Shown here: piece after piece, positions 1-64,000 of the stretch
Position numbering within the stretch: position 1 is the stretch's first letter
Layout of the letters: the number at the start of each line of letters is the position of its first letter
DNA from: an uncultured Kiritimatiellota bacterium
GTDB lineage: Bacteria; Verrucomicrobiota; Kiritimatiellia; RFP12; DVOR01
Assembly (NCBI GenBank): GCA_944389585.1
Contig: CALXMW010000001.1
Coordinates: 7,748-71,747, forward strand
Reading direction: 5' to 3'
Length of the DNA stretch: 64,000 nucleotides
Notes under the pieces: model-generated
The model's database searches: none
The model's input: the letters and a program-made list of their open reading frames with translations, nothing else
Told to the model about the DNA's origin: nothing
Program-made: the position numbers and the translations under genes

Positions 1-866
1 AGGGCATCGCCGCCGAACTCGTGGGCCAGGAAGTCTGCCTCGCCGGCAAGATGTACGACCAAGGGCAAATCGACGCGCTGGGCAAAAAGGTGCAGGCCTT
101 CCTGGCCGACTTCCCGGGGCTCACCGTGAACACCGGCGCCATGCGCGTCTACAAGCAGAAGATTCTCATCGGCATCGAGTTCCTCTCCTATGACAGCACG
201 TTGGCGCGGAACCTGGGCGTGGAGATTTCAGACTCCATCGGCGCGGACTTCGACCTCACCTACACCCTCCACGACAACCTCTCCGGCACCATTGGCAACA
301 GCGACGGCCTCTCCGCCCGAATCAACACCCTCAAGCAGAACGAGGTCGCCAAGCAACTCTACGCCACCACTCTCTCCACCCAGAGCGGCGAGCCCGCCGA
401 GTTCCAGTCCGGCGGCACCCTCTACAAGGAGACCAGCGACCTCTACAAGACCGGCATCACCGAGATTGAGTACGGCTACATCATCAAGGCCCGCCCCACC
501 ATCCTCGACGGCGACACCGTCAACCTCGAGTTCGACCTTGACCTCCGCACCCCCATCAACGACAGTTCCACCGGCGACACTGACGTCTCCCGCTACCAGA
601 CCAAGAGCAAGTACATCGTCCGCCCCGGCGAGAGCATCCTCCTTTCCGGCTTCAACCACTGGACCGAGGGCGGTTCCAAGCGCGGTCTGCCCTTCTTCAG
701 CCGCATCCCCCTCATCGGCCCCCTCTTCGGCAGCGAGGGCCAGGACAACTCCTCGCGCGAGATCCTCCTCGTCGTCACCGTCGACTGGGCCGTCGAGGAC
801 ACCGAGGGCGTCCGCGCCAAGGCCGACGAACTGCGTGCGCGCCCCGTGGAAGTCCCCATGCCGTGA
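1..866 (+). CDS. cpaC: Flp/Tad pilus secretin (CpaC/RcpA-like), 5'-truncated at window edge
   Basis: Frame stays open to window start; C-terminal secretin signature (...SRIPLIGPLFGS...); immediately upstream of cpaF-tadB-tadC. Confidence 0.8.
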   Translation, partial: GIAAELVGQEVCLAGKMYDQGQIDALGKKVQAFLADFPGLTVNTGAMRVYKQKILIGIEFLSYDSTLARNLGVEISDSIGADFDLTYTLHDNLSGTIGNSDGLSARINTLKQNEVAKQLYATTLSTQSGEPAEFQSGGTLYKETSDLYKTGITEIEYGYIIKARPTILDGDTVNLEFDLDLRTPINDSSTGDTDVSRYQTKSKYIVRPGESILLSGFNHWTEGGSKRGLPFFSRIPLIGPLFGSEGQDNSSREILLVVTVDWAVEDTEGVRAKADELRARPVEVPMP

Positions 867-876
867 GGAGCGCCCC

Positions 877-2484
877 ATGAACCCTCTCGCCCTCTATCGC
901 GACGGCAAACGCATCGCCACCCTCAAGCCCTCCGGCAAGCCCGGCGAGTGCTTCTACCTCGGCAGCGCCCCGGCCTGCGACGTCGTCGTCGCGGACGCCG
1001 CCTTCGGCCTGGCCGACCGCCAACTCCGCCTGACCCCGGGCGGCAGCCTCTGGTGGGCCGAGGAACTCACCGGCGACGGCTCCCTCGAATCCGACGGCCG
1101 CCGCGCCGCCAAGCTCCCCATCGCCGGCCGCGTCGCCCTCTCCGTCCGCGGCTTCGCCTTTGAGGCCGAATGCGGCACGGCCACCGCCCGCGTCGGCCGA
1201 CGCGACCTCGCCCGCGACTGGCTCTACGAACGTGCACTCTTCCGCCTCTCCCAAGAAATCGGTGGCGCCGAGACCGTCGCCGATGCCGAGCTCGATCGAC
1301 GCGTCACAGACTTCCTCGACGAAACCATCCGCGAACGTCCCCCGCAGCTCGCCGGCCTCCCCGCGGAGACCCTCGACGCGCTCCGTGCCGAAACGGTGGA
1401 AGACATGCTCCGCCTGGGCCCCCTTGAGCCCCTCATCGCCGATGACTCCATCACCGAAATCATGGTCATCGACTATCGGCGCATCTACGTCGAGCGCGCC
1501 GGCAAGCTCACCCTCACCGAACGCCACTTCCGCGACCCGGAGCACCTCATCCGCGTCATCGAGCGCATCGTCACCCCCATCGGCCGCCGCATCGACGAAT
1601 CCTCCCCCCTCGTCGACGCCCGCCTGGCCGACGGCTCGCGCGTCAACGCCGTCATCCCCCCCATCACCCCGGACGGCGCCTGCCTCACCATCCGCAAGTT
1701 CGGCAAATCCCTCTTCACCCTCGACAAACTCATCTCCATCGGCTCGCTCACCCCGCCCATGGCCCGCTTCATCGAGGCCTCCGTCACCCTCCGCAAGAAC
1801 ATCGTCGTCTCCGGCGGCACCGGCTCGGGCAAAACCTCCCTCCTCAACGCCATCTCCCTCTGCATCGGCGGCGGCGAGCGCATCGTCACCATCGAGGACT
1901 CCCTCGAGCTCAAGCTCCAGCAAGACCACGTGGTGCGCATGGAGGCCCGCCCCGCCAACGCCGAAGGCAAGGGCGCCGTCCCCATCCGCGCACTCGTCGC
2001 CAACTCCCTGCGCATGCGCCCCGACCGCATCGTCGTGGGCGAATGCCGCGGCGGCGAAGCCCTCGACATGCTCCAGGCCATGAACACCGGCCACGACGGC
2101 TCCCTCACCACCGTCCACGCCAACAGCCCCCGCGACACCGTCGCACGCCTCGAGACCCTCTGCCTCATGGCCGGCATGGACCTCCCCCTCTCGGCCATCC
2201 GCGCACAGATCGTCTCCGCCGTCGACCTCATCGTCCAAACCGCCCGCCTCTCCGACGGCTCCCGCAAGGTCACCGCCGTCACCGAGGTCCTCGGCTTGGA
2301 CGACCGTGGCCAGCCCCGCCTCCGCGACCTCTTCGTCTTCCGGCAGACCGGCGTCGACCCCAAGACCCGCAAGGTCCTCGGCGAGCACGTCGCAGTCGGC
2401 CGCCCCACCTTCCTCGGCGACTTCGCCCTCCGCGGCGTCCCCCTCGACGCCGCCATCTTCGACGGGGTGCCCGATGAACCCTGA
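877..2484 (+). CDS. cpaF: Tad/Flp pilus assembly ATPase CpaF/TadA with N-terminal FHA-like domain
   Basis: 535 aa from ATG 877 inside long ORF 190..2484; N-terminal FHA-like segment (GECFYLGSAPACDVVV...); Walker A GGTGSGKTS; T2SS/T4SS secretion ATPase core. Confidence 0.9.
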   Translation: MNPLALYRDGKRIATLKPSGKPGECFYLGSAPACDVVVADAAFGLADRQLRLTPGGSLWWAEELTGDGSLESDGRRAAKLPIAGRVALSVRGFAFEAECGTATARVGRRDLARDWLYERALFRLSQEIGGAETVADAELDRRVTDFLDETIRERPPQLAGLPAETLDALRAETVEDMLRLGPLEPLIADDSITEIMVIDYRRIYVERAGKLTLTERHFRDPEHLIRVIERIVTPIGRRIDESSPLVDARLADGSRVNAVIPPITPDGACLTIRKFGKSLFTLDKLISIGSLTPPMARFIEASVTLRKNIVVSGGTGSGKTSLLNAISLCIGGGERIVTIEDSLELKLQQDHVVRMEARPANAEGKGAVPIRALVANSLRMRPDRIVVGECRGGEALDMLQAMNTGHDGSLTTVHANSPRDTVARLETLCLMAGMDLPLSAIRAQIVSAVDLIVQTARLSDGSRKVTAVTEVLGLDDRGQPRLRDLFVFRQTGVDPKTRKVLGEHVAVGRPTFLGDFALRGVPLDAAIFDGVPDEP

Positions 2485-3337
2485 CCTCCTTGTGGCCTAT
2501 GCCTGCGCCCTCGCCGCCGCACTCCTCGTCGGCCTGGCCGTCCGTGCACTCCTCGCCGCCCGCGCTCGTGCCGTCGCGGCCCGGGAGGACGAACTCGCCG
2601 CACGCGCCGCCGCGGCCGAGGAGCTCCCCGTCCAGGCCGTCCGCCAAGGCGTCGCCGTCGGCGCCATCGCGGTCTTCCTCTTCGGTGCCGTCCTCATGGC
2701 CGGCAAGCCCGGCGCCCTCCTCGTCTTCCTGATCCTCTGCGTCGCCGCGGCCCTGGCCCTGCCCCGCCTCATCCTCGCCCGCCTGGCCCGCCGCCGCCAA
2801 GACCGCCTCCGCGCCGAACTCCCCGATGCGCTGGACATGCTGGCCAACTCCATCCGCGCCGGCCTCACCCTCCCCCAAGCCCTCGCCCGCAACCTCCGCC
2901 GCTTCCCCGCACGCATCGGCGCCGAGTTCGCCCGCATCCTCTGCGACACCCGCCTGGGCTACTCCATCGGCACGGCCTTCGACAACTTCGGCGAACGCCT
3001 CCCCATCCCCGAGGTCCGCATGGTCGTCATCGCCTCCAAAATCGGCGTCTCCCACGGCGGCAACCTCGCCGAGAGCTACGCCATGCTCTCCGCCCTCGTC
3101 CGCGACAACCTCGCCTTCGAGGAGGAACTCCGCGCCATGACCACCGAAGGCCGCATGCAGGCCCTCGTCATGAGCTCCCTCCCCTTCGCCCTCCTGGCCA
3201 TCCTCTTCCTCGTCCGCCGCGAAATCGTCCTCCCCCTCTTCCAGACCGGCGCCGGCCTCGTGACCCTTCTGGCGATGACGGCCATGCAGGCCCTCGCCTA
3301 CGTCTGGATCCGCAAAATCGTGGAGGTGCGCGTATGA
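2474..3337 (+). CDS. tadB: Tad pilus inner-membrane platform protein TadB (T2SS-F domain)
   Basis: 287 aa polytopic membrane protein; ATG 2474 overlaps cpaF 3' end; gene order cpaF-tadB-tadC. Confidence 0.8.
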   Translation: MNPDLLVAYACALAAALLVGLAVRALLAARARAVAAREDELAARAAAAEELPVQAVRQGVAVGAIAVFLFGAVLMAGKPGALLVFLILCVAAALALPRLILARLARRRQDRLRAELPDALDMLANSIRAGLTLPQALARNLRRFPARIGAEFARILCDTRLGYSIGTAFDNFGERLPIPEVRMVVIASKIGVSHGGNLAESYAMLSALVRDNLAFEEELRAMTTEGRMQALVMSSLPFALLAILFLVRREIVLPLFQTGAGLVTLLAMTAMQALAYVWIRKIVEVRV

Positions 3338-4224
3338 GCCCCGATTTCCTCCTCGGCCTCCTCGCCGCCGGCGCCGCCGCCGCGCTCCTGGCCTACGTCG
3401 CCGTCCGCGCCCTCCTCCGGGCCCACGCCGGCATCGCCCACGACGCCGCCGACCGCCCCATCCTCAACCAACTCCTCGCCTGCTTCGCCGGCATCGTCGA
3501 GCGCCGCCGCGGCCGCGACGCCGCCCTCGACGCGCGCCTCACCGAGCTCGAGTCCCTCGTCCGCCAATCCGGAGGCGCCTTCCTCGGCGGCGCCACGGCC
3601 GCGGAAATCTTCGTCGCCCGCTGGGTCTTCCCCGTCCTCTCCACGCTCGTCCTGTCCATCGTCCTGCCGCTCCTGCGCGTCCACCCGGGCCTCGTCTTTC
3701 TGGCAATCGTCCTCTTCGCCATGATGCTCTGGAAATGGCCCGAGAGCGGCCTGCGCGACCTCGCCGCCAAGCGCGCTCGCGCCTTCGTCCGCCAGCTCCC
3801 CGGTGCCCTCGATGTCATGCGCCTGATTAGCCAGTCTGGCGGCGACCTCTTCTCAGGCATCGTCGCCGTCACCCAAGTCACCGAGCCCGGCCCCGTCCGC
3901 GAGGAACTCATCCTCCTGCGCAACGAAGTCGCCTTCGGCGCCTCCCTCCCCGCCGCCCTCAACCACGTCGCCGAGCGCGTCGGCACGCCCGAGGCCACCG
4001 CCGTCTTCACCACCCTCGCCCAGGCCATCGAGATGGGCACCTCCGTCTCCGAGAACCTCCGCTCCGCCTCCGAGCTCATCCGCCGCCAGGCCCGCAGCCG
4101 CGCCCAGGAGCGCGCCCAGAAGGCCGTCGTCAACATGTCCTTCCCCCTCCTCCTGCTCATCCTCCCGGGCGTCTTCATCGTCCTCCTCGCCCCCCTCGTC
4201 ATCCAGTTCCTCGCCTCCCGATAG
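3334..4224 (+). CDS. tadC: Tad pilus inner-membrane platform protein TadC (T2SS-F domain)
   Basis: 296 aa; 4-nt ATGA overlap with tadB; hydrophobic N- and C-terminal helices typical of TadC. Confidence 0.8.
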   Translation: MSPDFLLGLLAAGAAAALLAYVAVRALLRAHAGIAHDAADRPILNQLLACFAGIVERRRGRDAALDARLTELESLVRQSGGAFLGGATAAEIFVARWVFPVLSTLVLSIVLPLLRVHPGLVFLAIVLFAMMLWKWPESGLRDLAAKRARAFVRQLPGALDVMRLISQSGGDLFSGIVAVTQVTEPGPVREELILLRNEVAFGASLPAALNHVAERVGTPEATAVFTTLAQAIEMGTSVSENLRSASELIRRQARSRAQERAQKAVVNMSFPLLLLILPGVFIVLLAPLVIQFLASR

Positions 4225-4233
4225 GAGCCCGCC

Positions 4234-5280
4234 ATGGCCAAGCCCGACCGCCCGACCCTCCCCTTCACCCTCCACGGCCAACGCCGCCTCATCGCCGGCG
4301 CCCTCCTCGTCGCGGCCTTCCTCCTCGCCCTTCTGATCTATCTCCAGTGGGGCCGCGTCCGTGACCTCCGCGCCGAGCTCGCCCGCCCCCTCCCCTACAC
4401 GCTCGTCGACGACCGCCTCACCGTCTCACCCGCCCCCGCTTGGGGTGCCTACGCCGCCATCGGCGGCGACCGCCCCACCCGCCTCCTCATCTTCCGCGAA
4501 CACCCCGATGGCTCCGGCGCACTCGCCGTCCTCCAGACCACGCGCGCCCCCGCCCTCGCCGCACGCGCCCTCGACCTCTCCCCCGCCGTCCTCGCCACCA
4601 AGCTCACCGCCTCGCACACCGCCGCCATTGGCCGCACCCAGCCCGTCCGCCTCCTCGGCGTCGAGACCCGCCCCCACGCCTCCGGCACCGTCGCCGCACA
4701 CTTCTTCTTCGATGCAGAGGACGACCACGGCGAGGGCATCCTCTTCTACGCCGACGACGTGGAATACCTCTTCTGGGGCCACCGCGGCGGCGAGCATTCC
4801 CCCGCCCTCGCACCCTTCTTCGCCGCCGTCGGCGGCGCCGTCACCCTCCCCGAGGGCCTTCGCGACACCTTCGACCGCCCCATCATCGACTCCAACACCT
4901 TCACCTTCGCCCAAGCCCGCGCCATCGCAGAGGAGGCCGAGCGCGAACGCGCCGCCGCCCGCACCGCCGCCGACCGCGCCGACCTCGTCCCGGCACTCGA
5001 CCACTACCGCAAGGCCCTCCGCCTCCTCGCCTCCATCCGCGAGGAAGACCTCCTCCTCGCCTCCCCCGAGACCGACCGCTTCCAAGCCCTCGCCGAAGAC
5101 CGCCGCAGTCAACTCGACGGCTGGTTCGCCCGCCTCGACCGCGCCCTCGGCATGGGCGACACCGAGGCCGCCCGCACACAGGCCGCCTTCATCCGCGACA
5201 ACGCCACCCTCGAGGGCGAGGCCCCCGACCGCCTCCGCGCCGAGGCCGTCCTCCGCGCCCTCCCCGCGCCCAAACAATAA
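4234..5280 (+). CDS. hypothetical membrane-anchored protein (Tad-operon associated)
   Basis: 348 aa; one N-terminal TM helix (LIAGALLVAAFLLALLIYL) then soluble domain with helical, TPR-like C-terminus; starts 10 nt after tadC. Confidence 0.55.
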   Translation: MAKPDRPTLPFTLHGQRRLIAGALLVAAFLLALLIYLQWGRVRDLRAELARPLPYTLVDDRLTVSPAPAWGAYAAIGGDRPTRLLIFREHPDGSGALAVLQTTRAPALAARALDLSPAVLATKLTASHTAAIGRTQPVRLLGVETRPHASGTVAAHFFFDAEDDHGEGILFYADDVEYLFWGHRGGEHSPALAPFFAAVGGAVTLPEGLRDTFDRPIIDSNTFTFAQARAIAEEAERERAAARTAADRADLVPALDHYRKALRLLASIREEDLLLASPETDRFQALAEDRRSQLDGWFARLDRALGMGDTEAARTQAAFIRDNATLEGEAPDRLRAEAVLRALPAPKQ

Positions 5281-5291
5281 GGAGACACCCC

Positions 5292-7097
5292 ATGGAACTC
5301 CTCCACCTTCACCGCGCGGACGGCGCCCTCATCAAGACCTTCGACCTCGCCGCACTCCCCCGCCGCCCCCTCACCCTCGGGGCCAACCCCGCCGCCGACC
5401 TCCCCCTCCCCGAAGGCCCCGCCACCCTCGCTGCCCTCCTCCGCGACGAGGACGGCTGGCTCCTCGCACCCGCCGACCCCGCACTCCCCGAAACGCGCCT
5501 TCTTCCCGGCGAGCCCGCCGCACTCGGCCCCTTCCGCTTCCGCATCGAACGCGACGCCGTCCAAGCCCGCGCCACCCTCCTCTGGCGCGACGGCCGCGGC
5601 AAGACCGTCCACGCCGCGCCCCTCGCCGACGGACGCAACGCCCTCGCCTGGCTCCCCGACCATTCCGCGCCGGCCCTCAACCCACCCATCCCCGGGGACA
5701 AAATCTGCGACCTCTTCCTCGAGGGCGACACCCTCACCCTCATCGCCGGCGACGCCGAAGGGTCCGCCGACCGCCTCGCCTTCGCCCTCGGCGACCGCTT
5801 CGCCATCGGTTCCCTCCAAGGCCTCGCCCTCCCCACCCCCTTGGCCGAGCGCGCGCTGAGAACCCGCAATCCCCTCGCTTGGCCAGACCGCCGCATCCGC
5901 CTCCTCCTGCGCGTCGCCGCCGTTGTCGGCCTCATCCTCGGCCTCATCCTCCTCGCCTTGGCCCGACAGGCCAACGCCCTCCGCGCCGAACGCGACGCCC
6001 GCCTCCCCGCCGTCGTCGCCCTCCCCGCGCCCGAGCTGCCCGCCGACGCCGACCCCCTCACCCGCGATGCCGTCATCGCCTACGGCCAGCTCTTCCACGC
6101 CTGCCTCCCCGGCCTCCTCGACTCCCCCGAGGCCGCCGCCTCCGGAGACCTCCTCGCACGCCGCGCCGAAGAGCTCCTCAACGGGCTCCCAAAAGACGCC
6201 CCCGACCGAATCCCCCTCGCCCGCAAATGGGCCTTCCTCAAAAATCTCGCCGACCTCAAGCGTGCCGTCGCCGACGGCGACTGGCCCAGGCTCGGCCCCT
6301 CCCTCGACGCGCTGGACGCCGACGTCCTCGCCTACTACGACGCCGACCGCCTCCTCGCCGACGCCCACGCCCTGGACCGCTACTTCAACCAAGCCTACCC
6401 CGAGGCCTGCCGCGACCTCTGCCGGGGCGGCGCGCCCGCCTCCGTCGAACCCCGCCGCCAAACCCTCCGCGACAATCGCTTCCGCGGCCTCCCCATCGTC
6501 GCCAAACGCCTTGACGCGCTCGACCGCCACTGGGCCGCACTCCTCGCCTGGCACGACGCGGACCAAGCCTTCGGCGGCAGTGCCGCCGGTGCGGACGCCC
6601 TCGACGCCTGCGACGCCAAGGGCATCCTTCGCGAGGCCCTCTATGACCTCGAAGACGCCACCGACGCCTTGGAAGACCCCGCCCTGGACGCGCTCCTCCG
6701 CCATGTGCGCGACACCCTCTCCGGCAGGGTCGAAGCCCGCATCGCCGCCCGTTGCGGCGAAGGCGACGCCCTCCTCGCGCCCAACATCGCCACCCCGGGA
6801 GAGCTCCGCGCCCTTGCCCGCCTGGCCCGCGCCCTCGGCACGCCCCGCGCCCAGGCCGCCGCCCAACGCGCTCAGGCCCGCGCCGACGCCATCGTCGCCG
6901 ACTACGAGCGCCGCTGCCGAGCCCTCATCGTCGACTACCGCCTCAAGCGCCTCGCCGGCGACGCCCCCGCCGCAGACGCCATCCTCGCCCAAATCCTCGC
7001 CCTCGGCCCCGCAGACAGCCCCTTCTGGGCCTGGGCCCAGCGCGAACAGGCCCGCGCCGCCAAACCGGGCGTGCCCCAACCGGAGGACCTCCCATGA
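5292..7097 (+). CDS. hypothetical protein, degenerate FHA-like N-terminus + single TM + long helical domain
   Basis: 601 aa; ATG 5292 with RBS ggagacacc inside ORF 4440..7097; TM RIRLLLRVAAVVGLILGLILLAL; Ala/Leu/Asp-rich C-terminus. Confidence 0.55.
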   Translation: MELLHLHRADGALIKTFDLAALPRRPLTLGANPAADLPLPEGPATLAALLRDEDGWLLAPADPALPETRLLPGEPAALGPFRFRIERDAVQARATLLWRDGRGKTVHAAPLADGRNALAWLPDHSAPALNPPIPGDKICDLFLEGDTLTLIAGDAEGSADRLAFALGDRFAIGSLQGLALPTPLAERALRTRNPLAWPDRRIRLLLRVAAVVGLILGLILLALARQANALRAERDARLPAVVALPAPELPADADPLTRDAVIAYGQLFHACLPGLLDSPEAAASGDLLARRAEELLNGLPKDAPDRIPLARKWAFLKNLADLKRAVADGDWPRLGPSLDALDADVLAYYDADRLLADAHALDRYFNQAYPEACRDLCRGGAPASVEPRRQTLRDNRFRGLPIVAKRLDALDRHWAALLAWHDADQAFGGSAAGADALDACDAKGILREALYDLEDATDALEDPALDALLRHVRDTLSGRVEARIAARCGEGDALLAPNIATPGELRALARLARALGTPRAQAAAQRAQARADAIVADYERRCRALIVDYRLKRLAGDAPAADAILAQILALGPADSPFWAWAQREQARAAKPGVPQPEDLP

Positions 7098-7936
7098 TCC
7101 GCAAACTCTGCTATCTCCTCTTCGGCATCCTTGTCGCACTCTGCGCCCTCAAGGCCATCACCGCCGCCAAGGCCCGCCGCGCCAGCACCCCGGCACCCGT
7201 GCCCCCCAGCGCGGAGGAGACCGCCACGCCCCTCGCCGGCAATGCCCTCCACATCCACTACCAGCCCTGGCAGCCCTACGCCGGCCACGACCCCATCTCC
7301 GGCCGCGACGGCTACTGCCTCGACGTCATCCACCGCATCTTCCCCCAAGCCACCCTCGCCTACGACGAACACCCCACCGACGCCCAGCTCATCGCGCACG
7401 TCGCCGACTCCCCTGAATGCGCCCTCGTCACCCTCGGCCGCCACCCCGACCTCCAAGGCTTCCCCCAGTCCAAGACCCCCATCGCCCACTACACCATCAC
7501 CGTCATCTCCCCGCGCAAAAACCCCTGGCGCTACACCAGCCCAGAGTCCCTCGAAAGCATCCGCCTCGCCTACTCCCGCACCTACCTCGACGCCCCCCTC
7601 GTCGCCGAGCACTGGGCCCGCCACAAAGACGACCCCAAGCGCGCCCTCCTCCTCCCCGACGACACCTCCGCCGACGACTGGCTCCCCCGCGCACTCGCCG
7701 GAGACTGCGACGCCATCGTCCTCACCCTCGCCGCCGCCCGCTGGGATGCCGACAACACCAACCTCGTCCTCCGCGACGACTTCCGCGATGCCGGCCCCAT
7801 CCAGCAAGTCCCCCTCTTCCTCACCCTCTCCCCCAAGAACCCCAACGCCCCCGCCATCCTCGAAGAATTCGAGCAAGGCATGGCCCGCCTCCGCGCCGAC
7901 GGCACCCTCGACCGCCTCCACGCACTCTACTTCTAA
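7094..7936 (+). CDS. periplasmic substrate-binding-like protein (type-2 PBP fold, family-3 SBP-like)
   Basis: 280 aa; ATGA overlap with upstream gene; N-terminal signal/anchor (LCYLLFGILVALCAL); no ABC permease or ATPase partner nearby. Confidence 0.6.
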   Translation: MIRKLCYLLFGILVALCALKAITAAKARRASTPAPVPPSAEETATPLAGNALHIHYQPWQPYAGHDPISGRDGYCLDVIHRIFPQATLAYDEHPTDAQLIAHVADSPECALVTLGRHPDLQGFPQSKTPIAHYTITVISPRKNPWRYTSPESLESIRLAYSRTYLDAPLVAEHWARHKDDPKRALLLPDDTSADDWLPRALAGDCDAIVLTLAAARWDADNTNLVLRDDFRDAGPIQQVPLFLTLSPKNPNAPAILEEFEQGMARLRADGTLDRLHALYF

Positions 7937-7962
7937 GCGGCGCGCCTGCGCTCCGGAGAGAC

Positions 7963-8086
7963 CCCATAAGGGTCCGCCGCCAACCCTTATAAGGGTTGGC
8001 CTCGGCCCCTTATAAGGTCTCGACCCCAACCCTTATAAGGTCTCACGCCGGACCCTCCAAGGGTGCAGGACGGCCCCCTTAGGGGA
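7963..8086. repeat. tandem array of six ~23-bp units each centred on a CCTTATAAGG-type palindrome
   Basis: Cores at 7963, 7984 (perfect 12-mer CCCTTATAAGGG), 8007, 8030, 8053 (CCTCCAAGGG), 8075 (CCCTTAGGGG); period 21-23 bp; between SBP-like gene stop and moxR promoter. Confidence 0.8.
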
Positions 8087-8107
8087 AATCCGGCAGACAG
8101 GGCACGT

Positions 8108-8123
8108 GGGATTGAAGTATAAT
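8108..8123 (+). promoter_or_regulatory. candidate promoter of moxR (GGGATTGAAGTATAAT, -10 TATAAT 8118-8123)
   Basis: Consensus TATAAT about 27 nt before ATG 8150; variant of the recurring GGAwT..G.TAnnnT motif. Confidence 0.45.
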
Positions 8124-8149
8124 GGTGACGTTGAACGAAAGGACATGCC

Positions 8150-9136
8150 ATGGCTGAGAATGACGAGACGATTGCGCGGTGCGCGCCGTTGCTGGCGGCA
8201 ATCCGCGGCGAGGTGGGCAAGGCGTTGGTGGGGCAGGAGCGGATGATGGACGCGCTGCTCATCGCGTTGATGACGGGCGGGCATATCCTGCTGGAGGGCG
8301 TGCCGGGTTTGGCGAAGACGACGGCGGTGCGGGCGCTCGCGGCGGCGTTGGGGTTGGAAACCAGGCGGATTTCCTTCACGCCGGATCTGTTGCCGGCGGA
8401 CGTGGTGGGCAGCCTGGTCTACAACCAGAAGGAGGGAACGTTCACGCCGCACAAAGGGCCAGTCTTCGCGAACCTGCTCATCGCCGACGAGATCAACCGC
8501 GCGCCGGCAAAGGTGCAGTCGGCCCTCCTCGAGGCGATGCAGGAGCGCCAGGTGACGCTCGGCGACGAGAGTTACCCCTTGCCGCGCCCCTTCCTGGTGA
8601 TGGCCACGCAGAACCCCATCGAGCAGGAGGGCACCTATCCCTTGCCCGAGGCGCAGACCGACCGCTTCATGCTCAAGTGCGTGGTGCGCCATCCCGGCCG
8701 AGAGGACGAGCGGCGCATCATGAACCGCCTCACCCAGCCCGCGGCCCTGGCCGCCACGCCCAAACAATGCGTCTCGCGCGAGGACATCGACCTGCTGCTC
8801 TCCGCCGCCGAGAAGGTCTATTGCGACGCGAAGGTGGACGATTACATCCTTGACCTCGTCTTCGCCACGCGCGACCCCGCCGCCTTCAAGGGCCTGGAAG
8901 GCCTCAAAGACGCCATCCAGCTGGGCGTCTCGCCGCGCGGCTCCATCTGCCTGAAGCAGGCCGCCCGCGCCAACGCCCTCCTGCGCGGCCGCGCCTACGC
9001 CACCCCGCAGGACGTGAAAGAGACGGCCCACGACGTGCTGCGCCACCGCCTCCTGCTCACCTACGAGGCCGAGGCCGAGGCGCTCACCCCGGACGCCGTC
9101 ATCGACCGCCTCCTCGCCGAAATCCCCGTCCCGTGA
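8150..9136 (+). CDS. moxR: MoxR-family AAA+ ATPase
   Basis: 328 aa; Walker A GVPGLAKTT, Walker B LLIADEINRA, MoxR/RavA-like layout. Confidence 0.9.
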   Translation: MAENDETIARCAPLLAAIRGEVGKALVGQERMMDALLIALMTGGHILLEGVPGLAKTTAVRALAAALGLETRRISFTPDLLPADVVGSLVYNQKEGTFTPHKGPVFANLLIADEINRAPAKVQSALLEAMQERQVTLGDESYPLPRPFLVMATQNPIEQEGTYPLPEAQTDRFMLKCVVRHPGREDERRIMNRLTQPAALAATPKQCVSREDIDLLLSAAEKVYCDAKVDDYILDLVFATRDPAAFKGLEGLKDAIQLGVSPRGSICLKQAARANALLRGRAYATPQDVKETAHDVLRHRLLLTYEAEAEALTPDAVIDRLLAEIPVP

Positions 9137-9192
9137 CCGGCAGGCCGCCCCGGCCACCGGGCGGCACCGCTCCGCGCAAGACAAGGAGAGGC

Positions 9193-10077
9193 ATGGAAAT
9201 CGACACCGAAGAGCTGATGAAGGAGGTGGGGCGGATCCGCATCCTCACCAGGCGGCTGCTCGACGAGCGGCTGAGCGGCGACTACCACTCCGTCTTCAAA
9301 GGCCAGGGCATCGAGTTCGACGAAGCCCGCCCCTACCAGCCCGGCGACGACGTGCGCGCCATCGATTGGAACGTCACCGCGCGCATGGGCGAGCCCTACG
9401 TCAAACGCTTCAGCGAGGAACGCGAGCTCACCGTCCTCTTCCTCGTCGACGTCTCCGGCAGCCAAAGCTTCGGCTCCGCCGGCCGCTCCAAGGCCGCCCG
9501 CGCCGCCGAGCTCACCGCCCTCCTGGCCCTGGCCGCCCTCTCCAACCAAGACAAGGTCGGCCTCCTGCTCTTCTCCGACCGCGTGGTGAAAAGCCTCCCC
9601 CCGCGCAAAGGCCGCACCGCCGTCCAACGCCTCGTCCGCGAGGTCCTCGCCGCCGAGGAGACGCACGAGGGCACCGACATCCGCGCCGCGCTCCGCTTCG
9701 CCTCCGCCACCCAACGCCGCCGCGCCGTCGTCTTCCTCATCTCGGACTTCCAGGACGCGGGCTACGCACGCGAGCTCGCCGCCTTCGCCCGCCGCCACGA
9801 CGTCATCGCCTGCCGTCTCTCCGACCCCGCCGAGGCCGCGCTCCCCAACGTCGGCCTCGTGGCGCTCTGGGATCCCGAGACGCACCGCACCCACCTCGTG
9901 GACACCGCCAGCGCCGCCGTCCGCCGCGCCTACGCCCAAAGCGCCGCCGCGCGCCGCGCCGAGCAGGAACGCGCCTTCGCCCGCGCCGGCGTCGACCTCC
10001 TTGACCTTTCCACCGACAAGCCTTACGTCGACGCCGTGCGCGGCCTCTTCCGCCGCCGCGCCGCACGCCGCCGTTGA
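9193..10077 (+). CDS. DUF58-family protein (MoxR-associated, vWA-like)
   Basis: 294 aa; ATG 9193 with RBS aaggagagg; DUF58-like segments (DVRAIDWNVTAR, LVDVSGS); the usual partner of MoxR. Confidence 0.8.
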   Translation: MEIDTEELMKEVGRIRILTRRLLDERLSGDYHSVFKGQGIEFDEARPYQPGDDVRAIDWNVTARMGEPYVKRFSEERELTVLFLVDVSGSQSFGSAGRSKAARAAELTALLALAALSNQDKVGLLLFSDRVVKSLPPRKGRTAVQRLVREVLAAEETHEGTDIRAALRFASATQRRRAVVFLISDFQDAGYARELAAFARRHDVIACRLSDPAEAALPNVGLVALWDPETHRTHLVDTASAAVRRAYAQSAAARRAEQERAFARAGVDLLDLSTDKPYVDAVRGLFRRRAARRR

Positions 10078-10088
10078 AAGGAGCCCCC

Positions 10089-11282
10089 ATGGATTCCATC
10101 CGCGACATCTTCAAGATCGGCGTCGGCCCCTCCAGCTCCCACACCATGGGCCCGCGACGCGCCGCCGAGACCTTCCTCGGCCGCTTCCCCCAGGCCGCGC
10201 GCTTCCGCGTCTCGCTCTACGGCTCGCTCGCCGCCACCGGCCGCGGCCACCTCACCGACAAAGCCATCCTTGACGTCCTCGGCCACGACCGTGCCGAGAT
10301 CGACTGGCAGCCCGCCACCTTCCTCCCCTTCCATCCCAACGGGATGCGCTTCCACGCCCTTGGCCCGGACGGCGCCGAGCTCGGCCGCTGGGAAGTCTAC
10401 AGCATCGGCGGCGGCTTCCTCTCCGAAGGCCCTGGCAAGACCCAGACCACCGCCGTCGCCTACCCCCACACCACCATGTCCGACATCCTCGGCTGGTACG
10501 CCCAGACCGGCAAAATCCTCTGGGAATACGTCCTCGAATACGAAGGCCAGCCCGTCTTCGACCACCTGCGCGAGGTCTGGCGCGTCATGCGCGAGGCCGT
10601 CGAGCGCGGGCTCGAGGCCGAGGGCGTCCTCCCCGGCGGCCTGGGGCTCCAACGCAAGGCCAGCGCCTACCACCGCCGCGCCATGGGCATGCGCGAGGGC
10701 ATCCGCGGCCGCGGCCTGCTCTATGCCTACGCCCTGGCCGTGGCCGAAGAGAACGCCGCCGGCACCGGGCTCATCGTCACCGCCCCCACCTGCGGCAGCG
10801 CCGGCGTCCTGCCCGCCTGCCTCTATTATCTCTTCAAGCACCACGACCTGCCCGAGAAACGCATCATCCGCGCCCTGGCCACCGCCGGGCTCATCGGCGC
10901 CATCGTCAAGGAAAACGCCTCCATCTCCGGCGCCGAGGTCGGCTGCCAGGGCGAGATCGGCGTGGCCTGCGCCATGGCCGCCGGCGCCGTCAACCAAATC
11001 TTCGGCGGCTCCCCCCACCAAATCGAATACGCCGCAGAGATGGGCCTGGAGCACCACCTCGGCCTCACCTGCGACCCCATCAACGGCCTCGTCCAAATCC
11101 CCTGCATCGAGCGCAACGCCTTCGCCGCCGCCCGCGCCATGGACGCGAACATGTACGCCGCCCTCTCCGACGGCCAGCACAGCATCTCCTTCGACAAAGT
11201 CGTCCGCGCCATGCTCCAAACCGGCCACGACCTGCCCAGCCTCTACAAGGAAACCTCCGAGGGCGGCCTCGCCAAAGCCTGA
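10089..11282 (+). CDS. sdaA: L-serine dehydratase, iron-sulfur dependent, single-chain (beta+alpha)
   Basis: 397 aa; SerDehyd beta N-terminus (IGVGPSSSHTMGP) and alpha domain; start 10089, or 10074. Confidence 0.85.
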   Translation: MDSIRDIFKIGVGPSSSHTMGPRRAAETFLGRFPQAARFRVSLYGSLAATGRGHLTDKAILDVLGHDRAEIDWQPATFLPFHPNGMRFHALGPDGAELGRWEVYSIGGGFLSEGPGKTQTTAVAYPHTTMSDILGWYAQTGKILWEYVLEYEGQPVFDHLREVWRVMREAVERGLEAEGVLPGGLGLQRKASAYHRRAMGMREGIRGRGLLYAYALAVAEENAAGTGLIVTAPTCGSAGVLPACLYYLFKHHDLPEKRIIRALATAGLIGAIVKENASISGAEVGCQGEIGVACAMAAGAVNQIFGGSPHQIEYAAEMGLEHHLGLTCDPINGLVQIPCIERNAFAAARAMDANMYAALSDGQHSISFDKVVRAMLQTGHDLPSLYKETSEGGLAKA

Positions 11283-11304
11283 CCCCGCCCCCGCGCCAAC
11301 GCGC

Positions 11305-11332
11305 AAAAAAGCCGTGGCGCACGCGCCACGGC
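11305..11332 (-). terminator. rho-independent terminator for the minus-strand tRNA operon
   Basis: Plus-strand A6 (11305-11310) followed by 9-10-bp perfect hairpin GCCGTGGCGC/GCGCCACGGC; on the minus strand this reads hairpin then U-tract, downstream of tRNA-Met. Confidence 0.5.
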
Positions 11333-11341
11333 CGGGAAAAT

Positions 11342-11418
<77 letters not shown>

Positions 11419-11425
11419 TTCAGGA

Positions 11426-11502
11426 TGGCGCGCCTTGGAGGATTTGAACCTCCAACCTTCTGATCCGTAGTCAGATGCTCTATCCAATTGAGCTAAAGGC
11501 GC
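11426..11502 (-). tRNA. tRNA-Arg (anticodon ACG)
   Basis: Reverse complement GCGCCTT...; perfect 7-bp acceptor stem, anticodon loop CTACGGA, T-loop TTCAAAT, discriminator G, encoded CCA. Confidence 0.9.
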
Positions 11503-11516
11503 TGAAAACGTGTAAT

Positions 11517-11530
11517 AAAGTAGCAAATCC
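11517..11530 (-). promoter_or_regulatory. candidate promoter of the tRNA-Arg/tRNA-Met operon (minus strand GGATTTGCTACTTT)
   Basis: Recurring motif about 15 nt upstream of the tRNA-Arg 5' end. Confidence 0.4.
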
Positions 11531-11704
11531 CCACTCTGGGCGCAAGCACTTTTTTGCAACTTTTTTGCAATCCCTCGCTAACACATTGCCGTTGCGTCAA
11601 TTTTCGCTTGTTGGGAAAAGGGCGGTGGCGCCCCGAAGGCCCCCTCCCGCGCGCCCCGCGGCGCACGGGGCGGGGAGGCGCCGCCCGGTCAAGCGGGGAG
11701 CCTC

Positions 11705-11761
11705 TCCTAGTGGTCGGGAGCGTACTGCCTAGTGGTCGAGGGACTACCACTCTAGTGGTCG
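11705..11761. repeat. three direct repeats of CTAGTGGTCG(G/A)G at 22-23-bp spacing
   Basis: Copies at 11707, 11729 and 11752; third copy sits in the palindrome ACCACTCTAGTGGT; 70-125 bp upstream of the accD -10. Confidence 0.7.
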
Positions 11762-11830
11762 GGGGCGAACCACCGGGCAGGGCTCCCCGGGCGACCGGGC
11801 GGCCCCCGGGCGGCGCGTGCAAAGCCCGGG

Positions 11831-11846
11831 GGAATGTGCTAAACTG
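11831..11846 (+). promoter_or_regulatory. candidate promoter of accD (GGAATGTGCTAAACTG, extended -10)
   Basis: Recurring motif about 36 nt upstream of ATG 11882; RBS aaaggag in between. Confidence 0.45.
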
Positions 11847-11881
11847 CAATCAATCTTCAACAAGAATAAAGGAGTCTCTTT

Positions 11882-12718
11882 ATGGCTTGGTTCACGAAGG
11901 CGCAGGAGGCGCCGCTGCGCGTCCCCACCGAGGCGCTCTGGAACGTCTGCAAGAAATGCGGCGCGTACACGCCCAAGGACGAGTACGCGGCGAACCTGAA
12001 GGTGTGCCCGGCGTGCGGCGCGCATGGCCGGCTCTCGGCGCGCGAGCGCATCGCGTTGCTGGCGGACAAGGGCTCCTTCAAGGAGATCGCCGCCGAGGTC
12101 ATCGCGCACGACCCGCTGGCCTTCCACGACGCGAAGGACGCCTACGCCCAGAAGGTGGCCGCGACGCGCGAGAAGACGGGCATCGGGGAATCAATCGTCG
12201 TGGGCACGGCGAAGCTCGACGGCATCCCCGTGGTGCTCGGCGCGATGGACTTCCGCTTCATGGGCGGCTCGCTGGGCTCCGGCACGGGCGAGCGCATCCT
12301 CCAGGCCGCCGAGACGGCCCGCAGGCTGAAGCGCCCGCTCATCCTCTGCACCGCCTCGGGCGGCGCGCGCATGCAGGAGGGTATCGTCTCGCTCATGCAG
12401 ATGGCCAAGACCTGCGCCGCCATCCAGCGCCTGCGCGACGAGGGCCTGCTCTATGTCTCCGTCATGACCGACCCCACCACCGGCGGCGTCTCGGCCTCCT
12501 ACGCGATGGTGGGCGACCTCAACATCGCCGAGCCCAAGACGCTCATCGGCTTCGCCGGGCGCCGCGTCATCGAGACGACCATCAAGCAGAAGTTGCCGCC
12601 GGAGTTCCAGACCTCGGAATACCTGCTGGAGCACGGCTTCCTGGACAAAATCGTGGCGCGCAAGGACCTCAAGGCCTTCCTCGCCAAGACGATCCGGTTC
12701 CTGACGGCCGCGAAGTAA
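11882..12718 (+). CDS. accD: acetyl-CoA carboxylase carboxyltransferase beta subunit
   Basis: 278 aa; N-terminal zinc ribbon CKKCG...CPACG; carboxyltransferase fold. Confidence 0.95.
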   Translation: MAWFTKAQEAPLRVPTEALWNVCKKCGAYTPKDEYAANLKVCPACGAHGRLSARERIALLADKGSFKEIAAEVIAHDPLAFHDAKDAYAQKVAATREKTGIGESIVVGTAKLDGIPVVLGAMDFRFMGGSLGSGTGERILQAAETARRLKRPLILCTASGGARMQEGIVSLMQMAKTCAAIQRLRDEGLLYVSVMTDPTTGGVSASYAMVGDLNIAEPKTLIGFAGRRVIETTIKQKLPPEFQTSEYLLEHGFLDKIVARKDLKAFLAKTIRFLTAAK

Positions 12719-12731
12719 AGGAGGCGCACCC

Positions 12732-13607
12732 ATGGCTACCACCAAGAAACCCACCGCCAAAAAGCCCGCCGCCAAGCCCGCGGCCAAACCCGCCCCCAAA
12801 AAGGCCCCCGCCCCCACCACCTGGGACACCGTCCAAATCGCCCGCCACCCCGACCGCCCCCTGCTCATCGACTACCTCGCCGCCTGGGATCCGCAGGCCA
12901 ACGAGCTGCACGGCGACCGCCTGGTGGCCGACGACCCGGCCATGTTCGCGGGGCTGGTGACCATCGGCGGCGAGCGCGTCGTCCTCGTGGGCCACCGCAA
13001 AGGCCGCACCACCGAGGAAAAAATCGCCTACCGCTTCGGCATGGCCAACCCCGACGGCTACCGCAAGGCCATGCGCATCATGCGCCTGGCCGAGAAGTTC
13101 CGCCTGCCCATCGTCACGCTCGTGGACACCTCGGGCGCTTTCCCCGGCCTCGACGCCGAGGCCCGCGGCCAGGCCGAGGCCATCGCCAAGAACCTCGCCG
13201 ACATGTCCGTCCTCAAGGCCCCCATCGTCGTCGTCGTCACCGGCGAAGGCGGCTCCGGCGGCGCGCTGGGCATCGCCGTGGGCGACCGCATCCTGATGCT
13301 GGAGCACGCCATCTATTCCGTCATCAGCCCCGAGGGCTGCGCCTCCATCCTCTGGCGCGACGGCAAGTTCGCCCCCCAGGCCGCCGAAGCCCTCAAGCTC
13401 ACCTCCGGCTGGCTCAAGAAACTCGGCATCATCGACGAGATCGTCCCCGAGCCCAAAGGCGGCGCCCACAAAGACCCCGCCAAGGCCATCGAGACCGTCA
13501 AGCAGGCCATCCTCAAGGCCATCCGCGAGCTCAAGAAGGTGCCCGTCGAGAAACTCGTCGAGCAACGCTACGCGAAGTTCGCCGCCATGGGCCGCTTCGC
13601 CAAGTAA
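12732..13607 (+). CDS. accA: acetyl-CoA carboxylase carboxyltransferase alpha subunit
   Basis: 291 aa; Lys/Pro/Ala-rich N-terminal tail then AccA core (GGSGGALG motif). Confidence 0.95.
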   Translation: MATTKKPTAKKPAAKPAAKPAPKKAPAPTTWDTVQIARHPDRPLLIDYLAAWDPQANELHGDRLVADDPAMFAGLVTIGGERVVLVGHRKGRTTEEKIAYRFGMANPDGYRKAMRIMRLAEKFRLPIVTLVDTSGAFPGLDAEARGQAEAIAKNLADMSVLKAPIVVVVTGEGGSGGALGIAVGDRILMLEHAIYSVISPEGCASILWRDGKFAPQAAEALKLTSGWLKKLGIIDEIVPEPKGGAHKDPAKAIETVKQAILKAIRELKKVPVEKLVEQRYAKFAAMGRFAK

Positions 13608-13613
13608 ACGGCC

Positions 13614-14570
13614 ATGTCCCACGCGCTGATCCTCACCGACGGCAAGCCGGGGCACGAAAACCAATCCAAGGCCCTCGCCGAGGGCCTTGGATGTTCTTTC
13701 ACGCTCCTCCCCTGCGCCTACCCCACCAAAGGCCGCAAAGCCCTCTCCTACCTCTGCGACCGCGTGGGGGCGCGCCCCGACCTCGCCGGCATCCTCCCCG
13801 CCGCCCGCGCGGCCGCCGCCGCGCGCCGCCCCGACGTGCTCATCGGCGCGGGCTCCAACACCTTCTACTCGCTGAAGTTGCTGCGCCGCGCCCTCGGCGC
13901 GCCCTGCGTGGCCATCCTCACCCCCGGCGGCTACCGCCTGGGCGGCTTTGACGCCATCCTCGCGCCGGCCTTCGACAACCCGCCCGCGCGCCCCAACGTC
14001 TTCCCCATCCCCACCAACCTCACCCCCGCGCGGCCGGACTTCTACGCGGCGCAGACCGCCGCCTTTTACGAGCGCCACGTGCCGCGCACAGACCGCGCCG
14101 TGGGCGTCATCGTCGGCGGGAAAAACCCCGTGGCCGACGTCTCGCCGGACTGGCTCCGCGCCCAGCTCGAGGCCCTCTTCGCCGCCACCGAGGGCTGCGA
14201 AAGGTGGGTCACCACCTCGCGCCGCACCTCGCCGGAGGCCGAGGCCGTCGTCGACGCCTTCCCCTTCGACTACAAGCTCCTCTTCTCGCGCGAGCGCTTC
14301 AACCCCATCCCCGCCTTCGTCACCGAATGCGAGCGCCTCTTCGTCACCGCCGACTCCACCGGGATGCTCAGCGAGGCCGTCGCCGTCGGCCACGCCGCCG
14401 TGGAGGTGCTCGACAACCTCACCGTGGCCACCGGCAAGTTCGCGCGCTTCGTGGACAACCTCTGCGCCGAGGGCTACGCCCACCGCTTCGACGGCGCCCT
14501 CGGCGAAGCCCGCAGGAAGGTCAGCCTCGGCCCCACCCTCGCGGCGCTCCGCGCCAAACTCGGGCTCTGA
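13614..14570 (+). CDS. ELM1/DUF1022-family protein (putative nucleotide-sugar-dependent envelope enzyme)
   Basis: 318 aa; layout matches the mitochondrial-fission ELM1-like family often found near lipid A genes. Confidence 0.65.
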   Translation: MSHALILTDGKPGHENQSKALAEGLGCSFTLLPCAYPTKGRKALSYLCDRVGARPDLAGILPAARAAAAARRPDVLIGAGSNTFYSLKLLRRALGAPCVAILTPGGYRLGGFDAILAPAFDNPPARPNVFPIPTNLTPARPDFYAAQTAAFYERHVPRTDRAVGVIVGGKNPVADVSPDWLRAQLEALFAATEGCERWVTTSRRTSPEAEAVVDAFPFDYKLLFSRERFNPIPAFVTECERLFVTADSTGMLSEAVAVGHAAVEVLDNLTVATGKFARFVDNLCAEGYAHRFDGALGEARRKVSLGPTLAALRAKLGL

Positions 14571-14598
14571 GGATTTCTTCGCGAAAACGCAAAAAAGC

Positions 14599-14628
14599 AT
14601 TGAAAACGCTTCCCTGAATGCGTTATAA
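14599..14628 (+). promoter_or_regulatory. sigma70-like promoter: -35 TTGAAA (14599-14604), 18-nt spacer, -10 TATAAT (14623-14628)
   Basis: Near-consensus hexamers; GAATGCGTTATAAT matches the recurring motif; 22 nt before ATG 14651. Confidence 0.6.
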
Positions 14629-14650
14629 TAAAGGGCAACAGGAGCGGGTG

Positions 14651-14935
14651 ATGCAGGATTTGTTGCGGCGGATGATGATGATCTTCTTGACGATCGGGGC
14701 GCTGGTGAGCGTCTCGGTGGCCATGAAAAGCATTGTGCCGTCTTACGTGGCCTGGCAGGAAAACAGCGCCCGGCGCGACATGCTGACCAAGGAGCTGGAG
14801 CAAGTCCGCCAGCAAATCGCCGACACCAAGCGCGACATCGAGCGCTTCGGGCGCTCCCCCTATTTCGTGGAGCAGCTGGCGCGCGCCAAGCACCGCGTGG
14901 CCGACAACGAAGTCCTGCTCCTCTTCGAGGATTGA
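14651..14935 (+). CDS. ftsB: FtsB/DivIC-like septum formation initiator
   Basis: 94 aa from ATG 14651 (RBS ggagcgggtg); single N-terminal TM then coiled coil. Confidence 0.6.
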   Translation: MQDLLRRMMMIFLTIGALVSVSVAMKSIVPSYVAWQENSARRDMLTKELEQVRQQIADTKRDIERFGRSPYFVEQLARAKHRVADNEVLLLFED

Positions 14936-14948
14936 GGGCCGCCGCCCG

Positions 14949-15788
14949 ATGGTTCCGGATTCCCTGGTGATTTTGGCCGGCCGCGGGGATTACCCCGCCT
15001 GCGCCCTGGCCGGCGCCCGCGCCGCGGGCGTCAAGCGCATCCTCGTCCTCGGCGTGCGCGGCATGGTCGAGCGGCGCGTCCTGCGCGCGGCCGACGAGGC
15101 CGTCGTCTTCGGCGCGGGCGAGCTGGGCAAGGCGTTGGAGTGGCTGGGGCGCTGCGGCGTGCGCCAGATGATGCTGGTGGGGCAGATCACGCCGCTGGCC
15201 CTTTTCCGCACGCGCTTCGACGCGCTCACGCGCCGCCTCCTCGCCGAACTCCCGGCGAAGAACGCGCACACCATCTTCGGGCGGCTGATCCAGGAGGTCG
15301 AGGCCCGCGGCGTGCGCGTGCTGCCCTCCTCATGCTTCATGGGCGCGCACATCCCCGACGCGGGCATCCTCACCGCGCGGGGGCCGGACGCCCGCGAGGC
15401 GCGGGACATCGCCTTCGGCCACAAGGTCGCCATGGGCGTGTGCGCGCTGGACGTCGGGCAGACCATCCTGGTCAAGGACGGGATGGTGCTGGCCGTCGAG
15501 GCCTTCGAGGGCACCAACGCCACCGTGCGCCGCGGCGCGCGGCTCGGCGGCAAGGGCGCCGTCATGGTCAAGGTCGCCAAGGCCGGGCACGATATGCGCT
15601 TTGACATCCCCGTCTTCGGCGAGCACACCGTGCGCCTCTGCCGCAAATGCGGCGTCACGGCCGTCGCCTTCCAGGCCCACCGGCTGGTGATGATCGATCG
15701 CCCGCGCGTCGTGTCCCTGGCCGACCGCTACGGCATCGCCCTGGTCTCCCTGCGCACCGAGCTCCCCCCCGCGCCGCTGTTGCCGTGA
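14949..15788 (+). CDS. lpxI: UDP-2,3-diacylglucosamine hydrolase LpxI (DUF1009)
   Basis: 279 aa; conserved LpxI blocks DVGQTILVKDGMVLAVEAFEGTNAT and MRFDIPVFG. Confidence 0.75.
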   Translation: MVPDSLVILAGRGDYPACALAGARAAGVKRILVLGVRGMVERRVLRAADEAVVFGAGELGKALEWLGRCGVRQMMLVGQITPLALFRTRFDALTRRLLAELPAKNAHTIFGRLIQEVEARGVRVLPSSCFMGAHIPDAGILTARGPDAREARDIAFGHKVAMGVCALDVGQTILVKDGMVLAVEAFEGTNATVRRGARLGGKGAVMVKVAKAGHDMRFDIPVFGEHTVRLCRKCGVTAVAFQAHRLVMIDRPRVVSLADRYGIALVSLRTELPPAPLLP

Positions 15789-15810
15789 TTTTGCGCTTGC
15801 GCGGCGGCGG

Positions 15811-15825
15811 CGGTTTTGGTATCGT
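15811..15825 (+). promoter_or_regulatory. candidate promoter of the leu leader (GGTTTTGGTATCGT)
   Basis: The -10 TATCGT ends 10 nt before leader ATG 15836, implying a near-leaderless leader transcript. Confidence 0.4.
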
Positions 15826-15835
15826 TGGAGCCGTC

Positions 15836-15925
15836 ATGAAACGCAAGGACTTCGCGCTTGGCCTTCGACTTAGCCTCCTGCCGCTGTTGGGCGGCGGGTC
15901 GCGGCGGGCTTGGCGCGCGGAATGA
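15836..15925 (+). CDS. candidate leucine-rich leader peptide (leu operon attenuation)
   Basis: 29 codons MKRKDFALGLRLSLLPLLGGGSRRAWRAE; 7 Leu in 11 residues; followed by terminator hairpin and then leuA. Confidence 0.5.
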   Translation: MKRKDFALGLRLSLLPLLGGGSRRAWRAE

Positions 15926-15950
15926 GGCGCGCATGACGTGACGAAACGGT

Positions 15951-15990
15951 GGCCTCCGCGGGTTGGTATGACGGCGGGGGCCTTCTTTTT
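15951..15990 (+). terminator. attenuator/terminator hairpin GGCCTCCG...CGGGGGCC + TTCTTTTT
   Basis: 8-bp stem with one G-U pair, U-rich tail ending 30 nt before leuA RBS; overlapping alternative hairpin GCGCGC(ggaatgag)GCGCGC at the leader stop. Confidence 0.55.
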
Positions 15991-16037
15991 GCGAAAGGCC
16001 CGCTGTCCCCAAGGGGCCAATGAACAGGAAGCGAAAC

Positions 16038-17618
<1,581 letters not shown>

Positions 17619-17635
17619 GCGAAAGGAGCCGCCCC

Positions 17636-18199
17636 GTGGACATCGCCACGCTGGACGCCCGCGCCCTCCGCCTAGGCCAGAGCCTCACGCTCGAGGGCCT
17701 CGTGCACACCGGGCGCGACCGCTTCCACAAGCACCTCCACGAAGGCGGCGCCCTCCCCCCCGGCGTCGACCTGCGCGCCTCCGCCCTCTACCACTGCGGC
17801 CCCGTCATGGTGAAGGACGCCGCGGGCGCCTGGCGCATGGTCGCCGGCGGGCCCACCACCTCCTCCCGCGAGGAGCCGTACGAGGCCGACGTCATCGCCC
17901 GCTTCGGCCTGCGCGTCATCATCGGCAAAGGCGGCATGGGCCCCAAGACCGTCGCCGCCTGCAAGGAACACGGGTGCGTCTACCTTCAGGCCGTCGGCGG
18001 CGCGGGCGCCCTCATCGCCGCCTGCGTCGAGCGCGTCGAAGGCGTCGACTTCCTCGAAGACTTCGGCCCCGCCGAGGCCATGTGGCACCTCCGCGTCCGC
18101 GGCTTCCCCGTCACCGTCGCCATCGACGCCCACGGCAACAGCCTCTACGACCAAGTCGCCGCACGCTCTGCCGAACGCCTCCGCGCCCTCCTCGCCTGA
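17636..18199 (+). CDS. class I fumarate hydratase-type Fe-S hydro-lyase, beta (C-terminal domain) subunit
   Basis: 187 aa from GTG 17636 (RBS gaaaggagcc); FumA_C/TtdB-like block VIIGKGGMGPKT...VYLQAVGGAGA; no alpha subunit adjacent. Confidence 0.7.
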   Translation: MDIATLDARALRLGQSLTLEGLVHTGRDRFHKHLHEGGALPPGVDLRASALYHCGPVMVKDAAGAWRMVAGGPTTSSREEPYEADVIARFGLRVIIGKGGMGPKTVAACKEHGCVYLQAVGGAGALIAACVERVEGVDFLEDFGPAEAMWHLRVRGFPVTVAIDAHGNSLYDQVAARSAERLRALLA

Positions 18200-18210
18200 C
18201 GGGCAAGGAA

Positions 18211-18246
18211 ACAAAAAAGCCCCCGGCGATACCGGGGGCTTTTTTA
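18211..18246. terminator. bidirectional rho-independent terminator (A-tract, GCCCCCGG-loop-CCGGGGGC, T-tract)
   Basis: Sits between convergent fumarase-beta (+) and ybaK (-) genes; a second near-copy GGGGGTATTTTTTATTGGG lies at 18296-18316. Confidence 0.6.
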
Positions 18247-18308
18247 TTGGGCGCAGGCCCGGCCGGCGCGGCGCCGCCAAGGCTGGGCGGGTTCGCCGGG
18301 GGTATTTT

Positions 18309-18788
18309 TTATTGGGTGAGCGGGGCGAAGGCCGCCGGGATGAGCGCGGCGAGCGGCTTCGGGGCGAGGGAGACGTTCAGGCCGATCTGCCCCGCGCTGA
18401 CGTACAGCTCCGGCAACGCCTCGGCCGAGGCATCGATGAAGGTGGGGAAATGGCGCTTCATACCCAGCGGCGAGCAGCCGCCGTGGCGGTAGCCCGTGAG
18501 CGGGAAGAGCCTGGCCAGCGGAAGCATGGCCAGGGCCTTGACGCCGGCGGCCTTGGCGGCCTTCTTCAAGTCCAGCCGCCCATCGGCGGGGATGACGAAG
18601 ACAAAGGCCTCGTGGCGCTCGGTCTCGGTGACGAGGGTCTTGAAGACGATGCGTGGGGGGATGCCAAGCTGCGCGGCGATCTCGGCCGCCTCCGCCTGGC
18701 CGCCGCGGCCGTCGAAGGCGTGCGGCACGTAGGCGAGGCCGGCGGCCTCGAGGATGCGCTCAACGTTGGTCTTCTTGGCGGCTTTCAC
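18309..18788 (-). CDS. ybaK: YbaK/ProX-type Cys-tRNA(Pro) deacylase
   Basis: 159 aa from GTG 18788; motif HGGCSPLGMK; the upstream part of ORF 18309..19208 is out-of-context overlap. Confidence 0.75.
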   Translation of the reverse strand: MKAAKKTNVERILEAAGLAYVPHAFDGRGGQAEAAEIAAQLGIPPRIVFKTLVTETERHEAFVFVIPADGRLDLKKAAKAAGVKALAMLPLARLFPLTGYRHGGCSPLGMKRHFPTFIDASAEALPELYVSAGQIGLNVSLAPKPLAALIPAAFAPLTQ

Positions 18789-18792
18789 GATT

Positions 18793-19260
18793 TTACGCCC
18801 GCAGGGCGCGCTCGGCGCAGAAGCGGATGAAGGCGGCGCAGGGGCGCGCGGCGTAGTAGGCCGGCGTGCGCGGCTCAGGCCGGTCGCCGGGGCGCTTCTC
18901 GATGCCGGCATCCGCGAGGAGCGCCTTGCAGACGTGGGTACCGAAACGGGCGTCGAAGTCGGCGACCGCGCCCTGCACGGCCTCGTAGAGGGCGGCCTTC
19001 TCGCCGTCTTCCATCGGCCGCCCGGGGGCGGCGCGGTGGCCGAGCGCGGCGGCCATGGCCAGGACGGCCCCGCAGGTCTCGCGGAGCCCCCCCACCCCGG
19101 CGCCGAGCCCGGCGGCCAGGCGCAACGCCTCGGCCTCGGCCAGCCCAAGGGCGGGGGCGCAGGCGACAAGGACGGATTGGGCGCAGTTGCACCCGGAGCA
19201 AAAGGCACGCACGGCCGCCTCGCCGTGCGTGCCTGCTTGCCGTTGCCCTTCGGCGCTCAT
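18793..19260 (-). CDS. C_GCAxxG_C_C-family putative redox protein
   Basis: 155 aa; motif CSGCNCAQSVL. Confidence 0.7.
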   Translation of the reverse strand: MSAEGQRQAGTHGEAAVRAFCSGCNCAQSVLVACAPALGLAEAEALRLAAGLGAGVGGLRETCGAVLAMAAALGHRAAPGRPMEDGEKAALYEAVQGAVADFDARFGTHVCKALLADAGIEKRPGDRPEPRTPAYYAARPCAAFIRFCAERALRA

Positions 19261-20702
19261 GCCTCGAAGCCTTCGGGGCGGCGCTTCTGGATGATTTTGG
19301 CGGCGTCCTCGGCGGGGGAGATGGCGCAGGGGCCGCCGACGCAGCCGCCGGGGCAGACCATGACCTCGATGAGCTCGGCGGGGGCCTTTTTGGTCTTGGC
19401 GAAGACGCGCAGGAGGGCGACGTTCTTCTTGTTGAGGCCGTTGATCTTGAAGACGGTCGGCTTGGGCGTGCCCTCGGGCAGGTAGTGGGCCACGGCGTTG
19501 GCGACGCCGCCGCTGATGGCGAACTCGGCGCCGTAGTGCGTGCCGGAGACCTCAGGCTCGATGGGCTCAAGCTCGTCGAGCTGGATGTTGTCGGCCATGA
19601 GCCAAGCGCCGATTTCCTCGGCGGTGATGACGTAGTCCGGGCCGCCGTGCTTGTGGGCCTCGGTGCGCTTGGCCATGCAGGGGCCGATGAAGACGGTGAC
19701 GCAGCCGGGGTGATCCTTCTTGGCGCGCATCTCGGCGAAGCCCATCGGCGTGGGCGTGTCGGAGACGTAGGGCTTCATCTCGGGCAGATGGCGCTCCACG
19801 CACTCGATCCACGCCGGGCAGCAGCTGGTGGTCATGAAGGGCGCGCCCTGGGCCTTGCGCTCGGCCCACTCGGCGGCCTCGTGCGCGGCCGTGTCGTCGC
19901 CGCCGCGGGCGACCTCGTAGACGTGGGCGAAGCCCATCTTCTTGAGCGCGGCGTAGAGCTTGCCGGGCTCGGTGGGGAAGAAGCCGTTGATGGCGGGGGC
20001 GACGAGGGCGACGACCTCTTTGCCCTTGGCGATGGCGCGCACCACGTGGGCCACCTGGTTGCTCTGCATGATGGCCGCGAAGGGGCAGGCCTTGATGCAC
20101 TTGCCGCAGCGGATGCACTTCTCGTGGTCGACGGTGACGCGCCCGTCCTCGGTCTTGCCGATGGCGCCCACCGGGCAAGCGTCGGCGCAGGCCAGCGGCA
20201 CCTGGATGATGGCGTGGTAACGGCACACCTCCGCGCACTTGCCGCAGTTCACGCACAGGTCATGCGCGATCATCGCGCGGCCGTTGCGCACCTGGATGGC
20301 ATGGCGCGGGCAGATGTTCGTGCATGGGCGCGCCAGACACCCGCGGCACATGTTCGTCACCATGATCTGCGACTCCATGCACGCCGAGCACGCATCCGGG
20401 AAGATGGTAAGGAAGGGGTCGGAGGCCGGCGGGTTCGTCTCGATGTCCTCCGCGTAGCTCTTCAACGTCTTGAGCTCGTCGGTCTCGTCCTCCACGCGGA
20501 AGCCGAGGGCCGACATGCACCGATACCGCAACGCCGCGCGATCCTTGTAAATGCAGCACCGCGAGAAGGGCTGCCCCTTCGGGCGGATCTTGATCGGGAT
20601 CCGGTCGATGTCCTCGTACTTGTTTTCCTTGACCGCCTTGATGACATACGCCAGCACCTCGCGGCGCAGACGGTCGGCCTCGCTGATCATCGGGATAGCC
20701 AT
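19257..20702 (-). CDS. [FeFe]-hydrogenase-like protein (H-cluster domain plus three ferredoxin-type 4Fe-4S motifs)
   Basis: 481 aa; H-cluster motifs L1 TSCCPAW, L2 PCMAKRTE, L3 EVMVCPGGCVGG; CxxCxxCxxxCP ferredoxin motifs; RBS aaggagg. Confidence 0.75.
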   Translation of the reverse strand: MAIPMISEADRLRREVLAYVIKAVKENKYEDIDRIPIKIRPKGQPFSRCCIYKDRAALRYRCMSALGFRVEDETDELKTLKSYAEDIETNPPASDPFLTIFPDACSACMESQIMVTNMCRGCLARPCTNICPRHAIQVRNGRAMIAHDLCVNCGKCAEVCRYHAIIQVPLACADACPVGAIGKTEDGRVTVDHEKCIRCGKCIKACPFAAIMQSNQVAHVVRAIAKGKEVVALVAPAINGFFPTEPGKLYAALKKMGFAHVYEVARGGDDTAAHEAAEWAERKAQGAPFMTTSCCPAWIECVERHLPEMKPYVSDTPTPMGFAEMRAKKDHPGCVTVFIGPCMAKRTEAHKHGGPDYVITAEEIGAWLMADNIQLDELEPIEPEVSGTHYGAEFAISGGVANAVAHYLPEGTPKPTVFKINGLNKKNVALLRVFAKTKKAPAELIEVMVCPGGCVGGPCAISPAEDAAKIIQKRRPEGFEA

Positions 20703-20714
20703 CGCACGCCCTCC

Positions 20715-20975
20715 TTACTCGCCCAACGCCGCGCGGATGGCCGTGAGCACCTTGCCCTCGTCCGCCTGCGCGATCAACTCCCCATTCACCCGCACGAACG
20801 GCGCGCGCCCCAGCCGGTCACCCTGCTGGCACGCCCCGCTGCAGCGCATCCCCTTGACGGCGACGCGCCCCTTCCACTCCTCCGGCAGACGGTCGGCCAA
20901 GCCCGCAAGCTGGGCCCCGCCCATCACATAGCACGTTGTGCCCATGCAGATTTCCACGGTGATGCGATCGGCCAT
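20715..20975 (-). CDS. thioredoxin-like [2Fe-2S] ferredoxin (NuoE/HydC-like)
   Basis: 86 aa from internal ATG (MADRITVEICMGTTCYVMG...CSGACQQG); 12 nt upstream of the hydrogenase-like gene. Confidence 0.7.
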   Translation of the reverse strand: MADRITVEICMGTTCYVMGGAQLAGLADRLPEEWKGRVAVKGMRCSGACQQGDRLGRAPFVRVNGELIAQADEGKVLTAIRAALGE

Positions 20976-21022
20976 GTTGCTCTCTCCGCAAACGCTGTTC
21001 CTGATACGGCGAAAAACCGCCC

Positions 21023-21039
21023 CTAGTATACCCAATCCC
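21023..21039 (-). promoter_or_regulatory. candidate promoter of the ferredoxin/hydrogenase operon (minus strand GGGATTGGGTATACTAG)
   Basis: Recurring motif about 50 nt upstream of ferredoxin ATG 20975. Confidence 0.4.
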
Positions 21040-21074
21040 GCCCGGAACCGCAAACCGCGCCCGGGCGCCCGGCT

Positions 21075-21926
21075 TCAGGCGAGGCGGCGGCGGAGGGCGT
21101 CGAGAAGCTCCTCGGGGGTGGAGGCGCCGGAGGTGAGGCCAAGGGTACGCACGCCGGAAAGGTCGAGGGCGTCGAGCTCGTCGGGGCCGGCAAGGAGGGT
21201 GGCGGGGCAGCCGGCGGTTTGGGCGACCTCGGCAAGGCGCTTGGAGTTGGAGGAGTTGCGCGAGCCGAGGACAAGGATGTGGTCGGCCTCGCGGGCGAGG
21301 GCGCGGACGGCGTCTTGGCGCTCCTGGGTGGCGGTGCAGATGTCGCGGCGGTCGGGGAAACGGGGCGCAAGGCCCAGGGCGCGGAGGTCGGCGACGCGCG
21401 CCTCGACCATGTCTTGCGAGACGGTGGTTTGGCTGAGGACGGCCACTTCGCGCGCGTCGGGGAAGTCGGCGCGGAGGGCCTCGGCGTCGGCGCGGGTCTC
21501 GACGACGCGGATGCGCTCGGGGGCCTCGCCCAGGACGCCGACGACCTCGTCGTGGCCCTTGTGCCCGACGAGGGCGATGGGAAGGGCCTGGGCGGCATAG
21601 GCGCGGGCCTCGGCGTGGACTTTGCCGACGAAGGGGCAGGTGGCATCGACGACCTCAAGCCCGCGGGCCTCTGCCTGGGCGCGGATGGCGGGGGAGACGC
21701 CGTGCGCCGAGAAGAGGACGCGGGCGCCGCGCGGCACCTGGGCCAGGTCGTCCACGAAGCGGGCGCCGCGGGCGCGCAGCCCGGCGACGACGTGTTCGTT
21801 GTGGACGAGCTCGTGGAAGCACCAGAGCGTCTCGCCGGGGCGCTCGGCGAGCGCGCCCAGCGCGATCCGCAGCGCCCGCGCCACGCCGCTGCACATGCCA
21901 TGAGGCTGAGCCACCAAGACGCGCAT
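21075..21926 (-). CDS. ispH: 4-hydroxy-3-methylbut-2-enyl diphosphate reductase
   Basis: 283 aa from MRVLVAQPHGMCSGV; LytB fold; the MCYHG extension in the ORF track lies inside the promoter motif. Confidence 0.9.
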   Translation of the reverse strand: MRVLVAQPHGMCSGVARALRIALGALAERPGETLWCFHELVHNEHVVAGLRARGARFVDDLAQVPRGARVLFSAHGVSPAIRAQAEARGLEVVDATCPFVGKVHAEARAYAAQALPIALVGHKGHDEVVGVLGEAPERIRVVETRADAEALRADFPDAREVAVLSQTTVSQDMVEARVADLRALGLAPRFPDRRDICTATQERQDAVRALAREADHILVLGSRNSSNSKRLAEVAQTAGCPATLLAGPDELDALDLSGVRTLGLTSGASTPEELLDALRRRLA

Positions 21927-21963
21927 TCCGTCCCCTTTCCGTTCCTGTTTGCCTAAGGGCTTC

Positions 21964-21980
21964 CCATGATAGCACATTCC
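21964..21980 (-). promoter_or_regulatory. candidate promoter of ispH (minus strand GGAATGTGCTATCATGG)
   Basis: Recurring motif about 40 nt upstream of ispH ATG 21926; divergent from the hrpB promoter. Confidence 0.45.
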
Positions 21981-22007
21981 CCGGGCGGCGGGTTTCCGGG
22001 AAGGGGC

Positions 22008-22023
22008 GGGATGTGCTATCTTG
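22008..22023 (+). promoter_or_regulatory. candidate promoter of hrpB (GGGATGTGCTATCTTG)
   Basis: The -10 TATCTT ends 8 nt before ATG 22031, so hrpB looks leaderless. Confidence 0.45.
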
Positions 22024-22030
22024 TGGGGCC

Positions 22031-24403
22031 ATGGGATTGGACTTGACGGAACTGAAGGCGGCGTTGGCGGCGAACGAGCCGGTGGCGCTTTCCGCGGCGC
22101 CGGGCACGGGCAAGACGACGCGCGTGCCGCCGGCGCTGCTGGGCGAGCCGTGGCTGGCGGGGCGGAAAATCGTCGTCTTGGAGCCCAGGCGCCTGGCGGC
22201 GCGGCGGGCGGCGACCTTCATCGCGGAGACGCTGGGGGAGCGCCCGGGCGAGACGGTGGGCTGGCAGGTGCGCCTGGAGCGGTGCGTGGGGCCGCGGACG
22301 CGGATCGAGTTCCTGACCGAGGGGCTGTTGGCGCGCCGGATCTTGGCCGACCCGGAGCTGGCGGACACGGGGCTGATCGTCTTCGACGAGTTCCATGAGC
22401 GGGCGTTGGCGCTGGACGTCTCCTTCGCCTTGGCGCGGGAGGTGCGCGAGGCCTTGCGGCCCGACCTGCGCCTGCTCGTGATGTCCGCCACGCTCGGGGA
22501 GACGCCGTTGCCGAACGCGCGGCGCATCGACCTGCCCTCGGTGGCACACCCGGTGGAGACGCGCCACCTGCCGGGGGCGGATCCGGTGGCGGCCACCCTG
22601 CGGGCCTTGCGTGAGGAGACGGGCTCGGTGCTCGTCTTCCTGCCCGGCGAAGGGGAAATCCGCGCCGCGGCCGAGGCGTTGCGCGGGGCGGGCCTGCCGC
22701 CGGACGTGCGCGTGGCGCCGCTCTACGCCGCGCTCGACCGCCGCGAGCAGGATTTCGCCGTCGCCCCGCCGGCGCCCGGCACGCGCAAGGTGGTGCTGGC
22801 CACCTCCATCGCCGAAAGCTCGCTCACCATCGAGGGCGTGCGCGTGGTGGTCGATTCCGGGCTGGCGCGGGTGCCGCGCTTCCTGCCGCGCAACGGCCTC
22901 ACGCGCCTGGTGACCGTGCGTGTGCCGTTGGATCGCGCCGACCAACGCCGCGGCCGCGCGGGGCGCCTGGGGCCGGGCGTCTGCTACCGTCTGTGGGACG
23001 CGCGGGAGGAACGCACCCTGCCCAAGGCCTCGCAGCCCGAGATTCTCGACGCCGACCTCACCCAGACGGCCCTCCTCTGCGCCGAATGGGGCTCGGCCGA
23101 CCTGCCGTGGGCGACCCCGCCGCCGCCCGCGGCCTGGGCCCGCGCCTGGCAGAACCTGCGCGAGCTGGGGGCGGTCGACGCCCAACGGCGCATCACCGAG
23201 CTGGGCCGCGCCATGGCCCGCTTCCCCGTCCACCCCGCGCTCGCGGGGATGATGCTCCGGATGCGGTCGGTCGACCGCGCGGGGGGCGCCCTGCTCGCGG
23301 CGGTCTGCGCCGAGGGCGAGAAGCTCCCGCGCCTCCGCGCGCTCCACGATTTCCGCCGCGTCCTCGAGACCGTCCTGCGCGAACGCCCGCGCGAGCTGTG
23401 GCGCCTGGCGGAGCGCTGGGCCGGCGGCGACCCCACCCCGCGCCTGTCGCCGGACGATTTGGCGCCCTATCTGCTCTGGGCCTTCCCCGGCCACCTGGCC
23501 CGACGACGCGGCGGGACGGGGCGTTATCTGCTGGCCGCGGGCTTCGGCGCGGCGCTCCCGCCCGATTCGCCGCTCCTCAACGCCGACTGGCTCCTGGCCG
23601 CGCGCATGAGCGATGCCGACGCCGAGGCGCGCCTGCTGTGGGCCGCGCCGCTGACGGAGGCCGACGTGGCGTTGTTGCCGCGGACGACCGAGACCCGCGT
23701 GGAGTGGGACAAGTCCGCCGGGCGCATCGTCGCCGCCGAGGAGGAGCGCATCGGCGCCATCGTCCTCAAATCGCGACCGCTCCGCGAGATACCGCCCGAG
23801 GCCCGCGCCGAGGCCGAGCGTTGCCGCCTGCGCCACCAGGGCCTACCGTGGGACAAGGCCGCGACCGCGCTGGCCCAGCGGCTGGCCTTCCTGAGCAAAG
23901 CGTTGCCCGAGGAGCATTGGCCCGCGCCAGATGAAGAGGCGCTCATCGAGCGCCTGGCCCAGGCGCCCGGGCTCTCGGTGCTCGACGCCCTGCGCGCGGC
24001 CCTCGCCGAGAGCGGGCACACCCTGCGCGAGCTCGAGGCCGAGGCCCCCACGCGCTTCGCCGTGCCCAGCGGCTCGGAGATGCAGGTGCGGTATGACGGC
24101 GAGCAACCCTACGTCGCCGTCCGCATCCAAGAGGTTTTCGGGCTGAAGGCCACGCCGCGCCTGGCCAAGGGGCGCGTGCCCCTGTTGCTCCACCTGCTCT
24201 CGCCGGCCCAGCGGCCCGTGCAGGTGACGGCGGATTTGGCCAGCTTCTGGGCCGACGGCTATGCCCTGGTGCGCAAAGACCTCCGCGGCCGCTACCCCAA
24301 GCATTACTGGCCTGAAGACCCCACGCAGGCCGTGGCCTCGCGCCGCATCATCCGCCCCGACCTCAGGCCCAAGGCTACCAAGCCGTCCTCGGCGGGGCGA
24401 TGA
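22031..24403 (+). CDS. hrpB: ATP-dependent RNA helicase HrpB (DEAH-box)
   Basis: 790 aa; Walker A APGTGKTT, DEFH box, HA2 and HrpB C-terminal regions. Confidence 0.9.
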   Translation: MGLDLTELKAALAANEPVALSAAPGTGKTTRVPPALLGEPWLAGRKIVVLEPRRLAARRAATFIAETLGERPGETVGWQVRLERCVGPRTRIEFLTEGLLARRILADPELADTGLIVFDEFHERALALDVSFALAREVREALRPDLRLLVMSATLGETPLPNARRIDLPSVAHPVETRHLPGADPVAATLRALREETGSVLVFLPGEGEIRAAAEALRGAGLPPDVRVAPLYAALDRREQDFAVAPPAPGTRKVVLATSIAESSLTIEGVRVVVDSGLARVPRFLPRNGLTRLVTVRVPLDRADQRRGRAGRLGPGVCYRLWDAREERTLPKASQPEILDADLTQTALLCAEWGSADLPWATPPPPAAWARAWQNLRELGAVDAQRRITELGRAMARFPVHPALAGMMLRMRSVDRAGGALLAAVCAEGEKLPRLRALHDFRRVLETVLRERPRELWRLAERWAGGDPTPRLSPDDLAPYLLWAFPGHLARRRGGTGRYLLAAGFGAALPPDSPLLNADWLLAARMSDADAEARLLWAAPLTEADVALLPRTTETRVEWDKSAGRIVAAEEERIGAIVLKSRPLREIPPEARAEAERCRLRHQGLPWDKAATALAQRLAFLSKALPEEHWPAPDEEALIERLAQAPGLSVLDALRAALAESGHTLRELEAEAPTRFAVPSGSEMQVRYDGEQPYVAVRIQEVFGLKATPRLAKGRVPLLLHLLSPAQRPVQVTADLASFWADGYALVRKDLRGRYPKHYWPEDPTQAVASRRIIRPDLRPKATKPSSAGR

Positions 24404-25943
24404 GCGTGTAGGGGAGGCCGTCGGCGGCGCGGATGACGACACGGTCGGCCGGAAGGCCAAGATAGCGATCCTCCTCCGGGAACATCAACCGGAAACGCCC
24501 CGGCACAAACCGCCGCCAGCCGGTCGGCGCGGCCAAGAGCGTGGCGGCATACTCGCGCAACACGGCCTCTTGGGCAGACGTGAGCGGGCCCTGCCCACGC
24601 ATCACGACCAATTTCGGCGTGCGCGAAGCCACGAAAAGTCCGCTCGCGCCAAGTTCGCGGGCCTCGGCGAAAAAGGCCGGGGGGTCGCGGTAGAGCGTCT
24701 CGTAAAGCCACGGGGTCAGGACAATCAGGCCCTCCCGGCGCCCGGCGTCCAACTGGAAGAAGACGCGGTGAAAACGGCTGAAGATGCCGCGGTTGGTGAT
24801 GTAGTGGAACGGCCCGGAGGGCAGGGCGTCGTAGTAGGTGACGCCCTGCGGATCGGCGCGATAGAGGCGAAGCATTCGGGCGACGTTGTGCGCGAAGACG
24901 GCCTGCCAACCCGCCGCGACGACCATCACGGCCAGCACCGCCACGACGAACCAGCGCCGCACCCGCGCCCCCACCCACGAGAAAACGGTGCGCTCGCGCA
25001 AGAGCAAGACCAGCGCCGCGAGCAGACACGGCCCCAACAGGCGTTCCATCCCATTGAAGCAAATCAGGCAGAACAGAACGCAGGAAGCACCTAGGTAGCA
25101 CCACCACTCCGGCGCCCGAAGCACAAGGGCTCCGAGCGCACGCCGATTGCGCCACGCCACCCACAGCAACCCGGCGGCCAACACCACCGGCCAAACCAGC
25201 AAGACGACGCTGACGGCCGTCCGCGCGAACTCCGCAAGAAGCCCCGCCGCGCCCAACCCCAAGGTCTCCCCCGCCCGAGACTGGGCGGCCGGGCCCAGGC
25301 AAAGGAAGCAGGCCCCGGCGACCATGGCCACCCAAGCGGCCACCTGCGGTGCGTCCGCGGCGAAACGACGCCCCGCGAGGCTCCGCAGGAAGACGCCCCC
25401 TGCCAAGGCCGCGATTGCCGGCAGGACGTAAACCTCCTGGCTCCACCCATAAAGAAAGAAGAGCGGGAACATCCACCACCGGGCCCGCCGCCAAGCCGCC
25501 ATCGCCACGAGCGTCGCCGTCGCCACCCACAGGTAGTTCACGGCGAAGGCCGCGTTGACACAGCACGACTGCGCATACCAGAAGAACCACCAGACCACCG
25601 CGCCGCCCAGCAACAGCCCCCACCCGTCGCGGCGCACCCTCCCCTCGCGCAACACCAGCCACACGAAGAGAAACCAGACGGCCGTGTTGCACACGTCGAA
25701 GAGGGCGTAGAGCCGGAACCCGGCGAAACAAGCCACCACGCCATGCACGAAAACCCGACAGTTGGTGGTTCGGTAATCATCGAGTTGCTGGCGCACGACG
25801 TCGCCGAGCGACTCGATGCGCGCCCCGTCATGAAAGGCGTAGCCCAGACCGTCATGGGCCGGCAGGCAGAAAAGGTTGAGCGCGAGGACGCAGAGCGCCA
25901 TCAGCGCCAACGCGGCCCAACACCGCCACCGACCCGCATTCAT
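24375..25943 (-). CDS. hypothetical polytopic membrane protein (~12 TM; possible ArnT/PMT-like glycosyltransferase fold)
   Basis: 522 aa from ATG 25943; Trp/Phe-rich TM helices; soluble C-terminal ~150 aa; 3' end overlaps convergent hrpB by 29 nt. Confidence 0.55.
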   Translation of the reverse strand: MNAGRWRCWAALALMALCVLALNLFCLPAHDGLGYAFHDGARIESLGDVVRQQLDDYRTTNCRVFVHGVVACFAGFRLYALFDVCNTAVWFLFVWLVLREGRVRRDGWGLLLGGAVVWWFFWYAQSCCVNAAFAVNYLWVATATLVAMAAWRRARWWMFPLFFLYGWSQEVYVLPAIAALAGGVFLRSLAGRRFAADAPQVAAWVAMVAGACFLCLGPAAQSRAGETLGLGAAGLLAEFARTAVSVVLLVWPVVLAAGLLWVAWRNRRALGALVLRAPEWWCYLGASCVLFCLICFNGMERLLGPCLLAALVLLLRERTVFSWVGARVRRWFVVAVLAVMVVAAGWQAVFAHNVARMLRLYRADPQGVTYYDALPSGPFHYITNRGIFSRFHRVFFQLDAGRREGLIVLTPWLYETLYRDPPAFFAEARELGASGLFVASRTPKLVVMRGQGPLTSAQEAVLREYAATLLAAPTGWRRFVPGRFRLMFPEEDRYLGLPADRVVIRAADGLPYTLIAPPRTAW

Positions 25944-26707
25944 CGCCTGAGTGCCTCCGTGGCGATGGCGCAGGCGCGCTCGACGGCGGCGGCGTGGGCG
26001 GGGATGAGGGTGAGGAGGTAGCGGCGGCGGATCTCGACCTCGCCGCGTTCGAGGGCCAGGCGGCGGGAGGCACGGTAGTGGAGGCCGCCGTTGCACCAGG
26101 CCAGCTGGATGAAGACGAAGTCGGCGAAGCTGGCGATGTCGGCGTAGTCGACGCTGTCGCCACGCTCGAGGGCGGCGAGGACTTTGGGGGAGGGCGGGCC
26201 GTCGAGGGGGAGGCCCCAGTAGACGTCGGGGTGGGAGGGAAGGTAGTCGGTCTCGATGGCGTGGTCGAGAACGGTGTAGATATCGAGCTTGTCGGCGTCG
26301 CGGACGAGGTGGGCGAGGGCGAGCTCGTCCGGGGGAAGGCATGGGGGAAGGTCGCGGAGGTTGTGGCACTCGATGGCGCGGAGGATGGCGTTGCGGGTGG
26401 GGGCGTCGGCGTCGTCGAGCCAGCCGAGGCGGAGGAGTTCGGCGCAGCTGAGGAGGGCGTGGTTGACGCTGACGCGATCGCTGAAGGTGCGGTATTGGGT
26501 GTATTGGCGGAAGCGGCCGAGGTCGTGGAGCCAGGCGGCGGCCTCGCCGAGGGGACGGAGGCGCGGGGGGAAGGCCTCGCCGTCCATGATGGCGCGGGCG
26601 TTGGCGGCGACGCGGCGGGTGTGGTCGCGCTTGAGGCGGTTCATGTCCTCGGCGGGGAAGCCGTCGGCGTAGGCCTCGAAGGCGGCGGGGATATCGTGGA
26701 GCTGCAT
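25940..26707 (-). CDS. HD-domain phosphohydrolase family protein
   Basis: 255 aa; HD motif (...WLHDLGR...DADKLD); 4-nt overlap with the downstream membrane protein gene. Confidence 0.7.
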   Translation of the reverse strand: MQLHDIPAAFEAYADGFPAEDMNRLKRDHTRRVAANARAIMDGEAFPPRLRPLGEAAAWLHDLGRFRQYTQYRTFSDRVSVNHALLSCAELLRLGWLDDADAPTRNAILRAIECHNLRDLPPCLPPDELALAHLVRDADKLDIYTVLDHAIETDYLPSHPDVYWGLPLDGPPSPKVLAALERGDSVDYADIASFADFVFIQLAWCNGGLHYRASRRLALERGEVEIRRRYLLTLIPAHAAAVERACAIATEALRR

Positions 26708-26717
26708 GGCGGAGCTT

Positions 26718-29444
26718 TCAGTGGGCGGAGAGCCAGTCGGGGCCGGCGCCGAGGGAGACGGAGAGGGGGACGGGGAGGGCGACGACGCCTTCCATGGCGG
26801 CCTGGACGAGGGGTTTGACGACCTCGAGCTCGTCGTCGGGGACGTCGAAGAGAAGTTCGTCGTGGATTTGGAGGGTCATCTGGGCGCGGAGTCCGCGGGC
26901 GCGGAGCTCGCGGTCGATGCGGACCATGGCGAACTTGATGATGTCGGCGGCGGAGCCTTGGATGGGCATGTTGATGGCGACGCGCTCGGCGGCGTTGCGG
27001 GTGGTGGCGTTGCGGGAGTTGATCTCGGGGACGGCGCGGCGGCGGCCGAAGAGGGTTTGGGCGTAGCCGCGGGCGCGGGCCTCGGCGACGGAGCGCTCCA
27101 TGTAGGCGCGGACGGCGGGGTATTGGGCGAAGTAGGCGTCGATGAGGGCCTGGGCCTCCTTGCGCGGGACGCGGAGGCGCGAGGCGAGGCCAAAGGCGGA
27201 GATGCCGTAGATGATGCCGAAGTTGACCATCTTGCAGCGGCCGCGTTGGGCGGGGGTGACCTCGGCGAGGGGGACGCCGTAGACGACGGAGGCCGTCTGC
27301 GCGTGGATGTCCTCGCCGGCGCGGAAGGCGGCGATCATGCGCGCGTCGCCGCTCATGGCGGCCATGAGGCGGAGCTCCACCTGGGAGTAGTCGGCGGAGA
27401 GGAGCGTCCAGCCGGGGCCGCGGGCGACGAAGGCGGCGCGGATGCGCTGGCCGCGGTCGGAGCGCACGGGGATGTTCTGGAGGTTGGGGTCAGAGGAGGA
27501 GAGGCGCCCGGTGTCGGTGAAGGTCTGGTTGAAGGTGGTGTGGATGCGGCCGTCGTCGGCGTCGATGTGCTCGGGCAGACGGTCGACGTAGGTGTTCTTG
27601 AGCTTGACGCAGGCACGCCAGTCAAGGATGAGGTCGACGACGGGGTGGCGCTCGCGGAGTTTGAGGAGGAGTTCCTCGTTGGTGGGGAACTGTCCGCGGG
27701 CGGTGCGCTTGACGCCGGGGTCGAGGTTCAGCCGGCCGAAGAGGAACTCGCCGACCTGCTTGGGCGAGGCGAGGTTGACGCCCGCGCCGGTGTACTCGCG
27801 GATGGCCAGCTCGAGCTTGACGACCTCGCCCTCCAGCTCGTGGCGGAAGCGGCGCAGGGCCGGCACGTCGAGCCGCACGCCCACCCGCTCCATGCGCAGA
27901 AGCACGCCCGCGAGCGGCTCCTCACAGTCGGCCAACAGGTGCGCCAGGCCCATCTCCTCGACCTTCGGCATGAGGGCCTGATGGAGGCGGAAGGCCACGT
28001 CCGCGTCCTCGGCGGCATAGTCGAGGATCTCCTCGGGCGCGAGGTCGGCCATCGTGCGGCCCTTCTCCTTGCCGAGCAGGTCGGCGATCGGGATGGGCGC
28101 GTAGCCAAGGAAGACGTTGGCCACGTGATCCAGGTCATGGCGGTCGGTCGCGTCGATGAGATAATGCTCCAAAAGCGTGTCGTGGAGCGGCCCGCGCAGC
28201 TCGATGCCCAGGCGGGCGAGGACGGCGCGGTCGAAGCGCAGGTGGTGGCCCAACTTGGCGATGGACTCGTCGTGGAAGACCGGCAGGAAGGGCGCGAGCG
28301 CGGCGAGCTGCCCCGCGTCGTCCTCCGGCAACGGCACATACCACGCGCGGCCGCCGGCGACGGCGAAGGAGCACCCCACGGCGCGGTCATGGCGCGGCCG
28401 CAGGCCGACGGTCTCCGTGTCGAAGGCGATGAGCGGGGCCTTGCGGAGCTCGGCGGCGAGCGCCTCGCGCGCCTCCGCCGTCGCCGCCAGGCGATACTCA
28501 TGCGGCACGTCCGCCAAACGCTTCAGCGCCGGCGCCGGCACGGCCGCGCCCTCGGCGAAGGCAAGCTGCGTCTGCTCTGGCGCGGCGGGAATGCCCAGGC
28601 GGGCCGCCACCTGGCGGAGCTCATACTTCGCCAGCACCGGCGCGAGCGCGGCAAGGTCGGGCGGGCCCAGGCGCAACGCCTCGAGCGTCTCGGCGACGGG
28701 CGCGTCGCGCACGATGGTGACAAGCCGCTTGCTCAGGCGCGCGTCGTCGAGATGGGCGCGGATGGCCTCGCCGGCCTTGCCGGGGATCTCGCCGGCGCGC
28801 TCAAGGAGGCCCTCGAGCGTGCCGAACTCGCGCAGGAGCTTGACGGCCGTCTTGGGGCCGACGCCCGGCACGCCGGGGATGTTGTCGCTGGCGTCGCCCG
28901 CGAGGGCCAGGTAATCGATCATCCGCGCGGGCTCGGCCAGGCCCCACTGCGCGCAGATGTCCTCGGCCGACAGGGGGGCCTCGTCGCCGGGGTGGAGGAT
29001 GGAGACCGAGGGCCCGGCCAGCTGGCCCAGATCCTTGTCCGGCGTGGCGATGACGACCTTCAACCCCTGCGCCACGCCGCGCTCGGCCAACGTCCCAAGC
29101 ACGTCGTCGGCCTCGAAGCCCTCGGCGCGGACGGTTCGGATGCCCCAGGCCCGGGCCAACTCCTCGGCCTGGCCGATGGACGCGGCGATGTCCTCGGGCA
29201 TCTTCTCGCGCTGGGCCTTGTAAGGCGGATAAAGCGTGTGGCGGAAGGTGGGGCCCTCGCTCTCAAGCGCGATGGCCAGGTGCGTGGGCCGATGGACGCG
29301 CAAAATCTGCTCGAGCGTCGCGGCAAAGAGCGAGACGGACGAGGTGACGATGCCCGAGGCCGTCCGCCGCGGCCGTTTCAGGAAAACGAAGTGCCCCCGG
29401 TAAAGAATCGGCATCAAGTCGACCAGGAAGAGCGTCTCGCCCAT
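26718..29444 (-). CDS. polA: DNA polymerase I
   Basis: ~908 aa from MGETLFLVD; 5'-3' exonuclease, 3'-5' exonuclease-like and polymerase domains (motif A DYSQIELR, motif B, QIHDEL). Confidence 0.95.
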   Translation of the reverse strand: MGETLFLVDLMPILYRGHFVFLKRPRRTASGIVTSSVSLFAATLEQILRVHRPTHLAIALESEGPTFRHTLYPPYKAQREKMPEDIAASIGQAEELARAWGIRTVRAEGFEADDVLGTLAERGVAQGLKVVIATPDKDLGQLAGPSVSILHPGDEAPLSAEDICAQWGLAEPARMIDYLALAGDASDNIPGVPGVGPKTAVKLLREFGTLEGLLERAGEIPGKAGEAIRAHLDDARLSKRLVTIVRDAPVAETLEALRLGPPDLAALAPVLAKYELRQVAARLGIPAAPEQTQLAFAEGAAVPAPALKRLADVPHEYRLAATAEAREALAAELRKAPLIAFDTETVGLRPRHDRAVGCSFAVAGGRAWYVPLPEDDAGQLAALAPFLPVFHDESIAKLGHHLRFDRAVLARLGIELRGPLHDTLLEHYLIDATDRHDLDHVANVFLGYAPIPIADLLGKEKGRTMADLAPEEILDYAAEDADVAFRLHQALMPKVEEMGLAHLLADCEEPLAGVLLRMERVGVRLDVPALRRFRHELEGEVVKLELAIREYTGAGVNLASPKQVGEFLFGRLNLDPGVKRTARGQFPTNEELLLKLRERHPVVDLILDWRACVKLKNTYVDRLPEHIDADDGRIHTTFNQTFTDTGRLSSSDPNLQNIPVRSDRGQRIRAAFVARGPGWTLLSADYSQVELRLMAAMSGDARMIAAFRAGEDIHAQTASVVYGVPLAEVTPAQRGRCKMVNFGIIYGISAFGLASRLRVPRKEAQALIDAYFAQYPAVRAYMERSVAEARARGYAQTLFGRRRAVPEINSRNATTRNAAERVAINMPIQGSAADIIKFAMVRIDRELRARGLRAQMTLQIHDELLFDVPDDELEVVKPLVQAAMEGVVALPVPLSVSLGAGPDWLSAH

Positions 29445-29839
29445 CACACGCGCCCCCCTTCCGGCGCGGCGCGCCACCGCCGGGCCAACTCCCCGAGCGG
29501 CCGCCCGAGCGCCTCCTCGCCGGCCTGCCCCAACCGCCGCCCAAGCGCGCCCAGAAAGCGCGTCAGCTCGCTGTCGTCATAGATGCAATGCTCGGGGTAA
29601 AGCACCAGGTACACCTCCATCGGCGTGGCCTCCGGCGGCAAGTTCCGCGCCGACCCGCGGCGGAGGGCGAAGGCCGTCTCGAAGGCCCCCAGGAAATCCG
29701 CGTCCGCCTCGCCCCACGCAGGGTTCGGCGCGGGATAGGCCCGGCGGAAGCGCCGCGCCTGCGCCCCCCGGTTCCATCGCCAAATCAGCGCCGTCACCAC
29801 GGCCAAGGCCACCACGTAAAACACGATCCGCACGCTCAT
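29444..29839 (-). CDS. hypothetical membrane-anchored protein
   Basis: 131 aa; N-terminal TM (IVFYVVALAVVTALIW); codirectional and contiguous with polA. Confidence 0.5.
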   Translation of the reverse strand: MSVRIVFYVVALAVVTALIWRWNRGAQARRFRRAYPAPNPAWGEADADFLGAFETAFALRRGSARNLPPEATPMEVYLVLYPEHCIYDDSELTRFLGALGRRLGQAGEEALGRPLGELARRWRAAPEGGRV

Positions 29840-30420
29840 CCGCGCCTCCTTTTCACCCGATAGGCCGGCCGCCGCGCGCGCCGAAAGCGCCGCACGCAGG
29901 GCCGCGGCCTCACGCCGAAGGCCAACAGCTCGGCCACCCGCCGCTGGATCCCCGGCAACGCCTCGGCGTCCAACGCAGGCTCCGCGACCGAAATCAACTC
30001 GCCAGTCCCCCGCAGCTCATAGAGATGGACGCGCCGCCCCGCCGCGTCGCGCGCGACCTGCCGCTCGGCCAGCCGCTTCCCGCGCTCCAACAGCAGGGCC
30101 AGCACATACGCCGCCGCGCCGTCGCGCGGGTCGGCCCGCCCAACAAGCGCCCGCAACGCCTCCTCGGGCGAGACCTTATGCGCCTCCTCGGGCGCCCGCC
30201 GCGGCACGGCCTGGGGCACCGTGAAGGCCCACGCGGCCGAGGCCAAGGCCCGCTCCCGCGCGCCGAGCGCGGCGAAACAGGCGGCGCACAGGTCGCGCCG
30301 CTCATGGCCCTCGCCGTCCGCCGCGGGCATCAGCAACGAATGGCCGCCGCATCCGGGCGCGAAGGGCGCGCCGCACGCGGCACACCGTTGGGCACGGGGT
30401 TTGAGCCGCCAATCCGCCAT
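29836..30420 (-). CDS. hypothetical protein with N-terminal CxxC...CxxC zinc-ribbon-like motif
   Basis: 194 aa; CAACGAPF...CAACF; 4-nt overlap with the downstream gene. Confidence 0.5.
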   Translation of the reverse strand: MADWRLKPRAQRCAACGAPFAPGCGGHSLLMPAADGEGHERRDLCAACFAALGARERALASAAWAFTVPQAVPRRAPEEAHKVSPEEALRALVGRADPRDGAAAYVLALLLERGKRLAERQVARDAAGRRVHLYELRGTGELISVAEPALDAEALPGIQRRVAELLAFGVRPRPCVRRFRRARRPAYRVKRRRG

Positions 30421-30421
30421 C

Positions 30422-33400
30422 TCAATCCCCCAAAAAGTCCTTGAGGGCCTTGAGGCCGCCCTCGATGGCCTGGCGCTTGGCCTTGTCCTCGGGGTCGCCC
30501 TTCCCCTTCGCGTCCATCTTCTCGAGGCGCTCCTGCAGCTTGTCGGCGATGAAGTCCGAGGCGCCCTCCAACGCCGCCCGCCGCGCGGGGCCGGCGAAGG
30601 CCTCGGTCAGCGCGCCCACCTCGACGAGCGGGCGGTCGACGGTACCGACGATGGGCAGGCGCACGGCCGCGTCCGCCCCCAGCCTGTCCCCGAGCAAGCC
30701 CGCGAGGGGGACGGTGAGCGTGTAGTCGAGCCGCCGCGTGGGGAGGTCGGTCCGCCCCTCGCACCGCACGGTCACGGGGCCGATGTCCATCACGATGGGG
30801 TCGCCGTCGAGCACGCCGCCGTCGAGGCGGAGCGCCACCGCCTGGTCGGGCATGGCGGCGACCTTTCCGGAACGCCCCGCCGCCGTCAGCACCGAGCGCA
30901 CCACGGCGTTCGGGGCGAGCGCGAGGCCGTGGGTGCAGAGCGTCATCTCCGCCTCGGCCTCGACGAGTGCCTCGGGGCCGTCGAGCGGCACGCGCAGGGC
31001 GTCGCACCGCAGATCGATCGCCCCCGAGGGCGTGGCCGCGCCCTTGAGCAGGGGACTGACGAGGCCGAGCCCCGCGTCGAGCAACGCCTGCGTCACGCCG
31101 ACGCCCCGGAGCAGGTAGGCGCCTTCGGGCATCGTGAGGACGTAGGGCGGCGCGGCCACGCAGAGGCGCGGGGCAAGGCCCAGCGTGCCGCCGTTCACGG
31201 CGACCTCGGCGTCAAGCGCGAGCGTCGCCCCGCCCAGCGTCACCGTGGCCTCGCCGCCCGGGATGTCCAGCCCCGGGAGCGTCACGCGGCCGAAGGCCAC
31301 CTCGGCCTTGGCCCGGCCCTCGTTGAGGAGGCCCGCCGGCCCGAGCGTCACGGGGCCCTCGAAGGAGAAGGGGCGCGTCTCCCGCCCGGAGACGGAGATG
31401 CCCCGCTCCCGCGCCGCGTCGAAGCAGGGCAGCGCCCAGATGGCGTCGAAATCCGGCCTCAGCTCGCCCGCGAGCGTCGCGACGCCCGTGCCCGGCGCGA
31501 GGCTTCCGGAGGCGGTGAGCTTCGCATACGGCGTTTTGGCGACGAGCCGCTCCACCGCGAACCGCTCCCCCCGCCCGATGGCCCGCACGCCGGCCTCGAA
31601 GGGCACGTCGATGGACGCGAGGCCCGGGAAGGCCACCTTGAACGTCGGCGCGTCAAGGTCGAGCGACAGGCGCGGGGTGGAGGCGCCCGTCACCGGCATG
31701 ACCTCGAAGACGAAGTCGACCGGCCCCTCCACCCCCGGCAACGCCGCGCGCTTCCCGGACGCGAGCCACCGCCCCAGCGCGTAGGCGGGGTCTGCCCGGC
31801 CCTTGAACGCCGCGGAGACAAGGCGGCCGGGCGGCAGGCCCGGCGCGTAGCCGCCCTGGCCCTGGAGGGTGAGCACGGGCGTCTCGAGCGTCACGCCGCG
31901 CAGGCGCAGGGCCACACCGTCGAACGTCGCGGCGAAGGCCAGCTCCGCCAGCGGCCTTTCCTTCTCGACGATTTGGTAGGCGGGGGCGGCGAGCGAGACG
32001 TCCCGCACGGCGGCCTTGACCTGCGCGGAAAGCAACGTGGGCGCGCCGCTTGCCGTCGCCTCCAGCGTCGCCGTGCCGGCTTCGACCCGCGGCGCCTCAA
32101 GCCCCAGCCACGCGGCCGCGGCGGCCAGGTCGGCCTTCGCCCCAAGCTTCAGGCTCCCCACGCGGCGCGCGGCCACGTCGATGTCCGCGGCCTCGAGCGT
32201 GGCGTCCGCGAGGGCTTCCTGCCCGGAGGCGAGCGCCGCCGTGGCCGAGACCGCGCCCTTCTGGGCCTGCGCGCCCACGTTGAGGACGAGCGGCCCGGGC
32301 AGAGAGACCTCGCCGAGGAAGGGGCGCAGGGTCTCCAAGAGCGGCACGCTTTCCACGCGGGCCGCGAGGCGCCCGGCCTCCAACCCGCCCTGGCCGGAGA
32401 CCAGCGCGCCGGGGAAATCCACCGAAAGCCTCTCGATTTGGAAGTCCAGCCAATTCTCGGGGTCGACCTCCGCCTCCACCGCCACTTTAGGGTTCGCCTC
32501 CAGCCGTTTCCCGTCGAAGACCACGGCCAGGCCGCGGGTGGAGAAGTCCGCCGCGCCGCGCAACAGGCCCGAGGGGCCGTTGCCGAGCGTCGCGCGGAGC
32601 GTGGCCGCGCCGGAGGGGATTGCCACGCCCGAGGCCGCCACGCCGAGCGCTTGGGCGAAGGCCAAGGCCTTGGGGCAATCCGCCGACGCCTCGAGGGCGA
32701 CCTCGGGCCAAGGGCGGCCCGCCGCGCCGGCGGCGTCGAGGGCAAGGCGCAACCAGGGGGAATCGGCCTTGAGGGAGACCGCGCGCAGGAAGTCCGCCGG
32801 GCGTTTCGCGGCGAGGAGCGCCCGCGCGGAGGGGGTCGTCGCCGTGGCCTCGAAGGCCAGATCCAGCACCTTGCCGACGAGGGCAAGGGCGATGTCCTGG
32901 TCGAGCGCGGGCAGGGTCAGCTCCGCGTCCACGCCCGCCGCCAAAGGCGCGGGCAGGCCCTCCACGGCGAGGCTCGCGTTCCTGACGGCGAGGTGCGCGG
33001 AGAGATCCCAATCCGGCAACGCGAAAGACTTGGGCTTCGCCGCCGGGGCCGGGGCGGCGGGGTCGGCAGGGTACGCCGGGGGGGAGGACGGCGGGGGGGC
33101 GACGCCCGAGACGGGGAGGGGGGCGAGGGGCGGGGGCGGCGCGTAGGCCACGCGCGGCGAGAGGAGCTCGGCCTCCACCGTCACCTTGCCGAAGGGGAGC
33201 AGTTCCCAGAGCGAGGAGAGGCGAACGGCCTCGACCGTCGCCTTGAGCCCCTGGCGCGCGTCTGCGTAGGCCAGGCCCTCGAGGCGTTGCCCCCCGAACC
33301 AGGCGAGCGACCAATCGGCGACCTCGAGCCGCGCCGGGGCGATGGCTTTGTTCACCTGCGCCACCGCCAACGCGCGGACGGGGGCCAGGGAGAGCAACGC

Positions 33401-33526
33401 CGGGGCAAAGGCCACCAACGCCGCCGCGGCGAGGAATATGGCGACAAGGCCAAGCGCCAAGCGCCGCCCCCAGCCGCCCCTCGGCGGGTTCAGCTCCCGT
33501 TCGTTCACCGGCTCCGTGAAGTCCAT
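30422..33526 (-). CDS. AsmA/TamB-like large envelope biogenesis protein
   Basis: 1034 aa; N-terminal TM anchor, very long Ala/Gly/Leu-rich beta-type repeats, charged C-terminal tail. Confidence 0.6.
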   Translation of the reverse strand: MDFTEPVNERELNPPRGGWGRRLALGLVAIFLAAAALVAFAPALLSLAPVRALAVAQVNKAIAPARLEVADWSLAWFGGQRLEGLAYADARQGLKATVEAVRLSSLWELLPFGKVTVEAELLSPRVAYAPPPPLAPLPVSGVAPPPSSPPAYPADPAAPAPAAKPKSFALPDWDLSAHLAVRNASLAVEGLPAPLAAGVDAELTLPALDQDIALALVGKVLDLAFEATATTPSARALLAAKRPADFLRAVSLKADSPWLRLALDAAGAAGRPWPEVALEASADCPKALAFAQALGVAASGVAIPSGAATLRATLGNGPSGLLRGAADFSTRGLAVVFDGKRLEANPKVAVEAEVDPENWLDFQIERLSVDFPGALVSGQGGLEAGRLAARVESVPLLETLRPFLGEVSLPGPLVLNVGAQAQKGAVSATAALASGQEALADATLEAADIDVAARRVGSLKLGAKADLAAAAAWLGLEAPRVEAGTATLEATASGAPTLLSAQVKAAVRDVSLAAPAYQIVEKERPLAELAFAATFDGVALRLRGVTLETPVLTLQGQGGYAPGLPPGRLVSAAFKGRADPAYALGRWLASGKRAALPGVEGPVDFVFEVMPVTGASTPRLSLDLDAPTFKVAFPGLASIDVPFEAGVRAIGRGERFAVERLVAKTPYAKLTASGSLAPGTGVATLAGELRPDFDAIWALPCFDAARERGISVSGRETRPFSFEGPVTLGPAGLLNEGRAKAEVAFGRVTLPGLDIPGGEATVTLGGATLALDAEVAVNGGTLGLAPRLCVAAPPYVLTMPEGAYLLRGVGVTQALLDAGLGLVSPLLKGAATPSGAIDLRCDALRVPLDGPEALVEAEAEMTLCTHGLALAPNAVVRSVLTAAGRSGKVAAMPDQAVALRLDGGVLDGDPIVMDIGPVTVRCEGRTDLPTRRLDYTLTVPLAGLLGDRLGADAAVRLPIVGTVDRPLVEVGALTEAFAGPARRAALEGASDFIADKLQERLEKMDAKGKGDPEDKAKRQAIEGGLKALKDFLGD

Positions 33527-33543
33527 GCGCGCTCCTTTCCTTC

Positions 33544-33559
33544 ATTGTACCACAATCCC
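33544..33559 (-). promoter_or_regulatory. candidate promoter of the AsmA-like operon (minus strand GGGATTGTGGTACAATG)
   Basis: Recurring motif about 19 nt upstream of ATG 33526; RBS ggaaaggag. Confidence 0.45.
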
Positions 33560-33666
33560 GCACGCGAGCCCACACGCGAAGCACCCTTTGGGGAGGCGTG
33601 CCGGCGCTTCCCCCACCCTCCGGGACGGGACGTCTTCACCGGGGCCGCATGGGTGCCGGGAGGGGC

Positions 33667-33682
33667 GGAATGTGATAAAATG
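33667..33682 (+). promoter_or_regulatory. candidate promoter of the tatD-kinase operon (GGAATGTGATAAAATG)
   Basis: Extended -10 TGaTAAAAT about 27 nt before ATG 33708; RBS aaggagg. Confidence 0.45.
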
Positions 33683-33707
33683 CGGGATGTTTGCAAGGAG
33701 GTTTTGC

Positions 33708-34553
33708 ATGAAACCGATCATTGAGCCGCATATCCACATGATCGCGCGGACGACGGACGATTATATGGCCATGCACAAGAACGGCATCCGCGTATGCGTG
33801 GAGCCTTCGTTCTGGTTGGGCGAGAACCGCCGCTACGCCGGCTCCTTCTTCGACTATTTCCGCCTGTCGCTGGAGTTTGAGCACACGCGCGCGGCGCGCT
33901 ACGGCATCGACCATTGGAGCGCCATCGGCATGAACCCGAAGGAGGCCGAGGATCGGCGCCTGGCCGACGCGGTGATCGACGGGATGGGCGAGTATCTGGA
34001 CCACCCGCGGTGCGTGGCGCTCGGGGAGATCGGCTTCAACAACATCACCCAGAACGAGGAGCACGCCCTGGTGCGCCAGCTGCGCCTGGCCGAGGAACGC
34101 AAGATGCCGGTGGTGCTGCACCTGCCCCACTTCAACAAGCTCAAGGGCATCAAGCGCGTGCTGGAAATCATCAAGGCCGAGGGGCTGACGCGCGAGCGCA
34201 TCGACATCGACCACAACGTGGAGGAGACCATCGGCCTGGCGCTGGAGAGCGGCTGCTACGCCGGCATGACCGTCTACCCCTACTCCAAGCTCTCGCCCGA
34301 GCGCGTGAGCGCGATGATCAAGGAGCACGGCCACACGCGCGTCATCGTCAACGGCTCGGCCGACTGGGGCATCAGCGACCCGCTCTCGCTCGTCAAGGTC
34401 GTGGCGCGCCTGCGCCAGGACGGCTTCGGCGAGCAGGTCATCGAAGACCTCACCCACAACACGCCCATGGCCTTCTATTCCGCCTCGCCCCACTGGAAGC
34501 CGGACTTCGACATCGTGCCGCAGGATCCCGCCACCTACCAGCGCCAGCCCTGA
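33708..34553 (+). CDS. TatD-family metal-dependent hydrolase
   Basis: 281 aa; amidohydrolase TIM-barrel motifs (PHIHM..., HLPHF, DHN). Confidence 0.75.
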   Translation: MKPIIEPHIHMIARTTDDYMAMHKNGIRVCVEPSFWLGENRRYAGSFFDYFRLSLEFEHTRAARYGIDHWSAIGMNPKEAEDRRLADAVIDGMGEYLDHPRCVALGEIGFNNITQNEEHALVRQLRLAEERKMPVVLHLPHFNKLKGIKRVLEIIKAEGLTRERIDIDHNVEETIGLALESGCYAGMTVYPYSKLSPERVSAMIKEHGHTRVIVNGSADWGISDPLSLVKVVARLRQDGFGEQVIEDLTHNTPMAFYSASPHWKPDFDIVPQDPATYQRQP

Positions 34554-34568
34554 CCCGGAGAGCGAACC

Positions 34569-37500
34569 ATGCCCGACGCGACCCCGCAGACCGCCCCCCA
34601 GGCGCCCGAGACGAACTCCGCCGACGAAAAGACCGTGGTGCTCGACCCCAACCGCACCGAGGTCATCCGCCCCGGCGAGGAGCCACCCGCCGCCCAGCCC
34701 AACGCCGGCCCCATGGCCGACTACACCATCTGCGGGAAGGTCGGCGACGGCGGCATGGGCGTGGTCTACCTGGCGCGGGACCGCCGCCTGGGCCGCTACG
34801 TGGCCATCAAACGCCTGAACGAAAAGGCCCTCGCCGACCCCGTGTTGCGCCAGCGCTTCCTCCAGGAAGCCCGCGCCGTCGCCGCCCTCAACCACGCCTA
34901 CATCGTCCACATCTACGCGCTGGGCGAGGACGCCCTGGGGCCCTACATCATCATGGAGTACGTCTCCGGCCCCGCGCAGACCGAGGCCGTCCCCGCCGGC
35001 CAGGACGCCCCCCCGCCCAAAAACCTCACCCTCGAGCAATTCGTCAACCGCAACGGCCCCATGACCGCCGACGAGGCCGTGGCGATGATCCTCAAAATCG
35101 CCCGCACGATGGTCTACGCCCACAGCTGCGGCGTCATCCACCGCGACCTCAAGCCCGCGAACATCCTCCTGGACCCCACCGGCGAACCCAAGCTCGTCGA
35201 CTTCGGCCTGGCGCGCATCGCCCCCCAGGAAGGCCGCACCCAGGTGGCCGAGCTCACCGTCCCCGGCGAAAAGCTCATCAGCCTGGGCTACTCCGCCCCC
35301 GAGCTCGAGCAAGACGCCTCCTCCAGCGACGTGCGCGCCGACATCTACTCGCTCGGCGCCATCCTCTACTTCCTCCTCACCGGACGCAACCCGCGCTACT
35401 ACCGCGAGCAAGACGTGCCCGCCTTCCTGCGCGAGGTCATGCGACGCAGCCTCGAGACCGTCCGCGAACAACGCTACCGCACGGCCCAGGACTTCGTCAA
35501 CGCCCTCTCCGAGGCCGCCAGCCACGGCCGCACCGTCGCCCCCACCATCAAAACCACCTGGCGCTGCAAATGGTGCGACGCCGTCAACCCCATCTCCACC
35601 AAGTTCTGCGCCGAATGCGGCTGGGACGGCAGCGAGCGCTGCCTGGAATGCGGCGCCGAGACCTTCGTGGGCCAGCAATACTGCCCCAGCTGCGGCGCCG
35701 ACTGCCGGATGTACGAGCACGTGGCCTCCATCATCAAGCTCATGGACCAGGCCTGGGACGAACGCCACTTCGAGCGCATCGCCACCATCGCCGGCAGGCT
35801 CCACGGCTTCGACCCCGCCGGCCCCACCGGCCGGAAACTCCTCGCCGACGCCCACGCCCGCGTCGAGGAGGCCGAGCGCAAAGTCGCCCGCCGCAACCGC
35901 CTCGCTGCCCTCATCCCCAACGAACTCAAAGCCGAGAACTACGAGCGCGCCCAAGCCTTCATCGAGGAGTTCCGCACCCTCAACGAAGACGCCATGGTCT
36001 ACGAGGAGGAACTCCGCGACATCCCCGCCAAAATCCTCGCCCGCGACCTCGTGCGCATCCGCCAATGCATCCGCCGCCGCGACTGGCCCACCGCCCGCCG
36101 CCTCACCGCCAACCTCGCCGCGAAATACGGCAACATGCCCGAATACCAAGACGTCCGCGCCCGCGTCGAGGCGCACGGCCGCCGCCTGCGCCGCGCCGCC
36201 TGGGCCTGCGGCGTCGCCGCCGCCGCCGCGCTCTACCTCCTCTCCCTCCCCTGGGCCGCGCGCCTCGCCGGCGGCACCTTCGGCACGGGAGGCAAGACCC
36301 TCTACGCCCCCGCGCGCGCCCTCGCCGCCCTCCCCGGCCTCGGCGCCCTCCTGGACGGCTACGCGCGCCTCTGCGGCGGGCAATCGACGGCCGACTACTT
36401 CCCCGGGCAGGCCCCCGCCGCCGAGGTCGCCCCCGCCCCGCCACCCCGCCCGCCCCTCCCAGACGGCCTGGGAGAGGACCGCGACGCCCTCGACGCCGCC
36501 CTCAGGGAAATCGCCGACCGCCGCACCGCCCAGGACGACGCCCTGCTCATGCAATACTGGCGCAACCTCACCGACCTGCGCGACAGCGCCCAGAAAGCCG
36601 GCGACTACGAGGGCGTCGTCGCCACCACCCACGCCCTCGACGCCTACGCCGAGACCAACGACCTGGGCGCCGTCGCCGACGAAGACCCCGCCACCCTCGC
36701 CGGCATCAAACGCCACATGGCCCGCCGCCGCGAGGAACAGCGCATCCTCTCCGCCCGCCAAGTCCGCGCCGTCGTCCACAAATACCGCGACCACCTCGAG
36801 GCGCGCAGCAAGGAATACACCCAGCGCGGCGAGATGGGCAAGGCCGGCGCCGTCCGCGAGGAGCTCGCGCGCCTCGCCGCCATCCCCGCCGTGCGCGACG
36901 CCCAGCTCCTCCTCAAAGAGACCCGCCCCGACCTCTTCCTCGGCGACGAGGCCTCCATGGCCGAGATTGAGCGCCTCCGCGCCGAGATCCGCGGCGACCG
37001 CGAGGAGCTCCGCAAAAACCTCCGCGCCCTCAATGAAAAGGCCCAGCAGACCCTCGGCGACTGGCCCGCGCAATACGGCGACGCCCTCAACGCCCTCCTC
37101 CGGGACTTCCAACAATCGGGCAACTTCAACGCCCTCGAGGCCGTCGCCATCGAACTCTCCCGCTTCGAGGAGCAGAAGGCCCTGGGCCCCGCCAACGTCG
37201 TGGACTTCCCCGACGGCCTGCGCCAGACCCAGGCCACCTTCCTCCAACGCCTCCAAACCGTCCAAGGCGAGCGCGACACCGCCAAGGCCGCCGTCTTCGC
37301 GGCCTACCTCGCCGACCTGGAAAAACGCCAGACCGAGCTGACCAAGGCCGGCGAATTCGCCGCCGCCGCCGTCGTCAACCAAGAGCTCCGCGACATCCGC
37401 CAAAGCCGCGCCTACCAAAGCGTCGCCCTCCCCCACGCCGCCCCCGCGCAGCAACCCCCGCCGCCGGCCCCCGCCCGGGAACCCCCGCCCGGCGACGAGG

Positions 37501-37595
37501 CCTACGACGAGGCCCTCCTCTCCCACGCCGACGGCCCCGCGGCGACCGCCCCCGCCCCCACCCTGCCGCTCTCCACCGAGGCCCCCCATGACTGA
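34569..37595 (+). CDS. Ser/Thr protein kinase with zinc-ribbon, one TM and a large C-terminal helical domain
   Basis: 1008 aa; VAIK, HRDLKPANILL, DFGLAR, APE motifs; double zinc ribbon WRCKWCD...CAECG...CLECG...CPSCG; TM GVAAAAALYLLSLPWAARLAG. Confidence 0.9.
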   Translation: MPDATPQTAPQAPETNSADEKTVVLDPNRTEVIRPGEEPPAAQPNAGPMADYTICGKVGDGGMGVVYLARDRRLGRYVAIKRLNEKALADPVLRQRFLQEARAVAALNHAYIVHIYALGEDALGPYIIMEYVSGPAQTEAVPAGQDAPPPKNLTLEQFVNRNGPMTADEAVAMILKIARTMVYAHSCGVIHRDLKPANILLDPTGEPKLVDFGLARIAPQEGRTQVAELTVPGEKLISLGYSAPELEQDASSSDVRADIYSLGAILYFLLTGRNPRYYREQDVPAFLREVMRRSLETVREQRYRTAQDFVNALSEAASHGRTVAPTIKTTWRCKWCDAVNPISTKFCAECGWDGSERCLECGAETFVGQQYCPSCGADCRMYEHVASIIKLMDQAWDERHFERIATIAGRLHGFDPAGPTGRKLLADAHARVEEAERKVARRNRLAALIPNELKAENYERAQAFIEEFRTLNEDAMVYEEELRDIPAKILARDLVRIRQCIRRRDWPTARRLTANLAAKYGNMPEYQDVRARVEAHGRRLRRAAWACGVAAAAALYLLSLPWAARLAGGTFGTGGKTLYAPARALAALPGLGALLDGYARLCGGQSTADYFPGQAPAAEVAPAPPPRPPLPDGLGEDRDALDAALREIADRRTAQDDALLMQYWRNLTDLRDSAQKAGDYEGVVATTHALDAYAETNDLGAVADEDPATLAGIKRHMARRREEQRILSARQVRAVVHKYRDHLEARSKEYTQRGEMGKAGAVREELARLAAIPAVRDAQLLLKETRPDLFLGDEASMAEIERLRAEIRGDREELRKNLRALNEKAQQTLGDWPAQYGDALNALLRDFQQSGNFNALEAVAIELSRFEEQKALGPANVVDFPDGLRQTQATFLQRLQTVQGERDTAKAAVFAAYLADLEKRQTELTKAGEFAAAAVVNQELRDIRQSRAYQSVALPHAAPAQQPPPPAPAREPPPGDEAYDEALLSHADGPAATAPAPTLPLSTEAPHD

Positions 37596-38361
37596 CGAAA
37601 CCGCACGCATCCTCGCCATCCGCCCCCTCGCCCAAGGCTACCAAGTCCTCACCCTCGCCGCGCCCGCCGTCGCCGCCGAGGCCAAGCCCGGACAGTTCGT
37701 CCACGTCCGCGTCCCCTCGCTCGACCCCGCGCGCCTGCGCCGCCCCTTCAGCATCTACGACGCCGAGCCCGAGACCGGGCGCCTCCACATCCTCTACAAA
37801 ACCGTCGGACTCGGCACGCGCCACCTCGCCGCGCTCCCCGTGGGCACGGCCCTGCCCGTGCTCGGCCCCATCGGCCGCCCCTTCCCGCTCGACCCTGCGG
37901 GCACGCCCTTCCTCGTCGGCGGCGGCTACGGCGTGGCCCCGCTCTGGTTCCTGGCCTCGCGTCTGCCGCGCAAGGGCGTCCTCTTCGTGGGCGGGCGCAC
38001 CGCCGCAGACATTCTCGAGACCGACCGCTTCGCCAAGGCCGGCTGGGACGTGCGCGTCGCCACGCAAGACGGCTCCCTCGGCACGCCCGGGCTCGTCACC
38101 GCCCCGCTCGACGCCGCCCTCGCCGACAACCCCCAGGCCGAGCTCTACGCCTGCGGGCCCGACGGGATGCTCCGCGCCGTGGGCGAACGCGCCGTCGCCG
38201 CCGGCCTCAAAGGCTGGCTCTCGCTCGACAAGCACATGGTCTGCGGCGTGGGCGCCTGCCTGGCCTGCGTCCAGAAAATCCGCCGCCCGGACGGCACGGA
38301 GACGCTCGCGCGCGTCTGCGTGGACGGCCCCGTCTTCGAAGCCCGGGAAATCGTCTGGTAA
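37588..38361 (+). CDS. PyrK-like FAD/NAD(P)-binding oxidoreductase with C-terminal [2Fe-2S] site
   Basis: 257 aa; ferredoxin-reductase-like fold, cysteine cluster CGVGACLAC...C; 8-nt overlap with kinase gene; no pyrD adjacent. Confidence 0.7.
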   Translation: MTDETARILAIRPLAQGYQVLTLAAPAVAAEAKPGQFVHVRVPSLDPARLRRPFSIYDAEPETGRLHILYKTVGLGTRHLAALPVGTALPVLGPIGRPFPLDPAGTPFLVGGGYGVAPLWFLASRLPRKGVLFVGGRTAADILETDRFAKAGWDVRVATQDGSLGTPGLVTAPLDAALADNPQAELYACGPDGMLRAVGERAVAAGLKGWLSLDKHMVCGVGACLACVQKIRRPDGTETLARVCVDGPVFEAREIVW

Positions 38362-38371
38362 GGAGGGCGCC

Positions 38372-39928
38372 ATGACCGCACGCCTGCCCCTCGCCGCCCT
38401 CGCCCTCTGCCTGGCCCTGCCCCTCGCCGCCGCGCCCGCCGGGGCCGAACGCCTGCGCGGGGACTTCCGCGACGCGATCGCGGCGACCTACCCCGAGACG
38501 CCCGGCCTCGCGCTCTACGACGCCCTCGGCCGCCTCCAGGCCAAGCCCGACTCCGCCGTCGACCTCCAGGCCGTCCGCCAGGCCGTCGGCCAACTGGAAG
38601 ACCCCACCCTCACGCCCTTCTTCGACGCGCTCGTCACCCTCAACGCCGCCGCGGAGGGCGACGGCGCGCTCTTCCGTCGCGGACTGGCCCGCGTCCGGGC
38701 GGAGACCGAATCGACCGCGCTCCTGCGCGCGCTCGACTTCTCCGGCGCCCAGGCCCGCTGCCCCGACTGCCGGGGCGAGCTGCGCTGCGCCACCTGCCGC
38801 GGCACGCTGCGGTGCGCCGACTGCAAAGGCAACGGCTTCACCATCCGCCGCGCCACCGCCACCCAAAGCCTGGGCGGCGGGGACAGGCGCACCCTCGGCG
38901 GGTCGCTCCGCGCCGGGAAGGGCGCCGGGAGCCTGCGCGTGCCCTGCGCCCGTTGCGACGGCTCGGGCAAATGCCCCGCCTGCAAGGGCGCCCCCATCGT
39001 CTGCGCCGCCTGCGACACCACCGGCAAGGTGCCCGACCCCGCGCAGGCCGAGAGCCGCGTGGGCGCACTGGCCGGGCAGATGCGCGAGGCCGTCGCCGCC
39101 GGTCAGGCCGAGGCGATCGAGGCCCGCGAGCAAACCCGTCTGCTCGCCGACGACCTCCGCAAGGCCAGCGCCATCGGCGACCCCGCCGAGGCCCTCGCTT
39201 TCCTCAACGCCCTCCCCGCCGAGCGCGCGAAGGCCGCGCAATGGTCGCAGCTCGGCACCATCCGCCTCGACCTCGAGTCCATCGTCCAAGCGCGCGCGGC
39301 CAATGATTCCGCGAAAATCCGCGCCCGCGAGACGCTCCGCGCCGCCATCCGTTCGGCCCAGGGCAAAAGCGACCCCGTGAAGGGCCTCGCCGCCCTCGCC
39401 GAGGCCATCCAGGCACAGCCCGACTGCGACGCCCTGCCCGAGGCCCAGACCGCCTTCGACGGGCTCCTCGCGACCGCCCGCCGACAGTCCGCGCAACGGC
39501 ACGAAGACCTCGCCAAACGCCTTGAGATGGTCGTCTCGCTCACCGCGCCGCAAGACCGCCTCGCCCAAGCCGAGCGCCTGTTGGCCGACTGGCCCAAGCC
39601 GACGCGCGAGCCGAAGCTTCTGGCCTACGCCAAGGCCAACCGCCTCACCGCCCTGCAAGACCTGCTTGAGGACGACGCGCTCGAAAGGCTCCGGGGCCGC
39701 GTCGAGGCGACGCGCGACCAGGCGTTGGCCGAGCTCCAGACAGCCGAGGAGGAAGGCTCCGCCTGGTGGGTCTGGGTGGCCGCCGGGCTCGGCGCGTTGG
39801 TCGCGCTCTATGCCCTGCTCGCCGCCGTGCAGGCCTTCTTCGCCCGCCGCGCGGAGGCCGAGCGCAAGGCCCGCCAGCGCGCCGCGATGGAGAGCGTGCG
39901 CAAGACCTTCTCGCATCGGAAACGGTGA
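38372..39928 (+). CDS. secreted/C-terminally anchored Cys-rich protein with DnaJ-type CxxC zinc-finger repeats
   Basis: 518 aa; signal peptide; CPDCRGELRCATCRGTLRCADCKGNG and CARCDGSGKCPACKG...CAACDTTG; C-terminal TM. Confidence 0.6.
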   Translation: MTARLPLAALALCLALPLAAAPAGAERLRGDFRDAIAATYPETPGLALYDALGRLQAKPDSAVDLQAVRQAVGQLEDPTLTPFFDALVTLNAAAEGDGALFRRGLARVRAETESTALLRALDFSGAQARCPDCRGELRCATCRGTLRCADCKGNGFTIRRATATQSLGGGDRRTLGGSLRAGKGAGSLRVPCARCDGSGKCPACKGAPIVCAACDTTGKVPDPAQAESRVGALAGQMREAVAAGQAEAIEAREQTRLLADDLRKASAIGDPAEALAFLNALPAERAKAAQWSQLGTIRLDLESIVQARAANDSAKIRARETLRAAIRSAQGKSDPVKGLAALAEAIQAQPDCDALPEAQTAFDGLLATARRQSAQRHEDLAKRLEMVVSLTAPQDRLAQAERLLADWPKPTREPKLLAYAKANRLTALQDLLEDDALERLRGRVEATRDQALAELQTAEEEGSAWWVWVAAGLGALVALYALLAAVQAFFARRAEAERKARQRAAMESVRKTFSHRKR

Positions 39929-40794
39929 TGCGCCGCGCCAAGCAGAACGCTTCCTGGCGGGCGTGGCTGGAGTTGCTGCGCCTGCCCAACCTGTTCACCG
40001 TGCCGGGCGACGTGCTGGCCGGGTGGTGCCTGGCCGGCGCGGGCGGCGGCTGGGGCGCGCTCTTGCCGACCGTGCTGGGTTCGCTCTGCCTCTATGCCGC
40101 GGGGCTCCTCTTCAACGACCTCTTCGACGCGCGGATCGACGCGCGGGAGCGGCCGTCGCGCCCCATCCCCTCGGGGCGGGTCACGCGAGGCGCGGTCTTG
40201 GGCGCGGCGGCGGCGCTCTCCGCGGCGGGGGTGCTGTTGGCGCCGTTGCGCCCGGCGCTGTGGCTTTTGGGGGCGATTGTCTTCTACGACGCGCTCGCCA
40301 AGCGCGTCCCCGGGCTGGGCGTGCTGACGATGGGGTGTTGCCGCGGCCTGAACCTGTTGCTTGGGGCGGCCTGCGCCTGGCCCACCGGGACGGCCGTGGT
40401 GGGGCCGCTCGTGGGCGCGGCCATCGCCTTCTTCGTCCTGTACACGCTGTTGCTCTCGGTGGTGGCGCGGAACGAGGCCTCGCCGGACGGCGAGCCGAGC
40501 GCGTGGCTGCGGTGGTCGCCCGCCCTGCTCATCCTGGCGTTGGCGCCCTTCTTCTGGCTTTTCGGCGTGGGGCCGCTGTGGGGGCCCCCGGCGGCGGCGG
40601 CGTTGCTGGCGCCCGTCCTGCTCATCCGTGGGGACGTGCCGGCGCTCGTGGCCGGGCTCATCCGCCATCTCATCCCGCTCCAGCTCCTGTGGTGCCTGGC
40701 GGCCCTGCCGCCCGGCGGGGGGTGGGTCGTGGGCGGGTTGCTGGCCTGTTGGGGGGCGTCGCTGGCGGCCTCCCGCAGGTTCGCCGGCTCCTGA
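39928..40794 (+). CDS. UbiA-superfamily membrane prenyltransferase
   Basis: 288 aa; Asp-rich motif NDLFDARID; ~8 TM; TGATG overlap with the upstream gene. Confidence 0.8.
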   Translation: MRRAKQNASWRAWLELLRLPNLFTVPGDVLAGWCLAGAGGGWGALLPTVLGSLCLYAAGLLFNDLFDARIDARERPSRPIPSGRVTRGAVLGAAAALSAAGVLLAPLRPALWLLGAIVFYDALAKRVPGLGVLTMGCCRGLNLLLGAACAWPTGTAVVGPLVGAAIAFFVLYTLLLSVVARNEASPDGEPSAWLRWSPALLILALAPFFWLFGVGPLWGPPAAAALLAPVLLIRGDVPALVAGLIRHLIPLQLLWCLAALPPGGGWVVGGLLACWGASLAASRRFAGS

Positions 40795-40815
40795 GAGCCC
40801 TTCCCAAAGGGCCGC

Positions 40816-40830
40816 GACTGTGCTAAACTA
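40816..40830 (+). promoter_or_regulatory. candidate promoter of the 701-aa gene (GACTGTGCTAAACTA) embedded in palindrome GCGACT...AGTCGC
   Basis: Extended -10 TGcTAAACT 20 nt before ATG 40850; flanking inverted repeat looks operator-like. Confidence 0.4.
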
Positions 40831-40849
40831 GTCGCGTAAGGAGCGAAAG

Positions 40850-42955
40850 ATGGCGAAAGCGGCGCAGACATTCGACCAACTCATCAGGAAGATCCGGCGG
40901 GAGGCCCAGCGGCGCGGGAGCGTGCGCGCGGAGAGCGCGGCGGAGCGCCGTGTCTTTGACGTCTACGCGCTGGGCGACGACCTTTTCCTGCTCCAGCGCG
41001 AGGGCGGCGGCTTCGGTCCCGCCAAGGAGCGCCGGCGGTCGTTGGTGATCATTCCCCGGCGCGACCTGCGCATCGGCGCCAAGGGGTGGCTGTGCGCCAC
41101 GGGCACGGGTTATTTCGGCACCATCCTGACGCCGCTCTTCGCCGGCGCGTTCGGTGCCGCGTTCTGCCGCGTGCCGCGGGCGCGGCGTTCCGAGGTGCTG
41201 GCCAAGCGCGTGGTGCTGGCCAACGTCGCGGGCGGCGTGGTGGAGCTGTTCCAGCGCGAGACCGATTTCGGGATCGTCGAGCGCGCCCAACGGTGGCTTC
41301 TGGGGCAGGGGCTTGACCTGGCGCACGTCATCTTCGGCGAGCGCACGCCCGAGGCCCTCGCCTACACCGAGCGCCTGGGGCAGGTCTGGCGCGTCCGCCC
41401 CCGCGTCTACACCCTGCGCGAGATGCGCGAGGCCGTGGCGCGCGCCTGGTTGCGTATCGACACCGCAGCCCATTATTATGTCAGCATCCGTGGCGTCCAT
41501 TGGCTCACCGTCCAGGAGTTCACCCGCCTGGCCGAGCTGGCGCGCCAGGCCCCGGGGCAGCTGCTGGCGTGTCTGCGCGAGTGGGCCGCCATGGCCCCGG
41601 GCGAGAGCCAGAACGCCCTTCGCCGCGCCAAGTGCGGGCGCCTCCACGCCGTCGAGTTCTTCGGTCTGCCGCGCGCCGACGCCGAGACGCTCTTCATCCC
41701 CGCCATGGAGCGCCTACTCGAGGGCGTCACCCTGGGGCGCATGGACGCGGAGGACGTGGCCGACACCTTCGGCGGGCTGGCCATCCTCTACCGCGGCCTG
41801 CTCACCGACCCGGCCTACGCCGACCTGGGCGGCGCCGAGACCATCCGCGCCCTTTACGCCTGCGTCGCCGACGACCTGCGGGGAGGGGGTGATGCGCGCA
41901 CCGACTTCGACGCCCGCCGCGTGGCCCTCCCGGGGGCCTCTTTCTCCCCCGCGCGGGAGAACGTGCCCATCCCCCACGTCGGCGCGGATCGCCCGACGCT
42001 CGAGGTGATCCGCCACCTCATCAGCCGCCTCAGCCTCGACGAGCGCATGGAGCACATCAACGTCTACGAGCTGCGCTCCTCCAAGAACCTGGCCACCGAA
42101 AGCGCCCAGACCCGCGAGATCGTCGTCAAGACAAACCGCCACCCCGTCCCCATCTCCTTCATCCAAAAGCGCCTTGGCTCCGTCCGCGCCGGCTACGCCG
42201 ACTACGTCCTCACCCGCGCCAACGTCTTCCGGGCGCTCGGCGCGGACTACCCCGCCTTCCAGCTTCTGGCCGCCTCGGCGGGCGCGCCGCGCCGCGCCGC
42301 GCCCTTCTTCCTGCGCTCGCGCAGCCCCGGCGACCCCCTCGGGGCCATCCCCCAAAGCCTCTTCCGCAGCAATCCGGACAATCCCGAGAGCCCCGAACTG
42401 CCCGACGTGGTCCTTGCCCTCGCCCGGCTCTACGGCAACGCCGCCGCCCAGAACATGGCCGTCAAGAAGTACATCGCCGGGCCGCCCCCCACCTGCCGCT
42501 TCGGCGCGGGCAAGGAAATCTTCGAGTTCGTCTACGACCCTTTCCTCCACCGCCCCATGCCCGCCCACGTGCAGGTCTGCTCCATCCGCGGCACCCTCGG
42601 CTGGCCCGACCGCGCCCAGGACGAGACCAACCTGGAGGAGTGCCACCGCTTCTACCTGCGCCAGTACGCCGCCGTCCTCGGCGACTACTGGATGCGCCAC
42701 AAGGACGCCTGCACCCTCAACGAGTGCGCCGCCGCCTTCTTCGACGGCTTCGAGCAGAAAATCGAGACCATGCACTGGGCCTATCACCAGAGCCGGCCTT
42801 ACTTCGACGCCTTCGACCCCGGGCTCCGCGCCGCCTACGCCTTCCGCCCCAAGCTTGACTTTGCCCTCTGGGCGCTCGAGCGCGACGCGCACGCCCTCCC
42901 GGCCCTCCGGGAGCGCTTCATGGACTACGTCCGCGACGTCTTCGTCAAAGCCTGA
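40850..42955 (+). CDS. hypothetical protein, 701 aa, no recognisable domain
   Basis: Long ORF with RBS taaggagcg; no P-loop or obvious catalytic motif by eye. Confidence 0.6.
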   Translation: MAKAAQTFDQLIRKIRREAQRRGSVRAESAAERRVFDVYALGDDLFLLQREGGGFGPAKERRRSLVIIPRRDLRIGAKGWLCATGTGYFGTILTPLFAGAFGAAFCRVPRARRSEVLAKRVVLANVAGGVVELFQRETDFGIVERAQRWLLGQGLDLAHVIFGERTPEALAYTERLGQVWRVRPRVYTLREMREAVARAWLRIDTAAHYYVSIRGVHWLTVQEFTRLAELARQAPGQLLACLREWAAMAPGESQNALRRAKCGRLHAVEFFGLPRADAETLFIPAMERLLEGVTLGRMDAEDVADTFGGLAILYRGLLTDPAYADLGGAETIRALYACVADDLRGGGDARTDFDARRVALPGASFSPARENVPIPHVGADRPTLEVIRHLISRLSLDERMEHINVYELRSSKNLATESAQTREIVVKTNRHPVPISFIQKRLGSVRAGYADYVLTRANVFRALGADYPAFQLLAASAGAPRRAAPFFLRSRSPGDPLGAIPQSLFRSNPDNPESPELPDVVLALARLYGNAAAQNMAVKKYIAGPPPTCRFGAGKEIFEFVYDPFLHRPMPAHVQVCSIRGTLGWPDRAQDETNLEECHRFYLRQYAAVLGDYWMRHKDACTLNECAAAFFDGFEQKIETMHWAYHQSRPYFDAFDPGLRAAYAFRPKLDFALWALERDAHALPALRERFMDYVRDVFVKA

Positions 42956-43010
42956 GCCTCACCCTCGACCTGCGCGCCCCCTCCCGCCGGCGAGGCGCGG
43001 GGACCAAAAG

Positions 43011-43052
43011 GGCGTGCGCCGGGGCGGCCGCGGGGGCCGTTTGGCGCACGCC
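43011..43052. terminator. GC-rich hairpin between convergent genes (perfect 10-bp stem GGCGTGCGCC/GGCGCACGCC)
   Basis: Lies between the 701-aa gene stop and the tatA stop; only weak U-tracts on either strand. Confidence 0.35.
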
Positions 43053-43089
43053 TTCTCGGAGGGCCGCCGCCGGGGCGGCGGGGCGGGGT

Positions 43090-43302
43090 TTACTTGTCCT
43101 TGGGCTTCGCGTCTTCCTCGAGGAGGGCCTTCTTGATTTCGTCGGCCTTCTCGGCGGCGGCGGCGTTGCCTTCCTTGAGGCCCTTCTTGAACTCGCCGGA
43201 GGAGCGGCCGAGGGCGCGGGCGATCTCGGGGATCTTCTTCGCGCCGAAGACGAGGGCGATGATGAGGATGACGATGAGGATTTGCCAAAGTCCGGGACGC
43301 AT
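43090..43302 (-). CDS. tatA: twin-arginine translocase TatA/E
   Basis: 70 aa from MRPGLWQILIVILIIALVFGAKKIPE; TM + amphipathic helix. Confidence 0.85.
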   Translation of the reverse strand: MRPGLWQILIVILIIALVFGAKKIPEIARALGRSSGEFKKGLKEGNAAAAEKADEIKKALLEEDAKPKDK

Positions 43303-43324
43303 GGGTGGGTTCCTTTCTGGGTGG

Positions 43325-43810
43325 TCAACGGTAGACGCGGACGGCGCGCGCGGCGGCGCGGTCGGCCTCGCGGCGCTTGATGGTCTCGCGGCGGTCGTAT
43401 TGGTTCTTGCCCTGGCAGAGGGCGAGCTCGACCTTGACTTTGCCACGGGGGCTGAGGTAGAGGCGCAAGGGGATGAGGGAAAGGCCTTTTTGGTCGACCT
43501 TCTGGCGGAGGCGGAGGATCTCGGCGCGGTGCATGAGGAGGCGGCGTTGGCGCAGCTCGCTGTGGTTGAAGCGGTTGCCGAAGGCGTAGGGAGGGATGCG
43601 CACCTGCATGAGCCAGAGCTGCCCCGCGTCGTCGATCTTGCACCAGGCGCCCATGAGGCCGCCCTCGCCGTTGCGCAGGACTTTGACCTCGGTGCCGAGG
43701 AGCTCGATGCCGGCCTCGAACTTCTCGAGGATCGTATAGTCGTGGATGGCCTTGCGGTTGACCGCCAGGTTGGCCGATTGCGGCTTCTTGGCTTTCTTCC
43801 CCGCGGCCAT
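43325..43810 (-). CDS. smpB: SsrA-binding protein
   Basis: 161 aa; SmpB blocks AVNRKAIHDYTILEKFEAGIEL...GTEVKVLR. Confidence 0.9.
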   Translation of the reverse strand: MAAGKKAKKPQSANLAVNRKAIHDYTILEKFEAGIELLGTEVKVLRNGEGGLMGAWCKIDDAGQLWLMQVRIPPYAFGNRFNHSELRQRRLLMHRAEILRLRQKVDQKGLSLIPLRLYLSPRGKVKVELALCQGKNQYDRRETIKRREADRAAARAVRVYR

Positions 43811-43821
43811 GGCGCGTCACA

Positions 43822-44073
43822 TCACACGTGGCGGCCCCAGCGGGCCTGAGCCTCCATGTGCTCCTCGACGGTCTGCATGTTGAACTGGGAGACGATGAGG
43901 CCTTCGGCGATTTCGCGCAGGGCGATGTCGCTCTTGTCCTCGAACTTGGAGAGGGGGCGCAGGTAAGGGCGGGCGCCGCGGTTGAGCTGGCGGGTGCGCT
44001 GGGAGACGAGGTTGACGAGGACGGGGATGCTGGCCACGCGGGCGCGGGCTTTCTCGAGCATTTCAAGGTTCAT
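43822..44073 (-). CDS. rpoZ: DNA-directed RNA polymerase subunit omega
   Basis: 83 aa; RpoZ-like core (...IALREIAEGLI...). Confidence 0.7.
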   Translation of the reverse strand: MNLEMLEKARARVASIPVLVNLVSQRTRQLNRGARPYLRPLSKFEDKSDIALREIAEGLIVSQFNMQTVEEHMEAQARWGRHV

Positions 44074-44087
44074 GTGCGTTCCTCCAC

Positions 44088-44426
44088 TCAGAACTGTTGG
44101 TTCAGGGGGCTGTCCAGGGGCAGGCCGGGGGCCGGGGCGGCGGGCTGTTCCTGGGGGGCGGCGGTGCTGGTGGCCGTCTCGTTGGCGCCGCGGTTGAGGA
44201 GGGCCAGGCCGAGGGTGTTGAGGATGAGGAGCACGCCGAGGACGGTGGTGGCGCGCGTCAGCACGTTGCCGGTGCGCCCGCCGAAGACTTCCTCACCGAA
44301 GCCGCCGCCGAAGGCCGAGCCCATCCCGCCGGAGGGGTCTTTGGGGGGCTGGAGCATCACCACGGCCACCATCAGAAGCGCGATGAGCGCCTCGACGACC
44401 AACAAAACGCCAAACAGAAGGTCCAT
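44088..44426 (-). CDS. secG: preprotein translocase subunit SecG
   Basis: 112 aa; two TM helices, Gly-rich linker. Confidence 0.85.
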   Translation of the reverse strand: MDLLFGVLLVVEALIALLMVAVVMLQPPKDPSGGMGSAFGGGFGEEVFGGRTGNVLTRATTVLGVLLILNTLGLALLNRGANETATSTAAPQEQPAAPAPGLPLDSPLNQQF

Positions 44427-44456
44427 AAACCGGCTTTCCTTTCAGTACTGATTGGT

Positions 44457-44472
44457 GGAGAATACCAAATCC
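44457..44472 (-). promoter_or_regulatory. candidate promoter of secG-rpoZ-smpB-tatA (minus strand GGATTTGGTATTCTCC)
   Basis: Recurring motif about 33 nt upstream of secG ATG 44426. Confidence 0.4.
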
Positions 44473-44498
44473 GCCGCCCCGCCGTCAAATCGCGGGCG

Positions 44499-44511
44499 CT
44501 TGTGGTAAGAT
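44499..44511 (+). promoter_or_regulatory. candidate promoter of the metallophosphoesterase gene (CTTGTGGTAAGAT)
   Basis: The -10 TAAGAT ends 6 nt before ATG 44518, a leaderless arrangement. Confidence 0.4.
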
Positions 44512-44517
44512 AGGGGC

Positions 44518-45605
44518 ATGGTTTGGATCAATTTGTTTTGCTCGGCGCTGGCGGTGGTGATCGCGGCGGGGCCGCTGGCGCGGCTGGGGCTGCCGCGATG
44601 GGCGGTGGTCGCGGCGGGCGCGGCCTTGGTGGCGCTGGCGCAGCAGGCGTTGGTGCACCGGGCGCTGCGGGTTTCGCTGCTTTCGCCGGACGGGATGCCG
44701 ATTTGGGCGGAGGCGGCGTTGCTGTGGGGGACGGCGTTTTTGCTGGCGGCGGGGGGGGGCTGAGCGTGGCGTGGTGGGCGTTGCGGTTCTGCCACGTGGC
44801 GGTGCCGGGATGGATCCCGTTGGCCGCCGGGGCGGCGGCAGGGGTGTGGCTGGTGTGGATGGGGGAGCGCCTGCCGCCGGTGCGCGAGCACGAGGTGGCG
44901 TTGGCGGGGCTGCCGGCGGAGGCGGAGGGGTTGCGCGTGGCGGTGTTGGCGGACGTGCACATCGACGCCTGGCGGGGGCGGGCGTGGTGCGAGCGGCTGG
45001 TGGCGCGGGTGAACGCGGCGAAGCCCGACCTCATCGTCTTCACGGGGGATCAGGCGGACGGGGCGGTGGCGTTGCGGCGGGAGGATTTGGCGCCGCTGGC
45101 GGGGCTGGAGGCGCCGGAAGGGAAGTTCCTCATCACGGGGAACCATGAGCATTATTTCGAGACGGAGGCCTATCTGCGGGAATATGGGCGACTGGGGATG
45201 ACGGTGCTCGACGGCCGGGCGGCGCAGGTGCGCGGGCTGTGGCTGGTGGGATTGGGCGACGGGCGGTCGCTGACGCGCCGGGACGCGGCCGAGGCGGAGC
45301 TGCGGGGCCTCCTGGCGGGGCTCCCGAAGGGGGCCTTCCCGGTGCTCCTGGTCCACAAGCCCGGCATCGCGCGGACGGCGGACGCGCTGGGGGTGCGCCT
45401 GCAGCTCTCGGGGCACACGCACGGTGGGCAGGTGCCGGGGGTGGCGGCGATCATCGCGCGCTTCAACGACGGCTTCGTTCGCGGGTGGTATACGCTGCCC
45501 CGCGGGATGCGGCTCTTTGTCTCGCCGGGCGTGGGGGTGTGGATGGGCTTCCCCTACCGCGTCTACGGCCCGCAAATCGCGCTCCTGACCCTGCGCGGGG
45601 CGTAA
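44518..45605 (+). pseudogene. membrane-anchored metallophosphoesterase (YkuE-like) split by an apparent frameshift at a G9 tract
   Basis: The N-terminal 3-TM segment (44518..44763) and the phosphoesterase domain (GDHID, GNHE motifs; frame of 44523..45605) are in different frames; they join if G9 at 44751-44759 is read as G8. Confidence 0.55.
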
Positions 45606-45717
45606 CGGGGCGCCCGGGCGGCGGGCGGAAAATGGGGGCGGCGACACTTTTGGCTTGCAATTTGGCTTGCAATGGGGCATACTTTGTTCTGTCAAGGGCG
45701 TTGAAACAGAGGTCGGC

Positions 45718-46176
45718 ATGAAAGCGTGGTTGATTGCAGTGGCGTGCGCCTGCCTGGCGGTCGGGCAAGGCGTGGCGGAATCAGACGTCGCCGCGCTGGC
45801 AAAGGCGCAGGAGGCGCACATCGCCGAACGGCGCGCCGCGGAGAAGTTCCCCCGCGCAAAGGCCCGCGCCGAGCTCGCGCAAAGGCAGGACTACGACCGG
45901 ATCCTGGCGCGGGAACGCGCGCGCCTCCTGCGCTCGGGGCTCCTCACGACGCCCGAGGCCGAGGCCCTGCGCGCGGCGCGCAAGGCGAAGCTGGAGGAGC
46001 TAAAGGCCTTGGACAAGCAGATCGCGGCGGCCTGCGAGAAGGCCCCGGAGATCGTCGAGCTGGACGCCATCCGCGAGGCGAACGCCAAGCGGCTGGAGGA
46101 AATCCGAAACAATCTGTCCCCAACGGCCCAGGGCGAGCAGACGCCGGGCCAGGCGGGCGAAACCAAGACGGAGTGA
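45718..46176 (+). CDS. hypothetical secreted helical protein
   Basis: 152 aa; signal peptide MKAWLIAVACACLAVGQG; Ala/Glu/Arg/Lys-rich coiled-coil-like. Confidence 0.55.
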   Translation: MKAWLIAVACACLAVGQGVAESDVAALAKAQEAHIAERRAAEKFPRAKARAELAQRQDYDRILARERARLLRSGLLTTPEAEALRAARKAKLEELKALDKQIAAACEKAPEIVELDAIREANAKRLEEIRNNLSPTAQGEQTPGQAGETKTE

Positions 46177-46198
46177 GCGCGGCTCACGGAGGTCAAAC

Positions 46199-47767
46199 AT
46201 GTCGCAACAGAAACAACCCGGACAGCGCAAACCCAGAATCCTCATCGTCACGCCGGAAATCACCTACCTGCCGGCGGGCATGGGCAACATGGCCGACAAG
46301 CTCAGCGCGAAGGCCGGCGGCCTGGCGGACGTCTCGGCCAGCCTCGTGGCGAGCCTCTTCAAGCTGGGGGCGGACGTCCACGTGGCGTTGCCGCACTACC
46401 GGCGCATGTTCCATGTGGACGTGGGGCGCCTCATCAGCGACGAGCTGCGCAAATACCAGGCGCACCTGCCCGACTCGCGCATCCACCTGGCCGAGGACCG
46501 CTGTTTCTACTACCGCGACACGGTCTATTCGCAGGGCGACGAGAACCCGCACCTGGCCCTGGCCTTCCAGCGCGAGGTCATCAACAACATCATCCCCACC
46601 GTCCAGCCCGACCTCATCCACTGCAACGACTGGATGACCGGCCTCATCCCCGCGGCCGCGCGCCGCCTGGGCATCCCCTGCCTCTTCACCATCCACAACA
46701 TCCACACCGTCCACCGTTGCCTCGGCGAGATCGAGTACGCCGGCATCGACGCGGCGGAGTTCTGGAAGAACCTCTACTACTCGCGCCCGCCCTACGACTA
46801 CTTCGAGAGCCGCGACACCAACCCGGTGGACTTCCTCACCTCCGGCGTCTTCGCCTCGCACTTCATCAACTCCGTCTCGCCCACCTTCCTCGAGGAGATC
46901 GTCCGCGGCTGGTTCGACTTCATCCCCGGGCAATTCCGCGGCGAGGTCATCGCCAAGTACAACGCCGGCTGCGCCCGCGGCATCCTCAACGCCCCCGACG
47001 ACAGCTACAACCCCGAGACCGACCCCAACCTCAAGGTCAACTACGACGCCAAGACCCACCACGCCGCCAAAATCTCCAACAAGATGCAGTTCCAGGAGAA
47101 GGTCGGCCTCTTCAAGAACCCCGACGCGCCCCTCTTCTTCTGGCCCAGCCGCCTCGACCCCGTCCAAAAGGGCCCCCAGCTGCTCACCGACATCCTCTAC
47201 AAGACGCTCGAGAAATACCGCGACGACAACATCCAGTTCGCCATCGTCGCCAACGGCCCCTATCAGCAGGCCTTCCGCGACATCCTCGGCTTCCACAACC
47301 TCTACGGCCGCCTCGCCGTCTGCGACTTCGACGAGCACATCTCCCGCCTCGGCTACGCCTCCAGCGACTTCACCCTCATGCCCTCGCTCTTCGAGCCCTG
47401 CGGCCTCCCCCAGATGGTCGCCCCCATCTACGGCTCGCTCACCATCGCCCACGACACCGGCGGCCTCCACGACACCGTCGAGCTCCTCGACGCCGAGAAA
47501 GGCACCGGCAACGGCTTCCCCTTCAAGTACTACGACAGCCAGGGCCTCGCCTGGGCCATCGACCAGGCCATGGCCTTCTACCGCCTCCCCACCGACGTCC
47601 GCGAAGGCCAGGTCGCCCGCATCATGGCCGAAAGCAAGCAACGCTTCAGCCACGAACGTTGCGCCGCCGAATACATCAAAATCTACGAGGAAATGCTCCA
47701 ACGCCCCCTCACCGAGCTCTTCGACGGCGAAAGCTCCGAGCAAAACCCCTACCACCAGGAGAACTGA
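46199..47767 (+). CDS. glgA: glycogen synthase
   Basis: 522 aa; GT5 N-terminus (ILIVTPEI), C-terminal nucleotide-binding motifs. Confidence 0.9.
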   Translation: MSQQKQPGQRKPRILIVTPEITYLPAGMGNMADKLSAKAGGLADVSASLVASLFKLGADVHVALPHYRRMFHVDVGRLISDELRKYQAHLPDSRIHLAEDRCFYYRDTVYSQGDENPHLALAFQREVINNIIPTVQPDLIHCNDWMTGLIPAAARRLGIPCLFTIHNIHTVHRCLGEIEYAGIDAAEFWKNLYYSRPPYDYFESRDTNPVDFLTSGVFASHFINSVSPTFLEEIVRGWFDFIPGQFRGEVIAKYNAGCARGILNAPDDSYNPETDPNLKVNYDAKTHHAAKISNKMQFQEKVGLFKNPDAPLFFWPSRLDPVQKGPQLLTDILYKTLEKYRDDNIQFAIVANGPYQQAFRDILGFHNLYGRLAVCDFDEHISRLGYASSDFTLMPSLFEPCGLPQMVAPIYGSLTIAHDTGGLHDTVELLDAEKGTGNGFPFKYYDSQGLAWAIDQAMAFYRLPTDVREGQVARIMAESKQRFSHERCAAEYIKIYEEMLQRPLTELFDGESSEQNPYHQEN

Positions 47768-47768
47768 G

Positions 47769-49871
47769 ATGGCCGCGCCCCGCACCCGCCTGTTGGACGA
47801 CCCCTGGCTCGCCCCCTACGCGGACGTCATCGAGCACCGCGCCGAACGCGCGCGCCTCCTTGCCGCCCGCCTGACAGGCGGCGCGCACGGGGCCAAAGCC
47901 CTCGCCGACTTCGCCAGCGCCCACGAATACTACGGCCTCCACCGCACCAAGGACGGCTGGGTCTTCCGCGAATGGGCCCCCCACGCCACCGGAATCTGGC
48001 TCGTCGGCGACTTCAACGGCTGGGAGCGCTCCCTCGCCTACCGCGCCGAACGCATCCCCGGCCGCGACGTCTTCGAATGGCGCGGCCCCGCCGATGCCAT
48101 GGCCCACGGCCAATTCTACCACCTCGAGGTCTGCTGGGACGGCGGCCGCGGCGAACGCATCCCCGCCTACGTCCGCCGCGCCGTGCAAGACCCCAAGACC
48201 GGCCTCTTCGCCGCCCAAGTCTGGGACCCCAAGCCCTACGCCTGGCGGCACGACTTCCGCCGCGACCCCGAGCAGGCCCCCCTCATCTACGAAGCCCACG
48301 TCGGCATGGCCCAAGAGCGCGAAGGCATCGGCACCTACGCCGAATTCGCCGAAACCATCCTCCCGCGCATCAAGAAAGCCGGCTACAACACGCTCCAGCT
48401 CATGGGTATCATGGAGCACCCCTACTACGGCAGCTTCGGCTACCACGTCTCCAACTTCTTCGCCGCCAGCTCCCGCTTCGGCACCCCCGAAGACCTCAAG
48501 GCCCTCGTCGACAAAGCCCACGGCATGGGCCTGGCCGTCATCATGGACATCGTCCACTCCCACGCCGTCAAGAACGAGCGCGACGGCCTCTCCCTCTTCG
48601 ACGGCACCCCCTACCAATACTTCCACGACGGCTCCCGCGGCTGGCACGACGCCTGGGACTCGCGCTGCTTCGACTACGGCAAGACCGACGTCCTCCACTT
48701 CCTCCTCTCCAACTGCCGCTTCTGGCTCGACGAATACCGCTTCGACGGCTTCCGCTTCGACGGCGTCACCTCCATGCTCTACCTCCACCACGGCCTCGGC
48801 GTGGACTTCTCCAACTACGGCATGTACTTCGACAGCTCCGTCGACGAAGACGCCTGCACCTACCTCACCCTCGCCAACACCGTCATCCACACCGTCCGCC
48901 CAGACGCCCTCACCATCGCCGAAGACGTCAGCGGCATGCCCGGCATCGGCGCCCCCCCCAACGAAAGCGGCATCGGCTTCGACTACCGCATGGCCATGGG
49001 CGTGCCCGAATGCTGGTTCAAGCTCGTGCGCGACATCCGCGACGAAGACTGGTCCGTCGGCTTCCTCTGGCACGAGCTCACCAACCGCCGCGCCGACGAA
49101 CGCACCGTCAGCTACGTCGAATCCCACGACCAAGCCCTCGTCGGCGGAAAGTCCTTCATCTTCCAGATGATCGACAAAGAGATGTACTTCTCCATGCACG
49201 TGGGCTCCGACAACCTCTACGTCAACCGCGGCATCGCCCTCCACAAAATGGCCCGCCTCGCCACCCTCGGCTGCTGCTGCGCCTACCTCAACTTCATGGG
49301 CAACGAGTTCGGCCACCCCGAATGGATCGACTTCCCCCGCGAAGGCAACAACAACAGCTACCACCACGCCCGGCGCCAATGGTCCCTCCGCGACGACCCC
49401 AAGCTCTACTTCAAGGCCCTCGGCGACTTCGACGAGGCCATGATGCGCCTCATCAACCAATCCGGCGTCCTCGACCAAGCCACCTACCCCAAGCGCGTCT
49501 TCGCCAGCGACGACGACAAGATCCTCGCCTTCATGCGCGGCGACCTCCTCTTCGTCTTCAACTTCCACGGCGAGCACTCCTTCGCCGACTACCCCATCAT
49601 CGTCCCCCCCGGCCAATACCGCCTCGCCCTCGACACCGACGCCAAGCCCTTCGGCGGCTTCGGACGCCTCCAAGAAGGCCAGGACTACCCCCTCGCCACC
49701 ATCGAGCGCGCCAACGAAGTCTGCTTCGCCATCCACGTCTACGCCCCCGCCCGCACCGCCCTCGTCATCCGCCGCACCCCGCCCGCGCCAGGCGCCGCCC
49801 TCCCCCCCGAGACGCTCCACCGCCTCGCCGCGCGCACCCCCGCCCCCGACGACGAAGCCCGCCCCCAATAA
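47769..49871 (+). CDS. glgB: 1,4-alpha-glucan branching enzyme
   Basis: 700 aa; GH13 blocks DIVHSH, GFRFDGVTSMLY, ESHDQ. Confidence 0.95.
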   Translation: MAAPRTRLLDDPWLAPYADVIEHRAERARLLAARLTGGAHGAKALADFASAHEYYGLHRTKDGWVFREWAPHATGIWLVGDFNGWERSLAYRAERIPGRDVFEWRGPADAMAHGQFYHLEVCWDGGRGERIPAYVRRAVQDPKTGLFAAQVWDPKPYAWRHDFRRDPEQAPLIYEAHVGMAQEREGIGTYAEFAETILPRIKKAGYNTLQLMGIMEHPYYGSFGYHVSNFFAASSRFGTPEDLKALVDKAHGMGLAVIMDIVHSHAVKNERDGLSLFDGTPYQYFHDGSRGWHDAWDSRCFDYGKTDVLHFLLSNCRFWLDEYRFDGFRFDGVTSMLYLHHGLGVDFSNYGMYFDSSVDEDACTYLTLANTVIHTVRPDALTIAEDVSGMPGIGAPPNESGIGFDYRMAMGVPECWFKLVRDIRDEDWSVGFLWHELTNRRADERTVSYVESHDQALVGGKSFIFQMIDKEMYFSMHVGSDNLYVNRGIALHKMARLATLGCCCAYLNFMGNEFGHPEWIDFPREGNNNSYHHARRQWSLRDDPKLYFKALGDFDEAMMRLINQSGVLDQATYPKRVFASDDDKILAFMRGDLLFVFNFHGEHSFADYPIIVPPGQYRLALDTDAKPFGGFGRLQEGQDYPLATIERANEVCFAIHVYAPARTALVIRRTPPAPGAALPPETLHRLAARTPAPDDEARPQ

Positions 49872-49881
49872 GGATTCCCTC

Positions 49882-50568
49882 ATGGTCACCGCCATCATCC
49901 TCGCCTCCGGCAAAGGCACCCGCATGGGCGCCGGCCTCGACAAATGCTTCCTCTCCCTCGGCCCCCGCCCCGTCGTCGCCTGGTCCCTCCTCGCCTTCGA
50001 GAAATGCAAGGAAGTCGACCACATCATCCTCACCGTCCGCAAAGACCAGCTCGCCGCCGCGCGCGGCCTCCAAACCATGTTCGGCATCAGCAAGCTGGGC
50101 AAGATCGTCGTCGGCGGCGCGCGCCGCCAAGACTCCGTCGCCGCCGCGCTCAAGGAAATCGACCCCTTCGACGTCCGCTACATCATCGTCCACGACGCCG
50201 CACGCCCCTGCATCACCCCCGAGCTCATCCGCGAGACCCTCAAATACGCCAAACGCTTCGGCAGCGGCATCGCCGCCCACCCCGTCACCGACACCGTCAA
50301 AGTCGCCGGCAAAGGCCTCGCCGTCGAAGCCACCCCCGACCGCGACACCCTCTGGGCCGTCCAAACCCCCCAAGCCTTCGCCGCCGACAAGCTCATCGCC
50401 GCCTACGACAAGCTCGCCGGCGACAAAACGCGCACCTTCACCGACGACGCCGCCGTCTACGAGGCCGCCGGCGAGCCCACCCGCCTCGTCCGGTGGGACG
50501 AGCCCAACCCCAAGATCACCACCCCCATCGACCTCACCGTCGCCGCCGCCATCCTCCGCCTCAACTGA
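49882..50568 (+). CDS. ispD: 2-C-methyl-D-erythritol 4-phosphate cytidylyltransferase
   Basis: 228 aa; AIILASGKGTRMG, VHDAARP. Confidence 0.9.
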   Translation: MVTAIILASGKGTRMGAGLDKCFLSLGPRPVVAWSLLAFEKCKEVDHIILTVRKDQLAAARGLQTMFGISKLGKIVVGGARRQDSVAAALKEIDPFDVRYIIVHDAARPCITPELIRETLKYAKRFGSGIAAHPVTDTVKVAGKGLAVEATPDRDTLWAVQTPQAFAADKLIAAYDKLAGDKTRTFTDDAAVYEAAGEPTRLVRWDEPNPKITTPIDLTVAAAILRLN

Positions 50569-50571
50569 CCT

Positions 50572-51330
50572 ATGCCACGCGCCAAACGCTACGCCGTCAT
50601 CAGCGACATCCACGCCAACATCGAGGCCCTCGAGGCCGTCCTCGACGACGCCAAGGCCCAAGGCGTCGACGACGTCGTCTGCCTCGGCGACGTCGTCGGC
50701 TACAACGCCGCCCCCGCCGAATGCATCCGCCGCATCCGAGACCTCGGCTGCAAGGTCGTCAAAGGCAACCACGACCACTACTGCTCCGACCCCAACGTCA
50801 ACCTCGACGACTTCCAGCCCAACGCCGCCAGCGTCATCGAATGGACCCGCCGCAACATCAGCGAGGACGACACCCGCTGGCTCCACGACTTGCCCCTCAC
50901 CGCCGTCGTCTCCGGCTTCACCCTCGTCCACGCCAACCTCGACACCCCCGGCCACTTCCGCTACACATTCAACGACGACGACGCCGCCGCCAACTTCGCC
51001 ACCCAGGCCACCAAAGTCTGCTTCCACGGCCACACCCACGTCCCCTGCATCTTCCTGCGCGACAACGCCACCCTCCGAATCGCCAAGCTCGCCCCCACCG
51101 ACGGCATCCTCGAAAAAGGCAAAGGCCTCTACTTCATCAACGTCGGCTCCGTCGGCCAGCCCCGCGACGGCATCCCCAAGGCCTGCTACGCCATCTTCAC
51201 CATGGAAGGCCTCACCAAACTCTCCATCCAATTCCGCCGCGTCGACTACGACATCGAGGCCGCCGTCCGCCGCATCGAGCTCGCCGGCCTCCCAGACCGC
51301 CTCATCACCCGCCTCTACACCGGCCAATAA
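50572..51330 (+). CDS. metallophosphoesterase (calcineurin-like, YfcE-type)
   Basis: 252 aa; ISDIHAN, GDVVGY, GNHD, GHTH motifs. Confidence 0.8.
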   Translation: MPRAKRYAVISDIHANIEALEAVLDDAKAQGVDDVVCLGDVVGYNAAPAECIRRIRDLGCKVVKGNHDHYCSDPNVNLDDFQPNAASVIEWTRRNISEDDTRWLHDLPLTAVVSGFTLVHANLDTPGHFRYTFNDDDAAANFATQATKVCFHGHTHVPCIFLRDNATLRIAKLAPTDGILEKGKGLYFINVGSVGQPRDGIPKACYAIFTMEGLTKLSIQFRRVDYDIEAAVRRIELAGLPDRLITRLYTGQ

Positions 51331-51421
51331 ACCGGCGCGGACGCGCGGGAGCCCGGAAGCCCGGAGGCCGGCACCCTTGGCACGACAGAAACAGAGACCC
51401 AAACCGCGGGCCGGCCAGGCC

Positions 51422-51859
51422 ATGGCCGAGCTCGTCGTCGCGCTCATCTGCCTGCTCATCCTCGTCCTCGGCGCCACCACCCTCGCCCAACTCGCCCACC
51501 GAGGCCTCCGCCTCCGCCACGACGTCCGCCTCGAGGCCGGGCGCGAAGCCCTCGCCCGCGCCACCCACGGCTGGGTCAACCCCATCCAAGCCCCCGAGAC
51601 CCGCTCCGACCCCTTCCACCAAATCAACGCCCACACCCGCCTCGAGGCCTACGCCCCCGCCCTCGTCAGCCGCCTCCCCGCCGGCAACTACACCCTCGCC
51701 GCCCGCGACCTCCCCCTGGCCGAGCTCGGCCTCAAGGCCGCCGAGCGCGAGGAGCGCGTCCCCCTCGGCAACGCCTTCATCTCCCTCATCTACCGCAAAC
51801 CCACCGTCCTCCTCCGCCAAGAAGCCGTCTTCCCCGCCGCCACCGGCCTCTGGGACTGA
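51422..51859 (+). CDS. hypothetical small protein with N-terminal hydrophobic helix
   Basis: 145 aa; MAELVVALICLLILVLG; no RBS; start uncertain. Confidence 0.45.
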   Translation: MAELVVALICLLILVLGATTLAQLAHRGLRLRHDVRLEAGREALARATHGWVNPIQAPETRSDPFHQINAHTRLEAYAPALVSRLPAGNYTLAARDLPLAELGLKAAEREERVPLGNAFISLIYRKPTVLLRQEAVFPAATGLWD

Positions 51860-51863
51860 ACCC

Positions 51864-52346
51864 ATGCGCGCCCGTCCCCCCCTGCTCACCTGGCCCTTCC
51901 GCGCCTGTTTCTCCGCGCGGTGGATTGCCTTTGTGCCCATCCTGGCGCTGACGGCAATCGGGGTGTTCGGATTCATCCTTAGCCGCCTGGCCGTAATCGC
52001 GTGGGGCGTGGGACCTCGCCATTGGCTTGCCGAATTGGCCGAGCACCTCGGCGTTCTCGCGTTTTGCGCCTTCTTGTTCGGTGTGCCATACTTCGGGCTC
52101 CTAATGTTGGTTGGCGGCTGTTGGTCTGCCACGGGCAAGCGGAAGCGCCCGGGCGGCTGGGCGGTCGCCATCCTCGGGCCATCGGCCGCCGCCCTGCTCT
52201 GGATTGTCGGTCTCTGGGTCTGTCTTCTCGCCTCAATCTTCTGCAAGGCCATCATCGAAGAACGCCAGCTTTCCAAACCCGCCGTGCAACCCCAAGGAGG
52301 AACACCGCCATGCCGCGCTTCGTGCACTTCAACTTCAATGTCCTAG
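51864..52346 (+). CDS. hypothetical small integral membrane protein
   Basis: 160 aa; 3-4 TM helices; 3' end overlaps the downstream glyoxalase gene by 37 nt. Confidence 0.45.
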   Translation: MRARPPLLTWPFRACFSARWIAFVPILALTAIGVFGFILSRLAVIAWGVGPRHWLAELAEHLGVLAFCAFLFGVPYFGLLMLVGGCWSATGKRKRPGGWAVAILGPSAAALLWIVGLWVCLLASIFCKAIIEERQLSKPAVQPQGGTPPCRASCTSTSMS

Positions 52347-52678
52347 ACCTCGACAAGAGCCTCGCCTTCTACAAAGAGGCCCTCGGCCTGAAGCAATGCC
52401 GCCAGATCGACGCCAAGGACGGCGCCTTCAAGATCGTCTACCTCACCGACGGCCAGAGCGACTTCCAGCTCGAGCTCACCTGGCTCCGCGACCGCGCCGA
52501 GCCTTACGACCTCGGCGACGAGGAGTTCCACCTCGCCCTCCGCGCCGAGGACTACGACGCCCTTCACGCCAAGCACGCCGCCATGGGCTGCATCTGCTTC
52601 GAGAACCCCGAGATGGGCATCTACTTCATCAAAGACCCCGACGGCTACTGGATCGAGATCCTCCCCACCCGCCGCTGA
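52310..52678 (+). CDS. VOC-family protein (glyoxalase I-like)
   Basis: 122 aa; RBS aaggagg; HFNFNVLDLDKSLAFY...HLAL glyoxalase fold. Confidence 0.75.
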   Translation: MPRFVHFNFNVLDLDKSLAFYKEALGLKQCRQIDAKDGAFKIVYLTDGQSDFQLELTWLRDRAEPYDLGDEEFHLALRAEDYDALHAKHAAMGCICFENPEMGIYFIKDPDGYWIEILPTRR

Positions 52679-52752
52679 CCGCCCCCAGGCGGCCGCGCGG
52701 AAGCGGGTAAAGTCGGGGCGTTTGTGCTATCCTTGCGGGAAAAGGAGCGACA

Positions 52753-53217
52753 ATGGCGGAAATCATTCTGGATTGCGCGGGGGTGCGCCTGCCCACGGGG
52801 CTGACGCGCGCGGCGCTCGCGCGGGCGGCGGGGCGCTGCGCGGCGGCGGCGGAGCGTCTGGCGCGGCCGGGCGCGCCGTGGCGCGAAATCACCCTCCACG
52901 TCACGCACGACGCGGCGAACCGCAAGATGAACCGCCGCATCCTGGGCCATGACTACCCCACCGATGTCATCACCCAGCGCTATGAGCCCTTCCCCTTCGA
53001 GCCGCCGGGCCTGGTGGCCGAGCTCTTCGTGAACGTCGACGAGGCGCGGCGCAACGCCGAGCGCCTAAGGCGCACCTCGTGGGCCGAGGAGCTCGTGCTC
53101 TACGTGGCCCACGGCTGCGACCATCTGACGGGGGCGGACGACGCGACGCCGGAAGGGCGGCGGGCCATGCGCCGCCGCGACCTGCGCTGGATGCGCGCCG
53201 CGCTCAAAGAGGGATGA
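52753..53217 (+). CDS. ybeY: rRNA maturation endoribonuclease YbeY
   Basis: 154 aa; metal-binding motif HGCDHLTGADD. Confidence 0.75.
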   Translation: MAEIILDCAGVRLPTGLTRAALARAAGRCAAAAERLARPGAPWREITLHVTHDAANRKMNRRILGHDYPTDVITQRYEPFPFEPPGLVAELFVNVDEARRNAERLRRTSWAEELVLYVAHGCDHLTGADDATPEGRRAMRRRDLRWMRAALKEG

Positions 53218-55123
53218 CCGTCTCCTCGATGGAGGAACGCGCCAGGGTGATGCCGTGGGCCTTGCAAAAGGCCTTGATGTCAGCCAACCGCGCGGGGCCG
53301 ATGGCGGGCGTGGTGACGATGATGCGCGTGGGCTGAAGCTCGGCCAAGCGCTCGGCGGTGAGGGCCTCGAGCGGGCCGATGATGGGCAGGTCGCGGAAGA
53401 TGCGCCCGCGGAGGCCGGGATTGTCGTCGAGGATGCCGATGAGCGCGACGGCGTTGCGCGTGACGTTGATCTCAAAGAGGGTGATGTAGGCGCGCAGGTT
53501 CACGCCCGCGCCGTAGAACAGGACGCGGGGGATGGCGGGCGTGGTGAGCGAGCGCCGGCAGAGGCGCGCGTTCTCGTTGGCGGCCAGCCACTGGAGAAAA
53601 CCCGTCTTGGCCAAACGCGAGCCAAGCAACAGGATGGGCAACGCCGCCGCCCAGACGATGTGGACCTCGGCCAAAGGCTCGGCCAAATCGCGCACCAGAT
53701 AGGCCAGCGCCAGGTGCGAGACCAGCGAGCCGAAGGCCACGGCGAAGAGGATCAGGAAGGAATCCTTGCGCGTGGAGCGGCCCCAGATGCGCGTGTACGC
53801 GCGCACCGCCACCAGGCAAATCAGCACGGGCACCGTCCAGGCCAGGAAGAAGTTCGCCAGGCGCGGCCAGACATAGCCCGGGAGCACGTCGCGGAAAAGC
53901 CACAGGACGGCCGCGTAAAGCGCCGCCATGGAAAAGAGGTCGCACGCCAGATACAGGATGGCGGTGATGGAACGGCGGCCGCACCGGGCGCCGGGACGGG
54001 CCAAGAGGCGCCCCGCGTCCCACAGCTCCACGGCGGTCATCGCGCGGACGATGACGACGGCGCAGGCGCCGAAGCCGATGATGAAGACCGTCGCCTTGGC
54101 CTCGCGCAAGGCCAGCGTGGCGAAGGCCACCGCCAGCAACGCCACGGCCAAGGCGTAAAGCCCCAGCACGGCGCGGCGTTGGTTGCCGCGCGCCAAGGAG
54201 AGGAAACGGTGGTGGATGTGGTCGCGGTCGGCCGTCATGACGGCCGAGGAATGCGCCCCCTTGCCCAACCCCTCGGCCGCGGGCTCGGCACGGCGCAGAA
54301 TGCGGCGGAGCGTGCGGCGCAGGATGGCCAGGCACGTGTCGATGAGCGGCACGCCCAGGCAAAGGACGGGAACGACGACCGAAACCAGGAAAGCATCGCT
54401 GCGGCGCGAGACCAACGCCGTCGTCGCCAGCGTCAACCCCACGAAAAGACTCCCCGAATCGCCCAAAAAGACCGAGGCCGGGTTGTAGTTATACCGCAAA
54501 AAGCCCAGCAACGCGCCCACGAAGACCGCCGAGACGACCGGCGTCATCCCCGGCGTGACGAAGAAGGACGCGCCGACCATCCCCACCGTGGCGATGATGG
54601 CCAGCCCCGAGGAGAGCCCGTCGAGCCCGTCGATCAAATTGAAGGCATTCACGACGCCGATGTACCAGCACAGCGTGAGCGGCACGTAGACCCACGCCGA
54701 CTGCCCCCACGCCCCCCACGCCACCGGGAGCGTCAGCCGCGCGCCCGCCCAGCAGAGCAGCGCCGCCGCGACGACCTGCGCCCCAAGCTTGAGGATGGGC
54801 GGCACGCCAAACCGGTCGTCCACGAACCCCACCCCCACCAAGAGCAGCGAGGCCGCCGCGAAGGCCGGGAAGATCGGCGCGAAGGCCGAGGCCCCCAGCA
54901 CCCCCGGCCACAGCGCCCACCCCACCGCGAGCGCGCCGTAAAAGGCCGCCACCACCCCGATGCCGCCGCCGCGCGGGATCGGCACGCGGTTGATGCGCCG
55001 CGCGTCGGGCTGGTCGACGGCGCCGATGCGGCGCATGAACCACCGCGCCAGCGGCGTCAGGACCAGCGAAAAGGCCAAAGCCACGGCGCCCAACACGGCG
55101 CATTGCCACAGACGTTCCATCAC
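53204..55123 (-). CDS. MraY/WecA-family polyprenyl-phosphate glycosyl-1-phosphate transferase fused to extra TM and C-terminal domain
   Basis: 639 aa; N-terminal GT4 motifs (VVNAFNLIDGLDGL, D...LGDSGS); C-terminal nucleotide-binding-like segment. Confidence 0.75.
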   Translation of the reverse strand: MMERLWQCAVLGAVALAFSLVLTPLARWFMRRIGAVDQPDARRINRVPIPRGGGIGVVAAFYGALAVGWALWPGVLGASAFAPIFPAFAAASLLLVGVGFVDDRFGVPPILKLGAQVVAAALLCWAGARLTLPVAWGAWGQSAWVYVPLTLCWYIGVVNAFNLIDGLDGLSSGLAIIATVGMVGASFFVTPGMTPVVSAVFVGALLGFLRYNYNPASVFLGDSGSLFVGLTLATTALVSRRSDAFLVSVVVPVLCLGVPLIDTCLAILRRTLRRILRRAEPAAEGLGKGAHSSAVMTADRDHIHHRFLSLARGNQRRAVLGLYALAVALLAVAFATLALREAKATVFIIGFGACAVVIVRAMTAVELWDAGRLLARPGARCGRRSITAILYLACDLFSMAALYAAVLWLFRDVLPGYVWPRLANFFLAWTVPVLICLVAVRAYTRIWGRSTRKDSFLILFAVAFGSLVSHLALAYLVRDLAEPLAEVHIVWAAALPILLLGSRLAKTGFLQWLAANENARLCRRSLTTPAIPRVLFYGAGVNLRAYITLFEINVTRNAVALIGILDDNPGLRGRIFRDLPIIGPLEALTAERLAELQPTRIIVTTPAIGPARLADIKAFCKAHGITLARSSIEETVIPL

Positions 55124-56208
55124 ACAGCCTCCAGTATCGAGACGGCTTCATCCATCAACTCGGGCGACAGACCACGCCCGGAGGGAAGACACAGACCCCG
55201 CGCGAACAATTCCTCGCCCACGCCGCCAAGCACGGCCGGCGCGCCGCGGAAGACCGGCTGCAGGTGCATCGGCTTCCACAGCGGGCGCGCCTCCAGCCCC
55301 GCGGCGGCGAGGGCCTCGACGGCGCGGAGCGGGTCGCGGCCCTCGAGGGTGACGACGGTCAGCCAATGGTTCGGCTCGCCATAAGGCGCCACGGGCATGG
55401 GCTTGGCCCACGCCGGCAGGCGCGAGAGCCACCCCGCCCACACGCGGCCCTTGTCGCGCAGCGCGTCGCCCAAATGGCGGAACTGCGCCAAGGCGATGGC
55501 CGCGGGGACGTTGCCCAGGCGCCCGTGCGTGCCCAGGCGTTCGTGCTCATACCACGGCACGGGCTCGCGGGCCTGCCCGGCGAGCTTGCGGCAAAGGGTC
55601 AACAGGCCGGGGTCGTCGGAAAGGAGCAGGCCGCCGCCGCCGGCGGTGATGATTTTGTTGCCGTTGAGGGAGTGGACGGCGGCCCAGGCGCCCTTGCCGG
55701 CGGCGCGGCCGCGGTAGGTGGCGCCGAGGGATTCGGCGGCGTCGACGATGAGGTAGACGCCGCGGGCGGCGCAGAGGTCGATGAGCGCGTCCAGGTCGCA
55801 GGATTGGCCGTAAAGGTCGGTGGCGACGAGGGCGCGGGCGCGGGGGTGTTCCTCGAGGGCGCGCGCCGCAAGCGCCACGTCCATGCACCAGGTGGCCGGG
55901 TCGGCGTCGACAAAGACGGGTGTCGCGCCGCGGTCGACGAAGGGGGCGACGGAGGCGATGAAGGTGAGGTCGCTGACGACGACCTCGTCTCCGGGGCGGA
56001 TACCGAGGGCGCGGGCGAGAAGCTCCAGGGCCATCGTGCCGGAGACGGTGGCGAGCGCGCCGCCGAAGCCGAGGCGGGCCGCGGCCTCGCGCTCAAGGGC
56101 GTCGACCATGGGCCCGCAGGGGGCAATGTAGTTGGAATCGAGGGCCGCCGCGACGAGGTCGCGCTCGTCGTTCCCGTTCAGGAAGGGCGGTGAGAGGAAG
56201 GCTCTCAT
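55120..56208 (-). CDS. DegT/DnrJ/EryC1/StrS-family PLP-dependent sugar aminotransferase
   Basis: 362 aa from MRAFLSPP; PLP-lysine region (...SLNGNKIIT...). Confidence 0.85.
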   Translation of the reverse strand: MRAFLSPPFLNGNDERDLVAAALDSNYIAPCGPMVDALEREAAARLGFGGALATVSGTMALELLARALGIRPGDEVVVSDLTFIASVAPFVDRGATPVFVDADPATWCMDVALAARALEEHPRARALVATDLYGQSCDLDALIDLCAARGVYLIVDAAESLGATYRGRAAGKGAWAAVHSLNGNKIITAGGGGLLLSDDPGLLTLCRKLAGQAREPVPWYEHERLGTHGRLGNVPAAIALAQFRHLGDALRDKGRVWAGWLSRLPAWAKPMPVAPYGEPNHWLTVVTLEGRDPLRAVEALAAAGLEARPLWKPMHLQPVFRGAPAVLGGVGEELFARGLCLPSGRGLSPELMDEAVSILEAV

Positions 56209-57002
56209 TTGGCGGGCACCGGGGCGACGGGAGGTTTGCGGAAGGAGTAGAAGAGGATGCCGAGCCACTCCTTGGCGTAGTAGGCGAGGCGGCCGGCGGG
56301 CTCGGGGCCGGGCAGCATCGTCCAAATGGCGGGGCGCTGCTCCTGGGCCCGGGCGACGGCGAGGGTGCTTTCGTAGTCGCACCCGACGGGGACGACCTCG
56401 ACGCCCGGGATCTGGAAGAGCATCATGGCGCGGGGCATATGCCAGGCGGAGGTGACCAGGAGGATGCGCTTGCACCCGCGCGCCCGGAGGATGGCGACGG
56501 TCTTGGTGGCGTTGGTGGCGGTGTCGATCGCCTCGTCCTCGCAGACGATGGAGGAGCACGGCACGCCGAGCGCCTCGAGGAGCGGCTTCTCGGCCTGGGG
56601 CGCACCGGTGCCGGTGGGGATGATGAGCGGGGCCTTGCCGGCGCGGAAGAGGCGCGCGGCCATGATCGCGCGGTCGGCGCTCCAGTAAAGCTCAGGATAG
56701 GGGACGGCCTCGGAGGCGGCGCCGACGCCGCCGCCAAGCACCACGATGGCGTCCGCGCTCGGGATGGCCTCCAACGGCGTGGGCGGGAACTTGCGCTCCA
56801 GCGAATAGCCCACCGCCGTCGAGACGGCCGGCAGCCCGAGCGCGAAGAGGAAGGCGGCCACCGCGAGCACGCACACGGCGGGCTTGGCCTGCTTGCGGAA
56901 GAGAAGCCACACCGCCACCGCCAGCAACGCCAGCATCGCCAGCGTGTAGGGCATGCACAGCCAGGTGGCCCACTTGAAGAAGACATACGCGAAGGGAACC
57001 AT
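56205..57002 (-). CDS. DUF218/YdcF-family protein (ElyC/SanA-like)
   Basis: 265 aa from MVPFAY; RBS aaggag; two N-terminal TM then DUF218-like domain (AIVVLGGG...). Confidence 0.7.
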   Translation of the reverse strand: MVPFAYVFFKWATWLCMPYTLAMLALLAVAVWLLFRKQAKPAVCVLAVAAFLFALGLPAVSTAVGYSLERKFPPTPLEAIPSADAIVVLGGGVGAASEAVPYPELYWSADRAIMAARLFRAGKAPLIIPTGTGAPQAEKPLLEALGVPCSSIVCEDEAIDTATNATKTVAILRARGCKRILLVTSAWHMPRAMMLFQIPGVEVVPVGCDYESTLAVARAQEQRPAIWTMLPGPEPAGRLAYYAKEWLGILFYSFRKPPVAPVPAK

Positions 57003-57628
57003 CAGACACTCCTTTCCTGAAGCCGGTGCAGGAGCACCGCCAGGCTCACGGCCAAATCCTCGCGTTGCACCAGCACCTCGTCGGGCACCTCCAGGCGCGC
57101 GGGGGTGAAGTTCCAGATGGCGCGGATGCCGCCGGCCACCATCTGCTCGGCCACGCGCTGGGCGCGCTCGGCAGGCACCGTCAGGATGCCCAGCGGCACG
57201 CCCAGGCGCATGACCATCTCGGTAATCGCGCCCGCAGGGAAGACGGGCGTGCCGGAGAGGACGAGGTTGCACCGCTCCGGCGCCGCATCGAAGGCCGCCA
57301 CAATCCGCAACCCCTGCTTCCGGAAGCCCGGATAGCCCAGGAGCGCCGACCCCAGGCGCCCCACCCCGGCGAGCACCGCGGTCTGCTCGGAGGCCGCGCC
57401 CGTGAGCCGCTCAAGCTCCGCGACGAGCTCGGCGATGGGAAAGCCCACGCGCGGCGTGCCGCGCACGCCCGTCCGCGCCAAGTCCTTGCGCACGAGGATG
57501 GGGTCCAGCCCCAGCGCGGCGGCGAGCACAGCGCCCGAGGCGTGCCCGCGCCCCTCCCGCTCCCATTCGCGCAGGACGCGCAGGTAGAGCGGCAGACGGT
57601 GCAGGGCCTTGGTGCCGAACGCGGCCAT
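57002..57628 (-). CDS. rex: redox-sensing transcriptional repressor Rex
   Basis: 208 aa from MAAFGTKALHRLPLYLRVL; Rossmann motif GVGRLGSAL; 1-nt overlaps at both ends. Confidence 0.8.
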   Translation of the reverse strand: MAAFGTKALHRLPLYLRVLREWEREGRGHASGAVLAAALGLDPILVRKDLARTGVRGTPRVGFPIAELVAELERLTGAASEQTAVLAGVGRLGSALLGYPGFRKQGLRIVAAFDAAPERCNLVLSGTPVFPAGAITEMVMRLGVPLGILTVPAERAQRVAEQMVAGGIRAIWNFTPARLEVPDEVLVQREDLAVSLAVLLHRLQERSV

Positions 57629-59178
57629 CACGCCTCCGGTTCGCCCTCGGGCGCGGCTTCGGCCTCGGGCGGGGGCGCGTCCTCGCGGGGGCCGTGGACG
57701 TCGTAGCCGATGAGGCGGCAATCCAGCGGGCCGTTCTTGAAGTTCAGGATGTCCTTGTGCCGCAGGCGGATTTTCAGGGAGAGCGGCTTCGAGGAGGTGA
57801 GCACCCAGGCCGTCCAGCCGGCGGGGACGGCGTCGTGGAGCCAGTCGCCGATGCCCGCGTAGAGCGGCTCGAGGGCCGCCTCGTCCTCCAAGCGCTCGCC
57901 GTAAGGCGGGTTCATGAAGAGGATGCCGGGGGTTTTGGGCAGGGGGGTGTCGGTGAAGTCTTCCACGAAGAAGTCGACGTTCTGGCCCACGCCGGCGGCG
58001 TTCGCGTTGCGGTCGGCGATGTCGACGGCTTTCTCCTCCCAGTCCACGCCGATGATTTTGGGGAGGTCGGGGTCGTCAAAGGGGCGTTCGGCGGCCTTGG
58101 CCTGCGCCACCATCTCGCGCCAGATCTCGTGCGGGGTGGCGCCGAAGCGCTTGCGGACGCTGACGCCGGCGCGCTCGCCGGGGATGACGCTGTCCCACCC
58201 CTTCAGGTGCATGAAGGCAAAGTCGGCGCGGAAGGTGCCGGGGGCGATGCCGCGGGCCCAGAGGGCGGCCTCGATGGCCGGCGTGCCCGAGCCGCTGAAG
58301 GGCACGACGAAGGGGGCCTTGCGGTCCCAGCCGGTGGCCATGACGCAGGCGGCGGCGAGGGCCTCCTGCATGGGCGCGAGCCAGCCTTCCTTGCGGTAGC
58401 CGCGGCGCGAGAGGGAGCCGCCGGAGGTGTCCAGGTAGATTTTCGCGTGGGTGCCTTCCCACCAGAGGAAGACGGCCGCGCCGGGGGTGCCTTCGGTCAG
58501 GCGCGAGCCGAAGGTGCGCTCGTGGCGGCGCTTGAGAGTCTGGAAGTCGATGCGCGAGAGGGGCAGCTCGCCGGACATCAGGTCGTAGCCGTCCACCTCC
58601 ACCAGGAGCTCGGCGCGCTCCTGCTCGGGGGGCAGGCCGGCGAGCCAATCCTCGAGGGCGGCGCGCACCAAGCGCATGGCGCCGCGCAGGGGAGCGTGGC
58701 GGTTGAGCAGCTCCTTGCCGTCGGCCTCGACGCGCACGGGCACATAATCACCCACGGTGGGGCGGCGGCCGCACTTGGCGCGCATCCGGTCGACAATCGC
58801 GTCTTTGAGTCGCAGGGTGGGCATCCGCGAGTCGCGGATGGTCTCGACGTTGGTCGTCGCGTTGCTGACGAAGAAGGGCTGGTCGACGTCAAGCACCTGC
58901 TCCCAGGGGGCGTAGTAGGCCAGGCGATAGAGGTCGTCGAGCGTACGGCAGCGCACGTCCTGCACGAAAGGCCAGAGTACGCGCTGGGCCGTGCGCAGGT
59001 GGAGGTTCAGGCGCATGATGTCGCGGCAGGCGTTCTTGGCGCGGATGCCTACCATCGTCTCGTTGTCGCCGAGGATCTCGTAGCCCATCTCGTCAAGCTC
59101 GCGGCGCAGGAAGGGGACAATCCCCTTGCCGCAGGAGATGGCGAGCGTCGTCTTGTCCGTCCAAAGGTTGCGCATCTG
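57628..59178 (-). CDS. THUMP-domain class I SAM-dependent RNA methyltransferase (RlmL-like)
   Basis: 516 aa from MRNLWTDKTTL; THUMP N-terminus; NPPY motif (FMNPPYGERL). Confidence 0.8.
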   Translation of the reverse strand, partial: QMRNLWTDKTTLAISCGKGIVPFLRRELDEMGYEILGDNETMVGIRAKNACRDIMRLNLHLRTAQRVLWPFVQDVRCRTLDDLYRLAYYAPWEQVLDVDQPFFVSNATTNVETIRDSRMPTLRLKDAIVDRMRAKCGRRPTVGDYVPVRVEADGKELLNRHAPLRGAMRLVRAALEDWLAGLPPEQERAELLVEVDGYDLMSGELPLSRIDFQTLKRRHERTFGSRLTEGTPGAAVFLWWEGTHAKIYLDTSGGSLSRRGYRKEGWLAPMQEALAAACVMATGWDRKAPFVVPFSGSGTPAIEAALWARGIAPGTFRADFAFMHLKGWDSVIPGERAGVSVRKRFGATPHEIWREMVAQAKAAERPFDDPDLPKIIGVDWEEKAVDIADRNANAAGVGQNVDFFVEDFTDTPLPKTPGILFMNPPYGERLEDEAALEPLYAGIGDWLHDAVPAGWTAWVLTSSKPLSLKIRLRHKDILNFKNGPLDCRLIGYDVHGPREDAPPPEAEAAPEGEPEA

Positions 59179-59186
59179 CCGCCCCC

Positions 59187-60452
<1,266 letters not shown>

Positions 60453-60484
60453 AGCCAAACTTCCTCTCAAAAAACGAAACACTT

Positions 60485-60500
60485 CATTATAGCACATCCC
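60485..60500 (-). promoter_or_regulatory. candidate promoter of icd (minus strand GGGATGTGCTATAATG; TGnTATAAT)
   Basis: Textbook extended -10 about 35 nt upstream of icd ATG 60452. Confidence 0.5.
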
Positions 60501-60574
60501 GGCCCCCTCCGCCCATCCCGCCGCCGGGCGGCCCCCGGGGCGGGGCGCGGCCGTGCGGGGTTTGATTGGGGGGC

Positions 60575-60590
60575 GGGGATTTGGTAGACT
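60575..60590 (+). promoter_or_regulatory. candidate promoter of gspF (GGGGATTTGGTAGACT)
   Basis: The -10 TAGACT ends 9 nt before ATG 60600, so gspF looks leaderless; the GTG at 60591 cannot be the start. Confidence 0.4.
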
Positions 60591-60599
60591 GTGGGCGTT

Positions 60600-61838
60600 A
60601 TGGCGAGTTTTGGCTACGTGGCGCTGAATGGGCAACGGGCGAAGGTGACGGGGTCTGTCGAGGCCGCGGACCGGCGCGGCGCGTTGCTGGCGCTGAAAAG
60701 CCAGGGGCTGACGCCGCTCTCCATCGCCGAGCAAACGCCGGAGAAGGGGGAAAAGGGCGCGAAAGGCTCGTTCTGGACGCTCTCCTCTGGCCCGGCCAAG
60801 AAGATGAAGCCCTCGGAGGTGCTCCTCTTCACCTCGGAGCTCGCCGACCTCATCGAGGCGGGGATGACGTTGGGCGCGGCGCTCAACTCCCTGGCGAACC
60901 AGGGCGACCCGAACAGCGGCATCTGCGTGGTGGCGGCGGATTTGCGCGACCGGATCATGCGCGGTGAGGCCTTCTCGGACGCTGTGGGCGCGCACCCCGA
61001 GACCTTCCCGGGCATCTACGGCAACATGGTGCGCGCGGGCGAGGCCTCCGGCGCGATGGTCGAGGTGCTCCACCGCCTGACGGAGCATTACGAGCGCAAC
61101 CAATCGATGCGCAGCAAGATCGTCTCGGCGCTGACCTACCCCTGCATCGTCCTGGGAATGGGCGTGCTGGCGGTGATCTTCGCGATGATCAAGATCGTGC
61201 CGCAGTTCACCGAGCTCTTCGCCAGCATGGGCAAAGAGCTGCCCCTGCCCACGCGCATCCTCATGGGGATGAGCGAGGGGCTGCTGAAATACGGCCTCCT
61301 CTACGCCATCGCCGGCGTCGCGGCCATGGCGCTGCTGCGCAAATGGTGCAAGGGCCCCGGCCGGATGAAGTGGGACGCCTTCAAGCTGCGGATGCCCCTG
61401 GTGCGCGGCCTGGTGGCCAACGGCGCCTACGCCTCGCTCGCCTACACGATGCAGACCCTGCTGGCCAACGGCGTGAACGTCCTCCAAGCCCTGCGCATCT
61501 CCGAGGAGACCTGCGGCAACGCCGTCATCGGCGCGGAGCTCAGGAAGGCGCGCGAGCGCGTCACCGACGGCACCACCATCTCCGGCCCCCTGGCCCAAGG
61601 CGGCGTCTTCCCCCGCATGATGACCGACATGATGGCCCTGGGCGAGCAGACGGGCAACCTGCCCGGCGCGCTCGGCCACATCGGCAAACGCTACGAGGCG
61701 GAGCTGAACCGCAACATCAAGGTTTTCACCACCGCGCTGGAGCCCCTGCTGATCTTGCTGGTGGCGCTGGTGGTGGGGTTCGTGGCCATCGCCATCCTCT
61801 CGGCGGTCTTCTCGGCCACGTCGGCAATGGGCCAATAA
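60600..61838 (+). CDS. gspF: type II secretion / type IV pilus platform protein GspF/PilC
   Basis: 412 aa; two T2SS-F domains, three TM helices. Confidence 0.85.
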
Positions 61839-61857
61839 GCCCGGAAAGGACACGGAC

Positions 61858-62250
61858 ATGAGCATGAAACGCAACAGCCGCCGCGCCGGCTTCACCCTGG
61901 TGGAACTCCTGCTGGTGATCACCATCCTGGGCATCCTCGGCACGGTGGTCGTCGTCAACTTCGGCGACGTCGGCGGGCGCGCCCGCGCCGAGACCACCCG
62001 CCAATCCATCGCCGCCATCGCCCAAGCCTGCGAGATGTACCGCGTCCAGGTCGGCCGCGGCTACCCCAAGAGCCTCGAAGACCTCACCGTGGGCATCAAC
62101 GACGAGGAACCCCTCCTCAAAAGCAGCGACCTGAACGACGGCTGGGGCGCCCCCTTCGAGTACAAGACCGAAAACGGCAACAAGAAATACACCCTCCGCT
62201 CCGCCGGCCCCGACGGCCAGATGAACACCGAGGACGACATCACCAACTGA
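61858..62250 (+). CDS. gspG: type II secretion major pseudopilin GspG (prepilin-type N-terminus)
   Basis: 130 aa; [20 protein letters not shown] cleavage/methylation motif; GspG C-terminal domain. Confidence 0.85.
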
Positions 62251-62257
62251 GGCCCCC

Positions 62258-63931
62258 ATGACGCTGGACGACACCATCGAAGTGGCCGTCGACGGCGAGC
62301 CCGGCGAACGCGCCGTGCCCCACGGCGCGCACCTGGGCGACATCCTCCCCAAAACCGTGGGCGGCCTGCCCACCATCGCCGCGCTGGTGAACAACGACGT
62401 CCTCCCCCTGGACACCCCCATGGTGGTGGACGCCCGCCTCAAACCCCTCACGCTGGCCGACGAGGAAGGCTGGCAGGTCTACCGCCGCACCCTCTGCTTC
62501 CTCCTGGCCAAGGTCTTGCACGCCGCCTTCCCCGAAACCCATTGCCGCGTGCGCCAAAGCTTCGGCCACAACGCCCTCTTCTGGTCCTGGGACGTGCCCG
62601 AGGCCGAGCGCGAGGCCAAGGTGGCCGCCCTGCGCGGCCAACTGGCCGCCCTCGTCGCGCGCGACGCGCCCATCTCCCACCGCGTCGTGGGCTACGAACA
62701 GATGCTCCAAGGCTTCCGCGAGCACGGCCAGCGCGACAAGGCGCTCCTCCTGGAGCACCGCAACCCGCCCTATCTGGGCATGGCCGTCTGCGAGGGCTTC
62801 TACGACCTGCCCCAAGGCGTGCTGGCCACCCGCACCGGCGTCATCCGCCTCTTCGACATCCTCCCCCTGCGCGACGGTTTCGTCCTCGAGTTCCCCGGCT
62901 TCAAGACGCCCACCGAGCTCGACCCCATGCCGCCCTACGACTTCCTCTTCGAGGTCTACGCCGAGCACCTGCGCTGGGGCGAGATCATCGGCATCCGCAA
63001 CGCCGGCGAGCTCAACGCCGCCATCGCCGACGGCTCCGTGGCCGACGTCATCAACACCGTCGAGGCCCTCCACGAAAAGCGCCTCTCCGCCTTCGCCGAC
63101 CGCATCGCCGCGCGCACGCCCCGCCCCCACCTCGTCCTCGTGGCCGGCCCCAGTTCCGCCGGGAAGACCACCTTCGCCATGCGCCTGTGTACCCACCTGC
63201 GCGTGCTGGGCCTGCGCCCCACCCTCCTCTCCACCGACAACTACTTCGTGGGGGACAGGCGCAACCCGCGCGACGAGCACGGCAACCTGGACTACGAATG
63301 CCTCCAGGCCGTCGACGTGCCCCGCCTGAACGCCGACCTCCTCAAGCTCCTCGCCGGCGAGGCCATCCCCCTGCGCAAGTTCAACTTCCGCGAGCACGAA
63401 GGCTACGACTCCGACGAGACGCTGACGCTGGACCGCGCGCGCGGCATCCTCGTCATCGAGGGCATCCACGCCCTGAACCCCGACCTCACCCCCGAGATCC
63501 CGCGCCAGGAAAAGTTCCTCATCTACGTCAACGTCCTCACCCAAGTGGCCATCGACAGCCACAACCGCGTCTCCACCCTCGACAACCGCCTCCTGCGCCG
63601 CATGGTGCGCGACGGCCAATTCCGCGGCCGCAGCCCCCTCGAGACGCTCCGCCTCTGGCCCAGCGTCCGCGCCGGCGAGGACAGGTGGGTCACCCCCTTC
63701 CAACACCACGCCGACGCCGTCTTCAACACCGCCCTCGACTACGAGATCCCCGTCCTGAAGACCCTCGCCAGGCCCCTGCTCAACCAAATCAAGCCCCACC
63801 ACCGCGAGTACGTCATCGCCCGGCGCCTCTCCTGCTTCCTGCAGAACTTCGCCTCCATGCCGATGGCCGACGTGCCCACCAACTCCATCCTGCGCGAGTA
63901 CCTCGGCGCCTCGCGCCTCCGCTACAAGTAA
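62258..63931 (+). CDS. PRK/uridine-kinase-family P-loop kinase with N-terminal TGS/ThrRS-like domain
   Basis: 557 aa; Walker A AGPSSAGKTT in the C-terminal half; udk-like blocks (LLSTDNYF, ILVIEGIHALNP). Confidence 0.7.
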   Translation: MTLDDTIEVAVDGEPGERAVPHGAHLGDILPKTVGGLPTIAALVNNDVLPLDTPMVVDARLKPLTLADEEGWQVYRRTLCFLLAKVLHAAFPETHCRVRQSFGHNALFWSWDVPEAEREAKVAALRGQLAALVARDAPISHRVVGYEQMLQGFREHGQRDKALLLEHRNPPYLGMAVCEGFYDLPQGVLATRTGVIRLFDILPLRDGFVLEFPGFKTPTELDPMPPYDFLFEVYAEHLRWGEIIGIRNAGELNAAIADGSVADVINTVEALHEKRLSAFADRIAARTPRPHLVLVAGPSSAGKTTFAMRLCTHLRVLGLRPTLLSTDNYFVGDRRNPRDEHGNLDYECLQAVDVPRLNADLLKLLAGEAIPLRKFNFREHEGYDSDETLTLDRARGILVIEGIHALNPDLTPEIPRQEKFLIYVNVLTQVAIDSHNRVSTLDNRLLRRMVRDGQFRGRSPLETLRLWPSVRAGEDRWVTPFQHHADAVFNTALDYEIPVLKTLARPLLNQIKPHHREYVIARRLSCFLQNFASMPMADVPTNSILREYLGASRLRYK

Positions 63932-63940
63932 AGGAACGAC

Positions 63941-64000
63941 ATGGCAGAACCCACCATCGGACGTCTGGTCGCCGGCGAGGAAACGCAGGTGCGCCGCGCC
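63941..64000 (+). CDS. start of an unidentified CDS (3'-truncated by window edge)
   Basis: ATG 63941 after RBS aaaggaacgac; only 20 codons visible. Confidence 0.3.
   Translation, partial: MAEPTIGRLVAGEETQVRRA

Follow-up and report, generated by a model that had tools for sequence, protein, structure and literature searches.

Gene content and organization of the locus

The first 7,936 nt of the 64-kb stretch of DNA analysed here (the window) are the 3' half of a Tad/Flp (type IVc) pilus operon of ~16 kb and 16 genes. The locus begins 5' of the window, and its 12-kb upstream portion (within L007) carries four small genes, a prepilin peptidase (Peptidase_A24, E 6.4e-19), three TadE/TadG-like proteins (755, 380 and 240 aa, with TadE/Tad N-terminal motifs), an unassigned 306-aa protein, an RcpC/CpaB protein (matching both RcpC and SAF) and the secretin N-terminus. 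Among the four small genes, one (75 aa, E 3.7e-10) lies above the cut-off of the Pfam Flp_Fap family and another (70 aa, E 3.9e-4) below it, while the other two have no match. The following features were found in the window:

1..866, + strand: secretin of the RcpA/CpaC type, C-terminal 287 aa (Pfam Secretin, E 5e-22), cut by the window start
877..2484, + strand: CpaF/TadA-type motor ATPase, 535 aa (T2SSE, E 1.6e-57, aa 180-457)
877..1191, + strand: N-terminal divergent FHA-family domain of CpaF, aa 1-105 (assigned by orthology and sub-threshold profiles)
2474..3337, + strand: TadB-type inner-membrane platform protein, 287 aa (T2SSF, E 7.8e-12)
3334..4224, + strand: TadC-type inner-membrane platform protein, 296 aa (T2SSF, E 4e-16)
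4234..5280, + strand: ORF348, predicted single-pass inner-membrane protein, 348 aa
5292..7097, + strand: ORF601, predicted single-pass inner-membrane protein
7094..7936, + strand: ORF280, N-terminally anchored or secreted solute-binding-protein-like protein, last gene of the operon
7964..8042, no strand: repeat array (period 23 bp, palindromic core CCTTATAAGG) just 3' of the operon

The complete secretin gene (L007 8620-9990) encodes 456 aa. The motor ATPase matches the TadA-family ATPase of NCBIfam (E 3.7e-95), and a cluster member at least 90% identical to it bears the name 'CpaF family protein'. All Tad genes of the window lie on the + strand behind GGAG-type ribosome-binding sites, and from the secretin to ORF280 they are separated by gaps of 9-11 nt or overlap, by 11 nt for CpaF/TadB and by a 4-nt ATGA for TadB/TadC and ORF601/ORF280. 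The core Tad set (Flp pilins, A24 peptidase, TadE/TadG-like proteins, RcpC/CpaB, secretin, CpaF, TadB and TadC) thus makes up a single co-directional cluster. This core machine is conventional and belongs to a known kind of system, to which the three genes after tadC, specific to this lineage and always present in it, are the extra.

None of the 22 genes in L007, and none in the L016 and L017 loci, is of the ParA/MinD/CbiA type (TadZ/CpaE), and TadD and RcpB have no Pfam match at the locus; TadZ, TadD or RcpB could possibly be encoded elsewhere in the genome. The preliminary description of this DNA had left the three genes after tadC unassigned, and none of ORF348, ORF601 and ORF280 has an above-threshold match in Pfam or NCBIfam. 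A single hydrophobic segment occurs in each of them, at aa 19-37, 204-222 and 5-23, respectively.

Conservation of the three genes after tadC

The preliminary description had suggested comparing Tad loci of relatives. Seven further loci keep the order ORF348-ORF601-ORF280 after tadC, with identities of 24-90% that fall to 24-32% in the most distant of them. The order TadC-ORF348-ORF601-ORF280 was found in L010, L011 (whose contig ends inside the ORF601 gene), L012, L013, L014, L015 (a short contig), L016, L017 and L018. The operon is carried by metagenome-assembled genomes of gut PVC bacteria, whose labels read Kiritimatiellaeota, Kiritimatiellia or Lentisphaeraceae/Candidatus Spyradenecus. 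In the distant loci ORF601 is only 27-31% identical while CpaF reaches 67-77%, and the ORF280 gene again overlaps or directly adjoins that of ORF601 in L015, L016 and L017. All examined loci of the ORF601 family that have upstream context are Tad loci.

Synteny stops directly after ORF280, the next gene being, depending on the lineage, MoxR, a poly(A) polymerase, EamA (on the opposite strand) or AdhE. The same order in seven loci, together with a synteny that ends right after it, supports the view that the three genes are an integral part of the operon. The ORF601 ortholog of L014 is devoid of aa ~104-383; if this loss is real, the full-length protein may be dispensable there. We rejected the MoxR/DUF58-VWA genes as part of the locus, since they lie beyond a 213-nt gap that separates ORF280 from MoxR and holds a promoter-like site of its own, and since the downstream regions of L013, L016 and L017 do not contain them.

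That the three genes would be functionally unrelated to the pilus, and merely co-transcribed with it, seems extremely unlikely to us. The trio has no detectable sequence similarity to known Tad components, which would fit such passengers, but even loci with ~25-30% identity keep its genes in order and coupled, whereas nothing past ORF280 stays constant, and the arrangement of FHA-fold and transmembrane segments in ORF601 resembles that of accessory proteins of other secretion machines.

A degenerate FHA-like domain in CpaF and tandem FHA-fold domains in ORF601

An extra FHA-like domain had been noted at the N-terminus of CpaF. The extension is there (~105 aa) and is kept in all the CpaFs adjoining the trio (532-535 aa), and the N-termini of the orthologs align colinearly. 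Its membership of the FHA family is supported by orthology only, since the window copy stays below threshold while the syntenic L016 ortholog passes the cut-off of PF00498 (27.0 versus 20.7 bits). The window copy matches solely the FHA-like family Yop-YscD_cpl, at 13.8-15.9 bits versus a cut-off of 33.2; sub-threshold matches to this family were also obtained for four of six close orthologs, and to FHA for the L017 ortholog. A search with aa 1-175 against an index of 5.8 billion proteins returned two matches only, and the profile of the domain found no FHA match among PDB sequences, where chance matches appeared at E ~2.

A second, paralogous CpaF in L012 has a strong canonical FHA domain (Pfam E 4.9e-14) with all contact residues kept, which fails to align with the degenerate window domain by tblastn. 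In a weak hhalign alignment of the two (probability only 10.7%), the contacts R, S, H and N correspond to S30, G44, D47 and G68 or, with a one-residue shift, D67, meaning that the signatures GR, SxxH and N are changed to GS, GxxD and G or D. The canonical phosphothreonine-contact residues appear to have been lost from the window domain.

ORF601 had been described as a degenerate FHA-like N-terminus followed by a transmembrane segment and a helical domain. All of these are found in the confident AF2 model, with the correction that the N-terminus folds into two tandem FHA domains rather than one (aa 1-87 and 94-181, presumed cytoplasmic); they are followed by a transmembrane helix (aa 204-222 by hydropathy, within model helix 194-236) and an all-helical domain of ~340 aa (aa 255-590, presumed periplasmic). 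The two FHA-fold domains structurally resemble solved FHA domains, best of all the tandem FHA modules of EssC/YukB from type VII secretion. Their mutual resemblance is weak (hhalign E 0.0012, probability 20%), and neither is similar to the CpaF N-domain (probability <=2.3%), so that CpaF and ORF601 did not obtain them through recent duplication. None of the 33 members of the ORF601 family matches Pfam FHA or Yop-YscD_cpl at E<=1, and the family consensus has neither SxxH nor NG. The sole such motif in this consensus is a conserved G114-R115-N116 in domain 2, on account of which this domain may retain some phosphate-binding ability.

The preliminary description had also suggested that the pilus motor may be phospho-regulated, pointing to a large Ser/Thr kinase encoded 27 kb away. 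This kinase is indeed present at 34569-37595 (1008 aa; Pkinase E 1.7e-41 and a double zinc ribbon), and the FHA domains of CpaF and ORF601 could in principle read phosphothreonines set by it or by another Hanks-type kinase, given the orthology of the one and the fold of the other. The canonical FHA of the L012 paralog makes phospho-control of Tad ATPases plausible in the clade, and the literature discusses both class III CpaF and the Kil system along these lines (PMC12019362, PMC8460266). Yet other residues appear to occupy the R, S, H and N positions of the window CpaF and of its orthologs, Pfam FHA goes unmatched throughout the ORF601 family, and EssC-N, the best structural match of ORF601, is a documented non-phosphopeptide FHA module without phosphothreonine-binding residues (PMC4925161). 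The kinase gene moreover sits among housekeeping genes (TatD, a dihydroorotate-dehydrogenase electron-transfer subunit and UbiA), each distant relative has a different flank downstream of the operon, and the Tad locus (L007) contains neither a kinase nor a PP2C gene. Nothing thus points to this kinase, and we consider phospho-regulation of the motor highly improbable.

Predicted folds of ORF348 and ORF280

The gene after tadC encodes a membrane-anchored protein as previously noted, with a length of 348 aa rather than 349. Behind its N-terminal transmembrane segment (aa 19-37), ORF348 has an alpha/beta domain (aa ~72-183) and TPR/MIT-like helices (aa 225-342). The alpha/beta domain, predicted to be periplasmic, appears PsbP/DcrB/DUF1795-like in an AF2 model of moderate confidence only (pLDDT 60-80). 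PsbP-like and TPR-like folds are typical protein-protein interaction modules. TPR-like helices recall TadD, but TadD is a TPR lipoprotein pilotin, whereas ORF348 is a single-pass inner-membrane protein and not a lipoprotein.

ORF280 had been described as a periplasmic-binding-fold protein that closes the operon through an ATGA overlap and has no ABC partner, and our results agree with this. No ABC permease or ATPase genes were found in the L007, L016 or L017 loci. The match to SBP_bac_3 stays below the cut-off of 26.4 bits both for the window copy (14.0 bits, E 0.043) and for the L016 ortholog (18.9 bits, E 0.0013), and the L013 and L017 orthologs have no match to it. A profile of seven orthologs has as its top three PDB matches, each individually weak, only substrate-binding domains of the GlnPQ/amino-acid type (6h30, E 0.004; 4g4p, E 0.026; 4oen, E 0.067), one of which spans aa 58-277. 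These matches surfaced once three distant orthologs were added; the same search with the five close orthologs alone gave nothing relevant. The profile searches suggest that ORF280 is a very distant, family-3 (SBP_bac_3-type) solute-binding-like protein, all of its Pfam matches being sub-threshold. We rejected its assignment as a lipoprotein, the cysteine in the signal region not being conserved.

As an orphan solute-binding protein, ORF280 suggests sensing rather than pure scaffolding. It might bind a small molecule and act on CpaF through ORF601, the signal running from the periplasmic helical domain across the membrane to the tandem FHA module, so that the trio would serve as a sensor-relay that switches pilus extension or retraction. 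ORF280 is the operon's nearest thing to a ligand-binding fold, its gene is translationally coupled to that of ORF601 by the ATGA overlap in the window, and ORF601 looks receptor-like, with a periplasmic domain, one transmembrane segment and a cytoplasmic output domain. Binding-protein-dependent receptors such as LuxP-LuxQ and TorT-TorS offer precedents. The assignment of ORF280 is itself weak, however, and such ligand gating is compatible with the scaffold proposed below, from which it is not separable by sequence; we regard it as rather unlikely. A more specific version, in which ORF280 senses a small molecule from the gut and signals through the helical ORF601 ectodomain, with ORF348 as co-scaffold, to the EssC-like tandem FHA module, which in turn engages the degenerate FHA domain of CpaF, so that a phosphorylation-independent transmembrane relay replaces TadZ and the pilus is ligand-gated, seems quite unlikely.

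A putative docking module in place of TadZ

Taking together the gene content, the domain folds, the strict synteny, the translational coupling and the missing TadZ gene, all observed at the locus, we propose, with a probability of roughly 0.45, that ORF348, ORF601 and ORF280 form a phospho-independent scaffold or docking module at the inner membrane and in the periplasm, standing in for TadZ, TadD and RcpB. The membrane topology, the physical contacts, this substitution and the independence from phosphorylation are what we infer from these observations. ORF601 would cross the inner membrane with its EssC-like tandem FHA-fold module on the cytoplasmic side, where this module would dock or position the CpaF hexamer, possibly via the degenerate FHA-like N-domain of CpaF itself. 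Its helical periplasmic domain, together with ORF348 and ORF280, would connect CpaB and the secretin with the platform formed by TadB and TadC.

Tad pili serve in adhesion, colonisation and, in predators, contact killing. Their single motor is bifunctional and, to our knowledge, all that is known to position or switch it resides either in TadZ or in the N-terminal part of CpaF/TadA. A further solution may be represented by this lineage of gut PVC bacteria, whose locus lacks TadZ and combines a motor bearing a degenerate FHA-like domain with a conserved set of three accessory genes. The central member of this set, ORF601, shares with type VII EssC the layout of tandem FHA domains plus a transmembrane segment. 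If the proposed contacts are true, they would define three new families of Tad accessory proteins and strengthen the view of FHA folds as phospho-independent docking modules in secretion machines. A ligand-gated relay, if true, would represent an input logic new to the motors of type IV filaments, and one tandem-FHA architecture common to Tad and type VII machines. The value of the finding is comparative rather than surprising, as the literature already contains CpaF proteins fused to FHA as well as Tad-like loci rich in FHA (Kil).

Comparison with known systems

Class III CpaF proteins, found mostly in betaproteobacteria, e.g., Achromobacter xylosoxidans, have the architecture FHA-IDR-3HB-NTD-ATPase (PMC12019362). 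The window CpaF resembles them in having an FHA-family domain before its helical and ATPase modules, but its domain is sub-threshold and without GR, SxxH or NG in the alignments, a long disordered linker rich in Pro/Ala, present in the L012 paralog, is missing after it, and the protein comes from PVC bacteria.

In the Kil system of Myxococcus xanthus, the ATPase KilF is fused to FHA, and FHA or PrgH-like proteins adjoin the platform genes (PMC8460266, supplementary file 1); the FHA-TPR protein KilD is recruited to the machine (PMC8460266, PMC12075869). The locus shares with Kil (KilF, KilD, MXAN_4648, MXAN_4649) the FHA-fused ATPase as well as extra FHA proteins encoded beside the two platform genes (one PrgH-like and one FHA-TPR in Kil); the likeness of the latter to ORF601 is drawn from the domain table in supplementary file 1 of PMC8460266. 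Kil has no TadD or RcpB, neither of which was recognised at the present locus, and TadZ is not listed for it. Unlike Kil, which comprises two clusters and acts in contact killing, the system described here is one operon including TadG-like proteins, and its PsbP-like and SBP-like partners have no reported counterpart in Kil.

The N-terminal tandem FHA modules of EssC/YukB from type VIIb secretion (PDB 5fwh, 1wv3, 9qks; PMC4925161) share only ~10-16% sequence identity with ORF601, and EssC continues into FtsK-type ATPase domains, whereas ORF601 continues into one transmembrane segment and a helical domain, with no ATPase. ORF601 also differs from the inner-ring proteins PrgH/YscD/MxiG of type III secretion systems, which have one FHA-like domain instead of two, and its periplasmic part is all-helical rather than made of ring-building alpha/beta motifs. 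The likeness to TadZ/CpaE is a proposed functional analogy only, namely the positioning or docking of the ATPase at the machine, as TadZ belongs to the ParA/MinD-type ATPases and carries a receiver-like domain, and nothing similar occurs at the locus. In the literature searched, we found no mention of Tad pili in Kiritimatiellota.

The operon is flanked by repeat arrays. The one just 3' of it (7964..8042) consists of three exact copies and one degenerate copy; zero matches to it are expected by chance, and none occurs elsewhere in the window. A similar array lies directly 5' of the first flp-like gene (L007 976-1084).

A Tad operon carrying three additional genes

Seven co-directional genes fill positions 1-7936 of the window and constitute the 3' half of a Tad operon. 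All of them start with ATG, with a GGAG-type site 5' of each start, and the spacing between genes is 9-11 nt unless they overlap. Two of the overlaps are of the ATGA type (TadB/TadC and ORF601/ORF280), the second of which closes the operon as the preliminary description had stated.

Genes of the Tad operon within the window
1-866, + strand: secretin, last 287 codons (456 aa at full length; Pfam/NCBIfam)
877-2484, + strand: CpaF/TadA ATPase, 535 aa (T2SSE, E = 1.6e-57; NCBIfam TadA-family model, E = 3.7e-95)
2474-3337, + strand: TadB, platform protein, recognised by Pfam/NCBIfam
3334-4224, + strand: TadC, platform protein, recognised by Pfam/NCBIfam
4234-5280, + strand: ORF348, single-pass membrane protein
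5292-7097, + strand: ORF601, single-pass membrane protein with tandem FHA folds
7094-7936, + strand: ORF280, SBP-like, last gene of the operon

Pfam and NCBIfam searches gave no above-threshold match for ORF348, ORF601 and ORF280 (hereafter the trio). The region has a G+C content of 65-74%, and C strongly exceeds G on the + strand, the coding-strand GC skew being unusually strong (-0.20 to -0.39 in 1-kb windows over positions 1-8000); this combination yields long spurious ORFs in several frames and on both strands, and ORF lists should thus be read with caution.

The window was matched exactly to a 326-kb metagenome scaffold, on which the upstream half of the operon could be read (locus L007). 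It comprises four small genes (one passing Pfam Flp_Fap, one sub-threshold, two without a match), a prepilin peptidase of family A24, three proteins whose N-termini are of the TadE/TadG type (755, 380 and 240 aa), RcpC/CpaB, and the complete 456-aa secretin. CpaB and the pseudopilins are therefore encoded 5' of the window, and the earlier view that the trio represents neither of them is correct. No ParA/MinD-type gene that could correspond to TadZ/CpaE was found within the Tad cluster of L007. Between the TadE-like gene and cpaB (L007 6876-7796) lies a gene for a protein of 306 aa that has a hydrophobic stretch near its N-terminus, without Pfam match in the window species or in its orthologs from two distant loci, L016 and L017. 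It is syntenic in those related loci that extend over this part of the operon (in L016 tblastn was negative, and an ortholog is suggested only by an ORF of 308 aa in the corresponding place), and is a fourth accessory gene of unassigned family in this operon type.

Conservation of the trio

Related genomes, which are MAGs, bear the labels Kiritimatiellaeota, Kiritimatiellia or Lentisphaeraceae, and a CpaF at least 90% identical to that of the window is annotated as "CpaF family protein, Candidatus Spyradenecus faecavium", placed by NCBI in the PVC group. Using tblastn of all operon proteins against the related loci, we found the same order from the pseudopilins to ORF280 in L010, L012, L013 and L014, as well as in the far more distant L016 and L017, while three short contigs (L011, L015, L018) carry the fragments that this gene order predicts. 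The trio persists although its sequences are divergent.

Amino acid identity to the window proteins (L013 / L017 / L016)
CpaF: 77 / 69 / 67%
ORF348: 38 / 32 / 27%
ORF601: 31 / 28 / 27%
ORF280: 42 / 33 / 28%

The genes directly 3' of ORF280 vary by lineage: MoxR-DUF58 in the window (where 213 nt with a promoter-like site separate ORF280 from MoxR), poly(A) polymerase in L017, an opposite-strand EamA in L016 and AdhE in L012. Because the gene order is kept across related loci, we take the trio, by conservation, to be part of the Tad machine rather than a set of unrelated neighbours; absence from orthologous Tad loci, which by the preliminary description would have refuted it, is not what was seen. 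The ORF601 family is small: an exhaustive HMM search of 1.84 billion proteins recovered just 46 representatives, ∼35 of them full length (570-625 aa).

Two irregular loci were observed. In L014 (10001-10906), the ORF601 ortholog has only ∼302 aa. It matches window residues 1-103 and 384-596, so that FHA-like domain 2, the membrane span and the start of the helical part are missing, possibly through a natural deletion or else an error of assembly. The same C-terminal match is shown by P0021, a family representative of 303 aa in the protein library. In L009, a contig from one sample, tadC is disrupted (3808-4889): a 63-aa T2SSF fragment is left, an opposite-strand 128-aa ORF lies between, and the flanking genes are intact. 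Insertion, gap and misassembly are all candidate explanations.

Predicted folds of the trio

In the AlphaFold2 model of ORF601 (pLDDT 84.8, from a 33-sequence family alignment), beta-sandwich domains occupy aa 1-87 and 94-181, the sole hydrophobic span (aa 204-222) lies in a long helix, and aa 255-590 form an all-helical domain. The top Foldseek matches of this model are the type VII secretion proteins YukB of B. subtilis (9qks_H) and EssC-N (5fwh), with probabilities of 0.99-1.00 over ∼206-210 columns that take in both beta-sandwich domains; the helical domain gave generic helical-repeat matches only. The proposed architecture of FHA-like N-terminus, TM segment and helical domain is thus borne out at the level of fold but not by Pfam FHA, which matches none of the family members at E≤1, and a GRN motif in domain 2 is all that the family consensus retains. 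Since ORF601 has no signal peptide and FHA domains are cytoplasmic in the matched solved bacterial examples (EssC, PrgH), its N-terminus would be cytoplasmic and its helical domain periplasmic.

In the model of ORF348 (pLDDT 67.6, 10 close homologs), a TM helix at the N-terminus precedes an alpha/beta domain (aa 72-183, pLDDT 60-80) and a confident helical domain (aa 225-342). For ORF280, Pfam SBP_bac_3 is sub-threshold (E = 0.043 in the window, 0.0013 for the L016 ortholog), and a profile of seven orthologs places GlnPQ and amino-acid binding domains at the head of the PDB list, consistent matches that are each weak (6h30, E = 0.004; 4g4p, E = 0.026; 4oen, E = 0.067, aa 58-277). The suggested periplasmic-binding fold is to be read with this in mind; as for the missing ABC partner, no ABC genes occur near ORF280 in L007. 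The hydrophobic N-terminus of ORF280 is a predicted signal peptide or anchor, and the Cys within it is not conserved among orthologs.

The N-terminal domain of CpaF and the question of phospho-control

The ATPase module of CpaF begins at ∼aa 180, aa ∼110-175 align with a helical region common to orthologs, and aa 1-105 are extra. In the window protein, as in four of six close orthologs, this extra domain gives only sub-threshold hits to the FHA-like family Yop-YscD_cpl (E = 0.016-0.07 for the window), and no FHA emerged from a profile search of the PDB. The syntenic CpaF of L016 scores above the Pfam FHA cut-off (27.0 against 20.7 bits, E = 6e-6), that of L017 is sub-threshold for both families, and the two N-termini are colinear with the window CpaF (common residues MNPL..GKRIATL.P...F.LG.A...D.VV....WW). 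Since the L016 ortholog passes and the N-termini align colinearly, the FHA-like domain of the preliminary description is accepted, by orthology, as a predicted divergent member of the FHA family, although the window copy itself stays below threshold.

L012 carries a second, partial Tad cluster (15496-20419) ∼4 kb downstream of its trio-bearing operon, with genes for a 210-aa unknown protein, CpaB, a 562-aa CpaF, TadB and TadC, no adjacent secretin, no trio, and no counterpart in the window. The CpaF of this cluster has a strong canonical FHA domain (E = 4.9e-14; motifs GR, SELH and SSNGT) followed by a Pro/Ala-rich linker. It serves as an internal control: by hhalign and MAFFT this domain and that of the window CpaF share one register, which in the window protein places S30 at the Arg, G44 at the Ser, D47 at the His and G68 (or D67) at the Asn, an indication and not proof because the alignment probability is low (10.7%). 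Orthologs of the window CpaF are also substituted at the Arg and Ser positions. This register argues against canonical phosphothreonine reading by the domain.

The Ser/Thr kinase from which phospho-regulation of the pilus motor had been proposed does exist ∼27 kb away (34569-37595, 1008 aa; Pkinase, E = 1.7e-41, with a double zinc ribbon). It is housed among genes for a TatD-like protein, a dihydroorotate-dehydrogenase electron-transfer subunit and UbiA, and none of the Tad loci examined (L007, L016, L017) contains kinase or phosphatase genes. Given the distance and the non-conserved downstream flank, proximity carries no evidential weight, and the phosphothreonine-contact residues of CpaF appear substituted. 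Kinase-dependent control of the pilus is possible but unsupported. What the preliminary description had observed is confirmed, and its interpretation is supported in part: it holds for the accessory proteins and FHA folds, not for the kinase link.

Comparison with known systems and proposed role

Published examples of FHA-fused CpaF are the "class III" CpaF (PMC12019362) and KilF, from the Tad-like contact-killing system Kil of Myxococcus (PMC8460266). Kil resembles the locus described here in several respects: FHA-TPR and PrgH-like FHA proteins (MXAN_4648, MXAN_4649) adjoin its platform genes (PMC8460266), its machine recruits KilD, an FHA-TPR protein of the cytoplasm (PMC12075869), and TadD and RcpB are missing from it, neither having a Pfam match in the present locus. 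Additions at the N-terminus of TadA seem to recur as points of spatial or regulatory coupling; a Bdellovibrio TadA is fused to TadZ itself (bioRxiv 10.64898/2026.07.08.737194). In the literature searched, neither the combination of the trio (an EssC-like tandem-FHA and a putative PsbP-like/TPR protein, each single-pass in the membrane, and an orphan SBP-like protein) nor its strict linkage to a degenerate-FHA CpaF nor its occurrence in a PVC gut lineage is described, and that literature contains nothing on Tad pili in this lineage.

Set beside the observed folds, synteny, translational coupling and absence of TadZ from the locus, the best-supported reading of the trio is a phospho-independent scaffold or docking module. 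ORF601 would dock CpaF on the cytoplasmic side, and together with ORF348 and ORF280 would bridge the periplasm towards CpaB and the secretin; the trio might cover the roles played elsewhere by TadZ, TadD or RcpB. The main rival is a sensor-relay variant centred on ORF280, the SBP-like protein, and it is compatible with a scaffold.

Repeats and other features of the region

Three very large ORFs on the + strand of the window (26706-29582, 30221-33724 and 47972-51859; 958, 1167 and 1295 aa) are candidate genes without Pfam match at E≤0.001. A same-strand Peptidase_C10 gene (L007 1-963; streptopain-family cysteine protease, ∼980 aa) terminates just 5' of the first flp-like gene.

The Tad operon is bracketed by arrays of 23-bp period with the palindromic core (A/C)CCCTTATAAGG(G/T) (window 7964-8042; L007 976-1084). 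The downstream array has four units directly after ORF280, including three exact copies of CCTTATAAGG at 7985, 8008 and 8031, and the upstream one has five units between the C10-peptidase gene and the first flp-like gene. Elsewhere in the 64-kb window the array 10-mer is absent (0 expected); it is confined to same-species loci and is missing from L010-L018. The arrays could be operators, REP-like elements or the boundary of an island. In L014, another tandem repeat (11789-11964; 22-bp period, ∼8 units, TCGGCGGCTGA...) lies downstream of the ORF280 ortholog, and as it occupies the same position as the window array, short-period repeats may be a recurring feature after this operon, with a sequence that is not conserved.

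Follow-up and report, generated by a model that had tools for sequence, protein, structure and literature searches.

Comparison of loci indicates that the palindrome array found between the end of a Tad-like operon and moxR in an uncultured Kiritimatiellota bacterium is one copy of a dispersed, optional and non-coding intergenic family, made of four to six tandem units of about 23 bp in which core and period are both constrained. The array lies in a 64,000-nt stretch of DNA, hereafter the window. The explanation that we favour, to which we give a little less than an even chance, is that such arrays act at the DNA level as multi-site platforms for a dimeric architectural protein, with a protein of the HU-HIG type as the best candidate, and that the copy in the window would insulate Tad from moxR.

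Read directly from the sequence, the array extends from 7958 to 8085 and contains six units of ~23 bp, each an imperfect palindrome of 12-18 bp with an AT-rich centre, accompanied by a GC-rich linker; neither the array nor its units were assigned to a strand. Unit 1 (GAGACCCCATAAGGGTC, 7958-7974) is degenerate, runs in the orientation opposite to units 3 and 4, and is of the same first-unit type as in a locus of a related genome (L027, see below). Unit 2 (CAACCCTTATAAGGGTTG, 7981-7998) is a perfect 18-bp palindrome, and units 3 (GCCCCTTATAAGGTCTC, 8005-8021) and 4 (AACCCTTATAAGGTCTC, 8028-8044) were delimited by direct reading and motif counts. Units 5 (ACCCTCCAAGGGT, 8052-8064) and 6 (CCCCCTTAGGGG, 8074-8085) are degenerate, the last with a shortened centre, so that the degenerate units occupy the array ends; the length of their centres varies (12, 11 and 9-10 nt). 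The unit form in this lineage is GAGACC-TTATAA-GGGTC around the 10-mer CCTTATAAGG, with a free linker of 6-12 nt. The core centres fall at about 7967, 7989.5, 8012.5, 8035.5, 8058 and 8079.5, giving successive spacings of 22.5, 23, 23, 22.5 and 21.5 bp, and a period of 23 was called both by Tandem Repeats Finder (TRF) and by a second repeat finder. The first-pass annotation had described palindromes phased at about two helical turns, and this anatomy holds. It had also set the array apart from CRISPR, rightly so: the cores measure 11-18 bp and the linkers 6-12 nt, and the locus contains neither repeats of 23-47 bp with unique spacers of similar length nor any cas genes.

Exact copies of CCTTATAAGG occur within the 64 kb at 7985, 8008 and 8031 only, against a chance expectation of 0.16 matches per window, and none of 100 dinucleotide shuffles reached four matches. 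The looser pattern CCYT[W1-5]RGG recovered the array and a single chance site in the window. With one such palindromic array in 64 kb, the copy number looks modest rather than REP-like high, as judged from this window alone. A second tandem array, non-palindromic and with a period of 22-23, is present in the window at 11696-11774, where CTAGTGGTCG is found at 11707, 11729 and 11752. It lies between a minus-strand tRNA pair (11345-11502) and an accD-like gene (ATG at 11883), and its period class matches that of the arrays flanking HU-HIG genes in other bacteria.

Upstream of the palindrome array, the Tad-like operon encodes RcpC, a secretin, T2SSE and two T2SSF proteins, and ends with a plus-strand gene (7094-7936) for a 280-aa protein that has no Pfam match. 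The array begins 22 nt past the TAA stop codon of this gene (7934-7936). On the other side, 8 nt separate the array end from a sigma70-like promoter match (CAGACA-18-TATAAT, 8094-8123, plus strand), which belongs to the moxR promoter/leader block (8091-8149). This block is kept in sister species, and the array falls just outside it. The moxR gene itself (8150-9136, plus strand, ATG at 8150) encodes an AAA_3/bpMoxR ATPase and is followed by a DUF58/VWA gene. Just 5' of TATAAT, GGGCACGTGGGATTGAAG at 8100-8117 resembles a sigma-54 -24/-12 element, from which it deviates by one position in spacing and by having GA where GC is expected; around these positions, only GGG-N9-ATTGAAGTATAAT is kept in the contigs L133 and L005. 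A sigma-54 UAS reading of GGCACG-N5-TTGA near the promoter was rejected, as the spacing is wrong for the sigma-54 consensus and the motif is not conserved in L133.

An identical MoxR protein is encoded on at least 15 metagenome contigs. Array length is invariant across nine contigs of the source species, and the array is identical in eight of the nine same-species contigs compared, bar two SNPs (A7982G and C8006A), each of which yields a GACCC arm. The ninth contig, L005, carries moxR and no array, with unrelated DNA up to ATTGAAGTATAAT unless the contig is chimeric. Upstream of a 100% identical MoxR, this contig (positions 1-1290; ERZ16268071 scaffold_3248) contains the 3' end of lysS, AT-rich DNA, a Cas3-HD fragment and a pair of I-E-like CRISPR repeats. 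Either the strain is rearranged, with a breakpoint ~20 bp away from the array, or the assembly is chimeric.

Orthologs of the 280-aa upstream protein (66-90% identity) were traced to their contigs. In two of these (L133 and L139; upstream protein 88% identical), the order from the last Tad gene to moxR is retained and the array is absent. The block GGCAGACAGGG...ATTGAAGTATAATGGTGACGTTGAACGAAAGGAC of these contigs aligns to window positions 8091-8144, and their 385-415-bp spacer holds no CCTTATAAGG-like unit. No array follows the ortholog in L131 and L134, where adhE lies downstream, or in L136, which has the same leader sequence. In L140, where the ortholog is 86% identical, a terminator-like hairpin comes after the ortholog and precedes a four-unit array composed of AAACCCTTAAGGGTTT, CCCTTAGGG (twice) and CCCTTTAGGG, with a spacing of 21-22 bp and the CCCTTAAGGG version of the core; the next gene encodes an AAA_14/DUF4143 protein and not moxR. 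Since sister species lack the array, any function that it has must be dispensable. Sequence comparison thus shows the array to be an optional insertion that separates the Tad operon end from the conserved promoter of moxR and forms no part of the conserved control region of either gene. The same contigs revealed a GC-rich element of ~65 nt (GGGATGGGCACGG...GAACGGTGAAG.GCCCAG; L133 4110-4175 and L134 1505-1570), located upstream of moxR in one sister species and of adhE in the other. The window lacks this element, which could be a small RNA or a further dispersed repeat.

Near-identical units occur elsewhere in this lineage. A related Kiritimatiellaeota MAG from the same sampling project, BRZ_KQ_bin80, contains at least two loci (L027 and L090) with four to five units of GAGACCTTATAAGGGTC at a 23-bp period. 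Both are collinear with the window array, with C(C/T)ATAAGGG as the first unit in L027 and a last unit of the CCCTT(T)A(A)GGGG type. Outside the units, neither locus has nucleotide similarity to the window. The L027 array lies between divergent genes, for a 549-aa protein of unknown function and a ZIP transporter, and the L090 array overlaps the 3' end of a ComEC gene; none of these genes has a functional link to Tad or MoxR. Comparison of the units shows identical cores (11-17 nt) both inside one array and from one array to another, and linkers that differ.

These loci bear on the proposal, which extends the iteron-like or locus-specific regulatory array of the first-pass annotation, that the array is a locus-specific operator, UAS or iteron series controlling the transcription of moxR or Tad, or replication. 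Its position at about -30 to -160 from the predicted moxR start would suit such a role, as would palindromes fit for a dimeric regulator and spaced by about two helical turns. However, the promoter block persists without the array in L133 and L139, moxR occurs without it in a contig of the same species, and the unit is also found beside ZIP, ComEC and AAA_14 genes (L027, L090 and L140) and in many phyla, where the flanking genes share no functional theme. Nor are a rep gene, DnaA boxes or origin features adjacent to the array. A dedicated moxR operator or iteron is thus largely refuted by the locus comparisons, and we regard this proposal as very improbable. A tempting but wrong annotation for moxR or Tad can be removed, and the array should be masked in annotation as a dispersed repeat, since it also seeds spurious ORFs.

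To define the family more broadly, we scanned 185,579 genomes, one per species, for CCTTATAAGG-N8-20-CCTTATAAGG, a pattern that fixes the core, and found at least 119 loci, L027 and L090 among them. The same 10-bp palindrome and 23-bp period are thus found in Bacteroidota, PVC bacteria, spirochaetes and others. Among the matches listed, neighbouring CCTTATAAGG copies are most often 23 bp apart (a sharp peak of 44 pairs), and this spacing is seen in Marinifilum, Flammeovirga, Tannerella (at least six loci), Bacteroidaceae (at least four loci in one MAG), Prevotellaceae and Thermophagus, as well as in Planctomycetaceae, Myxococcales, Anaerolineales and Mycobacterium. Treponema shows a spacing of 24 bp, and a second peak at 19 bp comes mostly, among the matches listed, from one Cytophagales genome. 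In the ~950 kb that these loci comprise, no peak at 23 bp is seen for tandem arrays lacking the CCTTATAAGG core, which indicates that core and period go together. In L053, L079, L118 and L126, neighbouring arrays change to other cores and the period is unchanged. Palindromic symmetry reaches ~5 nt past the 10-mer (41-55% complementary positions versus 25-31% expected) with no base preference; the real unit thus comprises a palindrome that can reach ~20 bp and a linker of ~3 nt.

Of 42 loci, 40 have their array in DNA free of long ORFs. Among the matches listed, about seven are placed between convergent genes, about four between divergent genes and the rest between genes in tandem, and their neighbours are unrelated housekeeping genes (e.g., TatC, galactokinase, TilS, RibF, FakA and FtsX). 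Rfam has no family that matches the window array or those of 18 related loci, the weak sub-threshold miRNA/Pxr matches being typical of long hairpins. Viral contigs contained no 23-bp pairs of CCTTATAAGG. In JGI metagenomes, the lineage-specific two-unit pattern gave two matches, both unrelated, one of them a CCTTATAAGG microsatellite with a 12-14-bp period. The Prevotella array region had no nucleotide match in the plasmid collection. Literature searches for the CCTTATAAGG 10-mer returned only primers and eukaryotic CArG-box papers, and those for 23-bp tandem repeats in Bacteroides returned nothing relevant.

Two other repeats were encountered. In L129 (SXGQ01525541.1, positions 780-1195), more than 20 copies of CCTTATAAGG form a microsatellite-like run with a 12-14-bp period, and the palindrome has thus been amplified in nature at several different periods. 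In the Opitutales MAG Horse_feces372 (L015, L029, L031, L046 and L067) and in Verrucomicrobia UBA3869 (L037), four copies of CCTTATAAGGAAACG with a 15-bp period stand directly before the ATG of genes for a paralogous protein family (N-terminus MTKRVSLL...), and in two of the six loci (L029 and L037) they come just after an apparent tRNA 3' end. We did not retain these 15-bp arrays as family members; they are a separate feature, an SD-like repeated leader of a paralogous gene family.

Dispersal of this kind could also arise without any host function. The array could be a selfish or neutral minisatellite or a MITE remnant, one that was copied from one intergenic site to another, perhaps through an IS5-type transposase that recognises GAGACC ends, or was born by slippage, and is now decaying in place. 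The patchy presence among close species, the degenerate units at the array ends and the collinearity of whole arrays between unrelated loci are all compatible with this origin. A precedent is the BrickBuilt minisatellite, whose IS5-like TIRs are GAGACCTTTGCA/TGCAAAGGTCTC (PMC4596501); the window units end in GAGACC/GGTCTC. A change in copy number between strains was observed in a related array type, with one unit in L154 and two in L155. Yet no transposase adjoins any array examined, and the sequences that border the arrays of the window, L027, L090 and L140 cannot be aligned with one another and share no conserved leader, tail or terminal inverted repeats. A MITE model with leader, tail and TIRs was rejected because such conserved flanks are lacking. 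The constant array length within the source species also speaks against a neutral minisatellite, and the identity of cores alongside diverging linkers argues for constraint or conversion. Moreover, the sharing of a core and a 23-bp period by distant phyla is difficult to account for unless some common factor recognises them. We consider a selfish or neutral origin improbable, at roughly one chance in five.

The main rival to a DNA platform is a REP-like role at the RNA level, in which a hairpin cluster in the Tad 3' UTR would attenuate read-through into moxR and shield the upstream mRNA from 3' exonucleases. This role fits the window site well. The array closely follows the Tad stop codon, and units 1-3 together form a higher-order palindrome of 64 nt (7958-8021) whose predicted RNA fold reaches -41.5 kcal/mol on the plus strand (z of about -8.6). 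The 171-nt region 7930-8100 is also unusually stable as RNA (z = -4.85 on the plus strand), and unit 2 with its flanking bases (7979-8000) folds as RNA with -15.2 kcal/mol. Between Tad and the promoter of moxR, the plus strand has no other terminator-like site. The arms of the palindromes co-vary with no conservation of the bases themselves, and the L090 and L140 arrays are likewise found behind the 3' end of a gene. REP325 offers a precedent: in a tandem gene pair, it acts as a dual 3'-UTR terminator and stabiliser (bioRxiv 10.64898/2026.03.23.713779).

Several observations are at odds with an RNA role. Folded alone, units 3 and 4 (-4.2 and -1.0 kcal/mol, respectively) are unstable and do not surpass shuffled sequences, and yet they retain the exact core. 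The minus strand folds better than the sense strand, both for units 1-3 (-48.7 kcal/mol) and for the 171-nt region (z = -5.48). Despite the strong hairpin, there is no U-tract or T-run, and a terminator scan detected no intrinsic terminator on the plus strand. Palindrome mismatches over all arrays comprise 79 G-T and 57 A-C, mixed within each array, with no consistent strand bias of the kind that G-U pairing would leave. Some members lie beyond intrinsic terminators (L083, L094, L146 and L153) or between divergent genes (L027), positions that a 3'-end role does not fit. We consider the RNA explanation unlikely, with about one chance in four.

Evidence regarding a possible binding protein came from the genes beside the arrays. 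Flanking ORFs of the array loci were compared all-against-all by BLAST and clustered. Among the matches listed, the only family recurring in unrelated genomes beside CCTTATAAGG arrays was HU-HIG / HU-DNA_bdg+DUF4469; paralogous genes of ~1,050 and ~600 aa were also shared, beside Tannerella arrays. HU-DNA_bdg (PF14848) + DUF4469 (PF14734) proteins are encoded at L078, L083, L094, L075 and L093, with the array just 3' of the gene and, in two of these loci, after the gene's own terminator. An HU-HIG (PF18291) protein is encoded at the array loci L080/L086/L089.

The association was also seen from the side of the genes. When HU-HIG(Ig) loci were sampled blind to repeats, nine of ten had arrays of 21-25 bp within ~200 bp. 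A tblastn search of the plasmid collection with HU-HIG proteins found six DUF4469-type loci. In five of them the stop codon is immediately followed by a 23-24-bp array, with units that are all different (L141, L142, L144 and L145 in Parabacteroides distasonis, and L146 in Fulvitalea); the sixth, a Treponema locus (L143), has no array. Profile searches and contig look-ups added four further HU-HIG loci with arrays: 22 bp x 6.3 upstream of the HU-HIG gene in L150, 22 bp x 2 in L151/152, a degenerate ~23-bp series in L153, seen by eye with no TRF call, and 25-bp CCCCTTGGGG units in one or two copies depending on the strain in L154-157. In a 50-kb control region of P. distasonis with 36 genes, exactly three arrays with a period of at least 15 were found (21, 22 and 23 bp), and all of them flank its two HU-family genes. 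The background of core-less 22-24-bp arrays is ~0.017 per kb, a value that comes from a biased sample, and 21-25-bp arrays are almost the only tandem repeats adjoining HU-HIG genes. Of note, the unit in these HU-HIG-flanking arrays (L141, L142, L144, L145, L146, L150-L157 and L160) differs between paralogues, and contigs often end right behind HU-HIG / HU-DNA_bdg+DUF4469 genes. One HU-HIG contig has a neighbour with a prepilin-type N_methyl domain, which we take to suggest an origin in the PVC superphylum; this is the only hint that Kiritimatiellaeota may encode such a protein.

According to Burroughs et al. (PMC5499826), HU-HIG proteins form a Bacteroidetes clade that diversifies rapidly, has expanded within lineages and has on occasion been passed to spirochaetes; the genes have almost no conserved linkage, no target is known, and flanking DNA repeats are not mentioned. 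The same authors argue that these proteins are not sequence-specific transcription factors (PMC5499826). The literature searched contained no paper linking HU-HIG genes to flanking arrays. The window array resembles the HU-HIG-flanking class in its period of 21-25 bp, its palindromic core and its intergenic position, and has no HU-HIG gene within ~200 bp; jackhmmer searches with four HU-HIG proteins gave no match in any window ORF or in 16 kb of the related MAG. It could be that palindrome arrays of 21-25 bp, of which the CCTTATAAGG/23-bp type is the most widespread, are the cognate targets of HU-HIG proteins, and that the window array is an "orphan" platform for such a candidate protein. We hold this stronger claim as speculative and unlikely at present. 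If true, it would provide the first concrete ligand for a large and fast-evolving family of HU paralogues of unknown function, and a protein and its repeat array would together form a chromosomal element found across phyla. A causal link would make HU-HIG function directly testable, each protein against its own adjacent array, and would point to a shared mechanism underlying species-specific minisatellites, BrickBuilt among them.

The DNA-level platform is preferred because the core and the 23-bp period are constant across phyla, the linkers are free, the arrays are indifferent to transcription context and HU-HIG genes are associated with them. The lack of a strand bias between G-T and A-C mismatches, and the arrays beyond intrinsic terminators or between divergent genes, place the likely action at the level of DNA rather than RNA. 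In the mechanism that we propose, each 23-bp unit would be bound by one dimer of an architectural or nucleoid-associated protein, for which an HU paralogue of the HU-HIG type is the best candidate class. Alternatively, the AT-centred palindromes could extrude as cruciforms, to which the same protein would then bind. In its bound or structured state, the array would serve as an insulator that separates Tad from the promoter of moxR, and arrays would spread as whole units and then decay from their ends. In this respect, the first-pass annotation was right in its general idea that a phased-palindrome design suits a dimer-binding, architectural or insulating element. Several observations count against the platform. 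The variable centre length would be poorly tolerated by a rigid dimer and looks more like loop variation or decay, and symmetry past the 10-mer without base conservation also fits selection for hairpins. The dispensability implied by sister species that lack the array, the absence of an HU-HIG gene from the window and from 16 kb of the related MAG, and the argument that HU-HIG proteins are not sequence-specific transcription factors (PMC5499826) weigh in the same direction.

The design of the array recalls several known systems. As in the iterons of the RK2, F and P1 origins, which are bound by protein in a row, short units (17-22 bp) are phased at ~22-23 bp. Iterons are direct and non-palindromic repeats, located beside a rep gene and an AT-rich unwinding region and unique to an origin, whereas the window units are palindromic, recur at other loci and have a Tad operon and moxR as neighbours.

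REP/BIME elements such as REP325 of Escherichia coli are closer in several respects: they are extragenic imperfect palindromes clustered with linkers, able to form hairpins or cruciforms, and variable in presence between strains. The palindromes of 12-18 bp between genes in the window agree with the definition of REP/BIME as palindromic units outside genes. REP325 has six repeats, as does the window array, and interactions with HU and RNA have been reported for it (PMC4550694; bioRxiv 10.64898/2026.03.23.713779). In contrast, REP units measure ~35-40 nt, carry a GTAG foot, alternate in orientation, are associated with RAYT and number hundreds per genome, while the window units measure 17-18 bp with a strict 23-bp period; no GTAG/CTAC foot was found in or beside the six units.

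BrickBuilt of Porphyromonas gingivalis is a 23-nt minisatellite with ~19 intergenic copies (Klein et al. 2015, PMC4596501). It differs from the family described here in several ways: its unit has no sequence homology with the window unit; its units, which can number 22, are bordered by a leader and a tail with inverted repeats of the IS5 type, whereas the window family has no conserved flanks and four to six units; and its reported distribution is restricted to one species, against several phyla for the CCTTATAAGG/23-bp type. The similarities lie in the architecture. Both consist of tandem, imperfect 23-nt units without spacers, in intergenic positions at several loci, and the BrickBuilt unit consensus contains, by our own reading, a 10-bp AT-centred palindrome (CTCATATGAG), as here. 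The BrickBuilt TIR (GAGACC...) also resembles the GAGACC/GGTCTC ends of the window units, and one BrickBuilt copy abuts a PF00216 HU-like gene (PMC4596501). In design, BrickBuilt is the nearest described relative of the array.

Follow-up and report, generated by a model that had tools for sequence, protein, structure and literature searches.

The enterobacterial leu leader (leuL; Rfam RF00512, Leu_leader) consists of a short open reading frame (ORF) with a run of Leu codons that includes rare ones, followed by alternative hairpins before leuA, the first gene of the leuABCD operon. A ribosome stalled on the Leu run leads to read-through. In the E. coli trp attenuator, in which the control codons are Trp, a hairpin lies within or next to the leader ORF and a defined 1:2 pairing sequesters segment 2. 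Segment 2 is located downstream of the stop codon and is partly covered by a ribosome at the stop, and the antiterminator has to form first because the terminator is the stronger of the two. In Actinobacteria, leaderless Leu-rich leader peptides are known directly before monocistronic leuA (PMC8079986, PMC3890552, PMC1262725). Examples are LeuL1 of S. lividans, MRFGLLLLSCRGEGL (PMC8079986), the cg0303 leader of C. glutamicum (PMC3890552) and the 'LEU element' (PMC1262725). The actinobacterial leaders are without a typical Rho-independent terminator; proposals for them are a pairing of the Leu run with the leuA Shine-Dalgarno sequence or a pseudoknot (PMC8079986, PMC1262725). When mutated, the similar-looking leuA leader of Streptomyces coelicolor did not act as a classical attenuator would, according to PMC1262725. 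In the literature that we searched, no attenuators were found for Kiritimatiellota, Verrucomicrobia or Lentisphaerae.

We examined a module upstream of leuA in a 64,000-nt stretch of DNA from an uncultured Kiritimatiellota bacterium (the window). In all likelihood the module is a leader-peptide (ribosome-mediated) attenuator that makes expression of leuA and an adjacent Fumerase_C gene depend on how much charged tRNA-Leu is available. It is most likely ordinary in kind, but belongs to a sequence family that is uncatalogued so far. The predicted logic is that of the enterobacterial leu leader, with which the module shares no sequence or structure homology. Its Leu codons are interspersed (L-G-L-R-L-S-L-L-P-L-L) where the enterobacterial leader has four in a row, it appears to start without a leader where the enterobacterial one has a Shine-Dalgarno sequence, its antiterminator strand lies inside the ORF, 5' of the stop codon, and the genes that follow are leuA and Fumerase_C rather than leuABCD. 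With the actinobacterial leaders it shares a Leu-rich and apparently leaderless peptide directly before leuA, but it differs from them in having a covarying, conserved terminator with a U tract together with an antiterminator, in its PVC-group host and in its longer peptide (27-29 aa). As in the trp attenuator, a hairpin lies within the leader ORF, the antiterminator is weaker than the terminator and a ribosome at the stop codon would cover part of segment 2. In contrast to trp, the module has Leu control codons and a segment 2 that precedes the stop codon, and no defined 1:2 pairing to sequester that segment was found conserved.

Because the mechanism is a textbook one, the conceptual gain is small. 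Read as an attenuator, the module would bring leader-peptide attenuation with a full set of parts (promoter, leaderless ORF, internal hairpin, antiterminator and terminator) to uncultured gut bacteria of the PVC group (Lentisphaerota / Kiritimatiellota). It would also be a compact natural leaderless attenuator with a conserved terminator, in contrast to the terminator-less leuA leaders of Actinobacteria. The annotation gains a predicted leucine regulation of leuA and of the Fumerase_C gene next to it, and an alignment and a covariance model (R1) now describe an RNA family that Rfam lacks.

Leader ORF and its conservation

The mini-ORF occupies positions 15836-15925 on the forward strand (ATG at 15836, TGA at 15923-15925), downstream of an lpxI-like gene that ends at 15788. 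Its 29 codons and TGA encode the hydrophobic peptide MKRKDFALGLRLSLLPLLGGGSRRAWRAE. Seven of the 11 residues at positions 8-18 are Leu, encoded by CTT (three times), CTC, CTG (twice) and TTG, exactly as the first-pass annotation had read from the sequence. This putative control-codon run, CUU GGC CUU CGA CUU AGC CUC CUG CCG CUG UUG, spans 15857-15889 (+). Leu accounts for 10.9% of residues in the genes of the window, which have a high GC3, and at that frequency the binomial probability of seven or more Leu per 11 residues is approximately 4e-5. In the same genes CUU makes up 5.1% of Leu codons and CGA 2.0% of Arg codons. Against these residue and codon frequencies, both the Leu density and the string CUU-GGC-CUU-CGA-CUU are unusual.

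Whether a Leu-rich mini-ORF is conserved before orthologous leuA genes was a test of the attenuator reading that had been set beforehand. We took the leuA loci of 19 relatives whose LeuA is 65-97% identical (L001-L008, L081-L085 and L166-L171). These are uncultured gut bacteria of the PVC group, with records labelled Candidatus Spyradenecus, Lentisphaeraceae or Kiritimatiellae. The module, with its Leu-rich mini-ORF, was found directly 5' of leuA in 17 of these 19 (65% LeuA identity or more), and LeuA identity across the 17 ranges from 69 to 97%. The ORFs of these 17 relatives start at the same place as that of the window. The genes 5' of the module vary between genomes, and the module stays with leuA. 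The relatives' leader ORFs span 19-29 codons, so that ORF length is conserved, and they are retained in relatives of 41-50% GC. Example leader peptides are MRHMEFALGLRLSLLPLTAVGRGCLGA, MLHGLIANLLRLKLLSLTGDNQRVAVRNV, MNNVTGQALFRLTALLLLRSGADADCFA, MKTCAQRLFTRLTSLLLLSNRAWVCAR and MNRTIQSFNLLLGILIRNA.

Over 16 leaders, Leu makes up 23% of residues, compared with the 10.9% in window genes. Counted from the CGA codon, Leu occupies positions +1 and +4 in 16 of 16 leaders, +6 in 14 of 16 and +7 in 11 of 16. Synonymous codons hold Leu in frame, with up to four different Leu codons at a position among these 16 leaders. The N-terminal residues are free to vary among relatives. In L001, a 1-nt deletion in a hairpin loop frame-shifts the C-terminus of the leader and leaves the RNA sequence nearly unchanged. 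A GCGG that follows the hairpin inside the ORF (hairpin A, below) is conserved and falls in different reading frames among the genomes. The Leu run is kept as codons, the rest is kept as RNA and the length is kept, which is the pattern expected of an attenuator leader. The free N-terminus and the L001 frameshift are what one expects of a leader whose only important features are its control codons and the site of its stop.

Two of the loci with the module, L083 (636-782) and L084 (1644-1797), form a divergent sub-family of leaders that uses CUA codons. L083 has three CUA codons, and the L084 leader has just two Leu codons. The two relatives without leader ORF, hairpin A and terminator are L166 (LeuA 87% identical) and L171 (65%). 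Both retain a promoter-like site, TGGTATGAT / TGGTATACT (L166:1440-1503 and L171:1440-1503), and they represent natural variants in which the attenuator has been lost or is absent. In L166 the kept promoter leads straight into a short UTR.

Putative promoter, terminator and antiterminator

A -35-like hexamer, TTGCGC (15797-15802, +), is separated by a 17-nt spacer from an extended -10, TGgTATCGT (15817-15825, +). TTG is invariant in the -35-like hexamer, whose promoter function is predicted from its sequence and position. The motif TGnTAnnnT was present in 18 of 18 leaders, and TTG(A/C)NN was found 17-18 nt 5' of it in each. The distance from the -10 to the leader ATG is 6-11 nt in all 18 sequences and 10 nt in the window, and no conserved Shine-Dalgarno sequence lies between the two in the 18 sequences. 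With the ATG placed 6-11 nt past a conserved extended -10, the 5' UTR would be approximately 0-4 nt, and the transcript would therefore be leaderless or nearly so. Most likely the leader is translated from a leaderless mRNA or from one with a 5' UTR of up to approximately 4 nt. The first-pass annotation had proposed a leaderless start from the -10 TATCGT (15820-15825), 10 nt before the ATG, and the conservation of the -35, the extended -10 and their spacing in 18 of 18 leaders agrees with that proposal.

An intrinsic terminator is located at 15951-15990 (+). Its 5' arm GGCCUCCGC (15951-15959) and 3' arm GCGGGGGCC (15974-15982) enclose a loop, and the U tract UUCUUUUU follows the 3' arm directly at 15983-15990. 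The hairpin has a predicted free energy of -25.1 kcal/mol (z = -2.8), and none of 200 shuffled sequences folded as low. In each of the 18 leaders the terminator hairpin has a fold energy between -17 and -25 kcal/mol and is followed by a U-rich tail. In the alignment, 96.5% of cells in the stem are paired, and both sides have changed in four of nine pairs. The terminator with a U-rich tail before leuA, as had been annotated, is supported by both fold and conservation. It does lie upstream of the leuA ribosome-binding site (RBS), but the interval is 35 nt after the U tract and not the 30 nt first given. A simple promoter/terminator scanner gave no match at the locus, because the 14-nt loop exceeds its limit and the promoter hexamers of the window match at only 8 of 12 positions. 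At 15996-16019 (+), in the gap that separates the terminator from the leuA RBS, the sequence GGCCC...GUCCCC..GGGGCC can make a further small GC-rich hairpin, which is kept in the GC-rich L001, L002 and L004 and not in the AT-richer relatives.

A second hairpin, here called hairpin A, lies inside the ORF at 15877-15898 (+). Its arms CCUGCCGCU / GGCGGCGGG pair 15877-15885 with 15890-15898 over 9 bp around the loop GUUG, and the 5' arm consists of Leu and Pro codons. Hairpin A was predicted by RNAalifold, has 89.6% of cells paired and shows changes on both sides in four of nine pairs. It is likely to be a pause hairpin or a 1:2 hairpin. Taken jointly, hairpin A and the terminator have 93% of cells paired, with eight pairs changed on both sides. 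Their joint covariation score was 0.364. Shuffles gave 0.255, with none of 500 reaching the observed score, and slid partners gave 0.22 or less. RNAalifold found no conserved fold besides these two simple hairpins. Hairpin A was absent from the first-pass annotation.

The same annotation had named the lack of an alternative pairing that excludes the terminator as grounds for refutation. To look for such a pairing, a 14-nt window was slid over each entire leader and the best duplex with the terminator 5' arm was sought. The best partner was located at ATG+57..+66 in 16 of 16 close relatives, and a variant form was found in the remaining two. In the window the antiterminator strand (region 2) is UCGCGGCGGGCU at 15899-15910 (+), which pairs with GGCCUCCGCGG at 15951-15961 in 11 bp with one bulge. 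Over the 16 close relatives, the antiterminator duplex had a mean of -15 kcal/mol, compared with a background of -4 to -6 kcal/mol. When compared with shuffled probes, all 16 z-scores were negative (mean -1.8). The lower-GC relatives alone were significant in this comparison (z = -2.4 to -3.8); for the window, which is GC-rich, the complementarity did not exceed what composition predicts (p = 0.34). In L168 and L169 the terminator arms (5', AGCUUCCGC; 3', GCGGGAGCU) and the antiterminator strand (CGCGGAAGGCU) have changed in concert. The variant antiterminator strand of L083 and L084, CCGGAAUGCUUAGGUUGG, overlaps the stop codon and pairs with the inner part of a longer terminator stem.

In a fixed column register, 72% of antiterminator cells are paired, compared with 42-51% for slid partners, and two pairs have changed on both sides, but the covariation in this register was not better than that of shuffles. 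The scarcity of covariation is explained by a terminator arm that hardly varies and by bulges that differ in position. RNAalifold on the MAFFT alignment failed to recover the antiterminator helix. When the transcript was truncated before the 3' arm and a ribosome was masked on any Leu codon, the antiterminator was the minimum-free-energy structure; with the ribosome masked at the stop codon, the truncated window transcript did not fold into the antiterminator. In equilibrium folding with ribosome masks, the terminator was formed at approximately 100% at almost every ribosome position and no switch was seen. Since the terminator wins at equilibrium, the antiterminator would have to win kinetically, as in the trp attenuator. 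Sequestration of the antiterminator strand by upstream codons was predicted in each sequence, with 31-90% of the strand paired, but its register is not conserved. A region-1:region-2 (anti-antiterminator) helix derived from the window was tried and set aside, being unsupported in relatives and without a conserved register, and a partner scan for the antiterminator strand across relatives gave scattered weak matches only.

The first-pass annotation had also drawn attention to overlapping GCGCGC hairpins at the leader stop. The hairpin GCGCGC-GGAAUGAG-GCGCGC is indeed in the sequence, over the stop codon at 15913-15932 (+; arms 15913-15918 and 15927-15932). It was found in the window and L002 only and is not conserved in the alignments, nor is it the antiterminator, which is 15899-15910. 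The GCGCGC hairpin is, as judged from the alignments, outside the conserved mechanism.

We propose that transcription would start approximately 0-4 nt before the leader ATG, from the conserved -35 / extended -10 promoter, and that a ribosome would load at the 5' end of the mRNA and translate the 29-codon leader. When Leu-tRNA is scarce, the ribosome would stall in the Leu run (15857-15889) with a footprint that opens hairpin A and ends at approximately 15899. The G-rich segment 15899-15910 would then be free to pair with 15951-15961 once that is made, so that the terminator 5' arm is held by the antiterminator and RNA polymerase continues into leuA. When Leu-tRNA is plentiful, the ribosome would cross the antiterminator strand, reach the stop at 15923 and cover the 3' half of the strand. 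The terminator (15951-15982 plus the U tract) would form, and transcription would end before leuA.

The spacing of the elements fits this classical attenuation model. When the last Leu codon (15887) is in the A site, the ribosome covers the mRNA to approximately 15899, which is the start of the antiterminator strand. In most relatives 5-14 nt separate the end of the strand from the stop; in L004, L083 and L084 the two overlap. A ribosome at the stop would therefore have melted the strand and would cover its 3' half. What we infer from the sequence is where transcription starts, that the leader is translated, that the two structures compete kinetically and that the module responds to leucine. 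Leucine attenuation upstream of leuA, as first annotated, is thus supported by a conserved module, in-frame Leu codons, a terminator and the position of the antiterminator.

Invariant codons and alternative readings

The sequence CGACUUA (Arg-CGA, Leu-CUU) at 15866-15872 (+) stood out in the alignment, with CGA present in all 16 leaders and CUU in 15 of them. Its conservation at the nucleotide level is independent of genome GC, from approximately 41% to 70%, and both codons are rare in the window. Scans for a pairing partner of CGACUUA gave scattered weak matches, none of them consistent or conserved. CGA-CUU-A (codons 10-12) might be a built-in site of slow decoding or arrest rather than a structural element, which could time or position the leaderless ribosome relative to RNA polymerase or serve as a second, codon-specific input to a Leu attenuator of otherwise classical type; we regard this as an unlikely, speculative reading. 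CGA is decoded by tRNA-Arg(ACG) via inosine wobble, and CUU via G-U wobble. Genes for tRNA-Met(CAT) and tRNA-Arg(ACG) are adjacent at 11342-11502 (-) of the window, and the tRNA-Arg(ACG) at 11426-11502 is expected to be the decoder of the leader's invariant CGA.

The alternative that survives best is that the leader is translated and important, with an output other than classical Rho-independent attenuation. This output could be control of leuA translation, in which the Leu-codon run pairs with the leuA Shine-Dalgarno sequence as in the actinobacterial LEU element, or it could be Rho-dependent termination. It could also be an arrest at the invariant Arg(CGA)-Leu(CUU) that depends on the nascent peptide or on the codons. 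In favour of a non-classical output, CGA-CUU-A is invariant as nucleotides, with no pairing partner found. CCUCC, which occurs both in the Leu run and in the terminator 5' arm, could pair with Shine-Dalgarno-like sequences; the terminator was never disfavoured in equilibrium folding; and the actinobacterial precedent behaved non-classically (PMC1262725). However, the leaders have, in 18 of 18 cases, a strong hairpin with a U tract and covariation, unlike the LEU element. In addition, the position of the antiterminator strand is conserved, and the leuA RBS lies 35 nt past the terminator and takes part in no conserved helix. We therefore consider a non-classical output to be distinctly unlikely, and classical attenuation remains our preferred reading.

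It is more unlikely still that the RNA is a riboswitch-like binder of a ligand, tRNA or protein (a T-box or unknown Leu sensor) in which the ORF is incidental. Such a reading would account for segments that are conserved as RNA over peptide, namely the GCGG in its different frames and the invariant CGACUUA. The terminator loop GGGUUGGUA also has a faint likeness to the T-box sequence GGGUGGUAC, but the loop is absent in L007, L085, L167 and L170. A search of the whole window against Rfam at the gathering threshold found only two tRNAs, both elsewhere, and left Leu_leader RF00512 unmatched. At E values up to 10, the region 15700-16100 gave chance-level matches only, with neither RF00512 nor T-box RF00230 among them. 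Without an Rfam match, and with a conserved structure of two simple hairpins rather than a complex fold, the element does not have the features of a T-box riboswitch (RF00230). Moreover, the ATG, the frame and Leu identity survive synonymous changes, and the length of the ORF and its distance from the promoter are conserved, all of which speaks against an incidental ORF.

It is hardly credible that the ORF encodes a small hydrophobic protein that functions independently, or that it arose by chance, with the hairpin as an insulator or as the terminator of the lpxI operon: stops are rare and short ORFs common at 70% GC and the peptide is hydrophobic, but the ORF persists in the relatives of 41-50% GC, amino acids are conserved in the Leu run only (the L001 C-terminus being frame-shifted), the module accompanies leuA while upstream genes change, and a putative promoter lies between lpxI and the ORF.

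Genes predicted to be regulated, other leuA leaders and nearby sequences

The identity of the gene that follows the attenuator-like module is firm. leuA (2-isopropylmalate synthase; 16038-17618, +) matched the NCBIfam equivalogs NF002086 with 711 bits (cutoff 532) and TIGR00973 with 685.5 bits (cutoff 598.7). Its Shine-Dalgarno sequence AGGAAG (16026-16031, +) is located 6 nt before the ATG at 16038 and is conserved in the alignment. A gene of the Fumerase_C / TtdB-FumA-C beta-subunit type (187 aa; Pfam PF05683, TIGR00723) follows at 17637-18199 (+). The gap between the two genes is 18 nt, contains AAGGAG as a separate Shine-Dalgarno sequence for the second gene and has no terminator, and the leuA-Fumerase_C pair is kept in eight relatives (L081, L082, L085 and L166-L170). 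The Fumerase_C gene is therefore probably co-transcribed with leuA and presumably co-regulated by leucine. No alpha-subunit gene adjoins this lone beta-subunit gene.

As a control, we examined 164 leuA loci from many phyla and found a Leu-dense mini-ORF upstream of leuA in 32 on the sense strand and in none on the antisense strand. The upstream ORF of L011 (Lentisphaerales), which is not distinctly Leu-rich, was not counted. Unrelated Leu-rich ORFs were seen 5' of leuA in distant phyla, at L012, L040, L048, L050, L074, L078, L087, L088 and L125 and also at L128, L142, L145, L157, L159, L160, L163 and L165. They include '...LLLLP*' leaders in gammaproteobacterial loci and 'IIIII..LLL..GSSVV' leaders in spirochaete-like loci, and none was antisense. 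A scan of JGI metagenomes with LeuA returned only homologues of up to 58% identity and no new leaders, and these loci became a negative background. The covariance model R1 matched the element once in the window, with no second copy there and none in 152 other leuA loci.

Two further repeat-rich mini-ORFs in the window were rejected as spurious. The one at 33794 is out of frame inside a TatD-like gene, and the one at 14733, with an Ile run, is antisense to an FtsB-like gene. In the same part of the window, a near-consensus promoter-like sequence (TTGAAA, 17 nt, TATAAT; 14600-14628, +) precedes the latter gene, a 94-aa ORF with its ATG at 14651 (region 14600-14935). This ORF gave no Pfam match; it has one hydrophobic helix and a coiled-coil-like tail and is FtsB/DivIC-like by eye.

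Follow-up and report, generated by a model that had tools for sequence, protein, structure and literature searches.

Our analyses indicate that the genes located between positions 33708 and 40794 of the window (viz. the whole 64-kb stretch of DNA that was analysed) probably constitute a composite operon that is specific to one lineage, in the order eboB-STK-pyrK-(Cys-rich gene)-eboC; it is followed by an unrelated and separately transcribed gene for a 701 amino acid (aa) protein. This operon would have arisen within a clade of gut PVC bacteria by the fusion of an eboB-eboC pair with a kinase-pyrK unit. A first-pass annotation of the same DNA had grouped six genes (33708-42955) into a single cluster and proposed that they form a system of membrane signalling or redox-lipid type that has not been described. 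No description of this gene combination was found in the literature searched, in agreement with that annotation; the proposed new system is not borne out, since the TatD and UbiA genes are, on the comparisons given below, eboB and eboC homologues and the flavoprotein is PyrK by descent, so that the five-gene cluster represents two known modules joined in one lineage. This outcome comes close to the case of a separate known function for each gene, which the annotation had itself named as evidence against its proposal.

The six open reading frames (ORFs) are all located on the plus strand, have GC3 values of 0.92-0.96 and show intergenic spacings of 15, -8, 10, -1, and 55 nt, the pyrK start overlapping the kinase stop by 8 nt (Table 1). 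Their number and tight packing, as annotated earlier, agree with the ORF coordinates and with an independent public gene call for the identical metagenome scaffold, in which the same six products are found; four of the five gap values stand and the first is corrected from 16 to 15 nt. The earlier domain assignments (viz. TatD, Pkinase with DZR, FAD/[2Fe-2S] flavoprotein, and UbiA) were all recovered in Pfam searches, in which these four proteins were matched, and neither Pfam nor NCBIfam contains a match for the Cys-rich and 701 aa proteins. No RNA genes were found in the region by Rfam and tRNA scans.

Table 1. Positions of the genes and putative control elements in the region of the composite operon.
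Feature	Position	Strand	Description
Extended -10 motif TGTGATAAAAT of the eboB-to-eboC operon	33671-33681	+	Pattern TGTGnTAnAnT
Ribosome-binding site AAGGAGG, eboB-like gene	33695-33701	+	
eboB-like TatD-fold metal-dependent hydrolase, 281 aa	33708-34553	+	PF01026 TatD_DNase, 44 bits
Hanks-type Ser/Thr kinase, 1008 aa	34569-37595	+	Pkinase 143 bits, E 1.7e-41; DZR 30 bits
pyrK (FAD/[2Fe-2S] subunit, class 1B dihydroorotate dehydrogenase), 257 aa	37588-38361	+	PF00970, PF00175, PF10418
Accessory Cys-rich membrane protein, 518 aa	38372-39928	+	Signal peptide, C-terminal TM anchor
eboC-like UbiA-family prenyltransferase, 288 aa	39928-40794	+	Pfam UbiA 51 bits; ~7-8 TM helices; NDxxDxxxD motif
Palindrome GCGACT...AGTCGC enclosing TGTGCTAAACT	40814-40835		
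Extended -10 motif TGTGCTAAACT, separate, for the 701 aa gene	40819-40829	+	Pattern TGTGnTAnAnT
Ribosome-binding site AAGGAG, 701 aa gene	40838-40843	+	
701 aa protein, neighbour outside the conserved block	40850-42955	+	Small uncharacterised family

The first of the two modules is related to the ebo operon, eboABCDEF (Yurchenko, 2016, PMC5133447; Klicki, 2018, PMC6282210), the genes of which were tied in 2026 to thallusin/saccharoquinoline synthesis, a pathway that yields a prenylated heterocycle (saccharoquinoline/thallusin) from a cyclitol and aspartate, the latter being a proven precursor (Kallscheuer et al., 2026; bioRxiv 10.64898/2026.05.21.724671). The TatD protein of the window is identified as EboB-like both by its PF01026 domain and by its identity of 57-65%, over the full length, to TatD proteins encoded directly 5' of UbiA in PVC ebo clusters (e.g., loci L039, L063, L079, and L090, which also encode EboF, EboD, and EboE); its top sequence match in the PDB is 3guw (AF_1765), and within the gut clade it is 83-98% identical and invariably 281 aa long. 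Among 56 loci of non-gut PVC bacteria and archaea, 24 have UbiA next to a TatD homologue that shares 41-65% identity with the window protein and in most cases lies directly 5' of UbiA; at least one of EboF, EboD, and EboE is encoded within 10 kb in 17 of these 24. In other PVC bacteria eboB adjoins eboC, with eboF-eboD-eboE usually located 3' of the pair, and this represents one of the two ancestral arrangements identified by our analyses.

The UbiA-family protein retains an intact Asp-rich motif in which N63, D64, D67, and D71 are invariant. Its best NCBIfam matches are to the SCO3242_trans (132 bits; cutoff 260) and EboC (116 bits; cutoff 250) models, both below cutoff; the EboC protein of locus L039, a complete PVC ebo cluster that also encodes Phosphodiest (EboF), a DHQS-like protein (NF004852, 497 bits) and EboE (NF035939, 347 bits; cutoff 250), obtains similar scores (138 bits for SCO3242_trans and 129 bits for EboC), and hence these cutoffs do not discriminate within this phylum. 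The protein was also considered as a plain MenA, UbiA, or CyoE and this was rejected, as the ubiA, cyoE, and chlG models score 5-10 times lower than SCO3242/EboC. It had been remarked earlier that the UbiA gene has no quinone or haem partner nearby, and none was present among the window genes scanned; the UbiA and TatD genes of the window do have a described context, being homologues of eboC and eboB by sequence comparison. The arrangement differs from the known ebo operon in that eboB and eboC are 5.4 kb apart, with the kinase, pyrK, and Cys-rich genes between them, and in that eboA, D, E, and F are not found in the window or within +/-10 kb in ~25 related genomes; for EboD, EboE, and EboF, tblastn searches of the 64-kb window and of +/-10 kb around every gut-clade locus revealed no homologues.

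The second module consists of the kinase and pyrK genes. The kinase is composed of a kinase domain, a double zinc ribbon, a helical region, one transmembrane (TM) helix (~543-564), and a C-terminus of ~440 aa that is helical and predicted to be extracytoplasmic; its translation contains the motifs GDGGMG, VAIK, HRDLKPAN, DFG, and SAPE expected of a catalytic domain. It thus resembles the PknB/Stk1-like kinases in its N-terminal catalytic domain with canonical motifs, single TM helix, and extracytoplasmic C-terminal domain, but differs from them in lacking PASTA or any other known sensor domain, in the double zinc ribbon and long helical region that precede the TM helix, and in its conserved location next to and 5' of pyrK. 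No protein family is matched by the C-terminal 440 aa, which also show no similarity to the Cys-rich protein. A role of the kinase in anti-phage defence, as part of a PD-T4-6-, MADS-, or BREX-PglW-type locus, is extremely improbable: the kinase does match the PADLOC PD-T4-6 and mad6 models and the NCBIfam MAD6 and PglW models, but these matches are limited to a generic kinase catalytic domain (~residues 50-280) and are far under the NCBIfam cutoffs, none of the other block proteins is matched by PADLOC, and the kinase is vertically inherited beside pyrK among housekeeping genes.

The flavoprotein contains the FAD_binding_6, NAD_binding_1, and C-terminal DHODB_Fe-S_bind domains of the class 1B PyrK subunit, and the four cluster cysteines (C219, C224, C227, and C244) and the RPFS motif (R51-S55), which it shares with PyrK, are invariant in the alignment. 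Its score on the NF000799 model (181 bits) is below the equivalog cutoff of 314, but it is close to those of PyrK proteins whose genes adjoin bona fide pyrD in sister lineages (176 and 168 bits), and hence the low value is characteristic of the lineage. Among PyrK homologues of 35-63% identity, pyrD is located directly 3' in ~52 of 78 metagenome loci. Full-length orthologues of the kinase lie 5' of pyrK in outgroup Kiritimatiellae, and the order kinase-pyrK-pyrD, the second ancestral arrangement, is found in loci L091/92, L099-102, L104, L105, and L115, where the kinases can be aligned from end to end, the N-terminal part being 57-62% and the C-terminal part 27-31% identical; the L091 pyrD scores 390 bits on NF005574 (cutoff 269). 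As pyrD directly follows kinase-pyrK in these sister lineages, the flavoprotein of the window is PyrK by descent. Sulfide dehydrogenase, hydrogenase gamma subunit, and AsrB were considered as other roles for it and were rejected, as their models score lower than those for PyrK and the orthologues adjoin pyrD. The window gene differs from the usual class 1B pyrK-pyrD pair in that a 1008 aa kinase takes the place of the usual pyr genes upstream and in that no pyrD is present in the 64-kb window or in the +/-10 kb flanks of gut-clade relatives. The earlier observation of a PyrK-like gene without pyrD is thus upheld for the window, but its "orphan" status is not, as its homologues directly precede pyrD. 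Gene-order comparisons identify kinase-pyrK as an older unit of the Kiritimatiellae, and its adjacency predates the ebo association.

The two modules are joined in ~25 gut PVC genomes that contain the eboB-kinase-pyrK-(Cys-rich gene)-eboC block, and the order TatD-kinase-PyrK-(Cys)-UbiA is retained in 22 species-level genomes, and also in L009 and in L095/96. The block is intact over varied flanks, viz. 15 upstream contexts in 23 loci and 13 downstream contexts in 20 loci, and its internal gaps across relatives are mostly -8 to +25 nt. Identity within the block is highest for EboB (83-98%); it is 72-96% for PyrK and falls to 45% for UbiA. The invariance of the block together with the very high conservation of EboB hints at something beyond a chance fusion. 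In L097/98, eboB remains with kinase-pyrK and eboC is not adjacent, which can be explained by a link of eboB to kinase-pyrK no less readily than by one to eboC. It is very unlikely that the gene order has been kept merely by descent and tight packing, with no common transcript and no selective value: all carriers of the block do belong to one gut PVC clade (publicly labelled as Kiritimatiellae, Lentisphaeraceae, and Ca. Spyradenecus), but the block has stayed intact while UbiA diverged to 45% identity and the flanks were reshuffled into at least 13 contexts, its genes overlap or are 2-25 nt apart, and the promoter motif described below is present solely at its 5' end.

The Cys-rich gene is an optional part of this block, being found in 13 of the 22 species-level block genomes with 26-80% identity. 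Its product contains a long helical region and two blocks of CxxC repeats that may be of the DnaJ type, and at normal thresholds it is matched in neither Pfam nor NCBIfam; weak profile matches were obtained to Anti-TRAP (0.3) and GRXCR1-2_C (0.017), and the L095 homologue matches DnaJ_CXXCXGXG (PF00684) weakly (E 0.12). A single-sequence AF2 model of the protein is poor (pLDDT 58).

A promoter-like site had been proposed near position 33667, and a real motif, TGTGATAAAAT, which is conserved in most relatives, is located there. Its pattern, TGTGnTAnAnT, is matched exactly at 5 sites of the 64-kb window, where 0.08 would be expected, and each of those compared with called starts lies immediately upstream of a start. 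In most gut-clade loci the motif is kept ~25-35 nt 5' of the eboB start despite differing upstream genes; it is absent between 33682 and 40818, even with one mismatch tolerated. This extended -10 motif is lineage-specific and was detected only via alignment of upstream regions, a generic sigma-70 scan having found no plus-strand promoter in the region. The spacing of the genes and the distribution of the motif suggest that the five-gene block from eboB to eboC is probably co-transcribed from one extended -10 promoter.

The second motif, TGTGCTAAACT, lies within the palindrome GCGACT...AGTCGC upstream of the 701 aa gene, which accords with the palindrome-flanked promoter assigned to this gene previously. 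The 701 aa gene adjoins the block only in the window and in its closest relatives (L009-L013), and its homologues of 39-66% identity are found in unrelated housekeeping neighbourhoods; on this co-location and its own promoter motif, it was rejected as a member of the block. Hence, of the single six-gene cluster put forward earlier, the five-gene block is conserved across relatives and the membership of the 701 aa gene is not, and the neighbourhood that is conserved consists of eboB-kinase-pyrK-eboC with the Cys-rich gene as an optional component. As had been stated, the 701 aa protein contains no recognisable motif: searches of Pfam, NCBIfam, and PDB profiles gave no match, and an exhaustive comparison of its profile with 1.84 billion representatives recovered a small family and remote relatives of 610-700 aa, all without Pfam domains. 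Its model may contain a protein-kinase-like fold; compared with the atypical kinases that have this fold (viz. Bud32, RIO, PI3K/PI4K, APH, and WaaP), the protein differs in having no kinase-family match at the sequence level, in a catalytic-base position that is not conserved, and in a large N-terminal alpha/beta region that is unmatched. The idea that all six genes, the 701 aa gene included, belong to one undescribed system of membrane signalling or redox-lipid type draws on their shared strand and close spacing, and on the possibility that the 701 aa protein may itself be kinase-like in fold; it is highly improbable in view of the restricted adjacency of this gene, the unrelated neighbours of its homologues, its own promoter motif and ribosome-binding site, and the assignment of the other genes to two known modules.

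In the composite operon that we favour, EboB would carry out the usual ebo-type metal-dependent hydrolysis or cyclisation and EboC would prenylate a hydroxylated aromatic acceptor at the membrane, the remaining ebo genes being either elsewhere in the genome or lost. PyrK would transfer electrons from the catalytic subunit of a DHODH-B whose gene is located elsewhere, the C-terminal helical domain of the kinase would sense an extracytoplasmic signal, and the optional Cys-rich, putative zinc-finger protein would be a periplasm-facing accessory. These roles in the host, and the whereabouts of pyrD and eboD/E/F, are inferred. If pyrD were missing genome-wide, the ordinary role of PyrK would be impossible.

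A different reading of the same genes, which we consider unlikely, is that they form an integrated new pathway in which EboB, PyrK, and EboC act on one substrate under the control of the kinase, alone or together with the Cys-rich protein. Dihydroorotase belongs to the amidohydrolase superfamily, as does EboB, and EboB might similarly open or close an aspartate-derived ring; electron transfer by PyrK would serve to dehydrogenate or aromatise the ring, in place of the steps that disappeared with eboD/E/F, and EboC would prenylate the product in the membrane. This reading is consistent with the invariance of the block over 13-15 flank contexts, with the loss of pyrD from beside pyrK in those genomes that acquired eboB and eboC at this locus, with the lack of eboD/E/F within +/-10 kb of every gut-clade locus, with the rank of EboB as the most conserved protein of the block, with the retention of eboB beside kinase-pyrK in L097/98 despite the non-adjacent eboC, and with the proven role of aspartate as precursor of the ebo product. 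However, all of the PyrK hallmarks are retained and the block encodes no new catalytic partner; PyrK-type subunits require a flavin-containing catalytic subunit, which is absent from the block; and the kinase-pyrK adjacency is older than the ebo link. In addition, the ebo genes of Planctomycetota are known to be dispersed (10.64898/2026.05.21.724671), so that missing neighbours are no proof of loss. The specific proposal that the ebo hydrolase and prenyltransferase have been rewired with a pyrD-free PyrK, under control of the kinase, to make an oxygen-independent prenylated heterocycle through dehydrogenation of an aspartate-derived ring is decidedly unlikely.

Thallusin is an algal morphogen active at picomolar levels, and it was not until 2026 that the ebo genes were connected with a product (10.64898/2026.05.21.724671). 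If the rewired-PyrK proposal were true, its product would be a gut counterpart of this morphogen. A gut clade that possesses eboB and eboC with no nearby eboD/E/F is a natural experiment on a minimal EboB-EboC pair, and it bears on the question of whether animal guts hold ebo-type metabolites. Should the fusion be merely organisational, its significance would lie mainly in the correction of annotations (viz. TatD to EboB-like, UbiA to EboC-like, and the "orphan" flavoprotein to PyrK). The conserved kinase-pyrK-pyrD unit of the Kiritimatiellae hints at a possible control of pyrimidine synthesis by a Ser/Thr kinase. The host of the window differs from the known sources of the ebo operon in belonging to an anaerobic gut lineage (an FeFe hydrogenase is encoded in the window) rather than being algal-associated, marine, or from soil.

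The first five of six plus-strand open reading frames (ORFs) in the window, referred to below as the block, represent an ebo-cluster variant that is fused to a kinase-pyrK unit, and most of the components of this block turn out to be already known. The tight six-gene run, which had been reported in the first-pass annotation, is confirmed by the ORF positions (gaps, as measured here, of 15, -8, 10, -1 and 55 nt), by GC3 values of 0.92-0.96 in all six ORFs (the window is ~70% GC) and by publicly available gene calls, which list the same six products for a 326-kb metagenome scaffold of identical sequence (ERZ28613587). Pfam and NCBIfam searches upheld the earlier domain calls (viz. TatD, kinase, PyrK-like flavoprotein, and UbiA) and returned no match for the Cys-rich and 701-aa proteins, the latter having already been described as without recognisable motif. 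The kinase contains a single TM helix (residues ~543-564), and the UbiA-family protein scored 132 bits for "SCO3242 family prenyltransferase" and 116 bits for "UbiA-like protein EboC", both below the curated cutoffs. The run is bounded at both ends by minus-strand genes, viz. a 1034-aa gene without a family match upstream and TatA-like, SmpB, RpoZ, and SecG genes downstream. The other scanned genes of the window are housekeeping genes (PolA, GlgA, GlgB, IspD, YbeY, AccD/AccA, LpxI, LeuA, FeFe hydrogenase, HrpB, and others); neither pyrD nor eboD, eboE or eboF was found in the window. The proposal that the block is a defence locus is poorly supported.

Features of the window, with amino acid identities of the block proteins in loci of the gut clade
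Feature	Position	Strand	Database match or remark	Identity to window protein
TatD-fold hydrolase, 281 aa	33708-34553	+	Pfam and NCBIfam	83-98%
Hanks-type Ser/Thr kinase with double zinc ribbon, 1008 aa	34569-37595	+	Pfam and NCBIfam	N-terminal part 76-96%; C-terminal part 36-79%
PyrK-type FAD/NAD/[2Fe-2S] protein, 257 aa	37588-38361	+	Pfam and NCBIfam	72-96%
Cys-rich protein, 518 aa	38372-39928	+	no Pfam/NCBIfam match	26-80%, where present
UbiA-family protein, 288 aa	39928-40794	+	best NCBIfam matches SCO3242 family, EboC	45-91%
701-aa protein	40850-42955	+	no Pfam/NCBIfam match	
TGTGnTAnAnT, exact	11835-11845	+	just upstream of called gene start	
TGTGnTAnAnT, exact	33544-33554	-	serves divergent 1034-aa gene	
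TGTGnTAnAnT, exact	33671-33681	+	serves TatD gene	
TGTGnTAnAnT, exact	40819-40829	+	serves 701-aa gene	
TGTGnTAnAnT, exact	60486-60496	-		
Divergent 1034-aa gene	30422-33526	-	no family match	
Small ORF	29836-30420	-		
Small ORF	29444-29839	-		
FeFe-hydrogenase large-subunit-like protein	19257-20702	-	several 4Fe-4S domains	
Negative GC-skew region	5300-8100		~2.8 kb	

A survey of gene neighbourhoods, in which one genome per species was scanned with a UbiA alignment and all window proteins were scored against the resulting loci, yielded 22 species-level genomes of a single gut PVC clade (publicly labelled Kiritimatiellae, Kiritimatiellaeota, Lentisphaeraceae or Ca. Spyradenecus). All 22 of these genomes, and also the homologous loci L009 and L095/96, share the order TatD-kinase-PyrK-(Cys-rich)-UbiA; the locus L011 is 91-98% identical to the window. 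The intergenic gaps of the block are mostly -8 to +25 nt across the clade, and the length of TatD is exactly 281 aa throughout. Co-conservation within the cluster holds for TatD, the kinase, PyrK, and UbiA, the Cys-rich gene being optional (13 of 22 genomes), but it does not extend to the 701-aa gene. The flanks of the block vary (15 upstream groups among 23 loci and 13 downstream groups among 20 loci), and an explanation of its order as pure inherited synteny is poorly supported. In a variant from the gut clade (L097, 4091-9639, and L098), TatD/eboB-kinase-PyrK is followed by a HAD-type phosphatase in place of the Cys-rich gene and eboC, so that eboB remains with kinase-pyrK although UbiA/eboC is not adjacent.

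The definition of the ebo operon (eboA-F) dates from 2016 (PMC5133447), and in Nostoc the operon has been connected with the export of a scytonemin precursor (PMC6282210). A 2026 preprint links the ebo genes to the biosynthesis of thallusin and saccharoquinoline from L-aspartate and a cyclitol, a process that depends on each of eboB, C, E, and F; it reports that hydroxyquinaldic acids are farnesylated by EboC and that the ebo genes of Planctomycetota are scattered around the genome, and its main text makes no mention of kinase, dihydroorotate, Kiritimatiellae, Lentisphaerae, gut or anaerobe (10.64898/2026.05.21.724671). Outside the gut clade, a TatD homologue (41-65% identity to the window protein) adjoins UbiA, without an intervening kinase or PyrK, in 24 of 56 loci from Planctomycetota, Phycisphaerae, Ca. 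Jettenia, Opitutia, other Verrucomicrobiota, a marine Kiritimatiellia, and Nitrososphaeraceae archaea; in most of these loci, TatD immediately precedes UbiA, and 17 of the 24 have additional conserved genes after the pair, within 10 kb. At one such locus, L039, the genes in question encode an EboF-type phosphodiesterase (type I), a DHQS-like cyclase (497 bits on NF004852), and EboE, which clears its cutoff (347 vs. 250 bits on NF035939); L039 is a bona fide ebo cluster. Since the EboC of L039 itself reaches just 129 bits with the NCBIfam model for EboC, the failure of the window UbiA to attain the cutoff is probably a feature of the phylum. By this comparison, the TatD and UbiA proteins of the window are homologues of EboB and EboC. 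The earlier remark that UbiA has no quinone or haem partner nearby is correct for the scanned window genes, but the comparison with PVC ebo clusters indicates an EboC homologue.

EboB is the slowest-evolving protein of the block (comparison with L011-L033), exceeding even the housekeeping PyrK, a constraint that is strikingly strong for a supposed secondary-metabolism enzyme. An ebo-like arrangement is also present in Nitrososphaeraceae/Thermoproteota MAGs (L065, 6819-12000, and likewise L066, L078, and L084), where the genes after an EboB-like TatD encode an IolO-like TIM-barrel epimerase, UbiA, and an EboF-like protein, and an IolM-like (scyllo-inosose dehydrogenase-like) gene is situated upstream; it is closer to the inositol-linked Actinomycetota type than to the EboD type. 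The FeFe-hydrogenase-like protein of the window fits an anaerobic fermentative host and bears on any O2-dependent step proposed for ebo products.

The remaining part of the fusion has a different background. In non-gut Kiritimatiellae, PyrK homologues (59-66% identity) occur in the order kinase-pyrK-pyrD or kinase-pyrK, and the kinase of these loci can be aligned from end to end with that of the window (N-terminal part 57-62% identical, C-terminal part 27-31%). A further 78 loci came from scanning metagenomes with a PyrK alignment; in ~52 of them the PyrK homologue is immediately followed by a class 1B pyrD, and many of the remaining contigs end directly after the PyrK homologue. The pyrD of L091, a non-gut Kiritimatiellae contig, passes its NCBIfam cutoff (390 vs. 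269 bits), and its PyrK scores 176 bits on NF000799 compared with 181 bits for the window protein. Because its homologues precede pyrD and its score matches that of a pyrD-adjacent PyrK, the window flavoprotein is a PyrK by descent; the first-pass annotation correctly noted that pyrD is missing nearby, but the gene directly follows these homologues elsewhere. The kinase-pyrK adjacency is, as judged from these loci, older than its association with ebo genes. Kinases of ~980 aa that directly precede pyrK and pyrD in non-gut contigs (L091, 3997-8718, and likewise L092, L099-L102, L104, L105, and L115) carry Pkinase and a double zinc ribbon and share the C-terminal region of the window kinase. No description of a DHODH-B unit with a conserved sensor kinase as its first gene was found in the literature searched, where the kinase-pyrK-pyrD unit and the conserved ebo/kinase-pyrK fusion in anaerobic gut bacteria both appear undescribed; both are testable.

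The region probably holds a composite operon whose origin lies in one gut PVC clade. There, the kinase-pyrK unit would have come between eboB and eboC, with pyrD and eboF/D/E losing their adjacency to the block, and each product most likely retains its ancestral biochemical activity: EboB and EboC would carry out ebo-type steps, PyrK would serve a DHODH-B catalytic subunit encoded elsewhere, the kinase would sense an extracytoplasmic signal, and the optional Cys-rich protein, which has a signal peptide, DnaJ-type CxxC repeats, a long helical region, and a C-terminal anchor, may be a periplasm-facing accessory. A functional fusion, in which EboB makes an aspartate-derived ring and PyrK has been repurposed as the redox partner for it, would also be compatible with the block's invariance, with the very strong conservation of EboB, with the loss of pyrD adjacency at the same time, and with the L097/98 variant; however, the block encodes no catalytic flavoprotein partner, and we consider this reading unlikely.

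When the 90-nt stretches preceding the TatD start were aligned across the gut clade, an extended -10 element, TGTGnTAnAnT, proved to be conserved ~25-35 nt ahead of the start codon despite differing upstream genes. The window contains five exact matches (0.08 expected), the first four of which are found a short distance upstream of called gene starts, and one-mismatch copies precede further genes (e.g. at 44501, 52723, and 60580). As copies are present at 33671 and 40819 and none, even with one mismatch allowed, between 33682 and 40818, the motif evidence supports TatD to UbiA as one putative transcription unit and the 701-aa gene as a separate one. The element seems to be the principal promoter signature of the organism and could be of use in mapping operons genome-wide.

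The 701-aa gene had been proposed as the sixth member of one undescribed system; it is kept beside UbiA only in relatives of at least 73% identity, and this six-gene reading is poorly supported. The gene was rejected as a block member on its own motif copy and on its homologues at 39-66% identity, which lie among unrelated housekeeping genes. The earlier interpretation stands in part, in that five genes are co-conserved, but the 701-aa gene is not and the components are mostly known. The 701-aa protein is an uncharacterised family in its own right, outside the operon: the family is small (41 clusters, all ~700 aa and unnamed), and an exhaustive profile search added only remote relatives of 610-700 aa, also without Pfam domains. 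Its AlphaFold2 model (35-sequence alignment) is confident (pLDDT 86.9, pTM 0.80) and agrees in kind, weakly, with a protein-kinase-like fold in Foldseek (best E-value 1.5e-3). K427, N535, and D563 are conserved in the alignment and may be kinase-like candidate residues; the usual catalytic-base position is not conserved.

The 1034-aa gene and the two small ORFs after it, one of which has faint zinc-finger-like matches, are kept as a set only in the closest relatives, L009 and L011. In two stretches of 1.4-1.5 kb each (24403-25940 and 51330-52753), no ORF was convincing when judged by GC3, and Rfam gave no match at gathering thresholds. The region of strongly negative GC skew (-0.34 to -0.36) lacks a clean codon-position signal and contains long overlapping ORFs in several frames, with Gly/Ala/Glu/Pro-rich low-complexity sequence.
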